From IMG/VR virus record IMGVR_UViG_3300022719_000329, positions 1 through 64,000 of that record: DNA of 64,000 nucleotides. The stretch is one strand, 5' to 3'. The notes beneath the pieces were generated by a model that saw only the letters and a list, made by a program, of their open reading frames with translations, was not told where the DNA came from and did not search any database. Origin of the DNA: a virus. Position numbers and translations under genes: made by a program. Below are positions 1 through 64,000 of the stretch, one piece after another (positions within the stretch are counted from its first letter, which is position 1; every line of letters begins with the position of its first letter).

Positions 1-44
1 CCGTAGAGTTCCGAAACATTGAACTATTCTAAAATCAGACATAC

Positions 45-392
45 CTAACCTCTTCTAACTCCTGTTCGTCCTGCCCGGGTACCTTTTCCAAAACCACTGG
101 AAACATTTCTGCTCACCGATCCTCTCCGACCGCGGTTGCCAGTAGGACTGGCGCCTCGATAAGAGGCATTGCGGGTGGAAGGCAGCGGTGCTCCCGGTTC
201 GGCTTCCCGTCTCTTCGGGTCTTTGAAATGGAAAGCACCGGACTTTCCGTCATCCGCGGGGTCAAAATCAGAACCGTCAGCGGGAAGGTACTCATTCTCG
301 TAATCGGCAACAACGCCAACCTGCTCTGCGTTTAGATGATTATCTGCCCGATCTCGATTGGTGTCTTTTGGTCGTAAGAAGTAGCCGCTCAT
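45..392 (-). CDS. hypothetical protein (acidic N-half, Arg/Gly-rich tail)
   Basis: 115-aa ORF, last member of the co-directional minus-strand array; no motif recognised. Confidence 0.35.
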   Translation of the reverse strand: MSGYFLRPKDTNRDRADNHLNAEQVGVVADYENEYLPADGSDFDPADDGKSGAFHFKDPKRREAEPGAPLPSTRNASYRGASPTGNRGRRGSVSRNVSSGFGKGTRAGRTGVRRG

Positions 393-408
393 TAGGGCTT
401 CACCTCCT

Positions 409-795
409 TTAGGATTGACTTTCTTGGTTCCCCTCGGGAACCTTTAGGTCTATGAGCCAGGTGGAAGCGGCCAATACTTTTTCACTTTCATGGGCCGCTT
501 GTTGCAATTCGTCGGCCCTTTCCTGGTCTGTATTTTCAAACACATCGGCCAATTGCCGTAATGTATTTATTTTGATTCTATGGGCCGTGACCGGAAGGCC
601 GGAAAGATTGTTCACGGTTTCCGTCCACGCAATAGCAATAGACAGATCTCGGAACCTATTCGCTGTATGCTGAATTTGTTCCATTATATGACGTACAGGT
701 CCGCCCGAATCATTCAATGCCGCCAAGCGCGATTCTAGGACGTCTAATCTATATTCTAGATGATCTCTTTCCATGATTGCTTCGGCTAATTTCAA
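409..795 (-). CDS. hypothetical helical protein, possibly DIP1984/septicolysin-like
   Basis: 128 aa; MKLAEAIMERDHLEYRLDVLESRL start, central INTLRQL and C-terminal ASTWLIDL resemble that family as I remember it; unverified. Confidence 0.35.
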   Translation of the reverse strand: MKLAEAIMERDHLEYRLDVLESRLAALNDSGGPVRHIMEQIQHTANRFRDLSIAIAWTETVNNLSGLPVTAHRIKINTLRQLADVFENTDQERADELQQAAHESEKVLAASTWLIDLKVPEGNQESQS

Positions 796-798
796 AAT

Positions 799-1080
799 CT
801 AATCCTTTCGCAGAAATGGAGGCACTGGCTTATCCTCAGTATCCGCATTTACAGTAGGCGCGGATTCTGGATAATAGAACCTTTTCATTTCTACCAACAC
901 TAAACCTTCGACAATGGACATGGCTCTTTCTGGATCTGTTGTACTGCAGACCCACTGTTTGTTGCCTTCTTCATCAAACATAAAGATATTGCTAGGGCCA
1001 TTAGTTAGTTCAATTGTGTACTTTCCCGTAGATAGAGTCGTTGGTTCCGGTCTAGTACTATTTTCTTCAGTCATCCTCAT
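799..1080 (-). CDS. hypothetical protein
   Basis: 93-aa ORF, 4-nt gap to the next gene, co-directional. Confidence 0.4.
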   Translation of the reverse strand: MRMTEENSTRPEPTTLSTGKYTIELTNGPSNIFMFDEEGNKQWVCSTTDPERAMSIVEGLVLVEMKRFYYPESAPTVNADTEDKPVPPFLRKD

Positions 1081-1378
1081 TTACCTCTTCCACAGATCTG
1101 CCTTCCATTTCCGTACCAGGACGTAATACTTCTTGGTTCAACTTGTGGTCGTCTGGTAATTGAAACTCGGGTTTCTCTTCTTGTTTGACCACGCCGTGAT
1201 GGTGACCACATTGGTAATGTTTCTCCGGGCTCCTCCCCGCATCTGGATCAATGGTCATTCGGGGTTGCCCGTTTGGCCGCCCATCTTCATCCGTGCCTAA
1301 ATCACAAGGCTGCCCTGTATCTGGATCTTTCCACTCGCAAACTAGTACCCAGACGCCGTCAATCAATTGTCTTGACAT
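1067..1378 (-). CDS. hypothetical protein
   Basis: 103-aa ORF, 14-nt overlap with the downstream gene (coupling). Confidence 0.4.
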   Translation of the reverse strand: MSRQLIDGVWVLVCEWKDPDTGQPCDLGTDEDGRPNGQPRMTIDPDAGRSPEKHYQCGHHHGVVKQEEKPEFQLPDDHKLNQEVLRPGTEMEGRSVEEVNEDD

Positions 1379-1382
1379 TTAT

Positions 1383-1964
1383 CTACTCCTCAAAATATAA
1401 AATCATTTCTGCGCCGTCGCAATGGCAATCGTTACCGTCAACCACGCAATTATACCCAGATGTCTGAATATCTTCTCTCCATCTGTCTGGATATATTCTA
1501 ATCAATTGTCCCCCGGCTTTCGTAAAGTATCTATAAGCACTATTTCCAGGGCTTTGCATCCAGATATGGGTGACGCCGGCCTCGGCGCCCTGAAGACGTG
1601 CATACTGGATAGACTCTCGCAGAAGGTTTTGCCCGATTTCTTGGCCTCGGTAATGGGAATCCAAAGTATTGCTTTTGAAATAGCAAACTTTATCTGGTTC
1701 TATATTCCATTCATCCACCGAACACCATTTATCAGGCTCCCATTTTCCAGGGGCATAAGTGAGTCGGAAGCCAATCAAATTATTTTCTTCTCTTGGACCA
1801 TCATAAGCCACAAGGCTGCAATTGACGCCCTGGCTTTTACTTTTGTCTAATATAGTGCCGAGTTCTGCTGGCGATAAATAGTTTTCACCGTGTACTTGTG
1901 CCCCTAGTAATATGATGGATTCGAAGTCGCTCTCTCCTAAAGGATAAAATTTAATCCTATTCAT
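1383..1964 (-). CDS. GNAT-family N-acetyltransferase
   Basis: 193 aa; acetyl-CoA motif A RGQEIGQNLL followed by a GNAT-like beta-alpha-beta layout. Confidence 0.7.
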   Translation of the reverse strand: MNRIKFYPLGESDFESIILLGAQVHGENYLSPAELGTILDKSKSQGVNCSLVAYDGPREENNLIGFRLTYAPGKWEPDKWCSVDEWNIEPDKVCYFKSNTLDSHYRGQEIGQNLLRESIQYARLQGAEAGVTHIWMQSPGNSAYRYFTKAGGQLIRIYPDRWREDIQTSGYNCVVDGNDCHCDGAEMILYFEE

Positions 1965-1965
1965 T

Positions 1966-2166
1966 TCAACTCCGATCTAGATGTTTCAAAACCTCAATAC
2001 AATCGTGGATTCCTTCGGCTTCTGCCTCTATTTCCAAAAGAGAATCCATAATATCCTCTTCTTGTCCCTCGCCGTTATAACCACCAGCAACAATTTCTTC
2101 CACTGATTTTTTTAGATGCCCCAATCGGCGGGCATAGGCTCTAAACAAAATCTCATTATGTACCAT
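1966..2166 (-). CDS. hypothetical protein
   Basis: ORF 1966-2253 trimmed to the internal ATG at 2166, which is preceded by AGGAGA-N8; the longer form would overlap the upstream gene by 98 nt. Confidence 0.35.
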   Translation of the reverse strand: MVHNEILFRAYARRLGHLKKSVEEIVAGGYNGEGQEEDIMDSLLEIEAEAEGIHDCIEVLKHLDRS

Positions 2167-2479
2167 TTGCGGGCTCTCCTTCGGTAATGCCGTCCTGGCC
2201 CAAATCCCTGTGTAACTTGGCATCTTCTTGCATATGTACATGAAGTTCTTCATGCACGTGGTCTAATTCTGCTTGCAATTCTAGAGCGAGGTCATGTAAT
2301 TCTTGTTTTTTCTTTCTCTGTCCCCAAGCAGTCCAGCCCACTAGAAGCATAACCGCCCACTGGATAGGGTCATGGAAGGTAACATAATAAAACCACAATT
2401 CTTGGAGGGCGGGATTGCCCAGAACTATTTCAGAGAGTAGAGGAACTTCCATGTGCTTTTTCCCATAATACTTGCGCAA
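2156..2479 (-). CDS. hypothetical protein with one hydrophobic segment
   Basis: 107-aa ORF; WAVMLLVGWTAW hydrophobic stretch; start uncertain. Confidence 0.35.
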   Translation of the reverse strand: MRKYYGKKHMEVPLLSEIVLGNPALQELWFYYVTFHDPIQWAVMLLVGWTAWGQRKKKQELHDLALELQAELDHVHEELHVHMQEDAKLHRDLGQDGITEGEPANGT

Positions 2480-2663
2480 TTCTACGGCGCGTCGGGCCCC
2501 ACGTTTCCACTCGGCCGCAACGAGGACATGCGAACTCAGTTACTTCCGGCGTGTCTAGCCGGGGCGTCAAATGGTAGCCCGCTTTAACCTCACCTTCTTC
2601 GTCCAGAGTTTCAGACATGCATTGCTCTGCGCCACAAACTATTATTTTCCAAGGCTCGTTCAT
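2430..2663 (-). CDS. small zinc-ribbon protein
   Basis: 77 aa; CGAEQC ... CPRCG cysteine pairs. Confidence 0.4.
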   Translation of the reverse strand: MNEPWKIIVCGAEQCMSETLDEEGEVKAGYHLTPRLDTPEVTEFACPRCGRVETWGPTRRRIAQVLWEKAHGSSSTL

Positions 2664-2765
2664 TAATATCTCCTAGGACACCCTGGCCGCCCTCTACGAC
2701 CAGGGGCCGATTGATCGCGTGAACCGCTCACTTCCAGAGGGCGGGGAGCGGTTATACGAACAACC

Positions 2766-3569
2766 TTATTTTACAATCTGGTATGCGTTACCACACCGAG
2801 AGCAAAATCTATCCTTCATACGGCCTCGTCTTTTACCACAACTAGAACAGAATCGCTCTTTTTTGGTTGAACTAGATTTTCTCTTTCTCGAGATTCGAGG
2901 CACGGATACCTCGGGTTTAGAAATACCTTTTAGTTTCAAAGTTAAAGTTACCGGGAACGGCTCAGTAGCGAAATCTTCCCCGTATTCAAATCTCTGTCCT
3001 GAAAGTCCTCCTTCTACTGTAGCGCCTTCCGAAGCAAAATTGGTAGGGGCAATACTGTTCGAGTTACAGGACACCGTATAAGTACTGGAGAAACCTCTGC
3101 TAGAAGATCCAGCAGTCCCTATATCGTCAAACGTAGGTATGTGGGGATTATCCACTATCGGAAGAGTAAAATCTCTTCTATATATTAGAGGTTTTACAAC
3201 CGGGGGCTTAAACCAGTCTTTTTCACGATAGAATTCCACTTTTACTCGGCCGTTTTCAGAATCAGTAGGGTCATTTACCCTTCTATCAGAAAGGGGTACA
3301 AATTTGAATTTATTACCACTCTCCAGGTCATTATCTAGAAACCTCTCCAAATCTAGAGTTTGCCCTGGATTTAGAATTATATCACCAATATTGGATACTT
3401 TTCTACCATCAATCCAAACTTGAGCCTTTGCTCTCAAGTAGTTGTGTTTGTTCTTTAACCGTACTTTGTAATCGGAATGGAACGGAAGACTCACTGTTCC
3501 ATTTATCTCACGCACCGGTCCGCCTTCGTGTAAAATGGCTAGAACAAACTGCGAATCATAAGCCATCAT
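2766..3569 (-). CDS. hypothetical protein with C-terminal double zinc ribbon
   Basis: 267 aa; C-terminal FCSSCGKRRGRMKDRFCSRCG. Confidence 0.5.
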   Translation of the reverse strand: MMAYDSQFVLAILHEGGPVREINGTVSLPFHSDYKVRLKNKHNYLRAKAQVWIDGRKVSNIGDIILNPGQTLDLERFLDNDLESGNKFKFVPLSDRRVNDPTDSENGRVKVEFYREKDWFKPPVVKPLIYRRDFTLPIVDNPHIPTFDDIGTAGSSSRGFSSTYTVSCNSNSIAPTNFASEGATVEGGLSGQRFEYGEDFATEPFPVTLTLKLKGISKPEVSVPRISRKRKSSSTKKERFCSSCGKRRGRMKDRFCSRCGNAYQIVK

Positions 3570-3640
3570 AATATCCTCCCTTAATTACCGGACCCCTACA
3601 TAAACCGGCTGTTATTTGAGTAGGGTTTTTATTACAGGGA

Positions 3641-4024
3641 CTAATAGTATTGTATTTCAATCCCATCTTGGTCAGCGCTTTGGGCAGGAGAATCTTGAGG
3701 TAAATACAAGGTGTTTCCCACCCGTACGCTTTCACCATTACGGAATCTTCTAATTAACTTTACTATTCTCTTTTTCTGTTTATCTGGGCAGGCCTTGTTC
3801 AAATCAATACCTGCTCTTACCGCAATGGATGCGGCCACTATAAGTACGTCTGCTAATTCCTCAGCCAGATCATCCCGGGTTTTTCGAGACTTTACTAGGC
3901 ACTCGGCCACTTCTCCCGTCTCTTCGGTTAGTTTGGCTAGATCATGAAGTGGGTTTTTGGTCCATCCGTCGGGCCGGATATCTAGCAAATCCCGAGCATC
4001 TTGCATCAAATCTTCCAGGTTCAT
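3641..4024 (-). CDS. mazG: MazG-like nucleoside triphosphate pyrophosphohydrolase
   Basis: 127 aa; EETGEVAE and LAEELADVL metal-binding helices; ATGA overlap with the stop of the upstream oxidoreductase gene. Confidence 0.75.
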   Translation of the reverse strand: MNLEDLMQDARDLLDIRPDGWTKNPLHDLAKLTEETGEVAECLVKSRKTRDDLAEELADVLIVAASIAVRAGIDLNKACPDKQKKRIVKLIRRFRNGESVRVGNTLYLPQDSPAQSADQDGIEIQYY

Positions 4025-5196
4025 ATAAATCTGCGACCTCCAAAAATACCAGGATCTTTACCTTGCAACATTAAGCGCGCCGTTAGTTCACCGGTTGCAA
4101 AAGTATAACCTAATCCATGCGCAGTAAATCCAACATTGTAGAAAATTCTAGGATCTTCTGGCAGAGAACCGACCATAGGATAACCATCCGCAGCAAAACC
4201 CATTACCCCCGACCATCGGTAATCTATTTTCTTTCCACGTAAAATAGGAAAATGTTTGTTAATAAATGCTTCTAATTTATCATTGATAATTGGATTTATC
4301 TCATCTGAAAAACCAATTTCTTTCTCTACGTCAGCGTTGCGGAAACCTCCGATAAGTACCCTTCCATCTTTCAATTGTCTAAAATAATCCAGAACAAAAT
4401 TACAGTAGCAGGGTTCTAAAAACTTGTCCACGGGCTCAGTAACTATAATTTGTCCTCTGGTTGGGGCTATCTTATCTTGAAACCACGGAAATAATTGGGA
4501 CGACCAAGCATTAGTACAAAGGACCACGGCGTCTGTGCGGAAAATCCGTCTATCGGCACGCACAGTAATTCTCTCACCGGATGTACCTATATCGAACACT
4601 TCGTGATTCTCTATGATGCCGTATTCGCCTGGTAAATTAGAAGACAAATACCATAGATATTTTAGAGGGTGTATTTCTCCATCGTCCCTATAAAAAGCGC
4701 CCCCACTAAAACCTTCGGCTTGAAGATAGTTACGAACTGTTCGTTCATCTCTCCACTCGACATCAACGCCCCGATTCTGTAAATCAGAAACGGATTTCTT
4801 GATGACATCGATCTCGTGTTCAGTGGCTGCTAAAGTCCAACTTCCTAATTTACGATATTCACATTTATGGCCCAATACCTCCCGCCCAAACTCTTCCAAC
4901 ATTAGGGCATGGTTATATTCTGTAAATTTCCAAATCTCCGCTGCCTTGCTCTCTCCGTAGGCCGATCCCATACGAGAGAAATGCTCTGTGGATCCGCAGG
5001 TAATAAATCCTGCATTTCGGCCAGAGGCCCCGTGCCCTATCTTACCTTTATCGATAGCAAAAACTCGTAAGGAGGGTTCAAGTTTCTTCAGCCAATATAA
5101 AGTTGACAACCCCGCCAAGCCGGCCCCTACGATTACAATATCCGCATCGTTTGCCGTGGTAATTCCCACGCTATCTTGCCAATACGAAACTGACAT
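4021..5196 (-). CDS. FAD-dependent oxidoreductase (DAO / glycine-sarcosine oxidase-like)
   Basis: 391 aa from the ATG at 5196, which lies directly after the upstream stop; dinucleotide fold IVIVGAGLAGL; GASGRNAGF. Confidence 0.8.
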   Translation of the reverse strand: MSVSYWQDSVGITTANDADIVIVGAGLAGLSTLYWLKKLEPSLRVFAIDKGKIGHGASGRNAGFITCGSTEHFSRMGSAYGESKAAEIWKFTEYNHALMLEEFGREVLGHKCEYRKLGSWTLAATEHEIDVIKKSVSDLQNRGVDVEWRDERTVRNYLQAEGFSGGAFYRDDGEIHPLKYLWYLSSNLPGEYGIIENHEVFDIGTSGERITVRADRRIFRTDAVVLCTNAWSSQLFPWFQDKIAPTRGQIIVTEPVDKFLEPCYCNFVLDYFRQLKDGRVLIGGFRNADVEKEIGFSDEINPIINDKLEAFINKHFPILRGKKIDYRWSGVMGFAADGYPMVGSLPEDPRIFYNVGFTAHGLGYTFATGELTARLMLQGKDPGIFGGRRFI

Positions 5197-5197
5197 T

Positions 5198-5446
5198 TTA
5201 GTCCTTTCGATATCTAACAGCCACCACACTGGCCCCAACAACACCGGCCGCCGTTATAACAGCACCAACGATCTCCGTATAAGGAAAGCCAGAATCATTA
5301 GAATCACGCTGATCTTCAATAACAATCCGGGTTTGTTGGCGAGGTTCAAATTCTCCTCCTCCACTATAAGCAATTCCTCCAATACATAAAACACTACACA
5401 CGGCGGAGAGACCAGCCAGTCTCTTTATTATTTTAGGCACTTCCAT
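5198..5446 (-). CDS. small membrane protein
   Basis: 82 aa; hydrophobic segments at both the N- and C-terminus. Confidence 0.4.
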   Translation of the reverse strand: MEVPKIIKRLAGLSAVCSVLCIGGIAYSGGGEFEPRQQTRIVIEDQRDSNDSGFPYTEIVGAVITAAGVVGASVVAVRYRKD

Positions 5447-5449
5447 CTC

Positions 5450-5725
5450 CTAAATGTACTGGATTTTTATTCCAAAGATAAGACTTAGCCATCTACGTAA
5501 GTCCTCCATTCGGGCTTCCCATGTTAAGTAGGCAGGTATTTTATTACCGGTTCTTTCGTAAACATCAAACATCGCATTGTCTATATCTACCAACTCTTCC
5601 CAAAGATAATCTCGTAGACCCACCACGGCTCGTTCCGGCCAATTACTCAATCTAGCAACCTCTGTTATACCCTCCAGGAAATCTCGGCGCTGTTCTAGGA
5701 TACTTACCGGATCCAAGACGACCAA
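5450..5725 (-). CDS. hypothetical protein
   Basis: 91-aa ORF, 4-nt gap to the next gene. Confidence 0.4.
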   Translation of the reverse strand: MVVLDPVSILEQRRDFLEGITEVARLSNWPERAVVGLRDYLWEELVDIDNAMFDVYERTGNKIPAYLTWEARMEDLRRWLSLIFGIKIQYI

Positions 5726-5751
5726 GCAGAGCGATACCCCCTTTTCGGATT

Positions 5752-6111
5752 TTACAGGTAATACTCACCAATCCCCTGGTTATAGGCGTCTTCCCCAATG
5801 AATTGGAAATAGAACTGTCGGTTTTTTATGGTAACAACCCCTTCAGTAAAATCTAGGACTACGTCGGCTGTTTCTCCTAACCACGGCTGGACGGGTCCGC
5901 AAATTGTAAAGGCCTGTCTATAGTTTTGAATGCCCGGGTCTTTGAAATATAAACCGACGTCATCTAGACATAATTTTCCCAGAACTTCTTGGGCTAGAGA
6001 ATTCATGCCTATGAAAACTAAATTTTTTCCTCGCAGGTCTTCGTTCCCAAAAGCCCCCCGTAGCGCCCCGCGAAGGAACTGAAAGATATCAGTTGCACTC
6101 GTTGTTTTCAT
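5752..6111 (-). CDS. hypothetical protein
   Basis: 119-aa ORF; overlaps the upstream HNH gene by 23 nt. Confidence 0.4.
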   Translation of the reverse strand: MKTTSATDIFQFLRGALRGAFGNEDLRGKNLVFIGMNSLAQEVLGKLCLDDVGLYFKDPGIQNYRQAFTICGPVQPWLGETADVVLDFTEGVVTIKNRQFYFQFIGEDAYNQGIGEYYL

Positions 6112-6739
6112 TGTCCAACTCGGTATTCCAATAAGCCAAATCCAAGAAGTTCACCCATTGTTTGTGTGGAACTAACTTCATAGAAAGATTGACTGTAGGG
6201 TGCCACTTGGGCACTTTGGGCCGCTTTTTTAATTTCCAACCCAACTGGTCCAATGTTTTACTGCCTTTCTTATAGTTACAATCGTAGCAAGAGGTGACAA
6301 TATTAGTCCAAATTGTCTTACCACCTTTGGATCTAGGCACCACGTGGTCTAGATTTAGTTGGTTCTTTTCCATCCATTTGATCTTGTTCCGGCTTGGGGG
6401 CCGGTTGCCGCAGTATTGGCAAGTATAATTGTCACGTTCAAAAATGTTCTTTCGGCTAAACCGTACCTGCCTTTTAGGGAGTTTATCGTAGAACACCAGA
6501 ACAATCACCCGTGGTATTTTAATCTTGAGACTGGTAGAGCAAATAAACTCGCTTTCTTCTGTCTGAACCATTTGCTGAGATACATCTGCCCAGTTCTCGA
6601 AATCATAGACTTGGAAATCTTCGTCGACAACCTTGGCGAAGCCTTGGTACAAAAGATTAATAGCCCTTTTTACTGAAGTCACTTGGACTGCCATCCAACT
6701 TCTATTTAATACTAGAGTATTGGAATTTAGCTTGGACAT
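6089..6739 (-). CDS. HNH endonuclease
   Basis: 216 aa; CQYCG, LNLDHVVPRSKGG, NIVTSCYDCNYKKG. Confidence 0.8.
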   Translation of the reverse strand: MSKLNSNTLVLNRSWMAVQVTSVKRAINLLYQGFAKVVDEDFQVYDFENWADVSQQMVQTEESEFICSTSLKIKIPRVIVLVFYDKLPKRQVRFSRKNIFERDNYTCQYCGNRPPSRNKIKWMEKNQLNLDHVVPRSKGGKTIWTNIVTSCYDCNYKKGSKTLDQLGWKLKKRPKVPKWHPTVNLSMKLVPHKQWVNFLDLAYWNTELDNENNECN

Positions 6740-6789
6740 GTCAGTTCCTTCTCATAGAATAATACTTAATTTGTGTCATAATATCAAAC

Positions 6790-7134
6790 CTAGCAGCCTT
6801 TAAATCCCAAAAGACCTTCTATAAAAACAGTACCAGAAGACACCAAAGAAACTGTACTAATACTATCAAAGTCCATGGTAAAAGTACTTCCCGGGCTTAT
6901 CTTAATGTTATCGCTGGGAGGTAATCCCACGGCCGTTGTAGCTACTTCACCGTCGAGGCGTAGATAAACATCTTGAGTCCCGCTCCGATTGCGCACAACA
7001 ACTCTGCGTGCGGGCGGAGAAATACCCAACGTAGTGGCGGTACTGGTAACGTTACTTTCAAAGTATTTAACGTTAGAAAAACCAGCCTCCGAGACTACTT
7101 CCGGAAGGCCCCCATTATGTCGGATATTAGACAT
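6790..7134 (-). CDS. hypothetical beta-rich protein (possible virion component)
   Basis: 114-aa ORF located downstream of the fibre gene; Ser/Thr/Val-rich. Confidence 0.4.
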   Translation of the reverse strand: MSNIRHNGGLPEVVSEAGFSNVKYFESNVTSTATTLGISPPARRVVVRNRSGTQDVYLRLDGEVATTAVGLPPSDNIKISPGSTFTMDFDSISTVSLVSSGTVFIEGLLGFKGC

Positions 7135-7161
7135 TTATTAGTTCTCTCTCTCGCTGGCCAT

Positions 7162-7413
7162 CTATTGCCTAGCTATTAAAACGTCCAACTGTTGTAATTG
7201 GTTATCCATCTCTAATATTACTGAATCTTTACGTTGCATCACTTCCTCTTTCATTTCTTCCGGTGTTTTGTTTGTTTTAAATACTGCTTGGTCAGCTAGA
7301 ACCCAATCTGTACTTTCAAACGGCTGCACGTAAAGATTCCTATTTATCCAGACTTTACCCTCCTTGAGGATAAAGTTTTTCTCTATCTTCTGTTTAGCCT
7401 TGGGACTTCCCAT
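7162..7413 (-). CDS. hypothetical protein
   Basis: 83-aa ORF between the fibre gene and 6790-7134. Confidence 0.4.
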   Translation of the reverse strand: MGSPKAKQKIEKNFILKEGKVWINRNLYVQPFESTDWVLADQAVFKTNKTPEEMKEEVMQRKDSVILEMDNQLQQLDVLIARQ

Positions 7414-7440
7414 GGTTTCTAATTTCCTTTACGATATAGG

Positions 7441-10400
7441 TTATGCATAATTGAGGGCACGCCAGGAGCTACCGTCGTAGACATTAACTGTCCCGCTCGT
7501 TGTGTTAAATAGCGCCTGGCCGGGAAGGGGGCTAGCAATCGTATCTTTCTCTGTATTGGTTTTTTGTGGAAAGAAAAATCCATCGCTCTGAAAGTCACCG
7601 CCCACTGTAAGATTATCAGAGACTCCGACACCTGTCCCCGAAACTGTTAGTTGGCTGTTTACGTCTAGCAAAGATACGGGGGAGTTTGTGCCTATTCCAA
7701 CTCTATTATTCCCGGCATCGACGAACAAGGCGTTGGCGGAAGTGCCGTTAATAATCAAGTCTGTGTCTACTTCATCAGGGTTTATTTCTAATTCGTTACC
7801 GCCGGTGCCAGCCTGAATATCCAGACCCTGGCCAGTAGTGTTTTCTAAACGCATCCGAGGCGTAACAAAGAAATTCTCGCTAAATACTTGAAAACCGATG
7901 GCGGACACGTCATAGTTAACTTTGAACCCATAGTCGCCAAAGTTAAAGAAATCGGTTACAAACCGCGTGTTCGGAGGGTTATTTACGTCGGAGGTGCCCA
8001 TGTCAAAGGCCATCGTATTGTTACTGTCCGCACTTGTAACATCGTCCATTTGGAAACTAACGGTTCCGCCCTCGCCCGCGGCGCCGCCGCCCCCTAAATC
8101 AAACGTATACGCGGTGGGAGAGCCAGTTCCTACGGCCGAGTTAAGCTCCAACACCGTTCCGGTGTTCTTTGTGCTTTGGAAAGTCCCACTGGTTACTACA
8201 TTTTGGGCGTTGAGCGTTATGACATCGTTTACATCATTCCACCCCAGTCCTAGATTTCCGGTCATATCCCGAGAACCATCTACTAATAGATACTGCTCGT
8301 GGTCATCGTCGGAGAGCCCGGAAAGATTCCCGTGGTCAGAATTGCTTGTTATCTGGGTCTGTAGGGAACCAGAGGCAGATACGAATTCTGTTTGAAACCC
8401 TTGTATGTCTATCGTGCTTGAGCCAGAGACAACTGTTATCCCGTCGCTGCCTATTAAGGCTGGTTCTACTTCGTCAATGTCGATATTGTTTATCTGGGAC
8501 TGCAGAGAACCTGAGGCCGAAACAAACTCTGTCCGGAACCCCTGAATTTCTGTAGTGGAAGAACCAGAAACAACAGTTATGCCGTTGCTGCCTGTAATGG
8601 CGTTCTCTATTTCATCCACGTCAATAGAATCTATCTGATTTTGCAAATGCCCGGAAGTCGTAGTTATGAGGGACGTATTGTCATCTACCTGAGTCTGCAA
8701 AGAGCCACTGGCCGCAACAAAAGCAGTTTCAAAGCCGACTATATCAACGGTGTTGGAGCCAGAAGTTACGGTTATCCCGTCAGACCCCGTAATGGCATCT
8801 TCTACTTCATCGACGTCGATATTATCAATTTGATTTTGTAACGAGCCGCTTGCGGATACAAATTCAGATCTAAAACCAGAAACAGTAACTGAGTTGGTGC
8901 CCGAAATAATAGTGTTCCCGCCGGCCCCCAAAATAACTCCTGGGCCCGATTCAAAATTGTCTATTTGGTCCTGTAAACTCCCAGACACTGTAGTAAGCTC
9001 TGCATCCGTGGCGAACACACCATCTAAGTTGTCCACTTGGTTTTGAAGAGAACCAGAGACGGATACGAGTTCGTCTCTAAAGCCAGAAATAGTTACGGCG
9101 TTCGCGCCGCTAATAACTGTAATCCCGCCCGCGCCCACCAGGGCTGTTTCTACGAATTCTATATCTATGCCATCTATCTGGGTTTGCAAAGAGCCAGAAG
9201 CAGAAACAAATTCTGTCTCAAACCCTGAAACAGTAATAGTATTAGATCCACTAATTACAAGAATGCCGCCTGTTCCTAGCAGCGCGTCGTTCTCTTCTTT
9301 GGAATAACGCCCATGGTGCGCGGCCGGATTCGCGGCATGTGTGTTTATATCATCATCTATTTCTTGAGAAAGACTACCGCTGGCGGATACAAATTCTGCC
9401 CGGAAGCCGGCCACGTTTATTGTGTTTGTGCCGCTGGTGATTGTAATACCATCGTCGCCTATAATAGCGTCTTCGGCCTCGTCAGGATCAATGGCGCCAA
9501 TCTGTGTTTGTAAATGTCCAGAAATAGTAACAACTTCGGCTTCCGTCACATCGGGAGCGATTAGGTTTACCGGGACTCCAGAAATTGTTAGAGAATTGGA
9601 GAATATTCCGGACGCAGTTACGATGGAATGCCCGTTGAGGTGGGTAGAAAAATTCCCCACAGTAAGGGCTTCGGTGAAAGTTCCGCTCCCCACAACCCTA
9701 AAATCTTCTTCCCCGGCAGTACCTGAAATTACAACAGGTTTGCCGGACGACGTCTGCACGACCCCCGCCCCGTTGTCATATGCCTCTTGGAGGGTTACCG
9801 AGGAATCTATATTCTCAATCTGGCCCTGCAAACTGCCCGATGCTGAAATAAACTCACCTCTAAATCCCTGTATTTCGGTAGTAGAGTTTCCTGAAACTAC
9901 CGTAATGCCGTCACTTCCGGCGATGGCAGGTTCGATTTCATCGGGATCTAAACTTACTGGCAGACCGGACACGGTCAGAGAAGAGACGAACTCTCCAGAG
10001 TTCGCGTTAAAGTCCCCAACGTTGGTTATGGGATTGCCATTAAAGTCAGTGCTTTGATCGGAGTACATAGTCGCGACCAATACCGGATTCAGGTCATCTG
10101 CGCCTGGGGGGTTAGTTCTAAATTCAATCTTGCCGGGCATGGAAGTAGTGCTAGGGGCACCGTCCACCCGGAAATTCATACGTGCACCTACGTCATAGTG
10201 ATTTCCGCTCCACCCTGTTCCAAAGATGGACAGAAGGTTTTGTCCGGAAGTAACTACCGCATGGCCGGACGTATTGCTGTTGCTTCGAGATGATACAATC
10301 GCTGGGGGCAGGCTAGTGGAGTGTCTGTGTATTTGGAATAAGGCCCGGCGCGTCCCACCAATGTCGGAAGCTTTGAGGGCGGACTCATAGAAGATACCGT

Positions 10401-10899
10401 TAACTAGTATACCGGCGCCTTCCGTTCCTGCTGGCCCGAACGTGCCGGCTGTAGTTCCGCTCACCGAACTGATTGTCACAATGTCGTCGAGTTCTACGGT
10501 TGTTGTCGCGGACCCGGAAGTTACTGTAATGTTAGAACCGCCGACAATTGCCGGCTCCACCTCATCTATGTCGATAGAATCTATCTCCGATTGTAAGTGA
10601 CCAGAAACTGTTATAAGGTCTTCGCTGCTCGCCGAGTCTTCCGGCAGGCCCCCGCTTACTGTAATATCTTTTCCTGCAGTGGTGACTGTAACCGCCCCGG
10701 CCCCGCCGATGGTAACCCCAGTACCAGAAGCGGTAGAGTTAATTACGGTCTGTTCAGCCTCTGTGCCTAAAATAGCGGCGGGATTATCAATAAAGATACG
10801 AACAGCGCGCGTATCTTCCCGCACCCCAAACGGGGTGGAGTCTGTACCGCTAACAGAGCCTTGATTGAGAATTGATCCTTCGACAGCCCTAAATACCAT
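7441..10899 (-). CDS. tail-fibre / receptor-binding-like protein with tandem repeats
   Basis: 1152 aa; about 10 copies of a ~45-aa unit F(R/E)xEFVSASGSLQxQIDxIDxDEVExAIxGSxGITVxSGSxT; then HEQYLLVDGSRDMTGNL and C-terminal NTTSGTVNVYDGSSWRAL, both typical of phage fibres. Confidence 0.75.
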   Translation of the reverse strand: MVFRAVEGSILNQGSVSGTDSTPFGVREDTRAVRIFIDNPAAILGTEAEQTVINSTASGTGVTIGGAGAVTVTTAGKDITVSGGLPEDSASSEDLITVSGHLQSEIDSIDIDEVEPAIVGGSNITVTSGSATTTVELDDIVTISSVSGTTAGTFGPAGTEGAGILVNGIFYESALKASDIGGTRRALFQIHRHSTSLPPAIVSSRSNSNTSGHAVVTSGQNLLSIFGTGWSGNHYDVGARMNFRVDGAPSTTSMPGKIEFRTNPPGADDLNPVLVATMYSDQSTDFNGNPITNVGDFNANSGEFVSSLTVSGLPVSLDPDEIEPAIAGSDGITVVSGNSTTEIQGFRGEFISASGSLQGQIENIDSSVTLQEAYDNGAGVVQTSSGKPVVISGTAGEEDFRVVGSGTFTEALTVGNFSTHLNGHSIVTASGIFSNSLTISGVPVNLIAPDVTEAEVVTISGHLQTQIGAIDPDEAEDAIIGDDGITITSGTNTINVAGFRAEFVSASGSLSQEIDDDINTHAANPAAHHGRYSKEENDALLGTGGILVISGSNTITVSGFETEFVSASGSLQTQIDGIDIEFVETALVGAGGITVISGANAVTISGFRDELVSVSGSLQNQVDNLDGVFATDAELTTVSGSLQDQIDNFESGPGVILGAGGNTIISGTNSVTVSGFRSEFVSASGSLQNQIDNIDVDEVEDAITGSDGITVTSGSNTVDIVGFETAFVAASGSLQTQVDDNTSLITTTSGHLQNQIDSIDVDEIENAITGSNGITVVSGSSTTEIQGFRTEFVSASGSLQSQINNIDIDEVEPALIGSDGITVVSGSSTIDIQGFQTEFVSASGSLQTQITSNSDHGNLSGLSDDDHEQYLLVDGSRDMTGNLGLGWNDVNDVITLNAQNVVTSGTFQSTKNTGTVLELNSAVGTGSPTAYTFDLGGGGAAGEGGTVSFQMDDVTSADSNNTMAFDMGTSDVNNPPNTRFVTDFFNFGDYGFKVNYDVSAIGFQVFSENFFVTPRMRLENTTGQGLDIQAGTGGNELEINPDEVDTDLIINGTSANALFVDAGNNRVGIGTNSPVSLLDVNSQLTVSGTGVGVSDNLTVGGDFQSDGFFFPQKTNTEKDTIASPLPGQALFNTTSGTVNVYDGSSWRALNYA
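8350..9537 (-). repeat. dense in-frame tandem repeats (~135 nt unit) inside the fibre gene
   Basis: Repeat units span aa 455-850 of the fibre protein; additional isolated copies at aa 97-135 and 318-360. Coordinates derived from residue counting. Confidence 0.65.
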
Positions 10900-11243
10900 T
10901 AGGGGACCTCTGTGGCATCAATAGAGATTACTTTGCCCGAAGAGTCCCGGGTAATATCGGTGGTCAAGGTCTGAATCAAAGCCCCAGCGACGTCAAATTG
11001 TTTCTCTATAGTTTGAATAACTTTTCCTTGCGGATCCCGAGTTATTTCTATTTGGCGGACGTTAGTGCCTTCCGCACCAGTCAATACTTTGACCTCTGTA
11101 ACTTTCTGTTCGGAATTCCTAATAACCTCAGTAAACGAATCCTCTGAAAGGCCGTGCACTAAACTATCAATGTCTTCGTGGTCCTCAGGGGTTAGGAAAG
11201 TACCAGCTAAAGGTTGCTCAACCACTAGCGAAAGTTCCGCCAT
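10899..11243 (-). CDS. hypothetical protein (fibre-associated by position)
   Basis: 114 aa; its stop overlaps the fibre start by 1 nt. Confidence 0.45.
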   Translation of the reverse strand: MAELSLVVEQPLAGTFLTPEDHEDIDSLVHGLSEDSFTEVIRNSEQKVTEVKVLTGAEGTNVRQIEITRDPQGKVIQTIEKQFDVAGALIQTLTTDITRDSSGKVISIDATEVP

Positions 11244-11312
11244 TAGCCGTCCCTCCCCGGCGATTCTCCTATACTGCTAACGTTGGCAGCCCCACCAGTC
11301 AAGATTTGGTAG

Positions 11313-11516
11313 TTACGCAGAATGAACATTGTCTTCCTCCCTCGATCTATATTGGCAATAAGACATTTTCATACTACAAGTCCTATGTACGCGGTTGCCG
11401 TCTTTATCTGGTAAAGTACAAACACCCACGGTGAGTTTCCTTCCGCAGCAACCGTTCGTTTTTATATACTCATAGTGTACACAATCATTTCTATCGAAGT
11501 TTCTAAAAACTTGCAT
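11313..11516 (-). CDS. small Cys-rich protein
   Basis: 67 aa with 7 Cys. Confidence 0.35.
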   Translation of the reverse strand: MQVFRNFDRNDCVHYEYIKTNGCCGRKLTVGVCTLPDKDGNRVHRTCSMKMSYCQYRSREEDNVHSA

Positions 11517-11691
11517 CGTCTATCTCCAGCATAAAATCCTCTGGATTCATAATCAAAGTAATGCCGTTCCAAAGTTGTACTCTAACTTGTTCCACCAATT
11601 CTCCGTCAAAGCGCCAAGTGAAATTCTCCCAGTGGCCAACTACTTGGTCTCCTAAACGGAGCATTTATACCTCCCTGTAACACAAGGATTG

Positions 11692-12306
11692 CTAGATTCG
11701 ATCTGTGATCTGTTTTAGTACGGATAAGTATTGGGCCAATCTAACTTTACGAGGCCCGGGTTCTATTTTCTCCATCAAGACATTGCCCTGAGCGTACGCC
11801 AGTAAAAGGGTGCTTTTTCTTTCCGGATCTAAAGACAACCTGTCATTGTTCCATTGCCATGCGGCATGGGCGGTAGACATGGCTACCCAATAAAAAACAG
11901 CGTCATCCAGTGACCGCCCTGAGGTGGCTTTCTGAACCTCAAAGAATTGACGAGCAATCCTTTCTGCTTCGGTGTACTCTCGAGTTGTAATGGTGGTAGA
12001 AATACGAAATTCTATCATAGATACGGACAAATAAATATCGTATCCTTGGGGCTGTTTTATATCGGCACTAATAAATTGTCGTGCTATATCTTGGGTATTG
12101 TCTATTTCGGCTAGCAGTGCTTCCGGATCACAGCCCTCTTTATCCACCACATAATTGGCGCCTTCAGAGCAATCGGAATAAAGTTCGTGGACTTTATCGT
12201 TAGATTCCACCAAATCGCCGATCATAATAGGCGTCGGAGCGAATTTAGGAGCACAAGCAGACAAAGCAAAAACAAAAGTCAGCAAAGCGGCTCGTAACAA
12301 TTTCAT
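11692..12306 (-). CDS. lipoprotein
   Basis: 204 aa; signal peptide ending in the lipobox L-S-A-C. Confidence 0.55.
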   Translation of the reverse strand: MKLLRAALLTFVFALSACAPKFAPTPIMIGDLVESNDKVHELYSDCSEGANYVVDKEGCDPEALLAEIDNTQDIARQFISADIKQPQGYDIYLSVSMIEFRISTTITTREYTEAERIARQFFEVQKATSGRSLDDAVFYWVAMSTAHAAWQWNNDRLSLDPERKSTLLLAYAQGNVLMEKIEPGPRKVRLAQYLSVLKQITDRI

Positions 12307-12316
12307 TATAAATCTC

Positions 12317-13045
12317 CTATATTACTGTATCTATTATCTCTATTACTTCTTCAAAGCCTTCGGAATTGAATAAAGCCCAGTTTCTCATAGCCGGAAATAA
12401 ATCTTTCAATGCTTTTACAGCATCCTGAACGTTTGTTTCTATTTCGGGCCTCTTGGAGACCTTCAAAATTTCCTGTTCAATTTGGTACAGATTAGCATTG
12501 AGCAATTCTCGGTTACGTATACAAACAGCCTTTACATATTCTTCGTCTACATGGGGATACTTGGTGTGTAAAAGTTCAAAACTAGTGATAAAAGAGAAAT
12601 CATTGTAAACCTTTTCTAATTCGGCGATGGCCTCTTGGTCCCAGTTATGTGCTAAAGTAAGATGTCCGTAGTGTTTATTTAGTTCTTCATCGAACTGTAC
12701 ATTTACTCTCATAACGTTGGGGTCCACGGGGGGAAACTTGATCTGGTTGTAGTCTTTCCGTAAAGCGATGTTCTTCCAGATATTAAATCCCATTTCCCCA
12801 AGCCCTAGTACGGGGGCCGCGATAGCCGCCGGGGGAACGAACGCAAGTACCGCTTTCAAAGCAGCCACGCCTCTCAAAATATTTTGATCAGAAAACATGC
12901 GTGGTTTTATAGCCAAGTACTTAGGCTCTATTTTCTGATCCTCTTTTTTCACGGCTTTTAGAACCGATAAGATTGCTCCAGCCCAATTTATCAATTGAAG
13001 TCGTCTCCAAACTGCCTTCAAAGAGGCAACTAGTTTATTCCACAT
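12317..13045 (-). CDS. hypothetical protein with hydrophobic N-region
   Basis: 242-aa ORF; 11-nt overlap with the upstream gene. Confidence 0.45.
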   Translation of the reverse strand: MWNKLVASLKAVWRRLQLINWAGAILSVLKAVKKEDQKIEPKYLAIKPRMFSDQNILRGVAALKAVLAFVPPAAIAAPVLGLGEMGFNIWKNIALRKDYNQIKFPPVDPNVMRVNVQFDEELNKHYGHLTLAHNWDQEAIAELEKVYNDFSFITSFELLHTKYPHVDEEYVKAVCIRNRELLNANLYQIEQEILKVSKRPEIETNVQDAVKALKDLFPAMRNWALFNSEGFEEVIEIIDTVI

Positions 13046-13451
13046 CCTTGTTGGATAGGCTTACACCGGCCTCTTCAGCCTCGGTGCCCTTCAATTTTAG
13101 TTCCCCGTTGGCATAATCCCGACCGGCCTTTACAGCGGCATCTCGAGCGTTGTCAATCTTTTCTACAGTAGTCTTACCGATCTGAATGTTATAACGGTTG
13201 GCAGCGATTTCAATGGCCTCATTTAACATTGATTCGGAAATTCTATCGGCTCCTACTTCGGCACCATCAAGAACAGCATCTACGATCGCCTTCTTTTTCT
13301 GGTTGCCGGACAGATCATTTCTGAAAGCCAACTCAATTACCATGGGGAGCACCGCTTCTACCATATCTTCTAGGTACTCATCGTGCTTCTTCCATAAGGC
13401 TTCAATCCAATCCCATACTTTGTTAAAGAAAGCCTTGATCTTCTCCCACAT
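13035..13451 (-). CDS. hypothetical protein with LL-H-holin-like motif
   Basis: 138 aa; SGNQKKKAIVDAVLDGAEVGADRISESMLNEAIEIA resembles the conserved segment of LL-H family holins as I recall it; no clear TM helix. Confidence 0.35.
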   Translation of the reverse strand: MWEKIKAFFNKVWDWIEALWKKHDEYLEDMVEAVLPMVIELAFRNDLSGNQKKKAIVDAVLDGAEVGADRISESMLNEAIEIAANRYNIQIGKTTVEKIDNARDAAVKAGRDYANGELKLKGTEAEEAGVSLSNKDVE

Positions 13452-13452
13452 A

Positions 13453-13725
13453 TTAGACCTCCTCGATATTTATATCACCTTGGAAATAGATATAGGCAGA
13501 AGATATTCGTTCTATTACCAAAGTGTTAGATTTATTTTCCGTGGCTTTGGAGAGTAGATAGCGGCCGTCCGGGCAAACAAAAAGATCTACTAAATCTCCC
13601 ACCGCTATGTCCCCTTCCATAGTTACTTTTGGCTTCTCTAGGGCTACCAGGCCTTCAACTTTATAACTATGCGTATTACCATTATATAGTATTTGGTGGA
13701 ATTTTTCCTCGGCCTCGCGCATCAT
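13453..13725 (-). CDS. hypothetical protein
   Basis: 90-aa ORF, 2-nt gap to the next gene. Confidence 0.4.
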   Translation of the reverse strand: MMREAEEKFHQILYNGNTHSYKVEGLVALEKPKVTMEGDIAVGDLVDLFVCPDGRYLLSKATENKSNTLVIERISSAYIYFQGDINIEEV

Positions 13726-13906
13726 GCTCTGCTTGCCTCTTTTTCTTTACGAAATTCTCGAATTGCTTATCTCTTCTTTCGATGAACTCTAGTACGTCCA
13801 TCAGTCTAGGCCCAGGCTGCCCAGTAAAGCCCACATGCAAATAACCATCGTCCGGCTGCTCCACAGCCCAGACCCTGTTGGTACGGTCTGTAATTACCAC
13901 CGGCAT
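13682..13906 (-). CDS. hypothetical protein
   Basis: 74-aa ORF; 44-nt overlap with the downstream gene, so the start/stop relation is uncertain. Confidence 0.35.
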   Translation of the reverse strand: MPVVITDRTNRVWAVEQPDDGYLHVGFTGQPGPRLMDVLEFIERRDKQFENFVKKKRQAEHDARGRGKIPPNTI

Positions 13907-13971
13907 TTAGAAACTCCTTAGAACACACTTATAGGGATCGTCCCCGAAAAACTTTTTTCGGGGAAAACCCT

Positions 13972-14823
13972 CTAATCTACATACGGCAAAACATCAGATT
14001 CTAGAACTGCTTCGTTGCCGTATTCTATCAATTTCTCGACACTATTTGAATCTATGGAGAAACTAAATCCTCCTACTTCTAAAGTAGGTATTATTATAGT
14101 TTTCTCCCATTCAGTTTCATCCAAATGCTGTAAATCGACAGCATCTAGAATATATTCAGCCACGACTCGTAGATAACTCCATAAAAAAAGTCGGCTTGAG
14201 TCTACCGTTTGCGTGGCTCTCTTGAGATCATAGTCAGTACGTGGACGTAAGACCACAACGGGGTGCTTTTTATCGGGAAATATATCCCCAGTTCTAATAT
14301 CCAAACCCCCGTCCGTAACAGGGGTTTCTCCTAGGGAAAGATAAGGAAAAATAAATGGAATAGTAGAAGACATTCTTACGGCCTTCCACACCGGGAGATC
14401 CGGATAAGATTCCCTGTCCAATAGAATTCTCTTGCGACCTACAATGGTCACCACTGATATTTTACAATCAATAACAAAATCTTTTAGAGTGGCTTCTCCG
14501 AAAAGGTCTTTATAATAAGAATCGAGTTCTTTACCACTATAAACACTGGGATTTCTTACGCTCAACAAGTTATTGATCCGGAAATCTCGAAACTTCGCAT
14601 ATGGTATACTTTGGGCTAAGTCTCGCATTTCTTCGGGGGATTTTCCCAAAGAAAACGCTGCCGCTATTATTGCCCCTCCAGAAGTTCCGGCGATTCTTTT
14701 TATATTATACCCTTTCTTCTGTAGGGCCATAAGTCCGCCTATAAAGCACGGCGCTCTAACTCCCGAAGATGTAAGTATTACATCTATGTCAGGACTCTCT
14801 TTCTTTCTCCTCAAGATTGACAT
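13972..14823 (-). CDS. patatin-like phospholipase
   Basis: 283 aa; Gly-rich oxyanion region SSGVRAPCFIGG, nucleophile elbow GTSGG, catalytic Asp in TDGGL. Confidence 0.8.
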   Translation of the reverse strand: MSILRRKKESPDIDVILTSSGVRAPCFIGGLMALQKKGYNIKRIAGTSGGAIIAAAFSLGKSPEEMRDLAQSIPYAKFRDFRINNLLSVRNPSVYSGKELDSYYKDLFGEATLKDFVIDCKISVVTIVGRKRILLDRESYPDLPVWKAVRMSSTIPFIFPYLSLGETPVTDGGLDIRTGDIFPDKKHPVVVLRPRTDYDLKRATQTVDSSRLFLWSYLRVVAEYILDAVDLQHLDETEWEKTIIIPTLEVGGFSFSIDSNSVEKLIEYGNEAVLESDVLPYVD

Positions 14824-15049
14824 TGGGCAGGTTTTTCAACTCCTCTTGATGTTGAGCAGTAATATTCATGTGCTTCAGTTGTAAACCCTGTGCTTGTACC
14901 CCGTTGTTTATCAGAGTCAACAGTTCAGGGGTTATTCTCAATTCCGCCGGAACTGTTACAATGGCTCCTTGATTTTCGTCAGTCTCTACTTTTACTGTGG
15001 ATGTAAGATTTATATCATGAGGAGCAATAGCATCTTCTAAAAACATCAA
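14789..15049 (-). CDS. hypothetical protein
   Basis: 86-aa ORF bridging the dut and patatin genes, overlapping both. Confidence 0.35.
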   Translation of the reverse strand: MMFLEDAIAPHDINLTSTVKVETDENQGAIVTVPAELRITPELLTLINNGVQAQGLQLKHMNITAQHQEELKNLPNVNLEEKERES

Positions 15050-15480
15050 TTCCTCCCTGTAGATCCTAAACCGCCGATGCCCCTATCAGTGCCTACTAAC
15101 TCCTGAACCTCCAGATAAGAGACTTCCGGGACAGAAGCGATGACGGCTTGGGCAATCCTTTCTCCGGGACTGATCCAAAATTCTTCTTCTCCCAGGTTGG
15201 TAAGTATTACTCCGACTTCGCCCCGGTAATCGCTATCTATAGTTCCTGGAGAATTCAGTACGGTAATATTTTTTTTGGCGGCCAGACCACTTCGAGGCCG
15301 AACCTGCATTTCATAGCCTGGCGGTATTTCTACTGCAAATCCCAACCAGGCGATCTGGGTTCCTCCCGGGGGAATTCCTAGAGAGGTAAGGGCGTACAGA
15401 TCGGCCCCAACGGCGCCAGAAGTTTTATATTTGGGAATTACTGCCTCTGGTCGCAATTTTTTTATTTTTATCTGAACCAC
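15046..15480 (-). CDS. dut: dUTP diphosphatase (trimeric dUTPase)
   Basis: 144 aa; GAVGADLYA, RPRSGLA, IDSDYRGEV, RIAQ, GTDRGIGGLGSTG (the five dUTPase motifs); GTG start after GGAG. Confidence 0.9.
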   Translation of the reverse strand: MVQIKIKKLRPEAVIPKYKTSGAVGADLYALTSLGIPPGGTQIAWLGFAVEIPPGYEMQVRPRSGLAAKKNITVLNSPGTIDSDYRGEVGVILTNLGEEEFWISPGERIAQAVIASVPEVSYLEVQELVGTDRGIGGLGSTGRN

Positions 15481-15490
15481 AATTACTCCG

Positions 15491-15928
15491 TTACTTTATC
15501 TCAATATCAATATTGTTCTTTTTCTGGGGCCTGGTTTTCTTTGAAGGCGCGTCTTGTATATTTACGTCTATATCAACTAGGTCTATATTTTGTAATTTAG
15601 TTACAAAACCCTTTGCTATTTCTTGTCCAGGCAGTATATTGATTTGATTTCTGCCGCTATTCTGGAAAGGAATTTGTAATTTATCTTGTTGGAGACCCAT
15701 CAGCGCATAACGTGCTGGAAATACAGATAAACCTTTATTTATGAGTTCGGGCAGCGCCATTATTTCTAGTACAAAGTTTTCGGGAACTTCTACTACTAGA
15801 CCAGTGATTATTTTCTGTATCTCTCCTGGTTGTATAATTACAGGCTTGGCCGCTTTGAAAGTAACTATCCCTTTCTTTACCGCGGGCCTCTCTGCCTCTT
15901 TATCTATTATAGAAATTCCTAATTGCAT
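15491..15928 (-). CDS. dUTPase-fold paralog lacking catalytic motifs
   Basis: 145 aa from the internal ATG at 15928; ITGLVVEVPENFVLEIMALPELINKGLSV...NSGRNQINILPGQEIAKGFV follows dUTPase strand order but has no D-x-D-Y-R-G-E or C-terminal P-loop. Confidence 0.4.
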   Translation of the reverse strand: MQLGISIIDKEAERPAVKKGIVTFKAAKPVIIQPGEIQKIITGLVVEVPENFVLEIMALPELINKGLSVFPARYALMGLQQDKLQIPFQNSGRNQINILPGQEIAKGFVTKLQNIDLVDIDVNIQDAPSKKTRPQKKNNIDIEIK

Positions 15929-15990
15929 GTAAGCCTCTTGTGGCCGTGCCGGGGGCAGCCCGGACACGGCTGTAAGTCTTTGGATTTCTC

Positions 15991-16266
15991 CTATCCACGC
16001 GTGACGCCGGGGAGTGCAGCGTTGCCCGCAGGCAGGTCGCCACTTCTTCCAAGCGAAACATGGGGAAGTCCGGTCGGTGCGCCTCGGAGATCCTGATTCT
16101 GGAAATAGCCCCGGTTCCAAGTCATACCGTGCTGGGAAGCAGGTACGCCAGCAACCATGTCAGGGTTTCGAGTAGTTTCAGGACCAAAACCATTGGCGTT
16201 CGTATCGAAGATTGGATCTAGAGAATCCAGATTTACTACAGTTCCGTCGTGTTGTAGTACACCCAT
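15991..16266 (-). CDS. hypothetical Gly/Pro-rich protein
   Basis: 91 aa; GGAGGGA SD 10 nt upstream; sits in a local GC-rich patch. Confidence 0.35.
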   Translation of the reverse strand: MGVLQHDGTVVNLDSLDPIFDTNANGFGPETTRNPDMVAGVPASQHGMTWNRGYFQNQDLRGAPTGLPHVSLGRSGDLPAGNAALPGVTRG

Positions 16267-16383
16267 TGTTCTTTATCCCTCCGTTTTCGGATTTGTTTTT
16301 TCAACCAATCTTGGGCAGCCGACAGGCGCCGGTGGGTAGGGCTCTGAAGGCCCGGAGAGGTCTCTCCGTATACCCAGGAGGGA

Positions 16384-16647
16384 TTAGCCCAAGACTGATG
16401 CTACATCTTTCAATCGAGGTAGTTCGGCCAAATTATTGGCCTCTTCACTATCCTCAACCGTCCTTACGGCGGATTCGCCGTAAGGGACAAGTATTACAGG
16501 CTTTTCACCATCCCAATGTCGGACTACCAAGTCTGAATGAAATGACACTAGCCGAGCGAGATCCTCCTTGGAGATGACCACTAAATAGTCATCATCGCCA
16601 ATTTGTGCGAGGACCTGCGTATCTATATATTGTTCCATCGGTAACAC
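16384..16647 (-). CDS. hypothetical protein
   Basis: 87-aa ORF downstream of a consensus promoter. Confidence 0.4.
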   Translation of the reverse strand: MLPMEQYIDTQVLAQIGDDDYLVVISKEDLARLVSFHSDLVVRHWDGEKPVILVPYGESAVRTVEDSEEANNLAELPRLKDVASVLG

Positions 16648-16731
16648 TCCTTCTGGCGAGGGACGGCGGTCAGTATATAACCGCCTTGGAGAGCACCCCG
16701 CTGGGTGCGTTCCTCCCTCTTTTACGTACTA

Positions 16732-16760
16732 ATAATACGTAAAGCGGGCGGTTTTGTCAA
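16732..16760 (-). promoter_or_regulatory. sigma70-type promoter TTGACA-17-TATTAT with overlapping palindrome
   Basis: Minus strand reads TTGACAaaaccgcccgctttacgTATTAT; the 8-bp inverted repeat TTTACGTA/TACGTAAA straddles the -10. Confidence 0.45.
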
Positions 16761-16770
16761 CTGCCCTGTC

Positions 16771-17028
16771 CTAATTCTCTGGCGTTTCCGAAGCGTCCAA
16801 ACGAACCACATTCTCAGCCTGGGGCTTACCTTCTGGGCTCCAGACCAAATCATAGGTAACGTCTTCATCAGGTAGCAATTTCTTAAAACCTTCCATCTGA
16901 ATCTTGGTGAAATGGACAAAAACATCTTTACTTTCACCGCTCTCATCTTTTAGTTCTTCTACCTGGGGGGAAACAATAAAACCGAATCCCTTTTTTGCAT
17001 CAAACCACTTTACAGTACCTTCAACCAT
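16771..17028 (-). CDS. cold-shock domain protein
   Basis: 85 aa from the ATG at 17028 (GGAG-N7); RNP1 KGFGFI and RNP2 VFVHF; loop insertion and C-terminal extension. Confidence 0.85.
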   Translation of the reverse strand: MVEGTVKWFDAKKGFGFIVSPQVEELKDESGESKDVFVHFTKIQMEGFKKLLPDEDVTYDLVWSPEGKPQAENVVRLDASETPEN

Positions 17029-17061
17029 TTTCAACTCCTGGTGCCGTAGCACCGTTCCTCC

Positions 17062-17826
17062 TTATTCAGTAAGTATTTCTGGACTGCCTTCAGTAACGAG
17101 CACCATGTGCTCGATATGGGTTGCTTTGGATTTATCCAAAGTTATAACGGTCCAGTGATCGGGTAAAACTCCTAGGCCTACTTTAGCCTTTAGCAGCATG
17201 GGTTCCAAACAAAAGACCATTCCGGGCTTTAGTTCGGGCCCCACATTCGGTTTCCCAAAATTAGGAACCTGGGGCGATTCATGCATTTCTTCACCAATGG
17301 CGTGCCCACAGAATTGATAAACATTATGGTACGGAGAGGCCCCTATCGATCTCTGGATACAATGGCAAACGTCTCCTAGTTTATTTCCAGGTACACATGC
17401 ATCAATACCTGCCTGCAGGGCGTCACGGCTGGCCGCTATAATATCTTCGTCTTCGGAAGACATTTGACCTACGCCGAAAAGACGAGCAGCGTCGGCAAAC
17501 CAGCCGTTGAGAGATAAACCACAATCAATAGTGATCATATCCCCCTCTTCAATGATCTCCTGCTCGCTAGGAATTCCATGTACTAAAACATGGTTTCGAG
17601 AAAAACAAATACTGGCAGGGAACGGGGAAGCCGCCATTCCCTTATTATAATTCTTGAAGGCCGGCTTAGCCCCGTGGTCTCTTATAAATTCATCTGCTAT
17701 TACGTCCAGATCCTTTCCAGACTTTCCAGGCTTTGCACAGGAAACCAGCATGTCCAAACATCTTGAAAGCAATGCTCCGGAAATTCTCATTTTTTCAACT
17801 TGCTCGGGTGTCTTTATAACAGACAT
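17062..17826 (-). CDS. map: methionine aminopeptidase type I
   Basis: 254 aa; metal ligands in GDMITIDCG..FADAA, FCGHAIGEEMHE, VFCLEP, IEHMVLVTE; TAATG overlap with the upstream stop. Confidence 0.9.
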   Translation of the reverse strand: MSVIKTPEQVEKMRISGALLSRCLDMLVSCAKPGKSGKDLDVIADEFIRDHGAKPAFKNYNKGMAASPFPASICFSRNHVLVHGIPSEQEIIEEGDMITIDCGLSLNGWFADAARLFGVGQMSSEDEDIIAASRDALQAGIDACVPGNKLGDVCHCIQRSIGASPYHNVYQFCGHAIGEEMHESPQVPNFGKPNVGPELKPGMVFCLEPMLLKAKVGLGVLPDHWTVITLDKSKATHIEHMVLVTEGSPEILTE

Positions 17827-18581
17827 TAATACTCCCCTGGTAATACCACCGTGACCTCGGTCCAACCGCTATGGCTATCTACCATAACATCTACGTTCGG
17901 ATTATCTTCTGCTAGGGACTGCAGAGCCTCTACAAGGGCCTTGTATTTGGCATTCAAAGTAAGATCTCTGTCGGCGAAAGAATCGAAAGGGTTTTTATTG
18001 ACTGCCTCTGTCGTCTCCAGCGTTTCTGGAACCTGCTTCTTGAAGTAATCATGCCAAGCCACATACCAAAGGGAAACTTCCGGAGCATATCTATCCGCTT
18101 GGGACCTATAACGGGCCGGCAGGGCTTTTATTTCCGGCAGCGCTTTATCGTGGCCGCCGTGTTTTATAACCAAGGCAGCCGGCCGGCCTCCTGAATTGTA
18201 AAAAGTAAGGCAGGCCTCTAATTGTACTTTCTTATCAGAAATATTCTTGTATTTGACATAAAATAGCCACCAAAGAAAAGCACAAACGGCTTTGATCCCG
18301 CGGTCTGGATCTTCCGCCTCTTTCTTACTAAAGTTGGCTAGATCAGACGCTTTGGATGTCATTTTGGAAACCAACTGAACTTGTTTAGCCCCAATATTAG
18401 TAAATTGGCCGAATCCATAGGCCCCAGTAGGGCTGGTGGCCCTGGCCTGTATTCTTGATTCTTGAGTTAGCAGGGCGCGTACTAAATTAGCATCGAGTTC
18501 AAAAAGAGCCGCATATTCCTCGATATATCGACGTACCGCTTCCTCTCTTTTTATTAGTTCCTCTGTGATCACTGCGCCCAT
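17826..18581 (-). CDS. lytic transglycosylase (SLT domain)
   Basis: 251 aa; catalytic Glu in LTQESR, GAYGFGQFT, YNSGG. Confidence 0.7.
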   Translation of the reverse strand: MGAVITEELIKREEAVRRYIEEYAALFELDANLVRALLTQESRIQARATSPTGAYGFGQFTNIGAKQVQLVSKMTSKASDLANFSKKEAEDPDRGIKAVCAFLWWLFYVKYKNISDKKVQLEACLTFYNSGGRPAALVIKHGGHDKALPEIKALPARYRSQADRYAPEVSLWYVAWHDYFKKQVPETLETTEAVNKNPFDSFADRDLTLNAKYKALVEALQSLAEDNPNVDVMVDSHSGWTEVTVVLPGEY

Positions 18582-19603
18582 TATATCCTCCTAGGATTAC
18601 TCTCCGCGCCGTAATTAGAGGTAACCCCTATAAACTCTGCTTTTCTTTGTAGTTCTTTTATACTTCTTGCGCCTCCATAAGTAAGACCGCTGCGCAATCC
18701 GCCCAGTAGTTCGTCTATCAATTGCTGGGCGGGGCCGCTAACCGGGGCCCAGAAATCCGTACCCTCTGCTACAGTTTTATGTTTAAGGCCCCCATAAAAC
18801 TCGTTCTGAAAATCTTCGCTGGCTTGGCCTCGATATTTTGCTTCTTGGAAGTGTTCCGACAAAGAGCCTTTAGATTCTATAGTTCTCTTTTCGGCCGCAC
18901 TTTCTTCTGTTAAGGCAAAAAGTTTTCCCACCATAACAGAGGCAGCGCCCCCGGCTAAAGCCAAGACAACATCCCGGCTTCCACGAATACCGCCGTCAGC
19001 AATAATTGGAACACGTAATTTCTTGGCCAACTTGGAACATTCATAAATGGCAGAGAATTGTGGGATTCCAAAACCTGTCACTACCCGCGTAGTGCACGCG
19101 GCCCCTGGCCCAATTCCCACTTTAACAGCGTCCGCCCCGGCATTTACCAGATCCTGGTATGCGATTGGAGTACATACATTGCCGGCTATAACCTGTAGTC
19201 CAGGGAAATGGTTCTTTATGTCCTCAATCGCGTCAAACATCATTTTAGAATGGCCGTGGGCTACGTCTATACATACACCGGCCGGGCCCCGTTCCAATAA
19301 TTTAAACAAATTATCTGTTTTTCCAATACCGGAAGAAATAAAGATTTTGTTTCCAAATTCGTCTATCCAGTCTGATTGAGTTTCAATAGAAGCAAATCTA
19401 TGGAATATGGGGTAACCGCCGTTTTCAACAATGATCTTGGCTAATTCTCGCCCCATGACGGCGTCCATGTTCGCCGGAATCAGCGGTAAATCAGAGGCCA
19501 AGTCTTTGGTGATCCACGATGAAACGCTGGGCTCGGTACGGCTAGGGACATTATTGAACTGGGGCACCAGCGCAACGTCATCGAAGGTCAAACCTAGTTG
19601 CAT
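18581..19603 (-). CDS. GMP reductase / IMPDH-family oxidoreductase (no CBS insert)
   Basis: 341 aa from the ATG at 19603 (GAGGAG SD); [10 protein letters not shown], catalytic Cys loop [20 protein letters not shown]. Confidence 0.8.
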
Positions 19604-19666
19604 TACTATTCTCCTCTGGCCTAGCAAAGATAGTTTGTCTTTGCTAGAAAATTATAAGACAAAATA

Positions 19667-19903
19667 CTAATTATCGCTAGTAATATCTATATTTATTCCG
19701 CCACCGGGGGAATCTTTTCTTTCTTTTCTTCTACCTCGAATTTCGGCAAATCTTTCTTCTTTTATTTTCTCTTCCTCGTTTTTTCTCTCCCTGAAATCTC
19801 GAAAACTTTTTTCTCGTTCTTCTTTGGTCATGCTGACTTTTCGTACAGAAACAGCATCTTTTCCCGTCGGCGTCATCACATGTGCACCTTTTTTTTCAGC
19901 CAT
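19667..19903 (-). CDS. hypothetical Lys/Glu/Arg-rich protein
   Basis: 78-aa highly charged ORF. Confidence 0.35.
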   Translation of the reverse strand: MAEKKGAHVMTPTGKDAVSVRKVSMTKEEREKSFRDFRERKNEEEKIKEERFAEIRGRRKERKDSPGGGINIDITSDN

Positions 19904-19904
19904 A

Positions 19905-20276
19905 TTATTCCCTCCCGTATCGGTCTTCTAATCTTTCTATATCCCCTTCATCAAAGTAACCGAACGCTACTTCCAAAAATCTTGCTTTCTCTAATTTACG
20001 ATTATTTCTTATCGTGTGTATAGTTTTGCGGGGGATAAAAACTACTTGTCCTCTGCGCAAAAAGGATTCTTTGTTATCAATTTTTGTGACAAGGCCCTCA
20101 TCCAAGGCTACCCAGAGCTCGTCTCGGAATCTATGCCGTTGCGTAGAGAGTTGCTCTTGTGGGCCCACTTCTATTATTTTTACCGTCGTATTTTGATTAT
20201 GAGCAAACTGGGTAAATTTACCCCAAGGCCTTTCATCAATTACGATATCATAGGGAAGATCTTGTTCCTCAATCAT
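19905..20276 (-). CDS. cupin-domain protein (phosphomannose-isomerase-type cupin)
   Basis: 123 aa; WGKF, QRHRFRDELW and IPRKTIHTIRN cupin motifs. Confidence 0.55.
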   Translation of the reverse strand: MIEEQDLPYDIVIDERPWGKFTQFAHNQNTTVKIIEVGPQEQLSTQRHRFRDELWVALDEGLVTKIDNKESFLRRGQVVFIPRKTIHTIRNNRKLEKARFLEVAFGYFDEGDIERLEDRYGRE

Positions 20277-20280
20277 AGCA

Positions 20281-21624
20281 CTACTCCATGGAGGCTGCCA
20301 ATGCTAATCCGTTGGCCACGGCATGTAGGGGGTCTTCAGCGTGACGGACTTCAGAAACCTCCACAGGCATGTCTACCGCCCCTAGGGCCTGCTCAAACTT
20401 CCCGATAAATCCACGGGGAAGAGAAGTTCCCCCTCCAACTACCAAGGGGATGGGATCTTTGAATTTAGGCAGCGAGGCCGATCTAGATAAATCATAAGCA
20501 ATCTGTTCCAACGTGTAAACTAGCAGGTTCCCATAATATACAGAAATTGCTTGATGAATTTGATTATTGGGGTCTGGATTCATCAAATCCAATTCTTCCG
20601 ATTCTTTTTCTTGTTGAACAATACCGTGGGTGTTGTCGGTGGCTATAGCCGCCTGTTGGTCAATCCAATCTCCTGATTTAGAAGTACTGAAGTTGACTAC
20701 TGGATCACCGGCCGACAGCACTGCTACGTTCATCATACCGGCGCCGCAGGAAACGGCGATGCCGGTCAAACCCTCCTCCAGCAGTTCTGAATATGCCAAA
20801 GCCTCAGCCTCGTTCATAGGCTGGGCATCAAAACCCAAACTTTTGATAAAGGATTTGATCATGTCCTGGTGGAACAATTGATCAAATTCAGCGTCTATCG
20901 GTTTACCGGGAACCGAGAAGACCAAGCGTTCGTTTTTGGCCCGAGGCTTTCCAACTAAACGGCTAATAAGTTCCTTTAGTATAGGAAAGGCTTCTTTCTC
21001 TTTGGGAGATAATACGCCCCGATTCATAGGGCGCCGGGTATTCACATGTCGTTCATTCGCCATAAGAAAGGCATCTTCTCCTAACACATAAAATACTCCG
21101 TCTTTTTCTATGTAAGGGGCCTCTCGATCATCTAAGCCTTTCTTGATGAACTTTTTATTGATAGTTGTCTTTGGTTCCAATGATAAGAAACAATCTCGGA
21201 ATTTCTTGAAATGGATCTTTCCGTCCGATCCAAATCTTCCAGACACTAGAAAAGAAGTTCCCACATCTAAACCTACACCCAATGGAATTTCTTCTTCGGT
21301 CATATTGAACTCCTTCCGCTCGAACTTTTCTTCGAGGGCTTTCTTTTTCTTGATATCCGTTGGCAGGATAACTTTCTTACCAGAAGATTCTTCGGCTTCC
21401 GGCGCTGGTTCCGGTTCTTGCGGCGGCTTTACCGGAGGTTTTTTAGGTGTATCAATATATTGTTTCTTTCCTATATTTCGCCGTGGATCATCGGGCCCGG
21501 CGGCCGCTACAGGCAAGCCGTGGAGTCGAGAGGCATCAATGACTCTTATCCCGCCTTCCTCTACAACCACGCCTTCATGAAGGAGTTTCTTTACTTCCTT
21601 TTCATCACGCCTATTCTTTGCCAT
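20281..21624 (-). CDS. actin-like ATPase (ParM/MreB superfamily) with N-terminal extension
   Basis: 447 aa; phosphate-1 GLDVGTSF, phosphate-2 AVSCGAGMMNV, adenosine VVGGGTSLP; 107-aa K/P/E-rich N-extension; internal AAGGAG-N6-ATG at 21303. Confidence 0.7.
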   Translation of the reverse strand: MAKNRRDEKEVKKLLHEGVVVEEGGIRVIDASRLHGLPVAAAGPDDPRRNIGKKQYIDTPKKPPVKPPQEPEPAPEAEESSGKKVILPTDIKKKKALEEKFERKEFNMTEEEIPLGVGLDVGTSFLVSGRFGSDGKIHFKKFRDCFLSLEPKTTINKKFIKKGLDDREAPYIEKDGVFYVLGEDAFLMANERHVNTRRPMNRGVLSPKEKEAFPILKELISRLVGKPRAKNERLVFSVPGKPIDAEFDQLFHQDMIKSFIKSLGFDAQPMNEAEALAYSELLEEGLTGIAVSCGAGMMNVAVLSAGDPVVNFSTSKSGDWIDQQAAIATDNTHGIVQQEKESEELDLMNPDPNNQIHQAISVYYGNLLVYTLEQIAYDLSRSASLPKFKDPIPLVVGGGTSLPRGFIGKFEQALGAVDMPVEVSEVRHAEDPLHAVANGLALAASME

Positions 21625-22099
21625 CTTTCTTACGCTTTAGTTCTAGCAGTTTCTCTAACTTGCTAGCCGAGTCCCCTTTGCCTTCTTTTACTTCGCCAAT
21701 GTCATCACTATGCGCAATGTCTACTTTTTCGGGATTCTGAATTATGTCGGCTAAAGAAGTGTGCTTCATAGAGGGCCGGTCTGAATCTTTTGCAGTGCCT
21801 TCGGGCGAAGCAACCACCACTTTTTGCTGTGGAATTTTATCCAAAAAATCTTGCATGACTTCTTTTAGGCCTTCTACAATTTCTTCGGTACTGGCTGTTT
21901 TCTCTTCGCGTGGCTCTTTTTTTTCATCCAATAATTGATTTAGTTCCAAAGCCAATTTTAGAGTCTCCAACTGCCTTTCGTCTGCCTCATGCAAACGGTT
22001 TTCGTCGATTAAAGACAGCAGTTCGGACATATCTTGCTGTCGTCTTTTTTGTTCTTGTTTCAGATTTGTTTTTCGGATCTGATCCGCAACACCAGGCAT
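21611..22099 (-). CDS. charged coiled-coil protein
   Basis: 162 aa from the ATG at 22099, just after the upstream stop; 14-nt overlap with the actin-like gene. Confidence 0.4.
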   Translation of the reverse strand: MPGVADQIRKTNLKQEQKRRQQDMSELLSLIDENRLHEADERQLETLKLALELNQLLDEKKEPREEKTASTEEIVEGLKEVMQDFLDKIPQQKVVVASPEGTAKDSDRPSMKHTSLADIIQNPEKVDIAHSDDIGEVKEGKGDSASKLEKLLELKRKKDGKE

Positions 22100-22103
22100 A
22101 TCT

Positions 22104-22562
22104 CTATTCGTTTCCTTCCAAAATTTCAAGTAGCCGAGTAGAGAGGTCATCCGCCTTCGTAGGTTTTTGAACCTCATCTTTGGCAACACCCCCATTCTTG
22201 AGTTTCACGACCTCTTCCTCTAATTTCTTTTTCTCGGTTTCGGCCTCTATCAACTTCTTTTTCTGTCTCTTTTCTCCATAGCCCAGATCGTAAAGTTTAC
22301 TGGCAGACAACCAAGTAGCAAACCCTACAATAAGATTCTCCACCGCCCACTTAAAAATAGATAAGAAGCCACCTTGGGTTACAATTCCGAAGGCTTCAGG
22401 GGTTATATTGTACAACTCCCATCCAAAACACAAAACTAGCGACACCCCTAATGCCAATATTTCGGGGGCACGCTTCCATCTGAATTGTTTCTTCAGTAGT
22501 TGGGTTACCGAAATTACAATCGGAACTACTGCTGCATTGCCTAGGGTGGACAGGTCTTCCAC
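22104..22562 (-). CDS. holin-like membrane protein
   Basis: 152 aa; three hydrophobic helices, SASKLYDLG, then a highly charged C-tail. Confidence 0.4.
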   Translation of the reverse strand: MEDLSTLGNAAVVPIVISVTQLLKKQFRWKRAPEILALGVSLVLCFGWELYNITPEAFGIVTQGGFLSIFKWAVENLIVGFATWLSASKLYDLGYGEKRQKKKLIEAETEKKKLEEEVVKLKNGGVAKDEVQKPTKADDLSTRLLEILEGNE

Positions 22563-22573
22563 CTGCGCACCTC

Positions 22574-23098
22574 CTATTTCTTATAGATATCCCCTAGGTA
22601 GTGTTGCGTCGCCCATTCTGTATCCTTGATGTCTTGCTCCACTTGGGAAACATTAGATACATATGCCACAACTTCTTTGGGCGACTTGAAAAGTTTGGTT
22701 GATTCCCCAATCAACCAGCCGGGGACCTGCTCTCGGGGGAAGTGGGTAATGACATAGACCGGTTTACCCTCCCGAAAACCTTCCCAGGCCTCTGCTAAAG
22801 TTCCGCCACCTTTTTGGGCAGATTCATCGTACAACAAAATGATTGCATCCGATATCTGAATTCCCCAGATATCCTTCTGGAACATTTTTCTTCTAACCGT
22901 GTCTTTGAACACGGTTAGGTCATGATCCAGTTTGGCTGTAGGCCAGTTATATGACATGGCCTCTTGATCTGACATCTCGGTGCTTACTGGGTCAAATACG
23001 GCGTGGCCTGCCTCTTCGAGTCTTTTGGTGATATTTTCTCTCCAATTCTTGCCGAGGCCTTTCTTATATTCCATGCCGCCGCTCAAATAAAATCTCAT
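22574..23098 (-). CDS. nucleoside 2-deoxyribosyltransferase-like protein
   Basis: 174 aa; FYLSGGME start and DAIILLYDE..GGGTLAEAWEGFREGKPVYVI match the NDT-like Rossmann pattern. Confidence 0.5.
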   Translation of the reverse strand: MRFYLSGGMEYKKGLGKNWRENITKRLEEAGHAVFDPVSTEMSDQEAMSYNWPTAKLDHDLTVFKDTVRRKMFQKDIWGIQISDAIILLYDESAQKGGGTLAEAWEGFREGKPVYVITHFPREQVPGWLIGESTKLFKSPKEVVAYVSNVSQVEQDIKDTEWATQHYLGDIYKK

Positions 23099-23100
23099 AA

Positions 23101-23718
23101 CTAATACTCCTCGGGCGATAAAAAACTCCGAGCGGCCTCAAATGCCTCCGCCCAATTACTCGCCCTAATAATACGTCCTTTGTGGTCTTCTAATCCATGC
23201 GGGTCTGCTGGTATATTTCTATTCCAGGGCTGATCCATGACGACCACATGAACGCCTTCTTGCACCAATGGCAATATTTGACGAACTTCATCTTCGATCA
23301 TTACCTGAATTCCTGCCATTTTGCAGAAAGCGGCTTTACTATCGACGTGAAAAATATCGTCATAAGTTGCTGTGTTTTCCTCCAACCACATACGTGTATC
23401 TTCTATGATAACTGGATGTGGGCTTCGGGCCGTAACAAAATATATCTTCAACGGGTCTACAGCATCTCGTAAATGCTGGGTTAATAAATGGTTATCATTT
23501 TCTAATTTAGGAAGTTTTCTAAACGCACGTCTTTCAACGTACAGTTTCTGGCGCATTCCCGGAGGCCGGGTGGTGGGGTCTATACCAAAGACCTCCTCAA
23601 TGCTGTAAGCGTTCTTACTAAAATTTGGCTCTAGACCGTACAGGGTTTTCAATTCCGGCGCCATGCCTTTTATATAGTCGGCCACGGTATTATCTAGATC
23701 AATCCCAATTTTCTTCAT
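23101..23718 (-). CDS. 5'(3')-deoxyribonucleotidase (HAD, NT5C-like)
   Basis: 205 aa; HAD motif I IGIDLDNTVADY; later MIEDE acidic motif. Confidence 0.65.
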   Translation of the reverse strand: MKKIGIDLDNTVADYIKGMAPELKTLYGLEPNFSKNAYSIEEVFGIDPTTRPPGMRQKLYVERRAFRKLPKLENDNHLLTQHLRDAVDPLKIYFVTARSPHPVIIEDTRMWLEENTATYDDIFHVDSKAAFCKMAGIQVMIEDEVRQILPLVQEGVHVVVMDQPWNRNIPADPHGLEDHKGRIIRASNWAEAFEAARSFLSPEEY

Positions 23719-23980
23719 CTATTTCTCCATCGGGATTTGGATTGTTCCGTAACCATTCTATCAAATCAGATCTGATAAAATTATAAATGTCTTGTCGGGT
23801 TTCTTCTTTATGATAACTAATAATCCAAAAACCGTCTCTTTCCCGATCATAGCGGCTAAAGACCATCTCATGGCCCCACATAAAAGAAAATATATCATCG
23901 GCATGCCAACGCAATGTGGCTTTGGCTAGATTCATGACTGCCCTACCGTAGTCGAACTCGCTCATTAGGCATTCGCCCAC
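23699..23980 (-). CDS. hypothetical protein
   Basis: 93-aa ORF; 20-nt overlap with the downstream gene. Confidence 0.4.
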   Translation of the reverse strand: MGECLMSEFDYGRAVMNLAKATLRWHADDIFSFMWGHEMVFSRYDRERDGFWIISYHKEETRQDIYNFIRSDLIEWLRNNPNPDGEIDEENWD

Positions 23981-24273
23981 TGCCTCGCTAGGTTTTCCTT
24001 TTCCTCCGTAGAAACTCCCTGTACAAAAGCGTTAGAAACGTTCGGAGGTAGTTTATTGTGTTTCTTTAAATAACGAAGTGTGGCAAAATCTAAAGCCGCT
24101 TCTATTTCTTTGTCCTTCCAAGTCCCGGGCCCGTCCCGATTACTTCGTTGGCGTAGTTTGATATCACGGTATCGCTGCTCGGCGGTAGCCAACATTAGCC
24201 CGAAAGATTCCAAATGCTGCATATCAGAATTTCTTTTGGTCAGATATAAGCGGGCTTTGGTTATGTCTGTCAT
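23965..24273 (-). CDS. hypothetical protein
   Basis: 102-aa ORF; 16-nt overlap with the downstream gene. Confidence 0.4.
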   Translation of the reverse strand: MTDITKARLYLTKRNSDMQHLESFGLMLATAEQRYRDIKLRQRSNRDGPGTWKDKEIEAALDFATLRYLKKHNKLPPNVSNAFVQGVSTEEKENLARQWANA

Positions 24274-24287
24274 AATTTAATTATACC

Positions 24288-25025
24288 TCATGAACAAAGT
24301 TTTATCAACATCATTTGTATAAGCATTTTTTCATCATACTGCCAAGTGCGTAGAAGATCCCCTAAACGTTTTAGATCTTTCAAGGCAGCATCTATTTCTG
24401 GCAACTCCCAGTATCTATTGGCAACCATCATTTTCTTGATTCGGAACTGGTGTTGTTTTAGTTCACGGGCCACATTCTGATAGTTTTGCCCTTGGCGCTC
24501 TTTCACCTGCTTGAGCAGAATGAAATGCCCACATAGTAGAGAATACAGGCCTAAAGGATTGAAGTTCTCCGCAAATAATTTTTCGCTTTGAAGAATTACT
24601 TTGGAAGAACTCTTACAATTGAGGGCATCGAGTAAATCAAAAGGCTTTATTTCTGGCTTGCTGAACTCTTTACTGATAAAATGCTTTTTTACCAGTTTGC
24701 CTAGTTTAGTCACCCCGTTTAGACTTTTACCTATAAGGATCAAAGCATTTGCATCGTTAGGAGATTCTAACAAAGCGCCGGCTAAAGTTTCTACTTGGGC
24801 TGCTTTATCATCTGCATTCCGGACACAGATTACTTTACCTGAATCAAAAAGCCCATTACTGTTGTACTCCGTAGTGAGTTTTCCCACTTGAATGTCATCA
24901 ATCGAAGCATCATAACGAAGCCAAGTCGCCCCTTGGAACTTGTTGGCTAGATCAGGAAGATACTTCTTCTCAATCATATCGGTATCGTCGCCGTATACGT
25001 AGTAGAAATTTCCTTTAAAGGCCAT
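24288..25025 (-). CDS. DNA polymerase III delta (HolA)-like clamp-loader subunit
   Basis: 245 aa; YYVYGDD.., LFDSGKVICVRNAD pattern; lies directly downstream of dnaX. Confidence 0.5.
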   Translation of the reverse strand: MAFKGNFYYVYGDDTDMIEKKYLPDLANKFQGATWLRYDASIDDIQVGKLTTEYNSNGLFDSGKVICVRNADDKAAQVETLAGALLESPNDANALILIGKSLNGVTKLGKLVKKHFISKEFSKPEIKPFDLLDALNCKSSSKVILQSEKLFAENFNPLGLYSLLCGHFILLKQVKERQGQNYQNVARELKQHQFRIKKMMVANRYWELPEIDAALKDLKRLGDLLRTWQYDEKMLIQMMLIKLCS

Positions 25026-25034
25026 GGAATAATC

Positions 25035-26003
25035 CTAAATGCAAAGAGATATGATGCCCATCTCAAGCACCGATTTACTATTCGGCGTTGAAGCAAAGTT
25101 ACGTTCTATTCCCAAACAAGTATCGAACAGTTTCTGTAAATGGGCCAGGTCGAAAGCCTTCTCGGCCCCTTCTGGAAGTTTGTCTCGAATAGGAGTTCTC
25201 ATACCAAAACATTCTAATGAACACCAGTAGAACCACTTCTCCAGTGTTTGTATGATTACTCTTGATTCCTCGCTTTTACGCAGTTCTGAAACCAGCGCCA
25301 AGGAAGTGGCCACATCCTCACTGTAAATCGCGGCCACAAGTTCATAATACTTATCACTCTGATCCTCAATCTGCTCTCCGGACAAAAACTTCTGTAAGAG
25401 CGACAGCCCGTCCCTAACACTACCTTCGGCTTTGAGGGCAACTTGATAAATCTGCTCTGGGGTGACTTCTAAATTTTCTTGTTCCGCAATCCACTGATAG
25501 TACTCAACAAGATTATCGACATCCACATCGTGGAATTCGTAAATCTGACAGCGAGACTTTACTGTCGGAATCAACTTATGTGGTTCCGTAGTCAGAAGAA
25601 TGAATGTAACCCCCGACGGTGGTTCCTCGAGGGTCTTCAGCAGCGCGTTGAACGAGTTTTTGGATAGCATGTGCGCCTCGTCCAAAATAACCACCCGGTG
25701 GCCTTTGGCCGAATATCGAATATTTTCGATAATTTCTCGCACATTATCAACGCCTGTGTTAGAGGCTGCGTCGACCTCTGTAACCACCATGGCCAGTTCT
25801 GCTTCGGATAAATTTTCATTCAGTACCTTGGCAATTAATCGGGCCGTGGTAGTCTTTCCGGAGCCTCGGGTACCCGCGAAAATCAGAGCATGCCCCAAGG
25901 TTCCTGTTTCCAAAGCCTTCTGTATTTGTCTAACCGTATTTTCTTGGCCTACCACTTCAGAGAATTCTCTGGGCCGATGCTTTAGGGCCAAAACTTCGCT
26001 CAT
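25035..26003 (-). CDS. dnaX: DNA polymerase III gamma/tau-like clamp-loader ATPase
   Basis: 322 aa; KHRPREFSEVVGQ, Walker A GTRGSGKTT, Walker B VVILDEAHML, SRCQ sensor. Confidence 0.85.
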   Translation of the reverse strand: MSEVLALKHRPREFSEVVGQENTVRQIQKALETGTLGHALIFAGTRGSGKTTTARLIAKVLNENLSEAELAMVVTEVDAASNTGVDNVREIIENIRYSAKGHRVVILDEAHMLSKNSFNALLKTLEEPPSGVTFILLTTEPHKLIPTVKSRCQIYEFHDVDVDNLVEYYQWIAEQENLEVTPEQIYQVALKAEGSVRDGLSLLQKFLSGEQIEDQSDKYYELVAAIYSEDVATSLALVSELRKSEESRVIIQTLEKWFYWCSLECFGMRTPIRDKLPEGAEKAFDLAHLQKLFDTCLGIERNFASTPNSKSVLEMGIISLCI

Positions 26004-26019
26004 TATAAATCTCCTAGAA

Positions 26020-26298
26020 TTACTCTATCGTGTCTACCTGAAAGAACTCACGGAACGCAGCGCTGTCTCGCAGATCTTCTGGATCTACCTTCCATTTGCT
26101 TTTCATTCGGTGATAACCTAAATGCCCTTGGCAAGTTTCGCACCAAAACCACCGAGTGTCTGGATTTAGTTTGCTATACTTGTAACCTGACTCGGCTGGT
26201 TCTAGATAAGACTGACAAACCGGGCAGACTGGTCTATTTTCGAAACCTTCCGCGTTTAGGTTTTCAGTTGCTGAAGTCTCAATTACGTCTTTGGACAT
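26020..26298 (-). CDS. zinc-finger protein
   Basis: 92 aa from the ATG at 26298; CPVC ... CETC pairs. Confidence 0.4.
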   Translation of the reverse strand: MSKDVIETSATENLNAEGFENRPVCPVCQSYLEPAESGYKYSKLNPDTRWFWCETCQGHLGYHRMKSKWKVDPEDLRDSAAFREFFQVDTIE

Positions 26299-26418
26299 AT
26301 TACAAATTTCCTTTCTTATGCTGGGCATACCAATAGACTTATACTTGTAGAGAAACAATTCGACTGTGTGTACACCGATAGAGAAGTTAGGCTTTTCGGA
26401 ATTGAATTGTAGTATATA

Positions 26419-26682
26419 TTAGCAGGGTCGTCCATCAATTAGTTTCCTCAATCGCTTCTCTTTGAAAGGCCACATATCCCGCATGACATCTATTCCGTCG
26501 GCTACCATGACAGGGGAAGGGTAATCAGAACCCAATAGTTTTAGAATCATGCGCATCTGCCCCCGCATTATGAATTTGCTAGTGTCGGAAATTCGGGAAA
26601 GGCGAGACAGATACTTTACATTATTCATGCACCTTTCAAGCCTGGCTTTCTCCTTCGGTGAAAGTTTCCGGGAATCTCGCAT
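26419..26682 (-). CDS. hypothetical protein
   Basis: 87-aa ORF; overlaps the deoC 3-prime end by 47 nt. Confidence 0.35.
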   Translation of the reverse strand: MRDSRKLSPKEKARLERCMNNVKYLSRLSRISDTSKFIMRGQMRMILKLLGSDYPSPVMVADGIDVMRDMWPFKEKRLRKLIDGRPC

Positions 26683-27361
26683 TGTATTCCTCCATGACTT
26701 TCACAGAAGCACTCATTCCAAGTCTATCAGCGCCCGCATCTATAAAAGACAAAGCATCGTCAAGGGTTTTTATCCCCCCGGCGGCTTTTATTAGCGGGCT
26801 TTGTTCGCCTCCGCGGAGATCGCTCCAGAGTTTGATGTCTTCTAACTGGGCTCCATCAGAACCAAAACCGGTAGAGGTCTTTATAAACTGGAGATTGGGC
26901 GCGAACTCTTTAATCAAGTTAAAGATCGTAACCTTTTCATCGTGGTCTAGGTAGCAAGTTTCAACAATACATTTGGATATAGTTCCATGGTGCGCACAAG
27001 TATCGCTTAAAGTAATAATTTCTTGTAAGACCGCCTTGAAATTGCGGTTTTTTAGTTCGCCATAGTTTAGTACAAAATCTACCTCGTGAATTCCACGGGA
27101 AGCAAAATACCCAACTTCTTTAACTTTCAATTCCAAAGGTTTGTTTCCCAGCGGAAAATCAACAACGGTACAAACTTTGACTCGTGGGTCGACTGTGCGT
27201 AAAACATCCAATATAGGTACTGCCATATATGGTGAAACACAAACTGACTCAAATTGGAATTTTACGGCTTCGTCCAATAAAGTCTCGAACTGATCTTGGG
27301 TTGCGAAAGGCTTTAGCAGCGTGTGATCAATATATCTATTCAGCGGCCGCGCTGGTCTCAA
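26636..27361 (-). CDS. deoC: deoxyribose-phosphate aldolase
   Basis: 241 aa; IDHTLLKP, Schiff-base lysine context FIKTSTGF, KAAGGI; TTG start. Confidence 0.85.
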   Translation of the reverse strand: MRPARPLNRYIDHTLLKPFATQDQFETLLDEAVKFQFESVCVSPYMAVPILDVLRTVDPRVKVCTVVDFPLGNKPLELKVKEVGYFASRGIHEVDFVLNYGELKNRNFKAVLQEIITLSDTCAHHGTISKCIVETCYLDHDEKVTIFNLIKEFAPNLQFIKTSTGFGSDGAQLEDIKLWSDLRGGEQSPLIKAAGGIKTLDDALSFIDAGADRLGMSASVKVMEEYNARFPETFTEGESQA

Positions 27362-27746
27362 TTTCTTTTCTCCTTTGTAATTCTTTCTTAATAGCCTGGG
27401 AGAGAATCTTTAGACCTTTGTGTAAATCTTCATCATCCCAAAACTTCAAAGCAAAAACTTGATTTCCAAATAGAACGGTTACACCCAACTCCGGGTGCTC
27501 CAGAATATCGAATGCCAAAACTTTACCATCTTCTTCTTCCACGGTAAAGCCGTGGTCACGAGTCAAAGTATATCCTTTTTCTGTTTTGACGGCTACACTC
27601 ATAACTCCCTGGTGAGAGACCCTAAGTTCGTCTTCGGAAGAATGGTTTGTTACTTCACTATCTGTCATTAGTGCTCTCCATATATCTTTAGCCAAGCCGG
27701 GAAGGCTTAGCCTTTGATCTAAATACTTTTCTCTTTTCCTTGGCAA
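27336..27746 (-). CDS. hypothetical protein
   Basis: 136-aa ORF downstream of a consensus promoter. Confidence 0.4.
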   Translation of the reverse strand: MPRKREKYLDQRLSLPGLAKDIWRALMTDSEVTNHSSEDELRVSHQGVMSVAVKTEKGYTLTRDHGFTVEEEDGKVLAFDILEHPELGVTVLFGNQVFALKFWDDEDLHKGLKILSQAIKKELQRRKEIETSAAAE

Positions 27747-27767
27747 AACATTATGTAATCCTAACTA

Positions 27768-27796
27768 ATTATAAATCAATTGATAATTATATGCAA
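27768..27796 (-). promoter_or_regulatory. sigma70-type promoter TTGCAT-17-TATAAT
   Basis: Minus strand reads TTGCATataattatcaattgattTATAAT, about 22 nt upstream of the 27746 start. Confidence 0.45.
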
Positions 27797-27803
27797 CCAT
27801 ATT

Positions 27804-28274
27804 TTAGATCTGTGGACCATCTGGATTATCCAACTGAAGATCTTCCGGGCCTAAATCTAGAAGTTCTAGGGCCAGATCTCCGTCGGTTATACTAGTTTCT
27901 TGGCGGAAAACTTTTCCTCCCTCTCTTTTTAGTACCAGATGACGCTCGCCTACAATAACGTCCTTTATAACACAAGCATTACGTTGAACATGTAATCCAT
28001 CGGTGTGGAACTCATAATCAATACGGTCGCCTTGGGCATAGCCCTTTGGTTGGCCATCTCGAACTAGAACTACGGCGCAGCCATTTTTAGTGATTGCACC
28101 TTCGCCTAGTTCTTCGTGCAACTTACTAACATCCTCCCCAAGCAAGGGGCCTACTTCCATAATTTGGGGAATATTGTGGGGGTTGGGCACAGCCGGTACA
28201 GTTTCTGCTGGGGAGGCCGCAGATAAACAGACGGCTGCTAAAATTGCCAAGGTAGTTTGCATTAGTGTTTTCAT
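27804..28274 (-). CDS. secreted protein
   Basis: 156 aa; N-terminal signal peptide MKTLMQTTLAILAAVCLSAAS. Confidence 0.5.
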   Translation of the reverse strand: MKTLMQTTLAILAAVCLSAASPAETVPAVPNPHNIPQIMEVGPLLGEDVSKLHEELGEGAITKNGCAVVLVRDGQPKGYAQGDRIDYEFHTDGLHVQRNACVIKDVIVGERHLVLKREGGKVFRQETSITDGDLALELLDLGPEDLQLDNPDGPQI

Positions 28275-28651
28275 TAGTATATATAACCTATTTCCTCTTT
28301 GATGTATTTCAATATTTCTTTTTCAAACGCGGCGTGCCTTGGCCCGTGTTTCCATTCGCGAAGATGGGCGAGTTCGTGGGCCAAAGTAACTATAATTGTT
28401 TTTGTGGACAATGGAACCCGGGGTTTGTTCAATTGATGAAGGCGAATATAGAGAAGTTTTTCGCTACAGTTCTTTTCATCGATATGCTTAGCCTTGCAAC
28501 ATTTGTCGCAAGGACGGCATTCTCCATAGTGCCGGGTTCGCATTCTCGTCTCTGGAAGTATCCTGCCATAACGAAGTCCAAAGTGCTTACAGACCTTGTC
28601 AGCAATAGCGTAAATATCCCTCCAAAGCACAATAGTGGTTCTTGACGACAT
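28274..28651 (-). CDS. SprT/WLM-like zinc metalloprotease
   Basis: 125 aa; HELAHLREWKHGPRH (HExxH plus a third His); Cys cluster. Confidence 0.55.
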   Translation of the reverse strand: MSSRTTIVLWRDIYAIADKVCKHFGLRYGRILPETRMRTRHYGECRPCDKCCKAKHIDEKNCSEKLLYIRLHQLNKPRVPLSTKTIIVTLAHELAHLREWKHGPRHAAFEKEILKYIKEEIGYIY

Positions 28652-28654
28652 CCA

Positions 28655-29170
28655 TTAGGTTCCTTTCACTATTGAGTCTTTGTACGTAACCTCCACTGGT
28701 TCTACCAGACGATCGGTCATCAAAACACCATTGAGATGATCTACTTCGTGCTGTATTACCGAGGCTAAAAGACTATTGTCATCTTGAATAGTAAATTCCT
28801 TACCATTGATACCCAGAAATCTAACCTTGATATTTCTAAAACGCGAAACTTTTATTCCCAAATCAGGCAGGCTCAAACATCCTTCGGGAGATTCATACAA
28901 GTCTTCGTCACACTCGACAATTTCAGGGTTGAACATCACTATTGGCATACGTTTACCTTGCATCCAGGCAGGGTCTACAACGCAGAGTTTTATCTTCATC
29001 CCGACTTGATTAGCGGCCAACCCGATAGCGTTCAATTGATACATGGCGGCTGTTAAATCTAAAGCCACATCCACCAATGCACCGGTCACTCTTCCAACAG
29101 GTTCTGTTTTGAAACGGAGCCTTTTATCAAACTCTTCTTTATTGCTGTTGGTATTGGTTACTAATTTCAT
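28655..29170 (-). CDS. def: peptide deformylase
   Basis: 171 aa; GLAANQVG, EGCLSLP, QHEVDHLNG. Confidence 0.9.
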   Translation of the reverse strand: MKLVTNTNSNKEEFDKRLRFKTEPVGRVTGALVDVALDLTAAMYQLNAIGLAANQVGMKIKLCVVDPAWMQGKRMPIVMFNPEIVECDEDLYESPEGCLSLPDLGIKVSRFRNIKVRFLGINGKEFTIQDDNSLLASVIQHEVDHLNGVLMTDRLVEPVEVTYKDSIVKGT

Positions 29171-29609
29171 TGATTCTTTCGACTAATTTTAGTTCCCTAG
29201 CAAAAAAGAAATTGATTTCCCTTTTAGCGTCGTGATCTGTGGCTGAACCATGTACAGCATTGTTAGTCATGTTATTGTGATTTCCAAACTCGTGCCGAAG
29301 AGTACCTTCTTCGGCTTTGGCAGGGTCTGTTGCCCCTATAAGATTTCTCCACTCTTCAACTGCATTATCTTTACATAATACCAAGGACCATACAGGACCC
29401 GAAGACATAGTTTTTACTAGTTTTGGGAAGTGTTCTTTGCCCCTGTGCTCGGAATAGAATTCTTCCGCGCCCTGGGGCTGAAATTGAACGGTTTTGGCTA
29501 AAAGAATGGAAAATCCTTCTCTCTCTGCTCGATCAATAATCCGCCCCACTTTACGTTCATAAACTGCGTGGGGCTTGATAAGTGCTAGTGTAAGATTTCC
29601 CGCCATCAA
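29139..29609 (-). CDS. ndk: nucleoside diphosphate kinase
   Basis: 156 aa; LALIKPHAV, NAVHGSAT (catalytic His). Confidence 0.9.
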   Translation of the reverse strand: MMAGNLTLALIKPHAVYERKVGRIIDRAEREGFSILLAKTVQFQPQGAEEFYSEHRGKEHFPKLVKTMSSGPVWSLVLCKDNAVEEWRNLIGATDPAKAEEGTLRHEFGNHNNMTNNAVHGSATDHDAKREINFFFARELKLVERINEISNQYQQQ

Positions 29610-29866
29610 ATACTCCTAATTCTAATTTTGATGAAACCTCCGTTATCGGCCTGTCCCGGATATATTTTACCTTCTGGATACCAGGTACGAATAACGTGTC
29701 TAACATAATTCTGTCCGAAATTATCATTGACTACCCCGGCCTTTTCCAGCACGTCTTTTACGGAAAACTCGGCATAATAATAATTACCGCGTTTTTCCCC
29801 TAACTCCGCCGTCAAAGCATCGATGGAAGTTCTTACCGGGTCTTTTCTATTACTCACGATAACCAT
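29606..29866 (-). CDS. hypothetical protein
   Basis: 86-aa ORF; 4-nt overlap with ndk. Confidence 0.4.
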   Translation of the reverse strand: MVIVSNRKDPVRTSIDALTAELGEKRGNYYYAEFSVKDVLEKAGVVNDNFGQNYVRHVIRTWYPEGKIYPGQADNGGFIKIRIRSI

Positions 29867-30383
29867 GGGACAAAGCCTCGGGCATGCTATAGTGTCGCAT
29901 TTGTCTCATAAATTCTCGAGATTCTTGGAACAGATCGCCAATCTTCTCTTCTATTTCAAGACCTTCTTGTATCAGAGTTGGGTCAGATTCCCCAAAGGCT
30001 ATTTTATTTTCTATCGTTAGAAGCCTTATCTCTAATTCAATCATTTCTATCGTTATCTGATAGTACTCGTTATAATATAATCCTAATTCTCCTATCTTCC
30101 AGGCCCGATTGTCATCCTCAGTGCTTCTACCGGCCAAATCAATCCAATCTTGGCAAAGAATGTGGTGTTTTTGGAATCTCCCTATGTCGCCTCTTCTAGG
30201 ACGAATAATATGATAAAGGAACGCATTGTCCATTTCGGTGATACAAGACAGGACTGCCAGGGAGTAAACAGCCTGACGAGATCGGTTTATTTTCTCCGAT
30301 TCTACCACGTGGCTTTCAAAGAGGCCTATCTGGGCTACCATGATAGCGGCCATCGTAACAAAGAAAAGAAACCAGCGTCGCAT
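29850..30383 (-). CDS. membrane-anchored protein
   Basis: 177 aa; N-terminal TM WFLFFVTMAAIMVAQIGL. Confidence 0.4.
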   Translation of the reverse strand: MRRWFLFFVTMAAIMVAQIGLFESHVVESEKINRSRQAVYSLAVLSCITEMDNAFLYHIIRPRRGDIGRFQKHHILCQDWIDLAGRSTEDDNRAWKIGELGLYYNEYYQITIEMIELEIRLLTIENKIAFGESDPTLIQEGLEIEEKIGDLFQESREFMRQMRHYSMPEALSHGYRE

Positions 30384-30673
30384 TAGAATTCCTCAATATC
30401 CATCAAAGGCTTCTGCGGCTGATCTTTACCTTGCACCATGTCATTTAGAGCATCCACCAACATTTGCATCTGCTTGATATTAGGTTGGACTACTGTGATA
30501 ATTTTGGATATTTCTGGGAATTGTTTCCGTAAGTTTTTGGCCGCTCCTAATTCTAATTCGGGATCTTCGTGATCGAAAGATATAAACATTTCCATATCGT
30601 CAGATATGCCAACGAACCGGCAACCGGAAATATTTTGTTCTATAAACTCTGCATATTTTTTGGGGTCAACCAT
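30383..30673 (-). CDS. hypothetical protein
   Basis: 96-aa ORF; 1-nt overlap with the next gene. Confidence 0.4.
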   Translation of the reverse strand: MVDPKKYAEFIEQNISGCRFVGISDDMEMFISFDHEDPELELGAAKNLRKQFPEISKIITVVQPNIKQMQMLVDALNDMVQGKDQPQKPLMDIEEF

Positions 30674-30943
30674 GCTAACCTCTATCCCTACGTATATTGA
30701 TCCAGCGCAGGGCCATGTAATACATCGTATCTTCTATCCACTTGAGCCCAGACCGATCTTGGTTCTGGGCACATTTTACTAATTCCAATAGCAATAATTT
30801 TTTAATGTAGTTTGCCATGGGAGGCTGTTTCTTGTTATATGAGTTCATTTTTCTCGTAGATTACCTCCACCTTATGAATCATATGTATAAGCCAAATAGC
30901 CTCAATCAATCCTCCTTCTAAATCATCTAGTGGTAAAGTGTGA

Positions 30944-31543
30944 TCATCCAATACCTTTCTCAAATGATTGAGCAGCGGTGTTCTGGAGCCCATAGACAAT
31001 CTCCTTCGCTTGGAGGATATCCTCAAAGAAATCTTTCTCAAGTTTCGGTCGATTTCTCAAGACATACGAAGGGTGGTATACAATCATTACCAAAATATCA
31101 GGATCTAGCGGGAACGCGTCTAAATGGCCTCTCTCTTTAGTTATTCTAACAGGTCTTTCTAGAATATACGATGCCGCAATCCTACCAAGCGTTACGATCA
31201 GTTTAGGCCGGATTATTTCTATCTGGCGGGTAAGATAATGTAGTTTACATATCTCGGCTTCTTCGGGAAGGGGGTCCCGGTTATTTGGCGGCCGGCACTT
31301 TACTACATTGGTAATATATACATCCGATCTATTAAGACCTACACGAGTAAGACCCTCGATAAGTAAATTTCCGGAGCGCCCCACAAAAGGTAAGCCTTGT
31401 TCATCCTCCCGTTGGCCCGGACCTTCCCCAATGAACATTATATCGGCATTAGGATTTCCAGCGCCTGGGACTGGGTTAGTTCTGCCTTCGTGTAGAGGGC
31501 AAAATGAACAATTAGCAATTTCTAATTCTAAATCCTCAAGCAT
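30944..31543 (-). CDS. uracil-DNA glycosylase, family 4
   Basis: 199 aa; CSFCPL Fe-S cysteines, GEGPGQREDEQGLPFVGRSG, VYHPSYVLR. Confidence 0.85.
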   Translation of the reverse strand: MLEDLELEIANCSFCPLHEGRTNPVPGAGNPNADIMFIGEGPGQREDEQGLPFVGRSGNLLIEGLTRVGLNRSDVYITNVVKCRPPNNRDPLPEEAEICKLHYLTRQIEIIRPKLIVTLGRIAASYILERPVRITKERGHLDAFPLDPDILVMIVYHPSYVLRNRPKLEKDFFEDILQAKEIVYGLQNTAAQSFEKGIG

Positions 31544-31551
31544 TGTAAATC

Positions 31552-31833
31552 CTAAAGATACTGCCCGTGGCTACGATCCCCGGGATCTTCAGTACCGCCG
31601 GCCGTTGGTAAAGTTCCTTCGGTTCCGCCAAGAGGAATCATAGACATATTACCGCCGAGGCCCATATCATAGAGAGGGAGATTTTGTTCCCCGTACGCGC
31701 GAGCAAATTCGTCCCGGGCCCGTTGTATTTGTTTATTTTGCTTCCAAGACAGCCACATGCCCACAGCAAAATGCAGTGCCTCAATGGTCAACAGGGCGGC
31801 TAGCATGGGACAATATATATTCCAAAAACTCAT
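31552..31833 (-). CDS. membrane protein
   Basis: 93 aa; N-terminal hydrophobic helices. Confidence 0.4.
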   Translation of the reverse strand: MSFWNIYCPMLAALLTIEALHFAVGMWLSWKQNKQIQRARDEFARAYGEQNLPLYDMGLGGNMSMIPLGGTEGTLPTAGGTEDPGDRSHGQYL

Positions 31834-31968
31834 TTGTCACTCCTATAGGTTTCAATCAAACTTGTAACCATTCTGGAAATCCAGGTGTTTCCATCTGTCG
31901 CACCTTCGTACCAAAATGATTGTCCGCACAACGCATATTCTTCTAGAGTTAACTCATTCATTGTGTAA

Positions 31969-32409
31969 CTATACAACGGGTTGTTCTTCTCGGATATCCC
32001 CGGCACTAGTTAGACCTAGGCTTTCATTGTAGGTTTCATGTCCTACCCAGCCTTCGTTGGTTAGGAAGCCCCACTCGCGTCGCTTGCGGAATCTTATGAA
32101 TAAAGTCCAGGCTGGCCCTCGATCCAACTCTACCCAGTGAAATTCCTCGGCGGTTCTAAACTTAAAACTCAAAGGCCCTCGGCGAAGAACAGTACCGTCT
32201 GGCAAATGTTCGAGGTAGCCCCGGGTAAGGGGAATCGAGATGAAGTTCCAAGGATGGTCGTGTGGTACCGAATAATCGCTTATCCAGAATTTATGTGCGT
32301 AAATACCGAAAAGAGGGCATTGAAAAATAACAAATCTGGTGAGATATAATTCTTCCGGGCCTCGATAAATATCTCGTTTAGTTAGCCAATTTCGTTTATA
32401 ACTACTCAT
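31969..32409 (-). CDS. conserved-looking hypothetical protein (HDHPW motif)
   Basis: 146 aa; VPHDHPWNFISIPL ... REWGF; I recognise the family but cannot name it. Confidence 0.45.
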   Translation of the reverse strand: MSSYKRNWLTKRDIYRGPEELYLTRFVIFQCPLFGIYAHKFWISDYSVPHDHPWNFISIPLTRGYLEHLPDGTVLRRGPLSFKFRTAEEFHWVELDRGPAWTLFIRFRKRREWGFLTNEGWVGHETYNESLGLTSAGDIREEQPVV

Positions 32410-32548
32410 TGAATAACCCGCTACTCCTTGGATAATAATAACCTAAAATGGGTAAAAAAGCAATGGTTCGCTGCTAACCATGCGATTTTGAAAAAAATTT
32501 ACGACCTACTAAAAAAGCCTCTTCCCCTTTGTTTGCCAATGCTTTCTT

Positions 32549-32899
32549 TTATTTCTGGTTCAATGGGCCCTGTTCGCGCGTTCCTGCTGTTGTAGTCGGC
32601 CTTCGCCACCCGTACTCATCCCTCCGGGGACGGGCCATCGCTTTCTTACTCGTTACCAACAACATCTCTTCTTTTCTTTTATGAGTACCATAAGCATCAT
32701 AGGTACCAGTCCTCATCTCTATATCTCGTAATCTCTCTCCCATTTCAAGAACCAGATCCACCAGTTCATACATCATCTTCTTGGTTCTATCTCCTGGTAC
32801 ATTCTTTTCTATTTCAGCCACCACCCGTTTGAGGTCGTATACTATCTCCGGTCTTTCCCATGAATCTTCTAAATGTTGATCTAGGTCTTGCTTATCCAT
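32549..32899 (-). CDS. hypothetical protein
   Basis: 116-aa ORF. Confidence 0.4.
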   Translation of the reverse strand: MDKQDLDQHLEDSWERPEIVYDLKRVVAEIEKNVPGDRTKKMMYELVDLVLEMGERLRDIEMRTGTYDAYGTHKRKEEMLLVTSKKAMARPRRDEYGWRRPTTTAGTREQGPLNQK

Positions 32900-33062
32900 T
32901 TCTCCTCTTGCCCCTTCCTAGAGTGAGTAGGAAAGATGAGAGGAAAGCAGACACTAAAGCAGAAGGGAATTGGGAAGACTCTCTATTCCCTTCTTCTATG
33001 TCTCGACTCCCCACTTTTAGATTATTTGGTGCGCGATGAAATTTTGGTACGCGTGCTAAATT

Positions 33063-33263
33063 TCAACAGGCTATGCCGGCTCCTATAACGTAATTGTCGC
33101 AGAAAACACAAACAGCCACGCCCATGCCAATCCAAGCGTAGCTGTGGTTACATCCAAGCCGACATTCTTCTAGTCTTTCTGGACAGCATTTCTCGATTGA
33201 CTCCCAGAAGGTTTTATCGCAATAATTACAGAGATATTTGTAGTGGCATTTTTCAGCCCCCAC
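33063..33263 (-). CDS. small Cys-rich protein
   Basis: 66 aa with 11 Cys. Confidence 0.35.
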   Translation of the reverse strand: MGAEKCHYKYLCNYCDKTFWESIEKCCPERLEECRLGCNHSYAWIGMGVAVCVFCDNYVIGAGIAC

Positions 33264-33302
33264 ATTTCCCCCGCCACTAAATTTTTTCAGCGGCCGCTAA
33301 TT

Positions 33303-33602
33303 TTAGTCCCGACTTCTTTCCAAGGCTTCAGAAATGGCATCATAAACCACATCAAAAAGGAGATCCATATCATCGGTTGTGAAATCGGGGGGAATTCTAG
33401 AGAGAGCCGTTTGGGTAATTTCAGCAATGGCCCAAGGCTCTAGAGAACCAGGGACATCTTCATGGGCCGCTACAATTTTCTCTTCTGTAGTAAACGGATC
33501 TGCCCATGCAGACATTTCTGTGTCCTCAACATCTAGGGATGGGTACTCATCCACGTATTGTTCGAGCACTGCTTCGGCTCGATCCAACATAGTTTGGTTC
33601 AT
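33303..33602 (-). CDS. acidic hypothetical protein
   Basis: 99 aa, strongly Asp/Glu-rich. Confidence 0.4.
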   Translation of the reverse strand: MNQTMLDRAEAVLEQYVDEYPSLDVEDTEMSAWADPFTTEEKIVAAHEDVPGSLEPWAIAEITQTALSRIPPDFTTDDMDLLFDVVYDAISEALERSRD

Positions 33603-33704
33603 CTACTTTCGTTTCCTCCGCGGGACGTGTTCCCGTAAACATCTGGTGCTGATCCTCCCCTATTAGTTTTAGAGGGTCCAGCATATATTTTAGAGGCCCC
33701 CTTT

Positions 33705-33992
33705 TTAGTAAGAAGGGGTGGGATTTCGGCGTTTCTTTTTCTTCTTGCGGGCCTCTTCGAGCATGGACTCGACTTCGCTGGCCATGTCCATAAGGGCATT
33801 GATATATTCTTCGGCTTTTTCTTCTCGGGCCAATTCACTGGTGGCTTGAATGGAACTAAAGTATTCTTCCAAATGGCTTATTCGAGAATCTAGGTCGGCG
33901 AAGACATTTTCAGAACGAGCCATAGAGATTGCTGTACGCAAATATACCATAGCATCCCGCAAGTGACGGCCCTTATTCGTCAGAAATACCAC
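33705..33992 (-). CDS. hypothetical protein
   Basis: 95-aa ORF with a basic KKKKKRRN tail. Confidence 0.4.
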   Translation of the reverse strand: MVFLTNKGRHLRDAMVYLRTAISMARSENVFADLDSRISHLEEYFSSIQATSELAREEKAEEYINALMDMASEVESMLEEARKKKKKRRNPTPSY

Positions 33993-34323
33993 GCTTCCTC
34001 CTGATTATTCGCGACTCTACACGTTCTTCTACTTCTGCATCCTCTAAAGCATGCTCAATTTCTGGTTCTATCGCAAAACGCAAAAGCGACTCGGCTTGGG
34101 CTGGTCCTAGAACCTCCCAAGGAGTCGCTTTACCTTTTTCCAGATGAATATTGATACTGGCTGTACCAGTTCCATTGATAGCATCCTGCCGATGGTCTTC
34201 TCTAGTTTCTATAAAATCTTCTTCAGTCAGATGGGTTCTGCTCATTTTGTTCCCACTCCTCAACAACTCTTTGGACGTGGTCGGGATTTTCCATAGCGTA
34301 CCGGACTTTCTGGTACTTCTCAT
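33973..34323 (-). CDS. hypothetical protein
   Basis: 116-aa ORF. Confidence 0.4.
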   Translation of the reverse strand: MRSTRKSGTLWKIPTTSKELLRSGNKMSRTHLTEEDFIETREDHRQDAINGTGTASINIHLEKGKATPWEVLGPAQAESLLRFAIEPEIEHALEDAEVEERVESRIIRRKRGISDE

Positions 34324-34612
34324 AGAAGGCCCGTTCAGTATTCATGTAAAATTGGCGGAGATTGTCCTTATCGATAATTTTCTCGGACAATAGAATATCT
34401 TCTTCGGCGCCCAAAACCCCTTTGTCCACTAATAGGTCTCGAAGGAATTTATTAGAGGCTGCCAATTCGGCGATTAAAAATAACATGGACCAAAAACTAC
34501 CTTGGGTCTGCTTCTCCCTCTCCGTCAGTTCCTGGTATCCCTGCTGGGTTTTCTCCGCCGCTCTCTTCAGATCCTCCCCCGTCATTCGGTCTTGGGGTGT
34601 TCGAGTCTCCAC
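34223..34612 (-). CDS. hypothetical protein, paralog of 34497-34994
   Basis: 129 aa; FWSMLFLIAE..LLVDKGVL..NP aligns with YSAMMYIITE..LLKVGAL..NP of the upstream gene; start uncertain. Confidence 0.4.
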   Translation of the reverse strand: METRTPQDRMTGEDLKRAAEKTQQGYQELTEREKQTQGSFWSMLFLIAELAASNKFLRDLLVDKGVLGAEEDILLSEKIIDKDNLRQFYMNTERAFYEKYQKVRYAMENPDHVQRVVEEWEQNEQNPSD

Positions 34613-34994
34613 TTGGAATTACCTCCTCTTGCGGAAATGGTGTAGATGGTTGGTACTGTTCCGGATTGGCCAGTACTTCCTTTACCCTCACAAAATAACT
34701 AGCGAACCTAGTGTAAAGATCGTTATAAACTGGATTCAATATCTCGGAGTTTCCATAGACCCCGGTAATTTTCTCCAGTTGGTTCGTATTCAAAGCCCCG
34801 ACCTTCAATAGTTCTTCTAACAACTTGCCAATCAGCGCCTGCTGTTCGGTAATAATATACATCATGGCTGAATAGTTAGCCTGCATATTCTCCCAAGATG
34901 TTAGGTTTCTTTCTTCTTGTTCGGGACTATTTTCCTCTTCATTCTGATGCATAGTATGATCCTCTAAATGAAAGCGAAACTTTCTCTCTGGCAA
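34497..34994 (-). CDS. hypothetical protein, paralog of 34223-34612
   Basis: 165-aa ORF; see the paralog alignment under 34223-34612. Confidence 0.45.
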   Translation of the reverse strand: MPERKFRFHLEDHTMHQNEEENSPEQEERNLTSWENMQANYSAMMYIITEQQALIGKLLEELLKVGALNTNQLEKITGVYGNSEILNPVYNDLYTRFASYFVRVKEVLANPEQYQPSTPFPQEEVIPSGDSNTPRPNDGGGSEESGGENPAGIPGTDGEGEADPR

Positions 34995-35013
34995 TTTATC
35001 TGCCGCAAACCTG

Positions 35014-35073
35014 GGCTAAATGCCGGCTAAATCGGCAAATGACAGAGAAATAATAAGATCAATCTGGCTAAAT
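35014..35073. repeat. three GGCTAAAT direct repeats upstream of 34994
   Basis: GGCTAAAT at 35014, 35025 and 35066, plus GGCAAAT at 35034. Confidence 0.35.
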
Positions 35074-35093
35074 TGCAACAAAATTTCCTTTGA

Positions 35094-35303
35094 TTATAAG
35101 TGAAGCCCGGACACCGCGTAAACCAATATTCCGACGACAGAAGAAAAGAAAGTAAGTCCCATCAGATACCCAATGAGAACTCTATCCCTCTTCCTATTCT
35201 CATCGATACAAGCCCATAGATAGAACACGAAGAATAAGAATATGCTGGCGATGGCCCCGCTAAAACTCATGCTGTGTACCCATTGGGCTGTTTCAGGACT
35301 CAC
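35094..35303 (-). CDS. small membrane protein
   Basis: 69 aa, two hydrophobic helices. Confidence 0.4.
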   Translation of the reverse strand: MSPETAQWVHSMSFSGAIASIFLFFVFYLWACIDENRKRDRVLIGYLMGLTFFSSVVGILVYAVSGLHL

Positions 35304-35481
35304 GTCTGGCTCTCCTGTCTTCTAGTTTGTTTTGTACCCCTGCTTTTAGAAATAAAGCCAACTGGCCCCAGAACCACAGGCAAACAGTGGCCATCACTAA
35401 TATAACAGTGCCGGCTATAAGTCCAACAGCAGCACCGAATAGTGTACTGGTCAGTGAGATAAGTAGATCTACAAATTCCAT
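35293..35481 (-). CDS. small membrane protein
   Basis: 62 aa from the ATG at 35481 (GGAGGTG-N6); two TM helices; first gene of the left arm. Confidence 0.4.
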   Translation of the reverse strand: MEFVDLLISLTSTLFGAAVGLIAGTVILVMATVCLWFWGQLALFLKAGVQNKLEDRRARRES

Positions 35482-35500
35482 CAGAGTCACCTCCAAGGAA

Positions 35501-35529
35501 ATAATAAGGTATCAGGCACCCCATGTCAA
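35501..35529 (-). promoter_or_regulatory. sigma70-type promoter TTGACA-17-TATTAT for the left arm
   Basis: Minus strand reads TTGACAtggggtgcctgataccttATTAT-type layout, immediately upstream of the SD/ATG of 35481. Confidence 0.5.
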
Positions 35530-35653
35530 TAATTATCTTCCCCTCTAGGTAATTAGTACACTGGATATAAATTGATCCTCCCCTTTAGATTTGAAAGTGG
35601 TCCCAGTGTGTAACAGGCACCCCATATGTACTCCTGTACACGAACAGTTCAGC

Positions 35654-35679
35654 GGCATTATAGGGCCACCTATAATGCC
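35654..35679. promoter_or_regulatory. perfect 11+11 bp palindrome (operator candidate)
   Basis: GGCATTATAGG gcca CCTATAATGCC, abutting the AGGAGG SD of the first plus-strand gene. Confidence 0.45.
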
Positions 35680-35691
35680 AGGAGGTACAAC

Positions 35692-35838
35692 ATGGCTCCT
35701 ATCGTTGCCGGGCTCCGTCTCGTCTGCACCCTGTGCAGGTCCGAGACGTACTCCTCTCCCCCGCTCAACACGGAGGAGATCCGAGAGGCGCACGATGTCT
35801 GCACATCGTGTGCTCGCGAGATGAATCTCACTCGCTAG
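35692..35838 (+). CDS. small zinc-ribbon protein
   Basis: 48 aa; CTLC ... CTSC; AGGAGG SD; GC content jumps at this ATG. Confidence 0.45.
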   Translation: MAPIVAGLRLVCTLCRSETYSSPPLNTEEIREAHDVCTSCAREMNLTR

Positions 35839-35860
35839 TCCCTCGCTTCGCTCGGGAGGA

Positions 35861-35871
35861 GTATTTTCTCC
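35861..35871 (+). promoter_or_regulatory. promoter-like motif class B (GTATTTTCTCC)
   Basis: AT-rich 11-mer in GC-rich DNA, 87 nt upstream of the ATG at 35948. Confidence 0.45.
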
Positions 35872-35947
35872 TCCGCTCGATTCCTCGCTCCGGGACCGCG
35901 TGCACGGTGTGCGCGGGCCCTGGGCGTCCATGTGGGAGAACCACACC

Positions 35948-36307
35948 ATGTCCGCCAACTCTCAGAACCTCTCGCTGCGCTTCGAGGACGTCCGCTTCCG
36001 TGCGCACATCCGTGAGCACGAGCAGACGACCTTCATCGGCTACGCCGACGCCACCCTGGTGGCGCCCAGCGTACTGCCCGATGGCTCGGACCTGAAGCTC
36101 CGCATCCGCGGGATCGAGGTGAAGCTCACCTCGAACGGCCCGCGGATCGACTTCAAGTCCGAGAAGGGTCGGGACGGTTCGTGGTACCCCGTGCTCTTCC
36201 CGAAGAGCGCGGAGTCGCGCACGGCCCTGACCGTGGCGCTGCTCGCGGACCCCACGGTCCGCGCGGTCGTCGACGCGCACCAGGAGCGCTTCGCCGCCCA
36301 GGCGTAG
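35948..36307 (+). CDS. SpoVG-fold nucleic-acid-binding protein, paralog 1
   Basis: 119 aa; TFIGYADATL..LKLRIRGIEVKL..FKSEKGRDGSWYPVLFPKSAESR matches the SpoVG strand/loop pattern. Confidence 0.6.
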   Translation: MSANSQNLSLRFEDVRFRAHIREHEQTTFIGYADATLVAPSVLPDGSDLKLRIRGIEVKLTSNGPRIDFKSEKGRDGSWYPVLFPKSAESRTALTVALLADPTVRAVVDAHQERFAAQA

Positions 36308-36353
36308 CGCTCGCACTCCGTGCTCCCTGGGTCCGATCCCCAGGGAGCACCAG

Positions 36354-36393
36354 GCCCTCACTCGCAGTCCGCTGCGGGTGAGGGCTTTTTTTT
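36354..36393 (+). terminator. intrinsic terminator
   Basis: 14-bp GC stem GCCCTCACTCGCAG/CTGCGGGTGAGGGC followed by T8. Confidence 0.8.
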
Positions 36394-36535
36394 CGTACGG
36401 CACCGCTGAACTCGCTGTACACCGGACCCCCATTAAACGCCAGCGATTCAGCGCCAGGGTCATGGTGGGAAACTCGTCTAGTTCGCGGTGTTCATTCGTT
36501 GCCCGCCGCCGGAAAAGTACTACTAGTAGGAACTA

Positions 36536-36548
36536 CCCGTAGTTGCTC
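36536..36548 (+). promoter_or_regulatory. promoter-like motif class A variant (CCCGTAGTTGCTC)
   Basis: Contains the exact core GTAGTTGCTC; about 200 nt upstream of 36738 and 100 nt upstream of a class B motif. Confidence 0.35.
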
Positions 36549-36639
36549 GCTTCGCTCGCAGGGAGAGAACTCCCGATTAGTACGATTTTGAACGGGGGGA
36601 ACAAATCGTGGCCTCCCGTTACTAGAGAGAACTACCCAG

Positions 36640-36650
36640 GTATTTTCTCT
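36640..36650 (+). promoter_or_regulatory. promoter-like motif class B (GTATTTTCTCT)
   Basis: 98 nt upstream of the ATG at 36738. Confidence 0.45.
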
Positions 36651-36737
36651 GATTGTTCGAGGGCCCGGGCCTGTAGAGGTCCAGACAGCCCGGAAGCCCT
36701 AATTCACACTGGACCATCACGTGAGAGGTACATGTAC

Positions 36738-37154
36738 ATGGCCGACATCAATCGGAAGATGGCCGAGATGCTCTGGAAGCAGGTCAGCCTGAACGTCGAT
36801 CGGTTCCACCCCAAGATCGTGGCTCACGAGAAGAGCACCTTCCTGGGCTACGCCGACGTGACCATCGAGCTGCCCAACCTCCCGGGCTTCAAGCTCAAGC
36901 TCCGGGGCATCGAGGCCAAGGTGCTCAAGGGCAACCCGCACCTCGACATGCCCACCGAGAAGGGCGCGGACGGCAAGTTCTACCCGCGCTACTTCCCGCT
37001 GAGCGGCGAGCTCCGGGCGGTGATGACCACCAAGCTCTTCCAGCACACCGACGTGGCCAGCGCTCTCGAGGCCGCCAAGCAGGCGGCCATCGACAGCGGC
37101 CGCACCGAGGCCCACCAGGCCGAGCCGGGCACCGACAACCCCTTCGCCGGGTAG
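36738..37154 (+). CDS. SpoVG-fold nucleic-acid-binding protein, paralog 2
   Basis: 138 aa; TFLGYADVTI..LKLRGIEAKV..MPTEKGADGKFYPRYFPLSGELR; C-terminal GTDNPFAG. Confidence 0.6.
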   Translation: MADINRKMAEMLWKQVSLNVDRFHPKIVAHEKSTFLGYADVTIELPNLPGFKLKLRGIEAKVLKGNPHLDMPTEKGADGKFYPRYFPLSGELRAVMTTKLFQHTDVASALEAAKQAAIDSGRTEAHQAEPGTDNPFAG

Positions 37155-37205
37155 CCCAGCGCCGGGTACCAGTCGGTACCACAAGAGAGCCCTCCACTCG
37201 AGGAT

Positions 37206-37244
37206 CCCCCCAACAGGGACCTCCGGGTGGGGGGCTTTTTTTTT
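37206..37244 (+). terminator. intrinsic terminator
   Basis: CCCCCCA/TGGGGGG stem followed by T9. Confidence 0.75.
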
Positions 37245-37645
37245 CGTACTAACCCGCCCGATCTAGAGATCCCACCCCCATGAGAGAACTAGGAAGTCCC
37301 TCCCTCGTTACGCTCTGGGGCCAAAGATATGGTACTGACCTTGTCCAGTTAGCTGTTCCTTGCCTGATCGATAGGTATCGATCGATAGAGATAGATAGGA
37401 GAGCCTGCTAGTCGTGGTACTAAGGAGGTGAGTACCAAGAGAGCAGGGAACCACTGGTACCTAGGTACCCAGATAGTAGAACCACTGAAACCCCAGTAAT
37501 CAGATAGTAGGACTAGAGGAGTCCCGGAACCACATGAGAGAATCGATCGAGTGAGTGCGATCGAGTACCCCAGTTGGTTCCTCCCATCCCACATCCAAGG
37601 TACCACTACAGCGAGCTGGCGAGCACTACAGCGCCCTTATAAGTA

Positions 37646-37659
37646 CTATATAGTTGCTC
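37646..37659 (+). promoter_or_regulatory. promoter-like motif class A variant (CTATATAGTTGCTC)
   Basis: Core TAGTTGCTC; 193 nt upstream of the ATG at 37839. Confidence 0.4.
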
Positions 37660-37838
37660 CCTCTCCAGGTCTATCTCCCTGTCTGCCCTACTGATTTCCT
37701 ACCAGGAGGGAAACCCTGAAAGAACTCCTCTCCTGAGCGATTCTAGAGCGTCTGATTGTGCATCTGGAGAGAGTCTCTATATGTATTACCAGACGCTACC
37801 CGACCGGTACCTAACCGGTACTAAACGAGGTGAACCAC

Positions 37839-38120
37839 ATGAGCAGCATCCTAACTCACGAAGCCATGGAGGTCCTGTCCTCTGTGGAGGATAGGCTGGA
37901 CGGCGTGGCCGAAGCCATGGGTACCTCCCCTACGGAGGTACTGGCCCTGCTCCAGCGCCACCGTACCCCCCGCTGTGCCGTGCAGGGGTGCAACGAGCCC
38001 GCCGCCTTCGAGGGGTGGGTACGCCTCCGAGACGGCTTTGGTCAGCCCCCAGGACCCCGACGCCGGGTAGTGGTGTGTGAGAACCCCGAGCACATACGCC
38101 TCCTGCGTGAGAACCAATAG
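37839..38120 (+). CDS. hypothetical protein
   Basis: 93 aa from the ATG after GAGG-N8. Confidence 0.5.
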   Translation: MSSILTHEAMEVLSSVEDRLDGVAEAMGTSPTEVLALLQRHRTPRCAVQGCNEPAAFEGWVRLRDGFGQPPGPRRRVVVCENPEHIRLLRENQ

Positions 38121-38248
38121 GGGAGAGACGCCATGTCCAAACCCATAAACGGCAACATTCCGGCCGAGGGAGCCCTGCCCTTGGCATGATGGTTGCTCGC
38201 CCCTTCCCGAGGGGGCGCTGTCCCACACCCAATAGGGAGGATTACCCC

Positions 38249-38551
38249 ATGCCCCGAATCGAAAGCCAATCAGAGCGCATGCGCCGGATCGCTCGAGAGA
38301 TCCGGCATCGCCAAGCCACCAGCCCCTTCTCAGTGCGGGTGGCTCTGCACGTCTTCTTCAAGGGGAGGCGAGGCCCGCGACGGCTGCCTCCGTTCTCCAA
38401 GCGCTATCAGGTGAATCCCCGGAAGAATCCGGAGAGCCAGTTGGTTCGCCGGGAGCTGATCGATCGGGCCTGGAACGAGGCTATCAAGGCCAACACGGCC
38501 TTCCCGGCGGAGGACCTGGTGATCACCCTGAAGGAGTACAAGGTACTCTAG
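38249..38551 (+). CDS. hypothetical basic protein
   Basis: 100 aa from the ATG after AGGGAGG. Confidence 0.5.
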   Translation: MPRIESQSERMRRIAREIRHRQATSPFSVRVALHVFFKGRRGPRRLPPFSKRYQVNPRKNPESQLVRRELIDRAWNEAIKANTAFPAEDLVITLKEYKVL

Positions 38552-38564
38552 AAAGGGCTAGGCC

Positions 38565-38750
38565 ATGTGTCAGTCACACCCGGTTTATTGCATGGACTGC
38601 GGCTCGAAATGTGGTACCAGCGAGATTTCGGGTAGTACTACCATCTGCAATCTCTGCCTGGTTCGCCGCTACGGCCCCAGTCTTTCCCCCGAACCCCCGG
38701 AGGTGGGCTCCGATGCGTTAGACCCGAAGACCCACAAAGAAGGAGAATGA
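38565..38750 (+). CDS. small zinc-ribbon protein
   Basis: 61 aa; CMDCGSKCG ... CNLC. Confidence 0.4.
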   Translation: MCQSHPVYCMDCGSKCGTSEISGSTTICNLCLVRRYGPSLSPEPPEVGSDALDPKTHKEGE

Positions 38751-38896
38751 ACTCCCGCACCAACCAAAAGAACGGCCCAGTCATTCTGGGCGAGACAGCC
38801 GGGATCCCAAACTCCGCCAGAGAGCGGTACTTGGGTGAAAACCTGTTCTCGCCCAACTTTTTCGCCAAGGGTAATACCTTGGGTGTTCTTCCCTGA
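38747..38896 (+). CDS. possible small protein (49 aa)
   Basis: ATGA overlap with the upstream stop; third codon positions mostly G/C; below the ORF-track size cutoff. Confidence 0.25.
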   Translation: MNSRTNQKNGPVILGETAGIPNSARERYLGENLFSPNFFAKGNTLGVLP

Positions 38897-39118
38897 ACTT
38901 GATCCTACCGGAAGGATGCATTCCTAGCACACAGCTGGCCTCGTGGCGGGGCTTGCCAAGGAGTATCCTGCTCTCCTCCCACAGGAGAGTCAACAATCTT
39001 TCCTTCCGGGGCCTCCAGGGCCATCCATTCGGAGATTGCAAGGATACTTACTGCCACACCTTGGATGGCCCTCCCGAAGTTTTGCTTAGGGAGGGCTGTC
39101 CTCCACTTCCAAGGGGCG
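38897..39118 (+). other. structured non-coding segment (several GC hairpins)
   Basis: Hairpins CTCTCC/GGAGAG, GGGCCATCCA/TGGATGGCCC (39018-39071) and CCTCCC/GGGAGG; no ORF. Confidence 0.25.
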
Positions 39119-39132
39119 CTAGGTAGTTGCTC
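39119..39132 (+). promoter_or_regulatory. promoter-like motif class A (CTAGGTAGTTGCTC)
   Basis: 54 nt upstream of the ATG at 39173. Confidence 0.5.
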
Positions 39133-39172
39133 CTCTTGTTGAACCAACTTCCCCACGGAGGTAAAAACCAAG

Positions 39173-39502
39173 ATGCAAGAAATCGGACCGGTGACCAAGT
39201 TCCGAGAGCTGGCTCAGATCTACCACGGTGTGACCGAGATGGAGGAGGGCCAGTTCGTACAACTGCCGAGTGGACTCTCGGCCCAAGTCAAGAAGTTCCG
39301 CTCCAAGAATCTGCGCTACATCGACTGGCGAGGCATCCGCTACGTGGAGCAGAACCCCAACTCCCGCTCGGCCTACGCCGCCAGGGCCCGCCAAGGTGCC
39401 AAGATCGTCTGGTGTATTCGGCTGCGGGACAACCAGTACCTCGGCCGCATCGAGCAGGACCAGGTGTTCATGAAGGAGCAGGCCTGGGCATCCCGGGCCT
39501 GA
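39173..39502 (+). CDS. hypothetical protein, paralog family EQNP (member 1)
   Basis: 109 aa; YVEQNPNSRSAYAARARQGAKIVWCIRLRDNQYLGRIEQDQVFMKE aligns with the 43259 protein. Confidence 0.55.
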   Translation: MQEIGPVTKFRELAQIYHGVTEMEEGQFVQLPSGLSAQVKKFRSKNLRYIDWRGIRYVEQNPNSRSAYAARARQGAKIVWCIRLRDNQYLGRIEQDQVFMKEQAWASRA

Positions 39503-39518
39503 ACCAAGAGGAGGGACT

Positions 39519-39815
39519 GTGCGTCAATTCTACACCGACGACTGGCCGGACGAAGAAGGTCAACCGCAGTTCTTCCTGATGGATAACATTCGTTGGGGGG
39601 AAACCGAGGCCTATGCATGCCAGCAGGCTAGGAGGCCCGAGGAATTGGTCAAGCTCGAACTCTCAGCCGGCGCCGTCCTCCTCATCCACCACGGTGGGAT
39701 AGAGGAGTTCCCGACCGTACCTGCAGCCCTGCGCCGCATGACCGAGATCATCGAAGAAGAAGAGCAGAAGCCTCTCTTAACCACCCACCCAGAGGAAAGG
39801 AAATCCCCATGCTGA
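39519..39815 (+). CDS. hypothetical protein
   Basis: 98 aa; GTG start after GGAGGGA. Confidence 0.45.
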   Translation: MRQFYTDDWPDEEGQPQFFLMDNIRWGETEAYACQQARRPEELVKLELSAGAVLLIHHGGIEEFPTVPAALRRMTEIIEEEEQKPLLTTHPEERKSPC

Positions 39816-39976
39816 ATTCGGAGACGAAGGAGAAGTTGCGCAAGCTGGTCTACGAGGCCGACACACGGTCGGCGAGCGCCAGGAACCGCATAGAGTCGCT
39901 GCGGCCTCTCGAGGCTCTGGAGGACATCCGCCGGGCCCAGGTGGTCCTCGCCAAGATCATCGGCATCCTGGCCTAG
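39809..39976 (+). CDS. small helical protein (55 aa)
   Basis: ATG overlaps the upstream stop (ATGCTGA); GC3-rich; below the track cutoff. Confidence 0.4.
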   Translation: MLNSETKEKLRKLVYEADTRSASARNRIESLRPLEALEDIRRAQVVLAKIIGILA

Positions 39977-40001
39977 CCAGAATCCCCACAGGAGAACTAC
40001 C

Positions 40002-40310
40002 ATGGGACTACGCTCCCTGAAGATCGTCGAGGAGGAGATCGCCAAGGTCATGCCTCGCCTTCGAGATGGCCCGATCCAGGTCGATGGCCGTACTCTCGCC
40101 AACATCCTGACCACTCTCCAAGCCCGCCTCAGCACTCGGATCGAGGCCGAGTGCATCGAGGTGGACGAAGACACCGCCGAAGCCCTTGATCGGCTGGCCG
40201 ACCCCGCCCAGGAGTGGGTGACCCACGACCAGGTCGAAGCTCACATCGGAAGACCCAACTGTGGGTGTGCCGACCATCGCGACCCGCTGCATCCCTGCCC
40301 TCACGACTAG
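40002..40310 (+). CDS. hypothetical protein
   Basis: 102 aa; AGGAGA SD. Confidence 0.45.
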   Translation: MGLRSLKIVEEEIAKVMPRLRDGPIQVDGRTLANILTTLQARLSTRIEAECIEVDEDTAEALDRLADPAQEWVTHDQVEAHIGRPNCGCADHRDPLHPCPHD

Positions 40311-40334
40311 GGGCAGTCCCGATTCCCTGAACTT

Positions 40335-40405
40335 GAACCAAGCAAGGGCTGCTTGGGTTCCGTGGGGAGAGCCCGGCCCTGGAGTGCAACCCAGGGCCGG
40401 GCTCC
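40335..40405 (+). terminator. tandem GC hairpins (U-tract-less terminator candidates)
   Basis: GAACCAAGCA/TGCTTGGGTTC, then the 14-bp stem GAGCCCGGCCCTGG/CCAGGGCCGGGCTC. Confidence 0.5.
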
Positions 40406-40555
40406 ATCCCCCGAAGTACGCAACTAGTCCCTCCCACCCATGAATCCCACCCTACCCCCAAAGAGATACCAATGCGTGACTGGGTGTTCACGGTGTTGCG
40501 CGTTCATGGTCGGACAATTCGCCCGGCTCCTTGCCGGTGCTCATGAGAGGACTAC

Positions 40556-40720
40556 ATGCAAACCGCGACCCTTCTGTGCCTGTTGCTGGCGATTATCGCC
40601 ATCACTGGGCTCTTGAGTGGCAAGCTAGATGAGACGGAGGATATCCGAATCTACTGGTCGAAGGCCGTTCGCCTTCTTCTGGGATTAGCCCTACTGTTCC
40701 ATCTGTTGAGCCTTTGGTAG
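40556..40720 (+). CDS. small membrane protein (54 aa)
   Basis: Two hydrophobic helices; below the track cutoff. Confidence 0.35.
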   Translation: MQTATLLCLLLAIIAITGLLSGKLDETEDIRIYWSKAVRLLLGLALLFHLLSLW

Positions 40721-40760
40721 GCTCTAACCCGAGGAACTAATACAACGGAGGCCAACAACC

Positions 40761-41069
40761 ATGACCGAGCATACTTGGTACAAGTGTACTCAGCCCTGCC
40801 ACAAGCCCCACTGCATGTTCTGTGAAGGTGGCCTCGGCTGGTGCACCGCCTGCGATGGTTTCGAAGGCTCGCTTCCCACCCACTGCCCGGGCCGCAAGAT
40901 CGGCGAGTCCGACCAGCAGCTAATCTACAAGAGCACTCTAGACTTCCGGGATGGCCAGTGGGTCAATCGGTCCCTGGAGAGCTGGGAACAGAGCCGTGAG
41001 TACGACCCCTCCCAGAGCGTGGAGATCGACCGTGCAGTCCTCCGCCTAAACCAGGAGATGACAACATGA
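40761..41069 (+). CDS. Cys-rich protein
   Basis: 102 aa; CTQPCHKPHCMFCEGGLGWCTACDG; GGAGG SD. Confidence 0.45.
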   Translation: MTEHTWYKCTQPCHKPHCMFCEGGLGWCTACDGFEGSLPTHCPGRKIGESDQQLIYKSTLDFRDGQWVNRSLESWEQSREYDPSQSVEIDRAVLRLNQEMTT

Positions 41070-41458
41070 GCAACGACGACAAGAAACTCGAAAGCCTCTA
41101 TCGCTCCACCGAAGTCACCAGTAGGGCTTGCGATGCCCTGCGCATGTCCTTGGAGACCATGCGCACCTCGGGATTCTTCGACGAGGCGGAGCTGGAGATC
41201 CTGGCCGCCATCGACGAAGGAGTCATAGAACTTCAAGAGCGCTTCACGGACCGCCGGCTGGACATGATCGCCCAGGTAGCCCCCGAAGCCTTGGCCGAGG
41301 CTGTCGAAGTGGCCGAGTCCATCGGCGCCGAGCCGGGCGAGGTGGAGGCCATCCAGGAGCGTGTCTACCAGCGCACTCTCCAGGCCGTTCGCGAAGACCC
41401 CCACTCTGCCGCCTTGGCCAACCAAGTGGCCAAGCGAGATGACGATCCCATCCACTAG
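41066..41458 (+). CDS. hypothetical acidic helical protein
   Basis: 130 aa; ATGA overlap with the upstream gene. Confidence 0.45.
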   Translation: MSNDDKKLESLYRSTEVTSRACDALRMSLETMRTSGFFDEAELEILAAIDEGVIELQERFTDRRLDMIAQVAPEALAEAVEVAESIGAEPGEVEAIQERVYQRTLQAVREDPHSAALANQVAKRDDDPIH

Positions 41459-41505
41459 AGGGAGCCTCGGTACTTGCCGGGGCTCCCTCTGCTACCTTGT
41501 CAGCT

Positions 41506-41519
41506 CTAGGTAGTTTCTC
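41506..41519 (+). promoter_or_regulatory. promoter-like motif class A (CTAGGTAGTTTCTC)
   Basis: 37 nt upstream of the ATG at 41543, just after the hairpin AGAGGGAGCC/GGCTCCCTCT. Confidence 0.45.
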
Positions 41520-41542
41520 CGGCTTTCGAGGAGGTAACTGGC

Positions 41543-42085
41543 ATGGCTTACATTGCCTGCATTGGGTCTCGGAGCCTGTCGGCCGAGCAAATCGAGACCT
41601 GCGAGACTCTCGGCCAGTTCATCGCCCGCTGTGGCCATGTCGTTTCTTCGGGTAACGCCGAAGGGGCAGACCAAGCCTTTCAGCGGGGCGCCGGGAAGGT
41701 GAGCGGGAAGAACGTCTCGGTACATCTGCCGTGGCCGGGGTTCAACCTGAACGTAGCCCTCACCTTCTACCAGTGCCGCATCGTCTCGGAGCTCGATTCC
41801 GACGTCTACCGGGAGTACGAGGAGATGGCTGCGAAGTACCATCCGAAGTGGAAGTTCTTGCGGCAGGGGGCCCGAAAGCTGCACACGCGAAACGTAGGCA
41901 TTCTGTTTCCTGAACCCCACACGCCGGTGAAGATGGTCATCGCCTGGCCGAGCCAGAAGCCGGGCGGCGGGGGCACTGGACAAGGCATGCGAATCGCCGA
42001 AGGTCTCGGCATTCCGCTCGTGGACATCTCGAACGCGGGCCGCACGGAGCTTTTCCATCTGTGCGAGCGCATCAGGAGCCTGTGA
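41543..42085 (+). CDS. SLOG-superfamily (DprA/Smf-like) Rossmann protein
   Basis: 180 aa; IACIGSRSL, VVSSGNAEGADQAF, GGGGTGQGMRIAEGLGIPL. Confidence 0.5.
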   Translation: MAYIACIGSRSLSAEQIETCETLGQFIARCGHVVSSGNAEGADQAFQRGAGKVSGKNVSVHLPWPGFNLNVALTFYQCRIVSELDSDVYREYEEMAAKYHPKWKFLRQGARKLHTRNVGILFPEPHTPVKMVIAWPSQKPGGGGTGQGMRIAEGLGIPLVDISNAGRTELFHLCERIRSL

Positions 42086-42255
42086 TGGTTGAGATCATTG
42101 GCTGGGCCTGTGTTGCCTGGACGGCTTTCGAAGTCCTGAGCTTGGTGCTGCGCACCACCAAGCCCCGGGCTCGTCAGCTGCGAGCCTGGGACTCCCAAGG
42201 CCGACCCGTGCGCGCGGAGGTGCTACAGTGGTTCAACTACTCGTCGCACTCCTGA
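42085..42255 (+). CDS. small membrane protein (56 aa)
   Basis: TGATG overlap with the upstream stop; N-terminal TM helix. Confidence 0.35.
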   Translation: MVEIIGWACVAWTAFEVLSLVLRTTKPRARQLRAWDSQGRPVRAEVLQWFNYSSHS

Positions 42256-42704
42256 CCTTCGCTCTGGCTGGAGGGGCCGAAGCGGAGGTCACGGCTACTG
42301 TCACCCGCCATGTTGACGGAGACACCTTCTACGTGTCCTTCCATGGCCAAGACCCCGTCAAGCTACGACTCGTTGGAGTCGACACCCCAGAAACCCGCCA
42401 TCCAACCAAACCCATCCAGTGCTACGGACCCCAAGCCTCCCACTTCATCAGCAGCTTCCTTCCAGTCGGAACCGAGGTCCGAATCCTTGCCGACTGGCCT
42501 TTCAAGGACCGCTACGATAGGCTGCTGGCCTACGTCTACACCCAGACCATCGATGGCTGGATCAACGTGAACGAGTTCTTGGTCCGGAGGGGTTTCGCCC
42601 GGGCCAGCCATCGCTTCAACTACGCACACAAGCAACGCCACTTGGAACTCGAGTCGACAGCGCAACAAGAACAAGCTGGGCTCTGGGGAGCCTGCGAGGA
42701 ATAG
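42228..42704 (+). CDS. secreted staphylococcal-nuclease (thermonuclease) homolog
   Basis: 158 aa; signal peptide; VDGDTF, LRLVGVDTPE, RYDRLLAYV, FLVRRGFA; GTG start after GGAGGT. Confidence 0.8.
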   Translation: MVQLLVALLTFALAGGAEAEVTATVTRHVDGDTFYVSFHGQDPVKLRLVGVDTPETRHPTKPIQCYGPQASHFISSFLPVGTEVRILADWPFKDRYDRLLAYVYTQTIDGWINVNEFLVRRGFARASHRFNYAHKQRHLELESTAQQEQAGLWGACEE

Positions 42705-42795
42705 ATGGGCGAGATGTTGCTGAGCGTACTCGTGATCATCTGGATCGTGGCTATCCTAATCCGGGTGGCCCAGAACTACTGAAAGGAACACTACC

Positions 42796-43188
42796 ATGCA
42801 CAACATGACCAAGAAGCTGCTCTTCCGGGCCTTCAACCAGCTTCGAGGCTTGGGCCAGCAGTTCGAGAAGATGAAGATCGTGGAGATCCGAGAGACTCTG
42901 CTCTTCTTGCGTTCCACCATTGACGAGGCCCTCCAAGCTTTACCTCCCGACGGAGCCGACGGGGCGCTCTACGCCATCGGGATCGAGCACACCGCGGGTG
43001 AGATGGGCATGACTTGGGGCCCGCACCCGAGTCTGGCTGAGGCCTTGCACCGGCTGGACCAACCCAACGCCAAGATCCTGCGCTTCATGCACACCAAGGA
43101 AACCAACGAGCCGATCTACGAGGAGGTGGCTCGCTGGAACGAGGCACAGCTCCACTGGGAGAACTTCCAAGGCGAGTGCCTATCCTAG
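42796..43188 (+). CDS. hypothetical protein
   Basis: 130-aa ORF. Confidence 0.45.
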   Translation: MHNMTKKLLFRAFNQLRGLGQQFEKMKIVEIRETLLFLRSTIDEALQALPPDGADGALYAIGIEHTAGEMGMTWGPHPSLAEALHRLDQPNAKILRFMHTKETNEPIYEEVARWNEAQLHWENFQGECLS

Positions 43189-43192
43189 AGAG

Positions 43193-43222
43193 CCTAGCCC
43201 CCGCCTCCTCGCGGGGGCTAGG
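43193..43222 (+). terminator. 12-bp GC hairpin overlapping the next promoter-like motif
   Basis: CCTAGCCCCCGC ctcctc GCGGGGGCTAGG; the 3-prime arm supplies the CTAGG of motif A. Confidence 0.5.
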
Positions 43223-43231
43223 TAGTCTCTC
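43218..43231 (+). promoter_or_regulatory. promoter-like motif class A (CTAGGTAGTCTCTC)
   Basis: 41 nt upstream of the GTG at 43259. Confidence 0.45.
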
Positions 43232-43258
43232 CATCCGTTCGAAAGGAGGTGAACCCTC

Positions 43259-43618
43259 GTGAGCGCAACCAAAACCAGTCCGGACGCGCCCCAGTGGGTG
43301 AATCTGGGCTCGGTGAGCCGCTACCCGCAGCTGACCGCCATCTACCAGGCCATCTGCGGGCGCGTGCTCTGGTTCTGGCTTCCCGAGGGGGATAGCCAGA
43401 CCCGATGCCGGATCAAGATCATGGGCTCGGACGCTAAGTTGGTGGCCGTGGACCATGATCACCGGCGCTACATCGAACAGAATCCCAAGACCCAGTCCAT
43501 CTACGCCCAGAAAGCCCGAGACGGTGTGCGCATCGTCTGGGTCATCGACACCCACACCGGCGACTTCATCGGCCGCATCGAAGATGGAGTTGTTTGGATG
43601 AAGGAGAGAAGTGCATGA
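43259..43618 (+). CDS. hypothetical protein, paralog family EQNP (member 2)
   Basis: 119 aa; YIEQNPKTQSIYAQKARDGVRIVWVIDTHTGDFIGRIEDGVVWMKE. Confidence 0.55.
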   Translation: MSATKTSPDAPQWVNLGSVSRYPQLTAIYQAICGRVLWFWLPEGDSQTRCRIKIMGSDAKLVAVDHDHRRYIEQNPKTQSIYAQKARDGVRIVWVIDTHTGDFIGRIEDGVVWMKERSA

Positions 43619-43908
43619 ACACTCAAGTGATCCACATCAAGGACGCGCCCCCGGGCTGGCGCTCCGACCCGCAGTACGTGTACATCGGGAGAGGCTCCAA
43701 GTGGGGTAATGAGTACTCCCATCTCCCGAGCTCCCGGGCCAAGTACCAGGTCAAGACCCGGGATGAAGCCTGCGACATGTTCGAACAGCATCAGCTGCCC
43801 GGTCTCATGGGAGACATCTCAGAGCTGAGGGGTAAGACCCTCGTCTGTTTCTGTCATCCCGAGCGATGCCATGGGCATACTCTGGCGAGGGCAGCTGACG
43901 GAGGCTAA
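43615..43908 (+). CDS. DUF4326-family protein
   Basis: 97 aa; VYIGRGSKWGNEYSH ... ELRGKTLVCFCHPERCHGHTLA; ATGA overlap with the upstream gene. Confidence 0.65.
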   Translation: MNTQVIHIKDAPPGWRSDPQYVYIGRGSKWGNEYSHLPSSRAKYQVKTRDEACDMFEQHQLPGLMGDISELRGKTLVCFCHPERCHGHTLARAADGG

Positions 43909-43910
43909 CC

Positions 43911-44117
43911 ATGGCCACCAAGACCGTTCAACGTGTGCTTCTCATCCGGACCCGGAATGGTGTGGTCCATCGGGGCCAGTTTGGGTATCATCTGGATATG
44001 ATGCTCAAGCTTCACATCGATCCGGACGACATCGTCGACACTGGATGGGTAGAAGACGACCAGGACAATTGGAGGGGTGGAAACTCTCGAGAGATCGAGA
44101 TCTACGCCCACGACTGA
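43911..44117 (+). CDS. hypothetical protein
   Basis: 68 aa; GGAGG SD. Confidence 0.45.
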   Translation: MATKTVQRVLLIRTRNGVVHRGQFGYHLDMMLKLHIDPDDIVDTGWVEDDQDNWRGGNSREIEIYAHD

Positions 44118-44137
44118 ACTACTGCATCTGATCAGCA

Positions 44138-44151
44138 CTAGGTAGTTGCTC
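44138..44151 (+). promoter_or_regulatory. promoter-like motif class A (CTAGGTAGTTGCTC)
   Basis: 51 nt upstream of the ATG at 44189. Confidence 0.5.
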
Positions 44152-44188
44152 ATCGTTTGCAATCCAACCACACACCGTGAGGTGAACC

Positions 44189-44800
44189 ATGCAGACCAGC
44201 TTCGAACGAGCCCAGTCCGAGGTAGGACGGATGCTCGAAGACCTCGGCGGCTCGGCCAACGCCTACGAACAGGCCAAGACTCGCAGCGCCCAGGCCGATG
44301 TGAATCCCTTCCAGAATCCGGAACCGCTCGACACCTCCGACCATCCCCACGATGACGAACCCGAGACCCTCTTCGGAGGCACTGGCGATGACAGCCGGCC
44401 AGTGGACGAAGCTCTGTGCGGGGGATCCGTCGAGGAGCCTCGGGGATTCTCACCCTTCCCCCCGATCAGCGAGCGCTACGAACTGGTGGGCAACGTGGAG
44501 GACATGGGAGAGCTCTCCGATCTCTTTGATGCCTTCGTCCACGCTTCGCTGACCAAAGAGCCGGGCGAGGTGAAGATGCAGACCGGCACCTACGAGATCC
44601 TGTGCACCGAGAACGGCTGGTGCCTGCTCGACGGCGCCAAGGGCCTGCGCTATCTGCTGGACGACGGGGAAGCCAGCAACATGGATCCGGACGTGCAGCT
44701 CGACGACACCGTCGTCTGGGTCATCCGCGCCCGTGACGATGCCGACCTCGGCTACATCCATCAGGGCTGGGTCTACCACAACCGGGAAGCCCAGGGCTAG
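44189..44800 (+). CDS. acidic protein with EQNP-family-like C-terminal hairpin
   Basis: 203 aa; C-terminal VVWVIRARDDADLGYIHQGWVY echoes IVWVIDTHTGDFIGRIEDGVVW. Confidence 0.5.
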   Translation: MQTSFERAQSEVGRMLEDLGGSANAYEQAKTRSAQADVNPFQNPEPLDTSDHPHDDEPETLFGGTGDDSRPVDEALCGGSVEEPRGFSPFPPISERYELVGNVEDMGELSDLFDAFVHASLTKEPGEVKMQTGTYEILCTENGWCLLDGAKGLRYLLDDGEASNMDPDVQLDDTVVWVIRARDDADLGYIHQGWVYHNREAQG

Positions 44801-44940
44801 CCCCTGGGCTCTCCCGAGCTCAAGAAGTACCCAGAGTTCCCCGCAAGATGCGGGGCAAGTTCCTCTAATTGGCAGCACCCACAAATCGATCGAGCGAGTT
44901 AGTTTTGCGCGGTCGTGATAGATCGCCAAGGAGTGCCATC

Positions 44941-45396
44941 ATGTCGAATCTGAACCAGGCTGATGGCTCCAACCCTTTCGACGTCTACGTGACCAGAAAG
45001 GAGGAGCCGTCGGGCTCCTCCCCGGGGGCCCGCATCAACAGGGCTCGCAAGCAAGCGGAAGCCCAGCGAGCTCGCACAGAGCTCGCCAGAACCCAACTCG
45101 AAGAGCCGGATCCCGTCGAGGATCATCACGACCACACCATCTACGAAGAGATGGTAGAGGAGTTCCCGGAAGCAATGCATGCTGTGATCGAGATGCCGAC
45201 TCCTCGTCGCCTCTGGCTGGCTCTGTGGTTCGTGATCTGGGTAACCCTATCGGGTATCGCTTGCCAGGCGAATCTGCTGGGCGGACTCATCCTCACCATG
45301 CCGCTATTCTTCCTGTGCATGTTCCTGGCTCGTGCTCCCCAGATCTACCAAGGCACGTTGGGAGATGGATTCCGCAACTCAAGCTCTGGGGTTTAG
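44941..45396 (+). CDS. membrane protein
   Basis: 151 aa from the ATG at 44941; two C-terminal TM helices. Confidence 0.45.
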   Translation: MSNLNQADGSNPFDVYVTRKEEPSGSSPGARINRARKQAEAQRARTELARTQLEEPDPVEDHHDHTIYEEMVEEFPEAMHAVIEMPTPRRLWLALWFVIWVTLSGIACQANLLGGLILTMPLFFLCMFLARAPQIYQGTLGDGFRNSSSGV

Positions 45397-45405
45397 TTCT
45401 GGAAC

Positions 45406-45428
45406 GTTAGACGGAAAGACCGTCTAAC
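45406..45428 (+). terminator. 9-bp hairpin after the stop codon
   Basis: GTTAGACGG aaaga CCGTCTAAC; no U-tract. Confidence 0.4.
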
Positions 45429-45473
45429 TGGATCTAGGCCCCAATCACCAACACAACCGGAAAGGATTCCGAA

Positions 45474-45977
45474 ATGCAGCTTCGAACCGCAACTCTGGCC
45501 ATGACGATCTTGGCCACGTCCCTGATCGCAGGCAACTGCGGACCTCCGCCGGAGCAGATGTTCCTCGAGTCCACGGCGGTGCCCATCGGAGGCAGCGCCA
45601 ACATGCCGGTCGAGTTCCGGCAGACCGCGGCTTCGTCTCTGGGGGGCCCTTTCTGCCGGGCCACGGCCTCGTTCCAGCTCAACGATCCCGACGGTCACTT
45701 CTCCATCGACCCTGGCCAGACCACGTTCCCGAACCTGCCCGACTCCTGTATCCCGGGCGCCGGCGGGCCCGGCGAGGACAACATCTTCAGCTTCGACGTG
45801 CTCTGCTTCGGAGGCGGGATTCCTGCCAATCAGACCTTCGTGCGTTTCAAGGTGGACGGGGGCGAAGGGCCGTCCGGCGCGCTCGCCCAGATCACCGGGC
45901 TCACTGCCACCATCGAACCCTGTGGCGCAGGGCCGACGTCGATTCCCATCAACAACCCGCTCCTGCAGCTGCAATAG
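45474..45977 (+). CDS. secreted protein
   Basis: 167 aa; signal peptide MQLRTATLAMTILATSLIAGNC. Confidence 0.45.
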   Translation: MQLRTATLAMTILATSLIAGNCGPPPEQMFLESTAVPIGGSANMPVEFRQTAASSLGGPFCRATASFQLNDPDGHFSIDPGQTTFPNLPDSCIPGAGGPGEDNIFSFDVLCFGGGIPANQTFVRFKVDGGEGPSGALAQITGLTATIEPCGAGPTSIPINNPLLQLQ

Positions 45978-46119
45978 CTGCGCGAGCCCGGCCAAAGGAT
46001 TACCCTCGGTAACTCGCCGGGGGTTTTCCTTTATCCGGCCCCCAAGTTCCAACCCGGAACAATCTGGCTCGGACGGTCGAGTCTATTTACTCTAACCCTT
46101 TCGAGGAGGTAAACCTGCC

Positions 46120-46710
46120 GTGCAAGAAATCTACGGAGACCTGTTCGAGAGCATTCTCGCAGACGCCATCTGCATTACTACCAACGGCGTCGTGAACCGG
46201 CAAGGCGCCAACATCATGGGTCGAGGCTGCGCTGGGGAGGCCAAGCGGCGCTGGCCCGGGATCCAGTTCATCGTTGGAACCTGCATCCAAGGCTCCGGAA
46301 ACAACGCCATCTGCCTGACTCACGAGGAGGATGGCCAGATCTTCCTTCAGGAACGCCATGGGCAGCCTAGCTACCCTCGGCACAATGTTCCCTACCACAT
46401 CATGAGCTTCCCAACCAAGCCAGACATCGGCTACGCCAACTACGACTGCTCCAACATCGTCTCCACATGGCGTGACAAGGCCAATCCAGGAGATGCCGTG
46501 CCGGGCTGGGCGGCGGAGAGCAAGCTAGACCTCATCGAGACCAGCGCTCATCGCCTAGTAGCAGAGGCTAACGCTCGAGAGTGGAAGAGCATCGTACTTC
46601 CCCGCCCCGGATGTGGCGCGGGAGAGCTCAGCTGGGGGGACGAAGTCCGTCCTCTCTTGGAACAGATCTTCGATGATCGGTTCTACATCATCACCTTTCC
46701 ACCGAGGTAA
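46120..46710 (+). CDS. macro-domain protein (Poa1p-like)
   Basis: 196 aa; GDLFESILADAICITTNGVVNRQGANIMGRGCAGEAKRRWP and LPRPGCGAGELSW match the macro-domain ADP-ribose pocket pattern; GTG start after GGAGGT. Confidence 0.65.
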   Translation: MQEIYGDLFESILADAICITTNGVVNRQGANIMGRGCAGEAKRRWPGIQFIVGTCIQGSGNNAICLTHEEDGQIFLQERHGQPSYPRHNVPYHIMSFPTKPDIGYANYDCSNIVSTWRDKANPGDAVPGWAAESKLDLIETSAHRLVAEANAREWKSIVLPRPGCGAGELSWGDEVRPLLEQIFDDRFYIITFPPR

Positions 46711-46715
46711 ATGAA

Positions 46716-46946
46716 ATGCGCCTCTGGATACGTCGTGCCTTTCGGGGTTTCCTGTGGGCGTCGGCTCTGGTCCTCATTCTGCTCTTCGAGCTGGCCATTC
46801 GTAGCCTCGACAACGAGCTCATCCATCACGAAGAGGGCCTCCACCAACATGAGCAACGCCTCAACGACATCGATGACCTGCTTCGAGGCGATCGCCTCTG
46901 GCACTGGGAGTGGATGCCCAATCCCCCCGACGGAGTCTGGACCTGA
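46716..46946 (+). CDS. small membrane protein
   Basis: 76 aa; N-terminal TM; GAGGT SD. Confidence 0.4.
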   Translation: MRLWIRRAFRGFLWASALVLILLFELAIRSLDNELIHHEEGLHQHEQRLNDIDDLLRGDRLWHWEWMPNPPDGVWT

Positions 46947-46976
46947 ACAGATTCAACCCCTGAAAGGAGAACCGCA

Positions 46977-47246
46977 GTGCCGATTCTCTTCTACCGTAAT
47001 ACTCATCAAGCCCCGGAATTTCGAGACCTGCGGGTCGAGCTCGAGAACTCTACCGCCCTGCACAACCACATCGTCCATTTCCTGACCCACCAGCAGGGCA
47101 AGACGCTACCGGAGATCTTGGCCGGTGTGGCTGAGTACAATCGACAGTTTCCGTACGACGGTACCACCACCCCCGAAGAAGCCATCCTGGATCTGGCCGA
47201 AGGTCTGCAGAACGCCTCCATTCGTATGGAAGAGGTCCCGGAATGA
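46977..47246 (+). CDS. hypothetical protein
   Basis: 89 aa; GTG start after AAAGGAGA. Confidence 0.4.
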   Translation: MPILFYRNTHQAPEFRDLRVELENSTALHNHIVHFLTHQQGKTLPEILAGVAEYNRQFPYDGTTTPEEAILDLAEGLQNASIRMEEVPE

Positions 47247-47560
47247 GCGCTACTATCAACGCCTATGAGATTCGCCGAGGCGAGTTACCGGCCATCGTCA
47301 CCGAGATCTGGGAGCTCGGGGGTACTTCCCTCCGAGATCACCTGACCGACTACGCCAAGAGCAACGAGAGCATCTTGGAGATTCACCAGCATCCCGAAGA
47401 TGCGACGACCGTTCGCTTTCGGGTCGCGGATCTTCCGTCCTTCACCAAGGAGCTGCTAGATCATGAGGACTGGTGGTGGGATCTAGGAGCGGGCATGCCA
47501 GTGCTAGCCCGCCACATGCGCGAAGACCCCCGCTACCAGTGGTGGATCCACGTCTACTAG
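47243..47560 (+). CDS. hypothetical protein
   Basis: 105 aa; ATGA overlap with the upstream gene. Confidence 0.45.
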   Translation: MSATINAYEIRRGELPAIVTEIWELGGTSLRDHLTDYAKSNESILEIHQHPEDATTVRFRVADLPSFTKELLDHEDWWWDLGAGMPVLARHMREDPRYQWWIHVY

Positions 47561-47571
47561 GAGAAGAACTC

Positions 47572-47841
47572 ATGCAGCTCGAGATCGATCCGCCCCTGGT
47601 GCTGATAAAGCACACCCCACACGACACCTACCACACCTTCGAGATCTGGTTCGTTCCGGACAAGGAAGAAGTAGAACGCCTGCTCAACGACGTGGGCTTG
47701 GCCTCGGCCCTGGAGAAGGTGTGCGAAGGCCCCTATCTCGAAGCCCGGCAACAGGTGATCGAGTTCCTCGATGACCGCTACCCGCCCTACCCCCAGATCT
47801 GGCTGGCCAAGGACCAAGACATCTTCGCACTGGTTGGCTAG
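47572..47841 (+). CDS. hypothetical protein
   Basis: 89 aa from the ATG after AGGAGA. Confidence 0.45.
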   Translation: MQLEIDPPLVLIKHTPHDTYHTFEIWFVPDKEEVERLLNDVGLASALEKVCEGPYLEARQQVIEFLDDRYPPYPQIWLAKDQDIFALVG

Positions 47842-47842
47842 C

Positions 47843-48046
47843 ATGGCCCACTGCTCTCGCTGCAACCATGTGACAGCCGGGCGAAGAAAGATCCGGCCGG
47901 ATCTATGCGGCCCCTGCCTCCTCGGTAAACCCGTGGGGTGGTGGGATGATCTCTACGAAACACTGGCCAAGCTCGGAATCCCCGAGCCAGGAAAGGACAA
48001 TGAGCGCCCAAAGCAACCGCAAGGAGAAGAAGGCCCTCAAGAGTGA
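47843..48046 (+). CDS. small zinc-ribbon protein
   Basis: 67 aa; CSRC ... CGPC. Confidence 0.4.
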   Translation: MAHCSRCNHVTAGRRKIRPDLCGPCLLGKPVGWWDDLYETLAKLGIPEPGKDNERPKQPQGEEGPQE

Positions 48047-48179
48047 TCTGGCTCGGCTCAAGGCCCGGCTGGCCCGCCTGGAGAAGAGCCCTCGGAAGGG
48101 CTCCATGGGCCACAACGCTGCTATCAACACTGTCCGCAACGCCATCGAGTACACTAAGCGCCGTTTGAGTGTGCTCTAG
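48000..48179 (+). CDS. small basic coiled-coil protein
   Basis: 59 aa; overlaps the 3-prime end of the previous ORF in another frame; only one of the two may be real over the overlap. Confidence 0.35.
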   Translation: MSAQSNRKEKKALKSDLARLKARLARLEKSPRKGSMGHNAAINTVRNAIEYTKRRLSVL

Positions 48180-48187
48180 GAAAGTCT

Positions 48188-48322
48188 ATGCCTCGACCCT
48201 GCTCGGGGCTTCTTCGCGAAGCGATCGGCGACAACGAGATCCACAAGCTCGTCGCCATCCAGGCGGACGGAACCCGCATCGAGCTGGAAGGGCCCATCGG
48301 CTTCGAAGTGTGGGTCAAGTAG
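48188..48322 (+). CDS. possible small protein (44 aa)
   Basis: GC3-rich micro-ORF; its stop lies inside the motif A copy at 48315. Confidence 0.3.
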   Translation: MPRPCSGLLREAIGDNEIHKLVAIQADGTRIELEGPIGFEVWVK

Positions 48323-48328
48323 TTGCTC
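48315..48328 (+). promoter_or_regulatory. promoter-like motif class A variant (TCAAGTAGTTGCTC)
   Basis: Exact core GTAGTTGCTC, 33 nt upstream of the helicase ATG. Confidence 0.45.
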
Positions 48329-48347
48329 TTCATCAGAGGAGGAGGCC

Positions 48348-49571
48348 ATGGAGCTGAACCAACAGCAGCGGCAAGCACGAGATCTGGTTCATGGAACCAG
48401 TGACCATGCCCTGATCTCCGGTTTCGCCGGCGCCGGGAAGACCGTGCTTCTACGTCGGCTGATCGAGGACTTGGAGGCTGACCCCAAGCGCCAAGTCTGT
48501 GTGACTGCCACTACGGGGCTGGCTGCTCAGCATGTCCAAGGTCATACCTTGGCCAAAGTTCTCGGTCTCGGCACCGCCAAGAGCCTGCATGAAATTCCGG
48601 AAGTCGACTTCCGAAAGGCTGAGATTGGGCTCCATCAGATCACAGACATGGTCGTCGACGAAATCTCGATGGCCAGCGGTGACTACCTGGAGCTCGTGGA
48701 TCACGTAATGCAGGCAGTGAGATCCAACCAGGAGCCTTTCGGAGGCGTGAGAATGGTCTTCTGTGGGGACTTCATGCAACTCCCACCCGTCCGTCGCTAC
48801 TCCGACCCTGACCCCCAATACCCGTGGGCTTTCGAGTACCCGGGTTTCCAAGACGTTCTAGCAATTTTCCTGACCCAAAGCATGCGGCAGACGGATGAAG
48901 AAGAGATCCAAACCCTCAACGAATTCCGGCAGGGAATTCTGACTTCCCGAGGGCGCCAGATCCTGAGCGAGATGAACCAGCGGAAGCTTCCGGAGGCAGT
49001 AGACCTCTTTCCCCGCAGGCGGGATGTAGAGACCATTAACCACGCCCGACTCCAGATGCACAAGGGCGAGGAGCGAGTCTACCCGACCTTCGTCCGCCCC
49101 GAAAGCAGGCGCCAAGAAATGTTGGCCCGAGTCTCTATCGGTGAAGAGGTGCGCCTCAAGCTGAGAGCTCCGGTCATCATCCTGACCAACGACCCTGACG
49201 GACACTACGTGAACGGCTCTCAAGGTAAGGTCACCGCCTTCGGCCGCCATTCGATTCGAGTCGAGCTCATCAATGGAGAAGAAGTAGAAGTCGAGAGCCG
49301 GGAATGGGAGATACGAGACCCGCAAGAAGACTTCGTGACCGGCCGAGTCCGTGGTCTCCCGGTACAGCTGGGCTGGGCGGCTACCATCCATCGCTCCCAA
49401 GGAATGACTCTCGCCTCGGTGGTGACCGATATTTCCCGTTGTTGGGAACCTGGGCAAGCATATGTAGCGCTGTCCCGAACCCGAACTCTTCAGAAGGTCG
49501 CCCTCCTCGCCCCGGTGGAGAAGATCAAGGCCGATCCGGTGGCGTTGGCCTATGTGAACAGCCTCTTCTAG
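48348..49571 (+). CDS. Pif1/RecD/Dda-type SF1B DNA helicase
   Basis: 407 aa; Walker A GFAGAGKT, Walker B VVDEISM, FCGDFMQLPPV, ATIHRSQGMT, AYVALSRTR. Confidence 0.85.
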   Translation: MELNQQQRQARDLVHGTSDHALISGFAGAGKTVLLRRLIEDLEADPKRQVCVTATTGLAAQHVQGHTLAKVLGLGTAKSLHEIPEVDFRKAEIGLHQITDMVVDEISMASGDYLELVDHVMQAVRSNQEPFGGVRMVFCGDFMQLPPVRRYSDPDPQYPWAFEYPGFQDVLAIFLTQSMRQTDEEEIQTLNEFRQGILTSRGRQILSEMNQRKLPEAVDLFPRRRDVETINHARLQMHKGEERVYPTFVRPESRRQEMLARVSIGEEVRLKLRAPVIILTNDPDGHYVNGSQGKVTAFGRHSIRVELINGEEVEVESREWEIRDPQEDFVTGRVRGLPVQLGWAATIHRSQGMTLASVVTDISRCWEPGQAYVALSRTRTLQKVALLAPVEKIKADPVALAYVNSLF

Positions 49572-49619
49572 AGAACCAGGGAAGAGGGAAATTAGACTCC
49601 GAATCGTGAGGTAGCCCAC

Positions 49620-49871
49620 ATGGAGAACCCGATAACTCGCAGCCTTCTCATGGGCCTTTTTGCCACCGCTCTTCTGTTGACGGGGCTCGGTATCTTCTGG
49701 TGGGTACTGGATCTTATTTACTCCTCTTGGGGAGTAATGTTGGCTGTAGGAACTGTCCTGTGGGCTGGCTGCGTTTGGATCCACCACCGAGTCCATGACA
49801 AATGGTTCGAGAGCCCTCGAGTCAAGATCATATTCGATACCAACTACGACGACGAAGGTGAGGAGGACTGA
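49620..49871 (+). CDS. small membrane protein
   Basis: 83 aa; two TM helices; GAGGT SD. Confidence 0.45.
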   Translation: MENPITRSLLMGLFATALLLTGLGIFWWVLDLIYSSWGVMLAVGTVLWAGCVWIHHRVHDKWFESPRVKIIFDTNYDDEGEED

Positions 49872-49872
49872 C

Positions 49873-50214
49873 ATGTCCGACGACAGAAGCGATTTCGAGG
49901 AGCTGGCAGCTACTCTCGTGGCCAATTTCGGTTGGTCCGAAGAGGAGTCCAAGAAGTTCCTCGCCGACAAAGTGGGCGTCCGAGGTGTGCAGCTCGATGC
50001 CCGCTACCTTCCACTCATACTCCCGGCACTGTCCAAGATCGGCGTGCCCTTCGGTTCCATCCAGCTGAACTTCCTGGTACCGAACAGCCGCTGGGATGAA
50101 TTCCATCAGGCCGCTCAAGAAGCCATGGCCCCCGAGGGCGGCTTCGTCCTGACCCCCGAGCAGAAGGTCCTCATGGGAGGCTCGGATTCAGGAGAGGACC
50201 CCCGGGCCCACTGA
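49873..50214 (+). CDS. hypothetical protein
   Basis: 113 aa from the ATG after AGGAGGA. Confidence 0.45.
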   Translation: MSDDRSDFEELAATLVANFGWSEEESKKFLADKVGVRGVQLDARYLPLILPALSKIGVPFGSIQLNFLVPNSRWDEFHQAAQEAMAPEGGFVLTPEQKVLMGGSDSGEDPRAH

Positions 50215-50522
50215 TGCAGCCGGCTCAGCTCGTAGTCTTCAACTATATCATCGACGAGATCGCCCGCTTGTCGGGAAAACCCGTAGATCCCAACGAGCGC
50301 TACGACCTGTGGACTTCCATGTGCTTGCACGGGACGCATCCGATCAACCTGCGTCCCAAGCAAGCCATTCTTTATCTGACCAGCCAAGCCCCGAGCCGAG
50401 TCCGGGCCATGCTCTGGAAACGTTTGGGAGAAGACCAGTGGGAAGAGCTGGTCGCCAACCTCCGCAACTTCGATCCCCAAGAGGCCGCTACCAGCGAGAT
50501 CTACACCCAACTGGAGAAGTAA
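50214..50522 (+). CDS. hypothetical protein
   Basis: 102 aa; TGATG overlap with the upstream gene. Confidence 0.45.
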   Translation: MQPAQLVVFNYIIDEIARLSGKPVDPNERYDLWTSMCLHGTHPINLRPKQAILYLTSQAPSRVRAMLWKRLGEDQWEELVANLRNFDPQEAATSEIYTQLEK

Positions 50523-51184
50523 TGATGTGGTTCTACTTGGTTGTGCTGACTGCCACGGCTTGGCTGTGGATGAGACGTTTGCACTATCACGGGGACTGCT
50601 TTTCTCTTCCCCAACCCGTCTTCTATTTCCGCCCCGCTTCTCGCCCTACTCCTCCCCGACTCACAGGTCCCGCTGGTGCTGTCGAGAGAGTGAGAGAGAA
50701 CATGATGAAACGAGCCACGGGCTACTGCGAGAACACCAACTGCGAGGACTACGCCAAGGGCGTGTTCCTCCTGAACCACGGCGACACCTTCCACTGTCCG
50801 CGGTGTCGCTACCACGGCCGAATCGAAGCCGAGAGGGGTCACTATTACGGCAGCGCCGACTACTTCACCGAGGTGCGCGTCGAGTACAACTACGACCCCA
50901 TCACCCTGCGCTACCGAGAGATCGCCATCGTCAAGGACGAGTCGCTTCCGTCGGGCTGCACTTACACCCTGCATTCACCGCTGATCAAGACGGAGAACCG
51001 GGCCCTCAAGGTGGCCGAGGCTGTCTTGGCCAGTCTGAACCGCTTCGGTCTGGAAGACGGCATTCCCAAACAACACGAGACCTTGATGAGCTTCGACAAG
51101 CCTCGGGATGAATTCCGAGCTGACTGCGAAGCCCTGGAACTCCAACTGGAGAAGTCCCCGCTCAGGCGACATCACGCCCACTAG
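50522..51184 (+). CDS. zinc-ribbon protein (possible N-terminal TM)
   Basis: 220 aa; CENTNC ... CPRC; alternative start ATG at 50702. Confidence 0.45.
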   Translation: MMWFYLVVLTATAWLWMRRLHYHGDCFSLPQPVFYFRPASRPTPPRLTGPAGAVERVRENMMKRATGYCENTNCEDYAKGVFLLNHGDTFHCPRCRYHGRIEAERGHYYGSADYFTEVRVEYNYDPITLRYREIAIVKDESLPSGCTYTLHSPLIKTENRALKVAEAVLASLNRFGLEDGIPKQHETLMSFDKPRDEFRADCEALELQLEKSPLRRHHAH

Positions 51185-51200
51185 AAGAAGGAGAACTGCG

Positions 51201-51653
51201 ATGGTTACCGTCTACGGTACCCGCAAGAAACAGGGCCACACCTACGCCGACGTGCCGCCGAAGGGCGAGCGCACGGCCGAGGAAGCTCTCAAGAGCCTCA
51301 TCAAGGCGGAGCTCAACTTCGGCGGTCTGATCAAGGAACTCTCAGAGACCCGTATCGTGGTAGAGACCAGCATCATGGGTGGCGCCTGCATCGATACCAC
51401 CTACTTCGAGGGGGAAGCCGAGGAGATGGCCCCTCTGGTCCTGATCGCCGCCACTTACGCCCGTCTCTCGGCGGAGAAGCGGAACGAGACCATCGACAAG
51501 ACCTGGGCCAAGCTCGAGGGGCTCGGGTCCGAGGTTTCGGGCTCGCCCTTCTTCGTCACGCACCTGACCCCGATGTTGATGGGGCAGTCCGTCATGCGGG
51601 ATGTACTCGCCGAACTCACTGGTCAGGTCTCTCAAGAAAGCGCCGATGGTTGA
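51201..51653 (+). CDS. hypothetical protein
   Basis: 150 aa; AGGAGA SD. Confidence 0.45.
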   Translation: MVTVYGTRKKQGHTYADVPPKGERTAEEALKSLIKAELNFGGLIKELSETRIVVETSIMGGACIDTTYFEGEAEEMAPLVLIAATYARLSAEKRNETIDKTWAKLEGLGSEVSGSPFFVTHLTPMLMGQSVMRDVLAELTGQVSQESADG

Positions 51654-51870
51654 TGAGAAAGCACGACGTGCTTTGCCAAGGAGAAGCCTGATGGGAGTAC
51701 CGGCCGCTGTTAGCCAAAGGGCTAAGGACATTCGGGATGAGATCCACGGCAACCACATCAGCCTCATCCACCAGTATCTGACCGTTGCCAATCAGGAGGC
51801 CTGGCTCGAAGAGAATGAAACTCGCCTTTGGCTGGCTGTCGGTTACTTTTATGCGGGCGCCGGAAGATGA
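51646..51870 (+). CDS. hypothetical protein
   Basis: 74 aa; 8-nt overlap with the upstream gene. Confidence 0.35.
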   Translation: MVDEKARRALPRRSLMGVPAAVSQRAKDIRDEIHGNHISLIHQYLTVANQEAWLEENETRLWLAVGYFYAGAGR

Positions 51871-51950
51871 CGCCGTAGTGATCTGGGTATCGAGCCCGAA
51901 GACTGGACTCATCTCTTGGAAGTGACCGAGAGGGAGTGAAAGGAAATCTC

Positions 51951-52376
51951 ATGAAGTTCACAATCGAGGTAGATCCGGAGAAGACTCCTGATGCCGTCGG
52001 TGAGTTCCTCCGGGATGCCTTCTTCGACCAGCATCAGGACGAGGATGGCTGGTCCATCGGATGCTATTCAGTATTCGACTGGCGGCCGGGTGTACATCCG
52101 CTTCCGGACCTTCCCGTCGAACCCGTCGAACACAACCATCCGGAAGATCAAGAACCGGCAGAGTTGTGCTGGGGCTGCTCGTCCGAAGACATGAAGTGGA
52201 CCCGGGGCGCGAAGTCCTTTGCCCTGCCTGAACTCTATACCATCGAATGCCGATGGTACTGGGATGGAGACGGCACCTTGGCTTTCTCCCTCCCGGGAAA
52301 CCGCTGGCTCGTGAACACCGACTGCAAGAAGGATCACGGCTGGACCCTACTGGCCGAGGGGGAGGAACCCGAGTAG
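51951..52376 (+). CDS. hypothetical acidic protein
   Basis: 141 aa from the ATG at 51951. Confidence 0.45.
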   Translation: MKFTIEVDPEKTPDAVGEFLRDAFFDQHQDEDGWSIGCYSVFDWRPGVHPLPDLPVEPVEHNHPEDQEPAELCWGCSSEDMKWTRGAKSFALPELYTIECRWYWDGDGTLAFSLPGNRWLVNTDCKKDHGWTLLAEGEEPE

Positions 52377-52576
52377 TGCCTCCGTTCATCGAAATCCTAG
52401 CCCTATGCCTGGCCATGCTTGTCTGGTTCGACGTGGCGTGGTCGATCGCCCAACGTGAGCTACCGAACGGCCGAGCAGTTCCGCTTATCATGGTGTGCTT
52501 GTCATCAATAGCCGCCATTGTCATCTACAACACACTCAACCACTTCTACCAGCTGCTGCAAGCGGTGGGTGGCTAG
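52376..52576 (+). CDS. micro membrane protein 1 (66 aa)
   Basis: GTG overlapping the upstream TAG (TAGTG); two TM helices. Confidence 0.4.
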   Translation: MPPFIEILALCLAMLVWFDVAWSIAQRELPNGRAVPLIMVCLSSIAAIVIYNTLNHFYQLLQAVGG

Positions 52577-52585
52577 GAGACCAAC

Positions 52586-52849
52586 ATGCCCGAAGAGTTT
52601 GCTCTAAAGGCCAGCCTCGTGGCCATCGTCTACTTCGTCTGCGGCGTAGCGACTCTGATCGCCGACTGCCTGTGCCGAGAGAGACGCCCGTTGAAGTACG
52701 ACAACCGCCCGCTCCGGTCCTACATCTTTGTCTCTCTGGCTTGGCCGCTTCTGTGGGCGGCCCTGGCCATCATGCTCATCCTCGGCGGCCTCCTGGGGGC
52801 CGCCACGTGGGCGAGTGATCGCCTTACCGACCTATTCGGAGAAGACTGA
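52586..52849 (+). CDS. micro membrane protein 2 (87 aa)
   Basis: AGGAGA SD; two or three TM helices. Confidence 0.45.
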   Translation: MPEEFALKASLVAIVYFVCGVATLIADCLCRERRPLKYDNRPLRSYIFVSLAWPLLWAALAIMLILGGLLGAATWASDRLTDLFGED

Positions 52850-52932
52850 TGGCTACTACCGTTCTACTCGTGTTCTGCAGCTTATTTCTAGGCTTCGGCC
52901 TGTCCCTCGGGGTCGCGGCGTGGTCACTGTGA
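52849..52932 (+). CDS. micro membrane peptide 3 (27 aa)
   Basis: TGATG overlap; MATTVLLVFCSLFLGFGLSLGVAAWSL is a single TM helix. Confidence 0.3.
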   Translation: MATTVLLVFCSLFLGFGLSLGVAAWSL

Positions 52933-53024
52933 AGACCATCGGCGCCGGCGCTTTCTTCAGCGGTTTCTGCTTGCTTGCGCTCATCGCAGTCCGGGCCATC
53001 TGGAACTCCCTGGAGGCCCCGTGA
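52929..53024 (+). CDS. micro membrane peptide 4 (31 aa)
   Basis: GTGA overlap; VKTIGAGAFFSGFCLLALIAVRAIW. Confidence 0.3.
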   Translation: MKTIGAGAFFSGFCLLALIAVRAIWNSLEAP

Positions 53025-53170
53025 AGCGGGCGTGGTGGCAGACTGATCGCTGGAGCCAAAGGCTAGATCACTTCATGCTCTTGGCCCGCCTTTGGGTGAT
53101 CGGACAACTAGCCGGGGGTTGCATCTACATCCTCTGGCTAGCTGATAAGTATCTCCAACACAGCAATTGA
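53021..53170 (+). CDS. micro membrane peptide 5 (49 aa)
   Basis: GTGA overlap; LLARLWVIGQLAGGCIYILWL TM helix. Confidence 0.3.
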   Translation: MKRAWWQTDRWSQRLDHFMLLARLWVIGQLAGGCIYILWLADKYLQHSN

Positions 53171-53181
53171 AAGGGACTTCC

Positions 53182-53343
53182 GTGAGCAAAGAATTGCGTT
53201 GGGCTCGTAAGCAGGGACTGGATTGCGAACAGGACCTAATGGCTGCCCAGCTTCGAGTGTCCTGCTTCGCCCAGACCCTACGGGTCGCCCAGACCGTCCT
53301 TCTGTTCGGGATCTTCCTGGTCCTCTGCATCGGCCCCGACTGA
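53182..53343 (+). CDS. micro membrane peptide 6 (53 aa)
   Basis: GTG start; C-terminal TM TVLLFGIFLVLCIG. Confidence 0.3.
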   Translation: MSKELRWARKQGLDCEQDLMAAQLRVSCFAQTLRVAQTVLLFGIFLVLCIGPD

Positions 53344-53537
53344 TGCCGGGCTGGAAGTACCACATCGAACGCCTTCCCGCGCCCATCTCGGAAAACAAGC
53401 TGGCTCTGCTGGGCCGGCAAGGCTTCGAGCTGACCGGGGTGGCCCACACCACCAAGACAACCTATCTCGAAGCGGGCCCCACTAGAACCCCGCTGACCCA
53501 GGATGTATTCATCTATTACTTCAAGCGGCCGGAATAG
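53343..53537 (+). CDS. small soluble protein, DUF4177-like (64 aa)
   Basis: TGATG overlap; GWKYHIERL...LLGRQGFELTGV resembles the DUF4177 pattern. Confidence 0.4.
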   Translation: MPGWKYHIERLPAPISENKLALLGRQGFELTGVAHTTKTTYLEAGPTRTPLTQDVFIYYFKRPE

Positions 53538-53546
53538 GAGATCAAC

Positions 53547-53756
53547 ATGCGCGTGCTTTTCCTGTGCTTCTGCTTCGCAGCGTGTTGTCTAGTTGGCTTC
53601 GGGTTCACCCAGTTCATGATCTCAGCCGGGCAGAACCTGGAGCCCACTTGGGACAGCCTGTCACTCGGGGCCATGCTCTCGGGTCTACTCTTCTTGGTCA
53701 TCCTACTGGCCGGGGGCATGCTCGACTACCTCGACGGCCCCAAAAAGAAGGGGTAA
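53547..53756 (+). CDS. micro membrane protein 8 (69 aa)
   Basis: AGGAGA SD; two TM helices. Confidence 0.45.
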   Translation: MRVLFLCFCFAACCLVGFGFTQFMISAGQNLEPTWDSLSLGAMLSGLLFLVILLAGGMLDYLDGPKKKG

Positions 53757-53763
53757 ACCTACT

Positions 53764-54216
53764 ATGGAATCCCGATACGTATATCTAAATCCTCGCCAAG
53801 TTCTGGCGATCTACCTATCCCAAGAAGGGGAATGCCTCTACTGCGAACAGAGCCTGACCCCCGAGAATCTGACGGTCGAGCATGTGATCTGTCGCTTTTG
53901 GGGTGGCCCAAGCGATGCCCTGTGGAATTTGGCCCTGGCCTGCGAATCATGCAATAGCCTCAAAGGGGCCCTCGAAGGGGGAATTGCCGAGGGCCTGGAC
54001 AAGATACGCATCAGCAAGATGGAACGTATCCAAAGAGCCATGCAACTCATGCACACAGAAGCCCGGGGTGTTCCTGTAGTCCAACGCATGCTGGTAGAAA
54101 TCAAGCGGCGCTTGAACGCCCTGCAATCCTACATCCACGAGCATCTGCCCGAAGGTGAAGCCCGTTATGGCAGCCCCCACACGCAAGGGCGTGGCCGAGC
54201 CCGGGACGGGCTATGA
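53764..54216 (+). CDS. HNH endonuclease
   Basis: 150 aa; CLYCEQ, LTVEHVICRFWGG, NLALACESCNSLKG. Confidence 0.75.
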   Translation: MESRYVYLNPRQVLAIYLSQEGECLYCEQSLTPENLTVEHVICRFWGGPSDALWNLALACESCNSLKGALEGGIAEGLDKIRISKMERIQRAMQLMHTEARGVPVVQRMLVEIKRRLNALQSYIHEHLPEGEARYGSPHTQGRGRARDGL

Positions 54217-54327
54217 ACCACAGAGAAGAGGACGTCTACTAATCGCAGGCTCTCAAGGGCTGGGTGTTCTGTTACTGACTGGGTGCGCGATGTTGCGCGT
54301 TCCTGGTCAAACACGAGGTTCCGGAAA

Positions 54328-54753
54328 ATGGAAACAAGAAAAGTCCGCCAGAATGGTACAGACAAGGAAGTCACCATCCACATCTGTACCCTCGATGAAC
54401 TCGACGCCAGCGCCATCCGGCAAGGCGACGAGATCAACGTCATCATGCTGGACCCCGACACCAAGATCGATGATCTCGACTGGGAGATGGTTGGGCTCAT
54501 GTACGGCCCGATGGAGGAAGGGGAGACCCTGACTCTAGCTCCCGACACCCTCAGCTGGCCCAAGCTGCTCACCGAGCTTCGCTGCTTCCCCAGCGCCTCT
54601 CAGGCTGCCAAGGACTGGAAGTCCCGGAAACGAGAGCTGCAGATCGAAAAGGGCTTCCAGATCTTTACCATCGGGAAAGCCCGCAAAATCACCCTGGCCG
54701 TCTGGAGGCCCTTCCGAGAGCCCCTGGAAGAGCAACCCACGGCTGCCCCATGA
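54328..54753 (+). CDS. hypothetical protein
   Basis: 141 aa from the ATG at 54328. Confidence 0.45.
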   Translation: METRKVRQNGTDKEVTIHICTLDELDASAIRQGDEINVIMLDPDTKIDDLDWEMVGLMYGPMEEGETLTLAPDTLSWPKLLTELRCFPSASQAAKDWKSRKRELQIEKGFQIFTIGKARKITLAVWRPFREPLEEQPTAAP

Positions 54754-54789
54754 AAGACAGAAGGCCGGAAGATCTAGAGGGAATAGCCC

Positions 54790-54800
54790 TCTATTTTCTC
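54790..54800 (+). promoter_or_regulatory. promoter-like motif class B variant (CTATTTTCTCC)
   Basis: 45 nt upstream of the ATG at 54835. Confidence 0.4.
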
Positions 54801-54834
54801 CTTCTCTCGAACCTTCGACTGGGAGAATCGCCCT

Positions 54835-55062
54835 ATGTTCGTCATCCGTAAGTGCTACCGTGGGCGTGAGTACGCCAAGGTACTGAACCCCGACCCGAAG
54901 ACGCTCGGCCTCATCTTGGCCGACGAGCTCCAGCGCATGCGCCTCGACCCGGACTTCACCCTGACCGTGGAGGCCCAGGCGCACCAGATCACGCCTCCGG
55001 CGCCCCCGATCCACCTTCCCCCCGTCACCCCGGTAGCCCTGCTGCCGGAATCGATCAACTAG
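54835..55062 (+). CDS. hypothetical protein
   Basis: 75 aa; GGGAGA SD. Confidence 0.45.
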   Translation: MFVIRKCYRGREYAKVLNPDPKTLGLILADELQRMRLDPDFTLTVEAQAHQITPPAPPIHLPPVTPVALLPESIN

Positions 55063-55072
55063 GAGATCCGTC

Positions 55073-55489
55073 ATGCACCGCAAGCTTCTCATCATTCTGG
55101 CCCTCGTCGGTTTCGTCGGCTGCACCAAGGCCCCCAGTCCGGAGGCCGTGGCCTGGTACGACACCCAGACCCGTGGGTGGGTCAACGCCGTGATCAACAG
55201 CTGCCAGGCCACCCACTCCAACTTCGAGACCGATCTGAGTCCGGTGGACTGCATGTTCGCCAACGACCTGTCCATGCTGGTCATGACCTTCCCCACTCGC
55301 GAGTTCTACGAGAGGGCGGCCCATGGCGTCGCCGAGTACCTCTTCACGTGGTGCAACAGCGTCCGGGCCCATACCGGCCGCCACTCCAACCTGCGCATCA
55401 TTCTCCGGCACGAGCACGACACGGGCACCACGGGTTGTGCCCAGTTCGTGGAGGGCTACCGGCCGCTCCTCGAAGACGATGGGCCGTAA
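55073..55489 (+). CDS. lipoprotein
   Basis: 138 aa; signal peptide with lipobox F-V-G-C. Confidence 0.55.
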   Translation: MHRKLLIILALVGFVGCTKAPSPEAVAWYDTQTRGWVNAVINSCQATHSNFETDLSPVDCMFANDLSMLVMTFPTREFYERAAHGVAEYLFTWCNSVRAHTGRHSNLRIILRHEHDTGTTGCAQFVEGYRPLLEDDGP

Positions 55490-55796
55490 GCCCCGGGACT
55501 GGAATGCGGTAGCCGCCCATTTTCGCAAGGGTGGGCCGATGAAGCATCGCAACGAGCCCCGAGGCGGTGCCGGACTCGACCCGGAGATCGAAGAAGGGCT
55601 CGAACAGTATCAGACCACCGAACACGAAAAGGCCGCCCAAGAGCTCTTTCGAGCTACACCAGCAGAACTGGGAGAGGCGGCCACGGAGGCGTGCAGTGCC
55701 GAAGCAGATCGATCGCAATCTGGCGGCCCAGCTGTGGGAGCATCTCGGGATCGAGGTGACCAACACTCGGGTGGCACCCCGACAGCATCGGGGTGA
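55479..55796 (+). CDS. small basic/acidic protein (extent uncertain)
   Basis: 105-aa frame starting MGRKPRDWNAVAAHFRKGGPMKHRNEPRGG; its last 100 nt overlap the start of SpoVG-like paralog 3. Confidence 0.3.
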   Translation: MGRKPRDWNAVAAHFRKGGPMKHRNEPRGGAGLDPEIEEGLEQYQTTEHEKAAQELFRATPAELGEAATEACSAEADRSQSGGPAVGASRDRGDQHSGGTPTASG

Positions 55797-56109
55797 AGTG
55801 ACCTTTGTCGGCTATGCCGATTTCCAGATCCTGGTCGCCGGCATCCCCTGCCTGCAGCTGTGCGGGAACAGCATCAAGATCATGGGCACGGGCATCCATT
55901 TCGATCCCAAGAGCGAGAAGGGCCGGGGAGACCGGGCCGGCCACTATTTCCCGCACTGGTTCCCCATGACTCCGGAGGCCCGTGCAGTTCTGGCCGAGAA
56001 GGTGAGCCGGAACCCCGACATCATCGCCATGTGCGCTAGCGCCATCACCGAGCTCGGTGGTGACCCGGCCGAGGTCCAGAACTGGGCCACAGCCATGAGC
56101 GCCCAGTAG
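55696..56109 (+). CDS. SpoVG-fold nucleic-acid-binding protein, paralog 3
   Basis: 137 aa from the GTG after GGAGG-N5; QIDRNLAAQLWEHL aligns with DINRKMAEMLWKQV of paralog 2; TFVGYADFQI..FDPKSEKGRGDRAGHYFPHWFPMTPEAR. Confidence 0.55.
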   Translation: MPKQIDRNLAAQLWEHLGIEVTNTRVAPRQHRGEVTFVGYADFQILVAGIPCLQLCGNSIKIMGTGIHFDPKSEKGRGDRAGHYFPHWFPMTPEARAVLAEKVSRNPDIIAMCASAITELGGDPAEVQNWATAMSAQ

Positions 56110-56148
56110 AACCTATCAATCGACCACCACCAACTGGAGAAAAACCCA

Positions 56149-56637
56149 ATGATGAACTTCTTCCGCGACTTCTGCCGGCACATGTTCGGCATCAACAGCC
56201 CCTACCCCATCCTGATCATCCTCGTGCTTCTCGGGATGACCCTGCTGATCCTGGCCGGCGAGGCCAGGGGTGAGCCGGAGTCCGGGGACTTCTACCAGTA
56301 CCAGGCCATCGACGGCTCGCTGGCCTTCACCGACAACCCCAAGCACATCCCCGCCGCCCACCTGAGCAAGGCCAAGGCCCGCACCTGGGCCGAGCTGCAC
56401 GACTCCACCTCGGGGCGGCGCACGGTGATCGAGATCCCGGAGTCGGTGCGCATGCCCGCCCCCGAGGCCATCGAGATCGATCAGCCGGCTCCGCGTGACT
56501 GCTCCGGACCGCTCCGCGTCACCAGCGAGCGACGCCAGTTCGGGGATCGCAACCGCGAGGTCTTCCTGTACCACGACGCCTGCGGGCGCCTGGTGAGCGA
56601 GACCTTCTTCCAACCCGACCTGTTCATCCATCGCTAG
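56149..56637 (+). CDS. membrane-anchored protein with DUF4124-like motif
   Basis: 162 aa; N-terminal TM; FYQYQAIDGSLAFTDNPKHIP. Confidence 0.5.
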   Translation: MMNFFRDFCRHMFGINSPYPILIILVLLGMTLLILAGEARGEPESGDFYQYQAIDGSLAFTDNPKHIPAAHLSKAKARTWAELHDSTSGRRTVIEIPESVRMPAPEAIEIDQPAPRDCSGPLRVTSERRQFGDRNREVFLYHDACGRLVSETFFQPDLFIHR

Positions 56638-56642
56638 GTCGA

Positions 56643-56668
56643 GCCCGGGGCTCTACGGAGCCCCGGGC
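56643..56668 (+). terminator. 11-bp GC hairpin with tetraloop
   Basis: GCCCGGGGCTC tacg GAGCCCCGGGC, directly after the stop codon; no U-tract. Confidence 0.55.
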
Positions 56669-56718
56669 CTGCCTCGCAGGGGAGAGGGTTTCTCACAGCA
56701 TGGAAGGAGGCTCGTGGG

Positions 56719-57117
56719 ATGGACGACAACCTACGCCACTTGAGCGATCATCCTCGGTTCCAAGGCCAGGATGATCCCTTCACCGATCTCGAGACCTACC
56801 CCGAAGAGCCCGACTTCGACATTCGCAAAGATGATTTCGACGACACCGAGCCAGATCCCAACGCGACCATCTGCGCTTGGTGCGTGCACAGCCGGGACAT
56901 CCGCCCGTGGTGGCGCCGCATTTGGCGCCGGCCGACTCACGAGGACTTGGCTTGCGACGCCACTCCTCGCCAACGAATGCGTGACCCCATCACCGGCCGG
57001 ATGGGCTACAACTTCTTGGGTTCCCAGACTTTCACCCTTCAGCCTCTGGAGTTGTGCAAGTATGTGAACCTAAACGGGCGTTGCCGCAAGTACCGCTTGA
57101 AGGTCACTTACGGCTAG
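56719..57117 (+). CDS. hypothetical protein (acidic N-half, Cys/Arg-rich C-half)
   Basis: 132 aa; GGAGG SD. Confidence 0.45.
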   Translation: MDDNLRHLSDHPRFQGQDDPFTDLETYPEEPDFDIRKDDFDDTEPDPNATICAWCVHSRDIRPWWRRIWRRPTHEDLACDATPRQRMRDPITGRMGYNFLGSQTFTLQPLELCKYVNLNGRCRKYRLKVTYG

Positions 57118-57450
57118 CCTTCGTAAGACCTTACCCCTAATGAGACGGGGTAGACCCCCAGGGACAAGCAGAGCCCATCGTGGGTCACAGAGGCTCGGAC
57201 CGACCGAGTAAAAAGGAAGCGGTGCTCTTACAGACCGAGAGGATAAACATGGGTTGGGCCTAGCCACAGGCTCGAAGGTAGAAGGAGAATACGGGCCAGT
57301 CCAGCGAGGCTGGAAAGACTCCTACACCTACGAATGACTACCAGTGGTGCTAGAACGTCTCCCCACCGGGTGGAGTAATATCCGGGCAATCAAAATTGGT
57401 AAAAATCAGAAAAAACTCGGGGGCGGGTCACTGGTTGGCCCGCCCCCAAC
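57118..57450. ncRNA. candidate structured non-coding RNA (strand unresolved)
   Basis: 333 nt without a credible ORF; hairpins TACCCC/GGGGTA, CTCGG/CCGAG, CCAG/CTGG; an A-rich tract, then an 11-bp GC hairpin. Confidence 0.25.
57418..57446 (-). terminator. GC hairpin whose U-tract lies on the minus strand
   Basis: GGGGGCGGG..CCCGCCCCC, preceded on the plus strand by AAAAAAC/AAAAATC runs, so the minus strand reads hairpin plus T-tract. Confidence 0.4.
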
Positions 57451-57586
57451 CCCTCCCCCAGGAAGTCCTTACTGCCTGGACGCTTCCATGGCCTCTCACG
57501 GCCTGGAGGAACTCCCACCACACCTTAATTCCACCACCCGCAGCTCCTTCTGGGAGCTCCTCCTTCGCGTTGGCGGAGAGAATCAG

Positions 57587-57597
57587 GTATTTTCTCC
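57587..57597 (+). promoter_or_regulatory. promoter-like motif class B (GTATTTTCTCC)
   Basis: 87 nt upstream of the ATG at 57674. Confidence 0.45.
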
Positions 57598-57673
57598 GTC
57601 TTCTGAAAGCAACAACCAACCGATGGTACTTCTTTCGAGAGGTACTCATCACAAGCCGAAGGAGCTCACAGTC

Positions 57674-58213
57674 ATGAGCCAGACCTATACGATCGAGCGC
57701 GATTCCCACAACCGCCTGCGGGCCGAGGTCGACGAGGACCTGGCCGTCGGCATCAAGATCCTGGCCGAGACCGACCCCCGGCGCGTGGAGCGCAACGTCC
57801 ACGGCTACGCGGTTCTGGACATCCGGACCGCGCTCGGGCCGATCCGCATCCGGGACATCCGCATCATGTGGAGCTCGACCAACGAGCGCTACTTCCTCCG
57901 CTGGCGCCAGTGGAACACCGGGAAGATGCGCGACGGTCGCAAGGAGTACCTGGACGTCGCCGGTCCCCACGACCGCGACACCCGCCGGGCCTTCGAGAGC
58001 GAGATCCTCGGCGTCTTCGCCCAGGTTCGCGAGGAGGCCGCCAAGGGCACGCTGGCTCGGGACCCCGAGACCGCCGGGAAGCTCGAGGGCCTGAAGGCCA
58101 CGCTCGAGGCGGCCGGCGAGCAGGCCGAGGCCGGCGGCGCGGGACCCGAGGAGGCGGCCGCCTCCGACGAGGCGAACGTCGTCCACGGCGACGAGGCCCA
58201 CGCGGGCGCCTAG
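57674..58213 (+). CDS. SpoVG-fold protein, paralog 4, with acidic Ala/Glu/Gly tail
   Basis: 179 aa; HGYAVLDIRTALGPIRIRDIRIMW...RDGRKEYLDVAGPHDRDTRRAFESEIL tracks SpoVG (..ASITLD..FVVHDIRVI..PDGEFRDIAHPI..TR..I). Confidence 0.55.
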   Translation: MSQTYTIERDSHNRLRAEVDEDLAVGIKILAETDPRRVERNVHGYAVLDIRTALGPIRIRDIRIMWSSTNERYFLRWRQWNTGKMRDGRKEYLDVAGPHDRDTRRAFESEILGVFAQVREEAAKGTLARDPETAGKLEGLKATLEAAGEQAEAGGAGPEEAAASDEANVVHGDEAHAGA

Positions 58214-58268
58214 CGCTCCCACTCCTAGTCGGGGGCCCCTACGGGGGTCCCCGGCTTAGGGAGGTCCC

Positions 58269-58499
58269 ATGGGCCAGCATCCCGAAATCACTCCCCTTTC
58301 CTTCCGTCTCCGTCAGGAACGTCTGATCACCGTCTTCGCTGCCCAAGAGGTGGCTGATGGCACTCGCATCATCCAGGCCGAAGAAGCCACCCGATTGCAT
58401 CGGTACGCCCAGTGCCACTTCGGGCGAAGCTTCGACCAGATGATCCGCGAATGCCAGCAGATGACTGCTGATGTGGAATCCCAAGCTGCCGAAGCCTAG
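58269..58499 (+). CDS. hypothetical protein
   Basis: 76 aa; AGGGAGG SD. Confidence 0.45.
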   Translation: MGQHPEITPLSFRLRQERLITVFAAQEVADGTRIIQAEEATRLHRYAQCHFGRSFDQMIRECQQMTADVESQAAEA

Positions 58500-58743
58500 T
58501 CTGATCGACATGGGGCAAGCTGATGCTGAGCTCGTAGGTCAGGAACTAGCCCGAGCAGGGACAGACGACGGAAGAACCAAGATACTTTTTCGCTGCACGA
58601 ACAAAGAAGAAATGGAATTCTATCATCCTCCGGCCATCAAACCACTGCCGTCCAGGGTAGTGAGGTGCTGGACCAGTCGTATTCCAAACCCTGATGGCTC
58701 ACTGAGCCGAGACTCTGTCCTCATCCACTGGGAGGAACTCTAG
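58471..58743 (+). CDS. hypothetical protein (start uncertain; alternative ATG at 58510)
   Basis: 90-aa ORF; no clear SD. Confidence 0.35.
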   Translation: MWNPKLPKPSLIDMGQADAELVGQELARAGTDDGRTKILFRCTNKEEMEFYHPPAIKPLPSRVVRCWTSRIPNPDGSLSRDSVLIHWEEL

Positions 58744-59234
58744 TGAGCAAGTGCCCCCGCAGTGATCCCCGCTGGACCGAACACTCGGCCAGCCTCCGAC
58801 AAGGCCAGCTCTTCGTGAAGCTCCCGGCCAGCCAAGCCTGCCTATTCGAAGTCTCCCTTCTCCATGCTCTTCAGAACCCCAAGGTATCCAGCGCCGCCCT
58901 CATCGACCAGCTTCGCTCTTGGGCGGAGTGGTTCGGCGGAGAAATCCGACGGGCACGCCAAGCCAACATGAACTCCGTCATCCTCGGTTTCCCCGCCGAG
59001 GACGCCGATGCCGATGCCGAGGCCTTGAGCCAGGTGGAGGAGTTCGATGTATCGGGCCGGATCTCGCATTTCCGCAAGGTGATGCAGGCCGGCCTACGCA
59101 ACGAGCCCGATGTGGACTGGATCGCCCGCGTGGGTGGCCCAGCTCGCAATTCGGGCTTCGATGGCCTCATCAGCCGGGAGCCTCCGGCCCTCGAAGACCT
59201 CCCCGATCTCGAGGAGCTCTTCACCGATCCCTAG
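58743..59234 (+). CDS. hypothetical protein
   Basis: 163 aa; GTG start after GGGAGGA, TAGTG overlap. Confidence 0.45.
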   Translation: MSKCPRSDPRWTEHSASLRQGQLFVKLPASQACLFEVSLLHALQNPKVSSAALIDQLRSWAEWFGGEIRRARQANMNSVILGFPAEDADADAEALSQVEEFDVSGRISHFRKVMQAGLRNEPDVDWIARVGGPARNSGFDGLISREPPALEDLPDLEELFTDP

Positions 59235-59288
59235 GACCAAGTGGCCCCGGGAAACACCGAAACCTTCATGACCAGAAAGGAACCCGCC

Positions 59289-59975
59289 ATGCGCAAGTTC
59301 ACCCTCGCCTTCCTGACCCTCGGGGTCATCTTCGCCTTCAGCTTCGCCACGCCCGCCTTCGCCTCCGGCAACGACAACTCCTGCCGCGGACACAGCTGCA
59401 ACGACGTCACCAACACGACCCACAACCAGGGCGGCCACGGCGGCGACGCCCACGTGATCGGCTCCGGCAACTCGCGCAACCTGAACCGCAACGTGAACCT
59501 GAGCGCCAGCGACGCGACGGCCGGGGCTGCCGCCCTGAACCGGACCAACGTCCGCAACAACGTGCGCAACACGGTGAACAACGCCAACCGCCAGGGCCAG
59601 AAGCAGGGCCAGGGCCAGTTCCAGGGCCAGGGTCAGCAGCAGGGGCAGGTCGGCATCGTGCGCGACGGTGACGTGGTGGACAACTCGAGCGTCTCGGTCG
59701 AAGGCGACGACGTGCGCTACGACTTCCCCGTCGCACCGGCGGCCCCGGTCTTCGCCGGCAACTGCGCCCAGGGGATCAGCGTCCAGACCCACCAATTCGG
59801 AGGCTCCGCTGCCAGCTCCAATCCCGTCTGCGACTACATCGCCGTGTCCGGAGCCTTCATCGCCGCCGGGGAGCGAGGAGAAGCCCTGCGGGTGATCGGG
59901 AAGGCCGAGGACGCCGCCGACTGGCGCTTCACCTTCGCCCGGATCCGCAACGTCCTGACGCTCGGCCTGCTCTAG
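59289..59975 (+). CDS. secreted Asn/Gln/Gly-rich low-complexity protein
   Basis: 228 aa; signal peptide MRKFTLAFLTLGVIFAFSFATPAFA; NVRNNVRNTVNNANRQGQKQGQGQFQGQGQQQGQ. Confidence 0.5.
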   Translation: MRKFTLAFLTLGVIFAFSFATPAFASGNDNSCRGHSCNDVTNTTHNQGGHGGDAHVIGSGNSRNLNRNVNLSASDATAGAAALNRTNVRNNVRNTVNNANRQGQKQGQGQFQGQGQQQGQVGIVRDGDVVDNSSVSVEGDDVRYDFPVAPAAPVFAGNCAQGISVQTHQFGGSAASSNPVCDYIAVSGAFIAAGERGEALRVIGKAEDAADWRFTFARIRNVLTLGLL

Positions 59976-59993
59976 CCCCTGGGCGCCAGCGTC

Positions 59994-60035
59994 GAGAGCC
60001 GGGGAAATCCCCCCTCCCCGGCTCTCCCTTCTTTT
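59994..60035 (+). terminator. intrinsic terminator
   Basis: 12-bp stem GAGAGCCGGGGA/TCCCCGGCTCTC, then CCTTCTTTT. Confidence 0.6.
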
Positions 60036-60075
60036 ATCGTAGGGTCTTCTTCTCCTAATGAGGGCCCATAAGGAA

Positions 60076-60086
60076 GTATTTTCTCC
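60076..60086 (+). promoter_or_regulatory. promoter-like motif class B (GTATTTTCTCC)
   Basis: 78 nt upstream of the ssb ATG at 60154. Confidence 0.45.
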
Positions 60087-60153
60087 TTCTCGTGAACCAA
60101 CAACCGTTACCCGGGTGGACACTCGGGCAACACCAGACCGAAAGGACAAGTCC

Positions 60154-60696
60154 ATGGACATCAACGTCTGCACCATCGTGGGGCGCCTCGCCGGCGACCC
60201 CGTGCTCAAGAGCTACAAGAAGGGCGACGGCACCGAGGGCTTCCGGTGCTTCATGCGCGTCGCGGTGACGCGCCTGATGGACCGGGGCCAGAAGGACCGC
60301 GAGAAGCGCCGGACCAACTTCGTGCCCGTCGTGGCCTGGGGCGAGGCCGCCAAGCGTCACGCCCAGTTCCTGGCCAAGGGGACGCAGGTCACGGTGACCG
60401 GCGAGCTGATCGCCGAGTCGCAGCGCCAGCAGGACGGCTCCTACCGGGAGTTCATCCACCTGCAGGCCAACGACGTGCAGTACGGCCAGCGCCCGCTCAA
60501 GAACGCCACGCCCGAGCAGGCCCAGCGCCAGCTGGACGCCGCGCAGCGCCGGATCGAGGAGATCGCCGCGGGTGCCTCCACGGGCACCCCCGCCTCCGCG
60601 CCGGCGGCCGAGGCGGCCGCGCCCGAGGGCACGCCCTTCGGTGGCGCCAGCGACGGGGACAACCCCTTCGCCGCGCCGGCGGGGGCCTCGGCCTAG
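60154..60696 (+). CDS. ssb: single-stranded DNA-binding protein
   Basis: 180 aa; OB-fold pattern NVCTIVGRLAGDPVL..FMRVAV..TNFVPVVAWGEAA..KGTQVTVTGEL; Ala/Pro/Gly linker and DNPF near the C-terminus. Confidence 0.85.
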   Translation: MDINVCTIVGRLAGDPVLKSYKKGDGTEGFRCFMRVAVTRLMDRGQKDREKRRTNFVPVVAWGEAAKRHAQFLAKGTQVTVTGELIAESQRQQDGSYREFIHLQANDVQYGQRPLKNATPEQAQRQLDAAQRRIEEIAAGASTGTPASAPAAEAAAPEGTPFGGASDGDNPFAAPAGASA

Positions 60697-60724
60697 CTCT
60701 TCGGAGCAGGCCGAACCAGAACCC

Positions 60725-60765
60725 GAAGGGGCTCTCCGGTAATCCCGGGGAGCCCCTTCTTTTTT
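60725..60765 (+). terminator. intrinsic terminator
   Basis: GAAGGGGCTCTCCGG/CCGGGGAGCCCCTTC stem followed by T6. Confidence 0.75.
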
Positions 60766-60792
60766 GTTCCAGAGAAGTGGAAGGCACTACCA

Positions 60793-61053
60793 ATGAAGAT
60801 TCAAGAGGCGATCAAAGCCTGCCAGAGCAAGGAAGGCCTGTTCGCCCGGCCTCGGAACTGGCAAGGCCAAGGTGAAGCCGTCGATCTCGGCCAGCACATG
60901 AACCAGGAGCGGGCGATGCGTGTCGCACCCATGTCCCACCGAGCTCTCCACGGCCACGAATGGCGACCGATTGCCGCCGATCTCCTGGACGCATGGGAGC
61001 TGGTAGAGCTCAGCACCCTGGTAGGTGAAGTAATCGAAGACGATCTCACCTAG
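60793..61053 (+). CDS. DUF2829 / Tad2-like protein
   Basis: 86 aa; MKIQEAIKACQSKEGLFARPRNWQGQG N-terminus and EWRPIAADLLDAWELV C-terminus fit the DUF2829 pattern. Confidence 0.5.
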   Translation: MKIQEAIKACQSKEGLFARPRNWQGQGEAVDLGQHMNQERAMRVAPMSHRALHGHEWRPIAADLLDAWELVELSTLVGEVIEDDLT

Positions 61054-61073
61054 ATTTTCTTGGTACCTTGACG

Positions 61074-61079
61074 TATAAT
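61074..61079 (+). promoter_or_regulatory. consensus -10 hexamer TATAAT upstream of pup
   Basis: TATAAT lies 47 nt upstream of the GTG at 61126; no correctly spaced -35 (TTGACG abuts it). Confidence 0.35.
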
Positions 61080-61125
61080 TCCTCTTGCGGGTTAGACTAA
61101 CTAACCTGCAAAGGAGGTGAGCCAA

Positions 61126-61317
61126 GTGAGCGAACGAGTCCAAAAGGACCGCCCGGCCGAGAAGACCGAGGAGCAGGGCGAGAAGACCGAACCCAAGGAC
61201 CTACACAATGAAGAACTCGAAGCGGCGACGGACGACCTCATCGACGCGATCGACGAGGTCCTCGAGGAAAACGCGGAGCAGTTCGTCAAATCGTATATAC
61301 AAAGAGGGGGACAATAG
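61126..61317 (+). CDS. pup: prokaryotic ubiquitin-like protein Pup
   Basis: 63 aa from the GTG after AAGGAGGT-N7; C-terminal TDDLIDAIDEVLEENAEQFVKSYIQRGGQ versus M. tuberculosis Pup TDDLLDEIDDVLEENAEDFVRAYVQKGGQ (from memory); disordered acidic N-half; ends GGQ. Confidence 0.9.
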   Translation: MSERVQKDRPAEKTEEQGEKTEPKDLHNEELEAATDDLIDAIDEVLEENAEQFVKSYIQRGGQ

Positions 61318-61351
61318 TATAACTTACACAGAATCTTCTTGACTTTCTTTG

Positions 61352-61357
61352 TATAAT
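61352..61357 (+). promoter_or_regulatory. -10 hexamer TATAAT upstream of the EndoVII gene
   Basis: TATAAT lies 47 nt upstream of the ATG at 61404; TTGACT sits only 7 nt upstream, so it is not a canonical -35. Confidence 0.3.
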
Positions 61358-61403
61358 CTCGTATCCTTCTTGTGGGAGCGCAGCTCCCCAGGAGGATATT
61401 GTT

Positions 61404-62057
61404 ATGGCTGTCAAAGATATTGTAGGAGAAAGATTTCATAGATTAGTAGTACTGTCTAGAGAACCTAACGACAAACACTATTCCGCTATGTGGCTTTGCC
61501 GTTGTGATTGCGGCGAGACCAAAGTAGTTCAGGGAAAGGCGCTGCGTAGAGGATATATAAAGTCTTGTGGCTGTCTGCGGAAAGAACAATCTGCGGAAAA
61601 CGCGAAAACGAGAAAGCGAAGACCTGTCACCGATTGGAGCCAGAGGCAAGAAAAGTACTGTCCTTGTTGTGAGAATACATTACCTGTCGAAGATTTTGGA
61701 AAAAACCGGTCTTCCTACGATGGATTTACGGGGTATTGCAAGAAGTGCCATAGGAACAAAGGGTACGAGAACAGAAAGAAAAACTGGGGGAGTTCTAGGC
61801 ACTATCATCTAACTCGAAGGTATGGCATCTCCGCAGAAGAAGCTGATGCTTTGCTGGAAAACCAAGGGAATATCTGCGCCATTTGTCAGCAGCCTGCCAA
61901 TCCCCAACTGAAAAAACCCTGGCACATAGACCATGACCACAAGACAGGAAAGGTACGGGGAATACTCTGCCATTCCTGTAATACAGCGTTGGGAAACTTC
62001 AACGATGATCCAGAAATACTGGATAGAGCGCTGGATTACGTGAAGAAAAGAAAGTGA
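61404..62057 (+). CDS. endonuclease VII-family (His-Me/HNH) nuclease, homing-type
   Basis: 217 aa; CAIC...HIDHDHKTGKVRGILCHSCNTALG; N-terminal GERFHRLVVL..CRCDCG..SCGC module; AT-richer than its surroundings. Confidence 0.8.
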   Translation: MAVKDIVGERFHRLVVLSREPNDKHYSAMWLCRCDCGETKVVQGKALRRGYIKSCGCLRKEQSAENAKTRKRRPVTDWSQRQEKYCPCCENTLPVEDFGKNRSSYDGFTGYCKKCHRNKGYENRKKNWGSSRHYHLTRRYGISAEEADALLENQGNICAICQQPANPQLKKPWHIDHDHKTGKVRGILCHSCNTALGNFNDDPEILDRALDYVKKRK

Positions 62058-62113
62058 AATGTGACGAACTCTTCTAAAGCGTCCCCGTTTGGGGCGCCGC
62101 TGAAGGGAGACCC

Positions 62114-62293
62114 ATGCCCACCCGAATGAAGTTCAAGGAGCGGCGAGCCATCCGCCGCAACGAAGCCGCCGGGCGCCAGCAAGAACGCGAACAGCGCGGG
62201 GATGCTGGGCAGCTCAAGCGTCTGGAACAGCAAGGTTTCGGTGAATGCCGAGAGGCCAAGCGCCTGCGCCAGAAGCTGGCCAAAGGCGCATGA
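62114..62293 (+). CDS. small basic protein (59 aa)
   Basis: GC3-rich; GGGAGA SD; below the track cutoff; antisense to the listed 62074-62553 ORF. Confidence 0.35.
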   Translation: MPTRMKFKERRAIRRNEAAGRQQEREQRGDAGQLKRLEQQGFGECREAKRLRQKLAKGA

Positions 62294-62541
62294 GCCTCAT
62301 CATCTCCAAGACCGACTATACCGAGGTTTACTGCGAAGATGCGAAAGTCACTAACGGTATGGTGACTGCTTATACCTATTGGGACAACGGCCGCCACTTC
62401 GTGCGAGAAGTCGTGGGGAAGTTTCCACTCAAGGACGTCGAGAGTCTGAACTGGGACAGCCATAGCCCGCTGCTCTCCACCACCGAGCCCACCAGGCGCT
62501 CGTGGGTTTCCCGCCTGCTGGGCTGCCTGGGCTGGCGATAA
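62290..62541 (+). CDS. hypothetical protein
   Basis: 83 aa; ATGA overlap with the upstream micro-ORF. Confidence 0.4.
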   Translation: MSLIISKTDYTEVYCEDAKVTNGMVTAYTYWDNGRHFVREVVGKFPLKDVESLNWDSHSPLLSTTEPTRRSWVSRLLGCLGWR

Positions 62542-62560
62542 AGTACCAGCCACCCTTCCC

Positions 62561-62589
62561 TTGACATAGCGGGGACGATAGCATATAAT
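62561..62589 (+). promoter_or_regulatory. perfect sigma70 consensus promoter TTGACA-17-TATAAT
   Basis: TTGACAtagcggggacgatagcaTATAAT, 86 nt upstream of the phosphatase ATG. Confidence 0.6.
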
Positions 62590-62590
62590 T

Positions 62591-62659
62591 CCCTTACGCT
62601 GCAGTAAGGGCGCCCTTTGCAGGGACTAGGTGCAATGCCTGGTCCCTGCTACTCTTTTT
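62591..62659 (+). promoter_or_regulatory. structured leader with terminator-like hairpin (attenuator candidate)
   Basis: CCCTTAC/GTAAGGG hairpin, AAGGGCGCCCTT palindrome allowing alternative pairing, then the 12-bp stem GCAGGGACTAGG/CCTGGTCCCTGC followed by CTCTTTTT. Confidence 0.4.
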
Positions 62660-62674
62660 CGACGAGGAGATAAC

Positions 62675-63436
62675 ATGGCTACCTACGCCATCGGTGATAT
62701 ACACGGCTGCTTGGATGAACTGAAGCACCTCATCCAGACTCTTCAAGAGAAGGCCGGATTGTCATCCGCCGACCGTCTGGTGTTTGTTGGTGATTATATA
62801 GATCGAGGACCCGATTCCAAGGGCGTAATCGATTATCTGATTCAACTCCAAGGGCGATATCCGTGTATTTTCCTGATGGGAAACCATGAAGACATGATGC
62901 TTTGGTACCTAGGTATTCGCCATGGGTCTAAGATTAGTTTAAGTGATGCTAGCCAAAGAGCGGGCGCTTGGCTTCCTAATGGGGGCCGGCAGACTCTAAC
63001 TAGTTACGGTATAGACATTATCGACTATTTCAATTCAGGCGGCGTCCACGATCAGCTGGCGTCTGATCTGGTTCCCAAATTTATCCCCAGGAATCATATA
63101 GAATTCCTACGCAACCTGTCGTATCACTATATCCAAGATTCAATTCTATTCGTTCACGCCGGGATAGGGCCTTGGGCCGTGGATTCGGAATCGGCTACTG
63201 AAGCCTTGGAGAGATCGACAGAATGGGATCTCCTCTGGGATAGAAGTTCGTACGGAAAGCCAAACGATTTCGGAACTTTGGTTTACGGGCACACCCCGTC
63301 CAAGAACGGAGTACGGTGGCTTAGCCGTGATGAAGACCAGCCTCCCTATTCTGTAGGTATTGACGTAGGTTGTGTGTTCGGATGTAATCCGCTGACAGCC
63401 GTACGTATAGAAGACTGGCAAGAGTTTACTTATTAG
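62675..63436 (+). CDS. PPP-family Ser/Thr phosphatase / ApaH-PrpE-like metallophosphoesterase
   Basis: 253 aa; GDIHGC, GDYIDRGPDS, GNHE motifs I-III; GAGGAGA SD. Confidence 0.85.
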   Translation: MATYAIGDIHGCLDELKHLIQTLQEKAGLSSADRLVFVGDYIDRGPDSKGVIDYLIQLQGRYPCIFLMGNHEDMMLWYLGIRHGSKISLSDASQRAGAWLPNGGRQTLTSYGIDIIDYFNSGGVHDQLASDLVPKFIPRNHIEFLRNLSYHYIQDSILFVHAGIGPWAVDSESATEALERSTEWDLLWDRSSYGKPNDFGTLVYGHTPSKNGVRWLSRDEDQPPYSVGIDVGCVFGCNPLTAVRIEDWQEFTY

Positions 63437-63440
63437 ATGT

Positions 63441-63516
63441 TGCCGGGTAGCACAACTGGCAGTGCGCAAGGCTCTGAACCTTGAGGTTGCGGGTTCGACT
63501 CCCGCCCCGGCATCCA
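63441..63516 (+). tRNA. tRNA-Gln (anticodon CUG), CCA encoded
   Basis: Hand-folded cloverleaf: acceptor TGCCGGG/CCCGGCA (U1-A72), D stem GCAC/GTGC with GG loop, anticodon stem CAAGG/CCTTG with loop CTCTGAA, T stem GCGGG/CCCGC with loop TTCGACT, then TCCA. Confidence 0.9.
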
Positions 63517-63570
63517 GTATGAGAAGATAAGATTACCTATAATAGATCTCTCACAGATCTGGGAGGCTAC

Positions 63571-63813
63571 ATGAGCCACACCAACCAAGAGGCGCGCCGA
63601 GAACTGGACGAGACGCTCCAGCGGCTGCGCCACAAGTACCCCGATCTCCGCCTGACCCAGTTGATCGGGAACGCAGTCCCGCCTCCGGAGGCTACCCGGC
63701 GCGGGAACGATCTGTATTACGTCACCGACGAAGATCTTCTGGGCTGGCTGCGCCAGTACGAAGCCAAGATCGACGAGCTGCGCCGGGAGCGTCAGGGGGA
63801 TCAGCATGCGTGA
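63571..63813 (+). CDS. hypothetical protein
   Basis: 80 aa; GGGAGG SD; TATAAT at 63538-63543 and the AGATCTctcacAGATCT inverted repeat lie upstream. Confidence 0.45.
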   Translation: MSHTNQEARRELDETLQRLRHKYPDLRLTQLIGNAVPPPEATRRGNDLYYVTDEDLLGWLRQYEAKIDELRRERQGDQHA

Positions 63814-64000
63814 GCCGGCCTCTTGGATCGACCCCGGCCTGGGAATCCTCGGGAATCTCTGCCGGCTACTGACCCTTCTATTTCTGCTGATAGGTGCTAT
63901 GGCCTTGGGCCCGTGGCTTTTCGAGTTGGCTTCGGGCCAACCCATGGGGATCGCCGTATTCCTTGTCTACATGATCTTCTTGTACTGCTGGGGATTCAAG
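63806..64000 (+). CDS. membrane protein, 3-prime partial at the window edge
   Basis: ATG overlaps the upstream stop (ATGCGTGA); hydrophobic helices; runs off the window. Confidence 0.4.
   Translation, partial: MREPASWIDPGLGILGNLCRLLTLLFLLIGAMALGPWLFELASGQPMGIAVFLVYMIFLYCWGFK

What the first reader, a model, noticed from the sequence alone, without database searches (positions are those of the whole stretch)
35497..35691. Abrupt composition and strand switch at a 195-bp divergent control region
Left of ~35.5 kb every gene is on the minus strand and the DNA is visibly AT-rich. From the ATG at 35692 every gene is on the plus strand and the DNA is GC-rich. The spacer contains four elements. (1) A sigma70-consensus promoter for the left arm at 35501-35529. 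(2) A 12-nt direct repeat CAGGCACCCCAT at 35513 and 35614, the first copy inside that promoter spacer. (3) A class A-like box at 35545. (4) A perfect 11+11 bp palindrome at 35654-35679 touching the first plus-strand SD. Either this is an assembly chimera, or it is a genuinely bipartite genome whose arms differ in origin and in transcription regime (host-type promoters versus motif A/B). AT-richer islets with sigma70-type promoters recur inside the right arm at 61.3-62.1 and 62.6-63.5 kb, which favours mosaicism over a simple chimera.
Basis: partly seen in the sequence, partly recalled or inferred. Interest (0 to 1): 0.7.

Follow-up and report, generated by a model that had tools for sequence, protein, structure and literature searches.

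The report
Conserved two-composition phage genome junction
A 195-bp control region in a large uncultured phage really does separate an AT-rich, leftward-read half from a GC-rich, rightward-read half; the same junction and GC step occur in about ten related phage lineages, so it is an inherited and apparently maintained feature, not an assembly error or a recent gene swap.

Summary
GC rises from 44.7% (1-35496, all genes on the minus strand) to 60.8% (35692-61000, all genes on the plus strand). GC3 is 0.43 versus 0.76, intergenic GC 0.43 versus 0.57. Tetranucleotide signatures correlate 0.88 within arms and 0.24-0.36 between them.

It is not a chimera. An independent JGI contig (99.6% identical, 5 SNPs) and a 295.8-kb contig span the junction. 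About ten related lineages from other metagenomes have the same gene order and the same AT-to-GC step (+6 to +17 points).

It is not a recent mosaic. Against a 90%-identical relative, four-fold-site divergence is equal in both arms (0.307 versus 0.313). Relatives whose left-arm four-fold sites are saturated still show the step.

In the spacer:
- The leftward sigma70-type promoter (TTGACA-17-TATTAT, 35529-35501) is conserved in every lineage with a freely varying spacer.
- A rightward non-sigma70 module (ATCyTCCCCT, CAGTGTGTAAC..GG.ACCC, TA(G/T)GTACT, TTATAGGGCC) is conserved with fixed spacing.
- The palindrome is lineage-specific apart from one arm.
- The 12-nt repeat recurs in only one other lineage.
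- The box at 35545 is not conserved.

What maintains the GC difference is unknown. Host unknown.

The parts
1..35481 (-). AT-rich arm. GC 44.7%, GC3 0.43. All genes are on the minus strand. It encodes nucleotide-metabolism and replication genes (DnaX-like clamp loader, UDG, NDK, peptide deformylase, DeoC). It continues beyond the window start into ThyA, DHFR, NusG and the large terminase.
35293..35481 (-). First leftward gene, a 62-aa predicted membrane protein. Its ATG is at 35481-35479 and its SD GGAGGTG at 35494-35488, only 6 nt from the -10 hexamer.
35501..35529 (-). P_L, a sigma70-type promoter TTGACA-17-TATTAT. The hexamers and the 17-nt spacing are conserved in 10 or more lineages while the spacer sequence varies.
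35513..35524 (+). Copy 1 of the 12-nt direct repeat CAGGCACCCCAT, inside the P_L spacer.
35535..35544 (+). ATCTTCCCCT box, copy 1. L086 has a single box. L097 and L112 have two.
35545..35554 (+). It is not conserved and lacks CTCC. Probably not a functional member of the motif family.
35561..35574 (+). CTGGATATAAATTG, an AT-rich box shared with the distant lineage L112 and similar to (c)TGATATATGG in L093, L098, L101 and L103. Possibly a weak rightward extended -10. Absent from L086.
35575..35584 (+). ATCCTCCCCT box, copy 2. Present in all lineages, about 20 nt upstream of Box 1.
35604..35622 (+). Box 1, CAGTGTGTAACAGGCACCC. Conserved across the clade and unique in the window. It contains copy 2 of the 12-nt repeat (35614-35625).
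35625..35636 (+). TATGTACTCCTG, which reads TAGGTACT(C)TCC in relatives. It resembles the right-arm motif TAGGTAGTnnCTCC and is the candidate rightward promoter core.
35654..35679 (.). Perfect 11+11 palindrome with a 4-nt loop. It is identical in L086. Only the left arm TTATAGGGCC (35658-35667) is conserved across the clade. Other lineages carry different hairpins at this position.
35680..35838 (+). SD AGGAGG (35680-35685) and the first rightward gene (35692-35838), a 48-aa CxxC...CxxC protein.
35836..35871 (+). Right-arm motif pair: TAGTCCCTC... starting at 35836 and TATTTTCTCC at 35862-35871. They lie upstream of the SpoVG-fold gene and are conserved in L086.
35948..36307 (+). 119-aa SpoVG-fold protein with GC3 0.94, the hallmark first conserved gene of the GC-rich arm. 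It is followed by a strong intrinsic terminator at 36352-36387 plus a T run.
36738..37154 (+). Paralogue of the SpoVG-fold gene (GC3 0.83 for ORF 36543-37154). Terminator-like hairpin at 37220-37234.
35692..61053 (+). GC-rich arm. GC 60.8%, GC3 0.76. All genes are on the plus strand. They are mostly small ORFans plus a PIF1-like helicase, SSB, SNase, a DprA-like protein and HNH. The arm continues at 50-67% GC to at least 74 kb beyond the window.
61404..62057 (+). AT-richer islet 1, an Endonuclease_7/HNH-type gene (GC3 0.45).
62561..63436 (+). AT-richer islet 2. A 12 of 12 sigma70-type site (62561-62589) precedes a metallophosphatase gene (62675-63436, GC3 0.49).

Best explanation
The spacer at 35497-35691 is the real divergent control region of a large, uncultured tailed phage of bacteria. 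This contig comes from a Namib salt-pan metagenome, and relatives occur in other metagenomes. The genome is built from two co-inherited compartments.

- Leftward (shown by comparison, not by experiment). A near-consensus sigma70 promoter, P_L, drives the AT-rich arm. Its mRNA should begin about 13 nt before the first ATG, right at the SD.
- Rightward (conservation shown, function inferred). A roughly 95-bp non-sigma70 module lies upstream of the first GC-rich operon. Its order is ATCyTCCCCT, 20 nt, CAGTGTGTAAC.GG.ACCC, TA(G/T)GTACT.CTCC, about 25 nt, TTATAGGGCC. It most likely contains a promoter of the same class as the TAGGTAGTnnCTCC / TATTTTCTCC motifs scattered through that arm. The palindrome then serves as a 5'-leader hairpin placed just before the SD.
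- Composition. The step is an ancestral trait of the clade and is kept in place. It affects codon positions 1, 2 and 3 and intergenic DNA. It has survived saturation of left-arm four-fold sites.

My inferred mechanism (about 35% likely): the GC-rich arm is the fast-turning-over accessory or takeover compartment. It is tuned to a GC-rich host and read by a different recognition system. The AT-rich arm is the vertically stable core read from sigma70 promoters. Nucleotide-level selection or arm-specific mutation or repair bias, not history, holds the two apart.
For: Independent support for the junction.
- L003, from JGI sample 3300023214, is 99.64% identical over 35250-36626 with 5 SNPs.
- The junction genes also lie on a 295,848-bp contig.
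- Eight contigs from the SRR171651xx runs carry a 90%-identical SpoVG-fold protein, and those read have the same gene order. In the ones long enough to profile (L086-L088) GC goes from 0.44 to 0.61.
- L091, L092 and L093 and eleven metagenome loci with sequence on both sides of the junction all show the right side richer in GC by +0.056 to +0.166, 14 of 14 loci in all, about 10 independent lineages.

Co-inheritance. The F81 distance at four-fold sites between the window and L086 is 0.307 (95% CI 0.255-0.364) on the left and 0.313 (0.236-0.399) on the right.

Maintenance.
- Four-fold identity to L091 and L092 is 0.27-0.31 in the left arm, which is saturated.
- GC4 nevertheless stays at 0.42-0.49 on the left and 0.77-0.93 in the right-arm gene.

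Pervasiveness.
- GC1/2/3 are 0.53/0.38/0.43 on the left and 0.63/0.45/0.76 on the right.
- Tetranucleotide signatures correlate 0.87-0.88 within arms and 0.24-0.36 between them.
- Intergenic GC is 0.43 versus 0.57.

P_L. It reads TTGAC(A/G)-17-TAT(T/A)AT in the window, L086, L091 (12 of 12), L092, L093, L096, L097, L101, L103, L107 and L112, with unrelated spacer sequences; L098 has a weaker -10, TATATT.

Rightward module. It has conserved boxes and spacing in 10 lineages.

Right-arm motif family.
- The TAGTnnCTC pattern has 10 plus-strand and 2 minus-strand hits in 35.7-73.8 kb, and TATTTTCTCC adds 4 more plus-strand hits.
- Most lie upstream of start codons.
- It is conserved in L086 and present in distant lineages, often followed by a hairpin.
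- No sigma70-like site of 10 of 12 or better occurs in 35.7-61 kb, against 13 minus-strand and 5 plus-strand sites in the left arm.

The right arm turns over faster. Mean amino-acid identity to L086 is 84% versus 92% on the left, with several gene replacements and insertions.
Against: - No transcription data exist, so the rightward start site and the machinery that reads it are unknown.
- No RNA polymerase or sigma gene was seen in the roughly 84 kb examined (Pfam hits).
- In the window and L086 the candidate rightward core is a weaker variant (TATGTACT).
- sigma70-like sites overall are not enriched over shuffles in the left arm.
- For the most distant lineages only 1-3.5 kb of right arm is available, and one gene provides the GC4 values.
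- The size of the step varies from +6 to +17 points.
- The host and its GC content are unknown. The peptide deformylase search was uninformative. The host-tuning part of the mechanism is therefore untested.
- The AT-rich islets inside the GC-rich arm show that composition is not strictly positional.
Confidence: 0.8

Rival explanations
1. Assembly chimera. Two unrelated genomes of 44% and 61% GC were joined by the assembler at 35.5 kb.
For: The change in GC, codon usage and tetranucleotide signature is as large as between unrelated organisms.
Against: - The identical junction appears in an independent JGI assembly carrying SNPs, in a 295.8-kb contig, and in 8 contigs of a 90%-identical relative from other runs.
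- It also appears in about 10 more distant lineages.
- Synonymous divergence is equal on both sides.
Confidence: 0.01
2. Historical mosaic. A GC-rich module from a phage of another host was fused to an AT-rich phage, and the step is a relic that has not yet ameliorated.
For: - The composition signatures differ like those of separate genomes.
- The functions that occur in both arms (UDG, lytic transglycosylase) are unrelated in sequence, so they are not duplicates.
- Gene content of the right arm is fluid.
- Lambda shows that segmental GC exists in mosaic phages (PMC2266997).
Against: - The arms have the same synonymous distance to L086.
- The junction, its promoter and the first right-arm gene are shared by lineages whose left-arm four-fold sites are saturated (identity 0.27-0.31), yet GC4 stays apart.
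- Under one uniform mutation regime that much change should have erased a relic.
- An ancient fusion as the origin remains possible, but it does not explain the persistence.
Confidence: 0.12
3. Prophage-host or element-element boundary. One arm is a phage, and the other is host chromosome or a separate integrated element.
For: A sharp composition boundary with tRNA genes further to the right.
Against: - The GC-rich arm is phage-like for at least 38 kb. It holds small ORFans, HNH and Endonuclease_7 genes, PIF1-like helicase, SSB and SNase, with no housekeeping genes.
- No integrase or recombinase Pfam hit lies within about 45 kb to the left or 38 kb to the right of the junction.
- The scan of GTDB genomes with the hallmark protein found nothing.
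- The same junction occurs in divergent lineages, and synonymous divergence is equal on both sides.
Confidence: 0.02
4. The spacer is mainly a replication origin or the physical genome end or packaging start, and the composition step reflects replication or packaging polarity instead of transcription.
For: The spacer is an AT-rich gap between divergent units. It holds unique conserved boxes, a repeated ATCyTCCCCT box and a palindrome.
Against: - Cumulative GC skew runs straight through the junction. Its only turning point in the window is near 61 kb.
- No iteron array is present.
- Many contigs read through the site.
- Replication polarity explains skew, not a 16-point GC difference.
- This rival is not exclusive of the promoter role.
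Confidence: 0.1

Closest known systems
Segmental GC distribution of phage lambda (GC-rich left half, AT-rich right half)
   Same: A single phage chromosome is divided into long contiguous blocks with very different GC3. The blocks coincide with functional or transcriptional modules. Lucks et al. [quoted passage not shown]
   Different: - Here the boundary is a step less than 300 bp wide, placed exactly at a divergent promoter region.
- The polarity is reversed. The arm carrying the terminase, replication and nucleotide-metabolism genes is the AT-rich one.
- The step is shared by about 10 lineages past saturation of left-arm four-fold sites.
- The arms show equal synonymous divergence from a close relative. 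The mosaic-exchange explanation usually given for lambdoid phages therefore does not fit.
Divergent early control regions of phages (for example lambda PL/PR, back-to-back promoters)
   Same: A short intergenic region launches two oppositely oriented transcription units. It contains a consensus-like sigma70 promoter, repeated short sequences and a palindrome.
   Different: - Only the leftward promoter is sigma70-like.
- No repressor or Cro-like gene flanks the region.
- The repeat that could be an operator is conserved in only 2 of about 10 lineages.
Phages whose gene blocks are read by different transcription machineries or promoter classes (Xp10, T7, N4, SPO1, T4 middle and late promoters). 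Recalled from the literature, not tested here.
   Same: One block carries host-type promoters. Another carries a phage-specific short motif repeated upstream of many genes, together with intrinsic terminators.
   Different: - No phage RNA polymerase, sigma factor or activator gene has been found in the 84 kb examined.
- The motif (core TAGTnnCTC) matches none of the promoter classes I know.
- In the phages I recall, blocks read by different machineries do not differ in GC by anything like 16 points.
SpoVG family (the first conserved gene of the GC-rich arm)
   Same: The predicted fold (pLDDT 87) has SpoVG structures as its ten best PDB matches, with E 2e-4 and TM 0.55-0.67.
   Different: There is no significant sequence match to Pfam SpoVG. 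The protein has an extra C-terminal helical hairpin. It occurs as phage paralogues. Nucleic-acid binding is untested.

Membership tests
sigma70-type bacterial promoter (P_L, 35529-35501, minus strand) | -35 TTGACA and -10 TATAAT hexamers | tested here: met
   TTGACA / TATTAT, 11 of 12. L091 has 12 of 12.
sigma70-type bacterial promoter (P_L, 35529-35501, minus strand) | 17 +/- 1 bp spacing, correct strand, upstream of a gene | tested here: met
   The spacer is 17 nt. The first minus-strand ATG is at 35481.
sigma70-type bacterial promoter (P_L, 35529-35501, minus strand) | Hexamers conserved while the spacer diverges in relatives (phylogenetic footprint) | tested here: met
   10 or more lineages keep the hexamers and the 17-nt spacing with unrelated spacer sequences.
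sigma70-type bacterial promoter (P_L, 35529-35501, minus strand) | Mapped transcription start, or activity with sigma70 holoenzyme | not testable with these tools
   Needs 5'-end mapping or in vitro transcription.
Assembly chimera | Junction absent from independent assemblies | tested here: not met
   The junction is present in the JGI contig L003, in a 295.8-kb contig and in relatives from many samples.
Assembly chimera | The two sides have unrelated evolutionary histories | tested here: not met
   Four-fold-site distance to L086 is 0.307 on the left and 0.313 on the right.
Assembly chimera | No reads or read pairs span the junction | not testable with these tools
Right-arm promoter-like motif family ('class A/B'), for the box at 35545 | TAGGTA(G/C)T core followed within 1-3 nt by CTC(C/A) | tested here: not met
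   35545 reads CTAGGTAATTAGTACAC with no CTCC.
Right-arm promoter-like motif family ('class A/B'), for the box at 35545 | Lies about 25-60 nt upstream of a plus-strand start codon | tested here: not met
   It is 147 nt from the ATG at 35692.
Right-arm promoter-like motif family ('class A/B'), for the box at 35545 | Conserved in relatives | tested here: not met
   It is absent from L086. L112 keeps the neighbouring CTGGATATAAAT box but not this one.
Right-arm promoter-like motif family, for the element at 35625-35636 | Core, downstream CTCC and conservation | tested here: inconclusive
   Relatives read TAGGTACT(C)TCC at this position. The window and L086 read TATGTACTCCTG. Function is untested.
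Intrinsic terminator (palindrome 35654-35679) | GC-rich stem followed by a T run | tested here: not met
   The stem is AT-rich in its middle and is followed by AGGAGGTACAAC. The terminator scan did not call it.
Operator pair for a dimeric or bivalent regulator (12-nt direct repeat) | Both copies conserved or co-varying across relatives | tested here: inconclusive
   - L096 also has a 10-nt repeat (GGGCACCCAT) at the same two places.
- L086 has diverged at 4 of 12 positions in copy 2.
- Seven other lineages have no repeat.
Lambda-like mosaic segmental GC heterogeneity | Long contiguous blocks of distinct GC3 matching functional modules | tested here: met
   GC3 is 0.43 versus 0.76.
Lambda-like mosaic segmental GC heterogeneity | Blocks have separate histories (exchanged between relatives) | tested here: not met
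   The arms are co-inherited with equal synonymous distance, and the junction is shared across the clade. Only individual right-arm genes are exchanged.
SpoVG family (gene 35948-36307) | SpoVG fold | tested here: met
   The ten best Foldseek PDB matches are all SpoVG, with E 2e-4.
SpoVG family (gene 35948-36307) | Sequence match to Pfam PF04026 | tested here: not met
   No hit at E <= 1.

The most novel reading that the evidence does not exclude
Base composition is itself a maintained functional label. The phage chromosome is partitioned into an AT-rich compartment read from sigma70 promoters and a GC-rich compartment read through a phage-specific motif. Proteins that discriminate by composition would keep the two programmes apart. 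Candidates are the abundant SpoVG-fold proteins encoded first in the GC-rich arm, or host silencers that bind AT-rich DNA. That discrimination would supply the selection that has preserved a 33-point GC3 gap through saturating divergence.
Probability: 0.15. Interest if true: 0.85.

Novelty: new variant of a known kind. Interest (0 to 1): 0.6.

Why it matters
Large compositional differences inside one virus genome are usually read as scars of recent gene exchange, or as assembly or binning errors.

Here a step as large as that between unrelated organisms is co-inherited and sits exactly at a conserved divergent promoter region. It has outlasted saturation of left-arm four-fold sites in a widespread clade of uncultured phages.

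- It provides a natural system for asking what holds base composition in place within a single replicon. Candidates are mutation bias, biased repair or gene conversion, and selection linked to the transcription programme or to host defence.
- It is a practical warning. Composition-based binning, chimera filters and host prediction would split or mis-assign such genomes.

Tried and rejected
- blastn of 33.5-37.5 kb against GenBank phages found no match.
- tblastn with the clamp loader and the PIF1-like helicase found only relatives below 42% identity in unrelated phages.
- IMG/VR scans found nothing with the SpoVG-fold protein. UDG found only distant genomes sharing 4 or fewer genes.
- The GTDB genome scan with the hallmark protein alignment found nothing.
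- Peptide deformylase as a host clue gave 45% identity or less, spread over many phyla, so it was uninformative.
- Rfam found only the tRNA.
- Pfam and PHROGs on about 30 right-arm proteins gave almost no hits.
- Cluster look-up gave no names.
The far boundary of the GC-rich arm and the full 296-kb genome were therefore not seen.
- A rightward sigma70 promoter built on the TATAAT inside the palindrome was rejected. Its -35 matches only 3 of 6, the start would fall inside the SD, and it is not conserved in L091 or L092.
- sigma54 and ECF-type readings of Box 1 were considered, and neither consensus fits.
- Duplication as the source of the second UDG and lytic transglycosylase was rejected because the copies are unrelated.
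- Three literature searches on compositionally split phage genomes found only the lambda description.
Full report
**1. The observation**

The composition step is real and sharp.
- GC is 44.7% over 1-35496, 43.6% in the spacer and 60.8% over 35692-61000.
- In 200-nt windows GC rises from 0.44 to 0.58-0.62 between 35500 and 35800.
- All credible genes to the left are on the minus strand.
- To the right, the ORFs with a coding signature (GC3 0.7-0.98, GC2 low) are on the plus strand. The gene calls stored with the public contig agree.

The difference is pervasive.
- GC1/GC2/GC3 are 0.53/0.38/0.43 on the left and 0.63/0.45/0.76 on the right.
- Codon choice differs radically. ATA is 37% versus 4% of Ile codons, TTA 20% versus 1% of Leu, and AAA 65% versus 16% of Lys.
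- Amino-acid usage shifts as well.
- Composition-normalised tetranucleotide signatures correlate 0.87-0.88 within arms but only 0.24-0.36 between them.
- Intergenic DNA follows the arm it lies in, 0.43 versus 0.57. Codon-level translational selection alone therefore cannot explain the gap.

- The 12-mer occurs exactly twice in the window.
- The palindrome is one of ten perfect hairpins with arms of 10 bp or more, where 0.8 are expected.

**2. Not a chimera**

- The window is part of a 117.5-kb contig from run SRR23862439. That run belongs to a Namib Desert salt-pan metagenome (bioRxiv 10.1101/2022.02.18.481119).
- A JGI contig from a different sample (L003) covers 35250-36626 at 99.64% identity. 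Its five differences all fall in 35730-35758.
- The junction genes also sit on a 295,848-bp contig.
- Homologues of the first conserved right-arm protein led to a 90%-identical relative found on eight contigs from other runs (L086-L090).
  - It has the same gene order on both sides.
  - It has the same step, 0.44 to 0.61.
- More distant relatives are L091 (71% amino-acid identity), L092 (60%) and L093 (59%). Seventeen short metagenome loci add further lineages.
- In all 14 loci that have sequence on both sides, the right side is richer in GC by 5.6 to 16.6 points.

**3. Not a recent mosaic**

- Against L086 the left arm is 91.7% identical and collinear. The right arm is 84-89% identical, with several gene replacements and insertions.
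- At four-fold degenerate sites of orthologues the two arms are equally diverged.
  - p is 0.251 and 0.248.
  - The F81 distance is 0.307 (95% CI 0.255-0.364) on the left and 0.313 (0.236-0.399) on the right.
  - The arms therefore share one history since that split.
- Against L091 and L092, four-fold identity in the left arm is 0.27-0.31, which is saturated.
  - GC4 nevertheless stays at 0.42-0.49 on the left and 0.77-0.93 in the right-arm gene, in every lineage.
- A relic of foreign origin should have been erased by that much change under one mutation regime. The difference is being maintained.
- Caveat: for the distant lineages only 1-3.5 kb of right arm is available.

**4. Anatomy of the spacer in the light of relatives**

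(a) P_L
- It reads TTGACA-17-TATTAT on the minus strand (35529-35501).
- The hexamers and the 17-nt spacing are kept in ten or more lineages. Variants are TTGACG and TATAAT, and L091 is 12 of 12. The spacer sequence differs freely between them.
- This is a textbook phylogenetic footprint of a working sigma70 promoter.
- The SD of the first gene begins 6 nt after the -10 hexamer in the window, L086, L092, L096 and L112. This predicts an mRNA that starts at its own SD.

(b) Rightward module
- All lineages share the order ATCyTCCCCT, about 20 nt, CAGTGTGTAAC.GG.ACCC, TA(G/T)GTACT(C)TCC, about 25 nt, TTATAGGGCC, with fixed spacing.
- Box 1 and TTATAGGGCC are unique in the window.
- No sigma70-like site points rightward.

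(c) TA(G/T)GTACT.CTCC
- It resembles the motif found upstream of many right-arm genes: TAGGTAGTTkCTCC at 39120, 41507, 43219 and 44139, and TATTTTCTCC at 35862, 54792, 57588 and 60077.
- The common core is TAGTnnCTC. That pattern has ten plus-strand and two minus-strand hits in 35.7-73.8 kb, and TATTTTCTCC adds four plus-strand hits.
- The motif is conserved in L086 and recurs in distant lineages, often running into a hairpin.

(d) The palindrome
- It is identical in L086.
- Elsewhere only its left arm is kept. Other hairpins occupy the same place, for example TTATAGGG...CCCTATAA in L103.
- That fits a 5'-leader structure better than a fixed protein-binding site.

(e) The 12-nt repeat
- L096 has its own 10-nt repeat (GGGCACCCAT) at the same two positions, which hints at an operator pair or at gene conversion.
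- L086 differs at 4 of 12 positions in the second copy.
- Seven other lineages have no repeat.

(f) The box at 35545
- It lies between two ATCyTCCCCT boxes (35535-35544 and 35575-35584). L086 has only one such box.
- It lacks CTCC and is not conserved.
- The adjacent CTGGATATAAAT(T/G)G is shared with L112.

**5. Transcription regimes**

- Sites matching sigma70 at 10 of 12 or better number 13 on the coding (minus) strand and 5 on the other strand in the left arm, and none in 35.7-61 kb.
- At the looser 9 of 12 threshold neither arm exceeds shuffles. 'Host-type promoters throughout the left arm' is therefore only weakly supported. P_L is the one clear case.
- Inside the GC-rich arm, the AT-richer metallophosphatase gene is preceded by a 12 of 12 site at 62561-62589. 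The site before the Endonuclease_7 gene is weak.
- Composition thus tends to go with promoter type, not strictly with position.
- Which arm is early cannot be decided.
  - Many small ORFans with individual promoters and terminators look like an early takeover region.
  - In known phages, however, consensus sigma70 promoters usually mark early genes and phage-specific motifs mark later ones. This last point is recalled knowledge.

**6. What the phage is**

The host is bacterial.
- The AT-rich arm carries a DnaX-type clamp loader, UDG, NDK, peptide deformylase, DeoC, MazG, a lytic transglycosylase and an actin-like (Volactin/MreB) protein.
- Beyond the window start it carries ThyA, DHFR, a dNMP kinase, NusG and a T4-type large terminase.
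- Peptide deformylase, Pol III-type clamp loader subunits, bacterial-type SSB and lytic transglycosylases are all bacterial features.

The GC-rich arm continues to at least 74 kb at 50-67% GC.
- It carries a PIF1-like helicase, two SSBs, SNase, a DprA-like protein, HNH genes, a second unrelated UDG and a second unrelated lytic transglycosylase.
- It also carries tRNA-Gln (CTG and TTG) and tRNA-Leu (CAA).

Its first conserved gene (35948-36307, GC3 0.94) has a paralogue at 36738-37154.
- It models confidently (pLDDT 87).
- Its ten best structural matches are all SpoVG.
- Sequence profiles do not detect the relationship.

No close relative exists in GenBank phages, IMG/VR or GTDB genomes.

**7. 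Mechanism and rivals**

Shown:
- The join is real.
- The arms are co-inherited.
- The step and P_L are conserved across the clade.
- A rightward non-sigma70 module is conserved.

Inferred:
- The module contains the rightward promoter of the right-arm motif class.
- The hairpin acts as a leader structure.

The cause of the composition gap is open.
- The intergenic and GC2 shifts argue against pure codon selection.
- The AT-rich islets argue against a purely positional replication or repair effect, unless they are recent insertions.
- The right arm's faster protein evolution and gene flux would fit recombination-associated GC-biased conversion or continued sampling from a GC-rich gene pool. Yet a vertically inherited gene keeps GC4 near 0.8-0.9.
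- My preferred reading is that arm-specific nucleotide-level selection or mutation bias, tied to the two expression programmes and probably to a GC-rich host, maintains the gap. I hold it with modest confidence.

Rivals:
- Chimera and prophage-host boundary are effectively excluded.
- An ancient fusion may be the origin but does not explain the persistence.
- An origin or terminus role for the spacer is untested. GC skew does not support it, because the cumulative minimum is near 61 kb and not at 35.5 kb.

**8. Comparison with known systems**

- The nearest precedent is the two-halves GC3 structure of lambda (PMC2266997), which is usually ascribed to mosaicism.
- This case differs in four ways: the boundary is sharp, it coincides with a divergent control region, it is conserved across a clade, and the two arms have demonstrably equal age.
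- I class it as a new variant of a known kind.

**9. Verdict**

The genome is genuinely bipartite and has two promoter styles. It is neither a chimera nor a simple recent mosaic.
- Interest 0.6.

Noticed in passing
window 35948-36307 and 36738-37154 (+); also 57674-58213: - Paralogous small proteins with extreme GC3 (0.83-0.96).
- Each is preceded by the right-arm motif. The first two are followed by terminator-like hairpins, a strong one after the first.
- The first models as a SpoVG fold, although no sequence profile detects it.
- The third has a weak Pfam SpoVG hit (E 0.05).
- About 40 homologues exist, all in metagenomes.
   Followed up: partly
window 20281-21624 (-): A 447-aa protein matching Pfam Volactin (E 1e-65) and MreB, so the AT-rich arm of the phage encodes an actin-like protein.
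   Followed up: no
window 13972-14823 (-): A patatin-like phospholipase gene in the phage (Pfam E 7.5e-25).
   Followed up: no
window 37155-37829: A 675-nt stretch without a convincing ORF (GC 0.53) between the second SpoVG-fold gene and the next gene. It is rich in short repeats (GGTACC, GATAG, ATCGATCGA) and contains a TAGTTGCTCC motif at 37651. It is partly conserved in L086. It could be an origin or a non-coding RNA locus.
   Followed up: no
window 35488-35506 (-); same arrangement in L086, L092, L096 and L112: The SD of the first leftward gene starts only 6 nt after the -10 hexamer of P_L. This predicts an mRNA whose 5' end is the SD itself, with a leader of about 13 nt.
   Followed up: partly
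L096:139-260: This relative has its own 10-nt direct repeat (GGGCACCCAT) in the P_L spacer and in Box 1. It mirrors the window's CAGGCACCCCAT pair but with two concerted changes. This suggests an operator pair or local gene conversion.
   Followed up: partly
window about 61000: Cumulative GC skew falls steadily from 1 to about 61 kb and then rises. The only turning point in the window coincides with the first AT-rich islet, not with the junction.
   Followed up: no
window 63441-63516; L004:11042-11118 and L004:18506-18594: tRNA-Gln(CTG), tRNA-Gln(TTG) and tRNA-Leu(CAA) lie in the GC-rich arm. The last two decode CAA and TTG, which are much commoner in the AT-rich arm (58% and 24% of their families) than in the GC-rich arm (32% and 9%).
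   Followed up: partly
window 13941, 16462, 19621, 22893, 36320, 40369, 43193, 56643, 59994: Perfect hairpins with arms of 10-14 bp are about tenfold commoner than expected. In the right arm most lie between genes, next to the promoter-like motifs or terminators.
   Followed up: partly
window 61054-61116 and 61318-61403: Odd hexamer arrangements flank the Endonuclease_7 islet: TTGACG directly abutting TATAAT, and TTGACT-7 nt-TATAAT. These are not canonical promoters.
   Followed up: no

What the first reader, a model, noticed from the sequence alone, without database searches (positions are those of the whole stretch)
39119..48328. Recurrent promoter-like motif class A: CTAGGTAGTTGCTC
By eye I found copies at 36536, 37646, 39119, 41506, 43218, 44138 and 48315, plus an AT-rich variant CTAGGTAATTAG at 35545. 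All are on the plus strand and all are intergenic or at gene ends. Five sit 33-54 nt upstream of a start codon with a GGAGG SD. The 10-mer core GTAGTTGCTC is exact in five copies, whereas a given 10-mer is expected about 0.06 times per strand in 64 kb. At 43193-43231 a terminator hairpin shares bases with the motif, and at 41456-41519 one sits just upstream of it, giving terminator-promoter junctions. The motif does not resemble the sigma70 -35/-10 promoters used in the left arm. It may therefore be a site for a phage-encoded or alternative sigma/RNAP, a regulator box, or an RNA-processing site.
Basis: seen in the sequence. Interest (0 to 1): 0.7.

Follow-up and report, generated by a model that had tools for sequence, protein, structure and literature searches.

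The report
Phage-specific promoter motif, right arm
A short DNA signal (core GTAKTYNCTC) recurs on one strand only, in the gaps before gene clusters, in the GC-rich half of an uncultured ~300-kb salt-pan phage and its relatives; it is most likely that half's own promoter, read by something other than the host's standard sigma-70 polymerase.

Summary
The degenerate core TAKTYKCTC occurs 12 times on the + strand and 0 times on the - strand between 35.5 and 61.4 kb, against about 0.3 expected. Eleven of the 12 copies are intergenic (P ~8e-7), lying 28-198 nt before a start codon.

"Class A" (CTAGGTAGTTGCTC) and a T-rich form (AGGTATTTTCTCC) are one family. The copy at 35545 is not a member. The exact 10-mer occurs four times, not five.

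Three related phages from other samples keep the motif at matching positions:
- At 85-89% DNA identity the core is unchanged while the flanks diverge, and one homology block starts 3 nt before the motif.
- At about 62% protein identity, 9 copies lie on the + strand and 0 on the - strand (0.08 expected).
- At about 42% identity the sequence has drifted but the layout is kept.

There is no -35 element. A pyrimidine-rich spacer leads to a conserved T|G-purine step 17-18 nt after the core TA, which I predict is the transcription start.

Consensus sigma-70 promoters drive the 45%-GC left arm, so the motif is a second promoter type confined to the 60%-GC arm. No RNA polymerase or sigma gene was found in the ~109 kb I could reach of a ~296-kb genome, so what reads the motif is unknown. 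This is a new member of a known kind.

The parts
35857..35870 (+). Motif copy (T-rich form) AGGAGTATTTTCTC, 86 nt before the first SpoVG-like gene (35948)
   Evidence: unchanged in L005
36535..36548 (+). Motif copy ACCCGTAGTTGCTC, the first of two before the gene at 36738
36636..36649 (+). Motif copy CCAGGTATTTTCTC, 97 nt before the second SpoVG-like gene (36738)
37289..37302 (+). Weak variant CTAGGAAGTCCCTC just after the terminator at 37188-37244; membership uncertain
   Evidence: 9.9 bits; also present in L005
37646..37659 (+). Motif copy CTATATAGTTGCTC, 188 nt before the gene at 37839
39119..39132 (+). Motif copy CTAGGTAGTTGCTC, 49 nt (from the core TA) before the start at 39173. Homology with relative L005 resumes at 39116, so this is a mosaic junction
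40420..40433 (+). Weak variant GCAACTAGTCCCTC (TAGTCGCTC in L005), following two hairpins and preceding the gene at 40556
41506..41519 (+). Motif copy CTAGGTAGTTTCTC, 32 nt before the start at 41543 (DprA-like gene)
43218..43231 (+). Motif copy CTAGGTAGTCTCTC, 36 nt before the GTG start at 43259
44138..44151 (+). Motif copy CTAGGTAGTTGCTC, 46 nt before the start at 44189
48315..48328 (+). Motif copy TCAAGTAGTTGCTC. Its TAG is the stop codon of the upstream ORF. It lies 28 nt before the helicase start at 48348. In relative L079 it reads TAGTTACTC
54787..54800 (+). Motif copy (T-rich) CCCTCTATTTTCTC, 43 nt before the start at 54835
57583..57596 (+). Motif copy (T-rich) TCAGGTATTTTCTC, 86 nt before the start at 57674
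60072..60085 (+). Motif copy (T-rich) GGAAGTATTTTCTC, 77 nt before the SSB gene start at 60154
39139..39143 (+). Example of the second conserved block (TTGAA): a T|G-purine step 17-18 nt after the core TA, the predicted transcription start. An equivalent block follows most copies
   Evidence: inference; not mapped
36353..36393 (+). Intrinsic terminator (long stem plus T8) after SpoVG-like gene 1; the next gene therefore needs its own promoter
37188..37244 (+). Intrinsic terminator (stem plus T9) after SpoVG-like gene 2
39067..39097 (+). Hairpin without a T-run, ending 21 nt before the motif at 39119. L005 has an unrelated hairpin at the same place
41457..41490 (+). Strong hairpin (16-bp stem) ending 15 nt before the motif at 41506
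43194..43221 (+). Hairpin CTAGCCCCCGC...GCGGGGGCTAG that overlaps the motif's CTAG. One stem pair changes on both sides in L005 (G-C to A-T)
35501..35529 (-). Consensus sigma-70 promoter TTGACA-17-TATTAT that starts the leftward (45% GC) arm; conserved in L005 and L202. This is the contrast class
35648..35676 (+). Possible weak sigma-70 promoter (TTCAGC-17-TATAAT) for the first rightward gene, a 48-aa CxxC...CxxC protein (35692-35838)
   Evidence: read by eye, below the scan's threshold
62561..62589 (+). Perfect sigma-70 consensus TTGACA-17-TATAAT before a low-GC inserted gene (62675); the relative L079 has no call for this gene

Best explanation
The motif is the core of a phage-specific promoter for the rightward, GC-rich arm of a huge phage (~296 kb). 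That arm carries small orphan genes, nucleases, a helicase, SSBs and SpoVG-like proteins.

Anatomy, numbered from the T of the core TA (T0):
- weak purines at -12, -8 and -3;
- G at -1, then T0 A1 K2 T3 Y4 N5 C6 T7 C8;
- an A-poor, pyrimidine-rich spacer at positions 9-15;
- T16, G17, then purines at 18 and 19.

I infer that transcription starts at the G or A at positions 17-18. That puts the conserved block at about -18 to -9, with no -35 element. Each unit runs from a motif, through one or more genes, to a hairpin or terminator, and the next motif follows directly.

The left arm of the same phage uses consensus sigma-70 promoters, and the motif lacks the TTGACA/TATAAT layout. It is probably not plain host sigma-70 holoenzyme.

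Shown: recurrence, strand and position bias, conservation, co-variation of the motif with phage lineage, and the absence of sigma-70-type sites.
For: 1. 12 copies on + and 0 on - against ~0.3 expected; 11 of 12 intergenic, P = 8e-7. All position-weight hits of 17 bits or more are on the + strand of the right arm.
2. Position: 28-198 nt before start codons that have their own SD. In several gaps of 70-84 nt, a hairpin and the motif are the only recognisable features (43189-43258, 41459-41542).
3. True terminators with T8-T9 runs precede 36535, 36636 and 37646, so the downstream genes need new initiation.
4. No sigma-70-like site is found on the + strand in 35-50 kb. No conserved column lies further upstream than -12.
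5. Purifying selection. In L005 (85-89% nt identity) 8 of 8 shared strong copies keep the 9-mer exactly; the ninth shared site is the weak variant at 40425. In the comparison, which includes one mis-anchored pair, the motif region scored 91% identity against about 75% in the flanks. The T-rich copies are identical in L079.
6. Lineage depth. L202 (SpoVG-like protein 62% identical) has 9 copies of GTAKTYNCTC on + and 0 on - in its right arm, against 0.08 expected, all in gaps. L205 (42% identical) has AGG(A/T)TTTTT.CCT...TTTGA, with the same spacing to TGA. This is the drift pattern expected of a promoter evolving together with its reader.
7. The second block, T16 G17 R18, exceeds the 99th percentile of random columns across 23 sites from two phages.
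8. A homology block between the window and L005 begins at 39116, 3 nt before a motif, as expected where promoter-flanked modules are exchanged.
9. Jumbo phages that encode RNA polymerases show a conserved ~10-nt motif, AT-rich and centred near -10, before their early operons (PMC7598289). This is the same shape as seen here.
Against: - No 5' ends are mapped; the start site is a prediction.
- No RNA polymerase, sigma, gp55-like or other known specificity factor was detected. I covered the window by Pfam, 30 window proteins by PHROGs, and the flanks by their precomputed Pfam marks. About 187 kb of the genome was out of reach.
- Most hairpins before class-A copies lack a T-run. Read-through transcription is therefore possible, and in that case the motif would also be present in RNA.
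- The CTCC of the motif can pair with the downstream GGAG in some leaders.
- One strong copy lies inside a gene, at window-equivalent 80496.
Confidence: 0.6

Rival explanations
1. A leader element that acts during elongation or in the RNA, not an initiation site. Examples would be an ops-like loading or pause site for the phage's NusG-family protein, or a processing or stability site that cuts a long read-through transcript into gene-cluster mRNAs.
For: - The phage encodes a divergent NusG/LoaP-like protein (L003 16046-16579).
- Class A shares GGTAG with the E. coli ops element GGCGGTAGnnTG (own knowledge).
- Hairpins before many copies have no T-run, so read-through is plausible.
- CUCC-GGAG pairing with the SD occurs in several leaders.
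Against: - The T-rich copies and all L202 copies have GGTAT, not GGTAG.
- A loading site is needed once per operon, not every 1-4 kb.
- Copies after T8-T9 terminators have no other promoter candidate upstream.
- The NusG-like gene sits in the other arm, just upstream of the terminase and structural genes, which is a more natural target.
- Leader folding z-scores are mostly unremarkable and the pairing is not universal.
- No compensatory changes involve the motif itself.
Confidence: 0.15
2. An operator: the binding site of a phage DNA-binding regulator that overlaps otherwise unrecognised promoters and co-ordinates the arm. One candidate regulator is the set of SpoVG-like proteins encoded at the start of the arm.
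For: - At least three SpoVG-like paralogues (a fourth is possible) sit behind T-rich copies with long leaders and strong terminators.
- The SpoVG fold is supported: pLDDT 88, and the top 10 PDB matches are all SpoVG.
- SpoVG proteins bind nucleic acids (own knowledge).
- The motif is a single block about 10 bp long, the size of a protein site.
Against: - The motif is asymmetric and strictly co-oriented with the genes, and it keeps a fixed distance to a T|GR step. That fits a polymerase better than a typical dimeric regulator.
- No separate promoter-like element recurs beside it.
- An operator reading still leaves the arm's promoters unidentified.
Confidence: 0.12
3. A recombination or mobility boundary repeat that marks the ends of exchangeable gene cassettes and has no role in transcription.
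For: One homology block between the window and L005 starts 3 nt before a motif. Gene content differs between relatives in several inter-motif segments.
Against: - Most other breakpoints (37841, 39502, 42086, 44813, 45396) are not at motifs.
- The motif is always before genes, with a fixed orientation and an SD-compatible distance.
- It is conserved at 8 of 8 shared strong sites where no exchange has occurred.
- Recombination at shared promoters is a known by-product, not an alternative function (own knowledge: T4-type promoter/stem-loop repeats).
Confidence: 0.05

Closest known systems
Early-promoter motifs of jumbo phages that carry their own multisubunit RNA polymerases (phiKZ, AR9, PhiR1-37)
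   Same: A conserved block of about 10 nt, AT-richer than its surroundings, with no -35 element. It can be found bioinformatically before presumed early operons of a >200-kb phage, is centred near -10 to -13, and has a phage-specific sequence (PMC7598289).
   Different: No split beta/beta' polymerase genes were found in the ~109 kb read. This phage also carries consensus sigma-70 promoters, so unlike phiKZ it is not independent of host polymerase. The sequence (GTAKTYNCTC) is unrelated to those motifs.
T7/T3/SP6-type single-subunit RNA polymerase promoters
   Same: A single contiguous recognition block upstream of a G start, and gene-cluster units bounded by hairpins. The consensus drifts between related phages while the geometry is kept (family features from own knowledge).
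   Different: In T7-type promoters the conserved block runs unbroken through -1/+1 (about 23 bp). Here positions 9-15 are variable. No single-subunit polymerase gene was seen.
T4 late promoters (TATAAATA, gp55/gp33/clamp) and T4 middle promoters (MotA box)
   Same: Host polymerase is redirected to a promoter that lacks a normal -35, by means of one short phage-specific block (own knowledge). The phage encodes a clamp loader.
   Different: The sequence differs, and the block sits further upstream (-18 to -9) than a -10 element. No gp55, gp33, MotA or AsiA homologue was detected.
ops / JUMPStart elements read by RfaH-type NusG paralogues
   Same: A short, strand-specific leader motif containing GGTAG, and a NusG-family gene in the genome.
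   Different: Many copies per arm rather than one per operon. Half of the copies lack GGTAG. No separate upstream promoter is present.
Promoter-plus-stem-loop repeats at module borders in T4-type phages (PeSLs), and start-associated sequences (SAS) of cluster K mycobacteriophages
   Same: A repeated intergenic motif next to hairpins at the edges of exchangeable small-gene modules.
   Different: PeSLs carry ordinary sigma-70 early promoters. SAS lie only a few bases from the start codon and include the ribosome-binding site, whereas this motif lies 28-198 nt upstream with a separate SD. Features of these families are from own knowledge.

Membership tests
Sigma-70 (housekeeping) promoter | A TTGACA-like -35 hexamer 16-18 bp upstream of a TATAAT-like -10 hexamer | tested here: not met
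   No + strand site in 35-50 kb passes the scan. No conserved column lies further upstream than -12 from the core TA across 23 sites.
Sigma-70 (housekeeping) promoter | A -10 hexamer with A at -11 and T at -7, ending 6-8 nt before the start | tested here: not met
   If TAKTYN is read as the hexamer, its last base is variable (T in 11 of 23 sites). The conserved T|GR step lies 11-12 nt after it, not 6-8. The start site itself is unmapped.
Jumbo-phage virion-polymerase early promoter | A conserved, relatively AT-rich motif of about 10 nt, centred near -10, before early operons | tested here: met
   The 10-nt core has about 3-5 G+C in an arm of ~60% GC. It lies before clusters of small orphan genes and is centred at about -13 from the predicted start (definition from PMC7598289).
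Jumbo-phage virion-polymerase early promoter | Phage-encoded multisubunit RNA polymerase genes (split beta/beta') | tested here: inconclusive
   None found in contig positions 8417-117481. About 187 kb of the 295,848-bp genome could not be fetched.
Jumbo-phage virion-polymerase early promoter | Transcription independent of host polymerase and of new protein synthesis | not testable with these tools
   This needs infection experiments. The consensus sigma-70 promoters in the left arm argue that host polymerase is used for at least part of the genome.
T7-like single-subunit polymerase promoter | A contiguous conserved block of 17-23 bp that includes the start site | tested here: not met
   The conserved core (-1 to +8) and the T|GR block (16-19) are separated by a variable pyrimidine-rich spacer.
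T7-like single-subunit polymerase promoter | A single-subunit RNA polymerase gene in the genome | tested here: inconclusive
   Not found in the ~109 kb read; the rest was unreachable.
ops / RfaH-type recruitment element | The GGCGGTAGnnTG consensus in the transcribed leader, downstream of a separate promoter, about once per operon | tested here: not met
   Only GGTAG is shared, and only by class A. There are 12 copies in 26 kb. Gaps of 70-84 nt hold only a hairpin and the motif.
ops / RfaH-type recruitment element | A specialised NusG paralogue is encoded | tested here: met
   The 177-aa protein scores about equally against NusG (50 bits) and LoaP (50 bits), below both curated cut-offs.
Start-associated sequences (cluster K mycobacteriophages) | A motif a few bases from the start codon that includes the ribosome-binding site | tested here: not met
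   The motif lies 28-198 nt from the start, and a separate GGAGG-type SD lies between them.

The most novel reading that the evidence does not exclude
This lineage of ~300-kb phages keeps two genome compartments that differ both in base composition (45% against 60% GC, almost entirely at third codon positions) and in promoter type (consensus sigma-70 against GTAKTYNCTC). On this reading the GC-rich compartment is read by a transcription device of a kind not yet described. That device could be a polymerase or a polymerase-retargeting factor with no detectable similarity to known ones, possibly among the orphan or SpoVG-like early proteins.
Probability: 0.25. Interest if true: 0.75.

Novelty: new member of a known kind. 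Interest (0 to 1): 0.5.

Why it matters
Huge uncultured phages are known almost only from gene content, and how they schedule transcription is largely unknown. This case gives a promoter signal that can be read from sequence alone. The signal holds over three levels of divergence and splits the genome into a host-style (sigma-70) half and a phage-style half, and the split coincides with a conserved 15-point GC step.

The signal provides:
- a way to predict transcription units in this lineage;
- a bait sequence for finding the unknown polymerase or specificity factor;
- a test case for whether different transcription systems, or escape from host silencing of AT-rich DNA, can hold two base compositions apart within one phage genome.

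Tried and rejected
- Near-identity search of 36-48.5 kb against 50,697 phage records found no match. TerL, helicase and actin-like proteins have only distant phage relatives.
- IMG/VR: the helicase has no relatives there. The exact 14-mer gives 69 single hits on unrelated contigs, which is chance level.
- Walking along the Logan contig through cluster look-ups reached positions 8417-117481. The JGI-only protein P0049 is not on record, so the rest of the genome stayed out of reach.
- The 1152-aa protein at 7441-10899 was considered as a possible polymerase. It has no Pfam, PHROG or PDB match, and its sequence is a serial repeat (GF..EFVSASGSLQ.QID) typical of a fibre protein. Rejected.
- Sigma-54: the GG to GC spacing is 6, not 11. 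Also checked by eye and rejected: ECF sigma, SigB-type GGGTAT, the Bacteroidetes TAnnTTTG element, and the MotA box. With the MotA box, the start codon is too close for a box at -30 at sites 41511 and 48320.
- Anti-SD hairpin idea: folding of 13 leaders gave z-scores mostly between -1.6 and +0.9, and the pairing was inconsistent.
- Rfam found only the tRNA at gathering thresholds. Weak hits in 36.3-37.9 kb are terminator hairpins.
- A full-text search for the motif strings returned only primer sequences.
- A possible chimeric assembly at the GC step was rejected. The same junction occurs in independent samples (L005) and in the distant L202.

Full report
**Context.** The window is part of Logan contig SRR23862439_33861 (117,527 bp). 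The sample is a Namib Desert salt-pan microbial-mat or halite metagenome. Several of its proteins are also recorded, identical, on a JGI contig of 295,848 bp, so the element is a huge phage of about 296 kb. The gene content fits this:
- The flank just left of the window carries the large terminase, a probable portal and neighbouring large proteins without family matches.
- A long leftward arm (window 1-35,500, all genes on the - strand) holds a clamp loader, DNA polymerase III delta, NDK, dUTPase, GMP reductase, peptide deformylase, methionine aminopeptidase, an actin-like protein and a repeat-rich fibre-like protein.
- A rightward arm from 35.6 kb consists mostly of small orphan genes, with a few nucleases, a Dda/PIF1 helicase and SSBs.
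- GC jumps from about 45% to about 60% exactly at the point where transcription diverges.

**The observation.** All listed copies exist at the stated coordinates. The 14-mer with mismatches is a poor descriptor: it gives 10 hits against 3.7 expected. The signal is a shorter degenerate core. TAKTYKCTC gives 18 hits in the window against 4.3 expected, and 0 of 100 shuffles reached that number. Inside 35,525-61,403 there are 12 hits on + and 0 on -, against Markov expectations of 0.32 and 0.57. Eleven of the 12 lie outside called genes, which leave 23% of the region noncoding (P = 8e-7). The twelfth, at 48320, uses its TAG as the stop codon of the upstream ORF.

A position-weight scan of 81.6 kb separates cleanly. 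Every hit of 17 bits or more is on the + strand between 35.8 and 80.5 kb, and the left arm reaches 15.4 bits at most. Two claims need correcting. The exact 10-mer occurs four times, not five. The 'variant' at 35545 is not a member: it does not fit the core, and it lies in a stretch that the close relative replaces with unrelated sequence.

**Anatomy.** I aligned 23 sites, 14 from this phage and 9 from the distant relative L202. Numbering from the T of the core TA gives:
- weak purines at -12, -8 and -3, then G at -1;
- T0, A1, K2, T3, Y4, N5, C6, T7, C8;
- positions 9-15 variable but pyrimidine-rich and almost free of A;
- T16, G17, then purines at 18 and 19, each carrying 0.60-0.75 bits at positions 16-18.

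Random columns of this depth reach 0.33 bits at the 99th percentile. Nothing upstream of -12 is conserved, so there is no -35 element. Distances from the core TA to the next start codon are 28-198 nt, with a separate GGAGG-type SD in between.

Strong hairpins end just before many copies: 39067-39097, 41457-41490, and 43194-43221, which overlaps the motif's CTAG. True terminators with T8-T9 runs follow the first two genes of the arm, at 36353-36393 and 37188-37244. The arm therefore reads as a chain of units, each running from a motif through its genes to a hairpin.

**Comparative evidence.** Cluster look-ups gave relatives at three distances.
- *L005, L006 and L007 (runs SRR17165153, SRR17165145 and SRR17165167).* These are 85-89% identical in DNA to the window, in blocks interrupted by replaced, inserted or deleted genes. 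L005 has 9 core hits on + and 0 on -, against 0.48 expected. Eight of them are the shared strong sites, and all eight keep the 9-mer exactly; the ninth is the counterpart of the weak variant at 40425. In the comparison, which includes one mis-anchored pair, the motif region scored 91% identity against about 75% in the flanks. At 39119 the sequence upstream is unrelated between the two phages, and homology resumes at 39116, 3 nt before the motif. L005 has a different hairpin at that spot. The hairpin before 43218 carries a change on both sides of one stem pair.
- *L079 (SRR17165164).* It keeps the T-rich copies at the positions matching 54792, 57588, 60077 and 66690. The site before the helicase reads TAGTTACTC.
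- *L202 (SRR31638526).* Its SpoVG-like protein is 62% identical. It has the same two-arm layout, the same conserved leftward TTGACA/TATTAT promoter and the same GC step. GTAKTYNCTC occurs 9 times on the + strand of its right arm, always in gaps, and 0 times elsewhere, against 0.08 expected.
- *L205 (42% identity).* The sequence has drifted to AGG(A/T)TTTTT.CCT...TTTGA or AGGTTTTTTCTT...TTTGA, with the same spacing to TGA.

A signal that is frozen among close relatives, and that drifts with the lineage while keeping its geometry, is how phage-specific promoters behave.

**Why a promoter, and why not sigma-70.**
- Consensus sigma-70 promoters are present in this phage, on the - strand of the left arm: 35529-35501 (TTGACA-17-TATTAT), 24308-24280, 16760-16732 and 6787-6759.
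- On the right arm the sigma-70 promoters read by eye lie in the low-GC stretch at about 61-63.6 kb. The clearest is a perfect TTGACA-17-TATAAT at 62561-62589, before a gene that the relative L079 lacks.
- On the + strand of 35-50 kb the scan finds none.
- Genes that follow T-run terminators must be re-initiated, and the motif is the only recurrent candidate. In 70-84-nt gaps nothing else is recognisable.
- At 41511 and 48320 the SD begins 7-8 nt after the core. The start must therefore lie at or just after the motif, which fits the conserved T|GR step.
- The first rightward gene (35692-35838, a 48-aa CxxC...CxxC protein) has a perfect TATAAT with a poor -35 (35648-35676). It may be the one host-transcribed gene at the head of the arm. 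Any link between this protein and motif recognition is speculation.

**What reads the motif?** This is unresolved. I covered the window by Pfam, 30 window proteins by PHROGs and selected proteins by NCBIfam. The flanks, contig positions 8417-117481, carry precomputed Pfam marks. None of these showed an RNA polymerase subunit, a sigma factor or any known retargeting factor. Nearly every right-arm protein is an orphan. About 187 kb of the genome could not be fetched.

The shape of the signal matches what is described for jumbo phages that carry their own polymerases: a conserved, relatively AT-rich block of about 10 nt near -10 before early operons, differing from phage to phage (PMC7598289). 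Unlike phiKZ, this phage clearly also uses host-type promoters.

**Rivals.**
- *Loading site for the phage's NusG/LoaP-like protein.* Class A shares GGTAG with ops. However, the T-rich and L202 copies lack GGTAG, there are far too many copies per arm, there is no separate promoter upstream, and the NusG-like gene sits in front of the terminase and structural genes in the other arm.
- *RNA-level anti-SD or processing role.* CUCC-GGAG pairing appears in some leaders but not all, and folding energies are not unusual.
- *Operator for the SpoVG-like proteins.* This cannot be excluded. At least three paralogues head the arm. The model has pLDDT 88, and the ten best PDB matches are all SpoVG. It would still leave the promoters unidentified, and the strict orientation plus the fixed distance to T|GR fit a polymerase better.
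- *Pure recombination boundary.* Most breakpoints are not at motifs.

**Verdict.** The finding is real, larger than reported, and best explained as a lineage-specific, non-sigma-70 promoter class for the GC-rich arm of an uncultured huge phage (confidence about 0.6). As a kind of thing it is known; the consensus, the lineage and the unidentified reader are new. The most interesting aspect is that promoter type and base composition change together at one point of the genome, and that this arrangement is conserved across the lineage.

Noticed in passing
window ~35,600 (left 1-35,500 against right 35,600-61,000); L202 ~8,000: GC steps sharply from about 45% to about 60% exactly where the two arms diverge. 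The difference lies mostly at third codon positions (GC3 0.35-0.5 against 0.65-0.83). The same step is present in the distant relative L202, so it is a conserved lineage feature and not an assembly chimera or a recent graft.
   Followed up: partly
window 35948-36307, 36738-37154, 55696-56109 (possibly also 57674-58213): A family of SpoVG-like paralogues, each behind a T-rich motif copy with a long leader; the first two are followed by strong T-run terminators. The AlphaFold model has pLDDT 88, and the ten best PDB matches are all SpoVG. These look like abundant early nucleic-acid-binding proteins.
   Followed up: partly
window 61126-61317 (+): A 63-aa protein ending in GGQ passes the curated NCBIfam cut-off for the prokaryotic ubiquitin-like protein Pup (54 bits against 41.45) and Pfam Pup (58 bits). 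A phage-borne Pup hints at an actinobacterial or nitrospiral type of host, or at tampering with host pupylation.
   Followed up: partly
window 37155-37838, core element 37545-37565: A gene-free stretch of 684 nt contains GATCGAGTGAGTGCGATCGAG. This element recurs, nearly unchanged, at the matching place in L005, L202 and L205. L205 also has about seven ATCGGTA repeats nearby. It could be an origin of replication or a noncoding RNA. There is no Rfam match.
   Followed up: partly
window 61,050-63,600: Low-GC genes (endonuclease VII at 61404-62057, a metallophosphatase at 62675-63436), of which at least the metallophosphatase has its own consensus sigma-70 promoter (62561-62589). L079 has no calls for the endonuclease VII and metallophosphatase genes, so they look like recently inserted cassettes.
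   Followed up: partly
window 20281-21624 (-): An actin-like protein (Pfam Volactin 1e-65, weak MreB/MamK). Its only phage-database relatives are two uncultured phages of 485-595 kb.
   Followed up: no
L003 16046-16579 (about 6 kb left of window position 1): A divergent NusG-family protein that scores equally against NusG and the specialised paralogue LoaP. It lies just upstream of the terminase and structural genes and may be an antiterminator for the late operon.
   Followed up: partly
window 28655-29170 (-), 17062-17865 (-); L002 20024-20245; tRNAs at 63441-63516 and beyond: Translation-related genes are present: peptide deformylase, methionine aminopeptidase and an IF-1 homologue, plus tRNA-Gln (two), tRNA-Leu and tRNA-Arg. 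This is typical of huge phages.
   Followed up: no
window 7441-10899 (-): A 1152-aa protein built of serial repeats of about 45 aa (GF..EFVSASGSLQ.QID.ID), with no family or PDB match. It is probably a fibre, and it sits among metabolic genes rather than in the structural block.
   Followed up: partly
L202 11,100-12,900: A second recurrent motif, CCCGCC..CAAAA(C/A)GTACCA...AGGAG, lies immediately before five start codons in the distant relative. I did not look for it in the window.
   Followed up: no
window 50507, 51142, 56130 (+ strand) and 34771 (- strand): The 12-mer CCAACTGGAGAA recurs four times, always in the sense of the local genes and just before start codons. It is probably a shared ribosome-binding context.
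   Followed up: no
window ~59,289-60,043 (+): An ORF with a signal-peptide-like start lies in a 919-nt stretch where the public gene call placed a - strand gene instead. It is a likely mis-call in GC-rich sequence.
   Followed up: no
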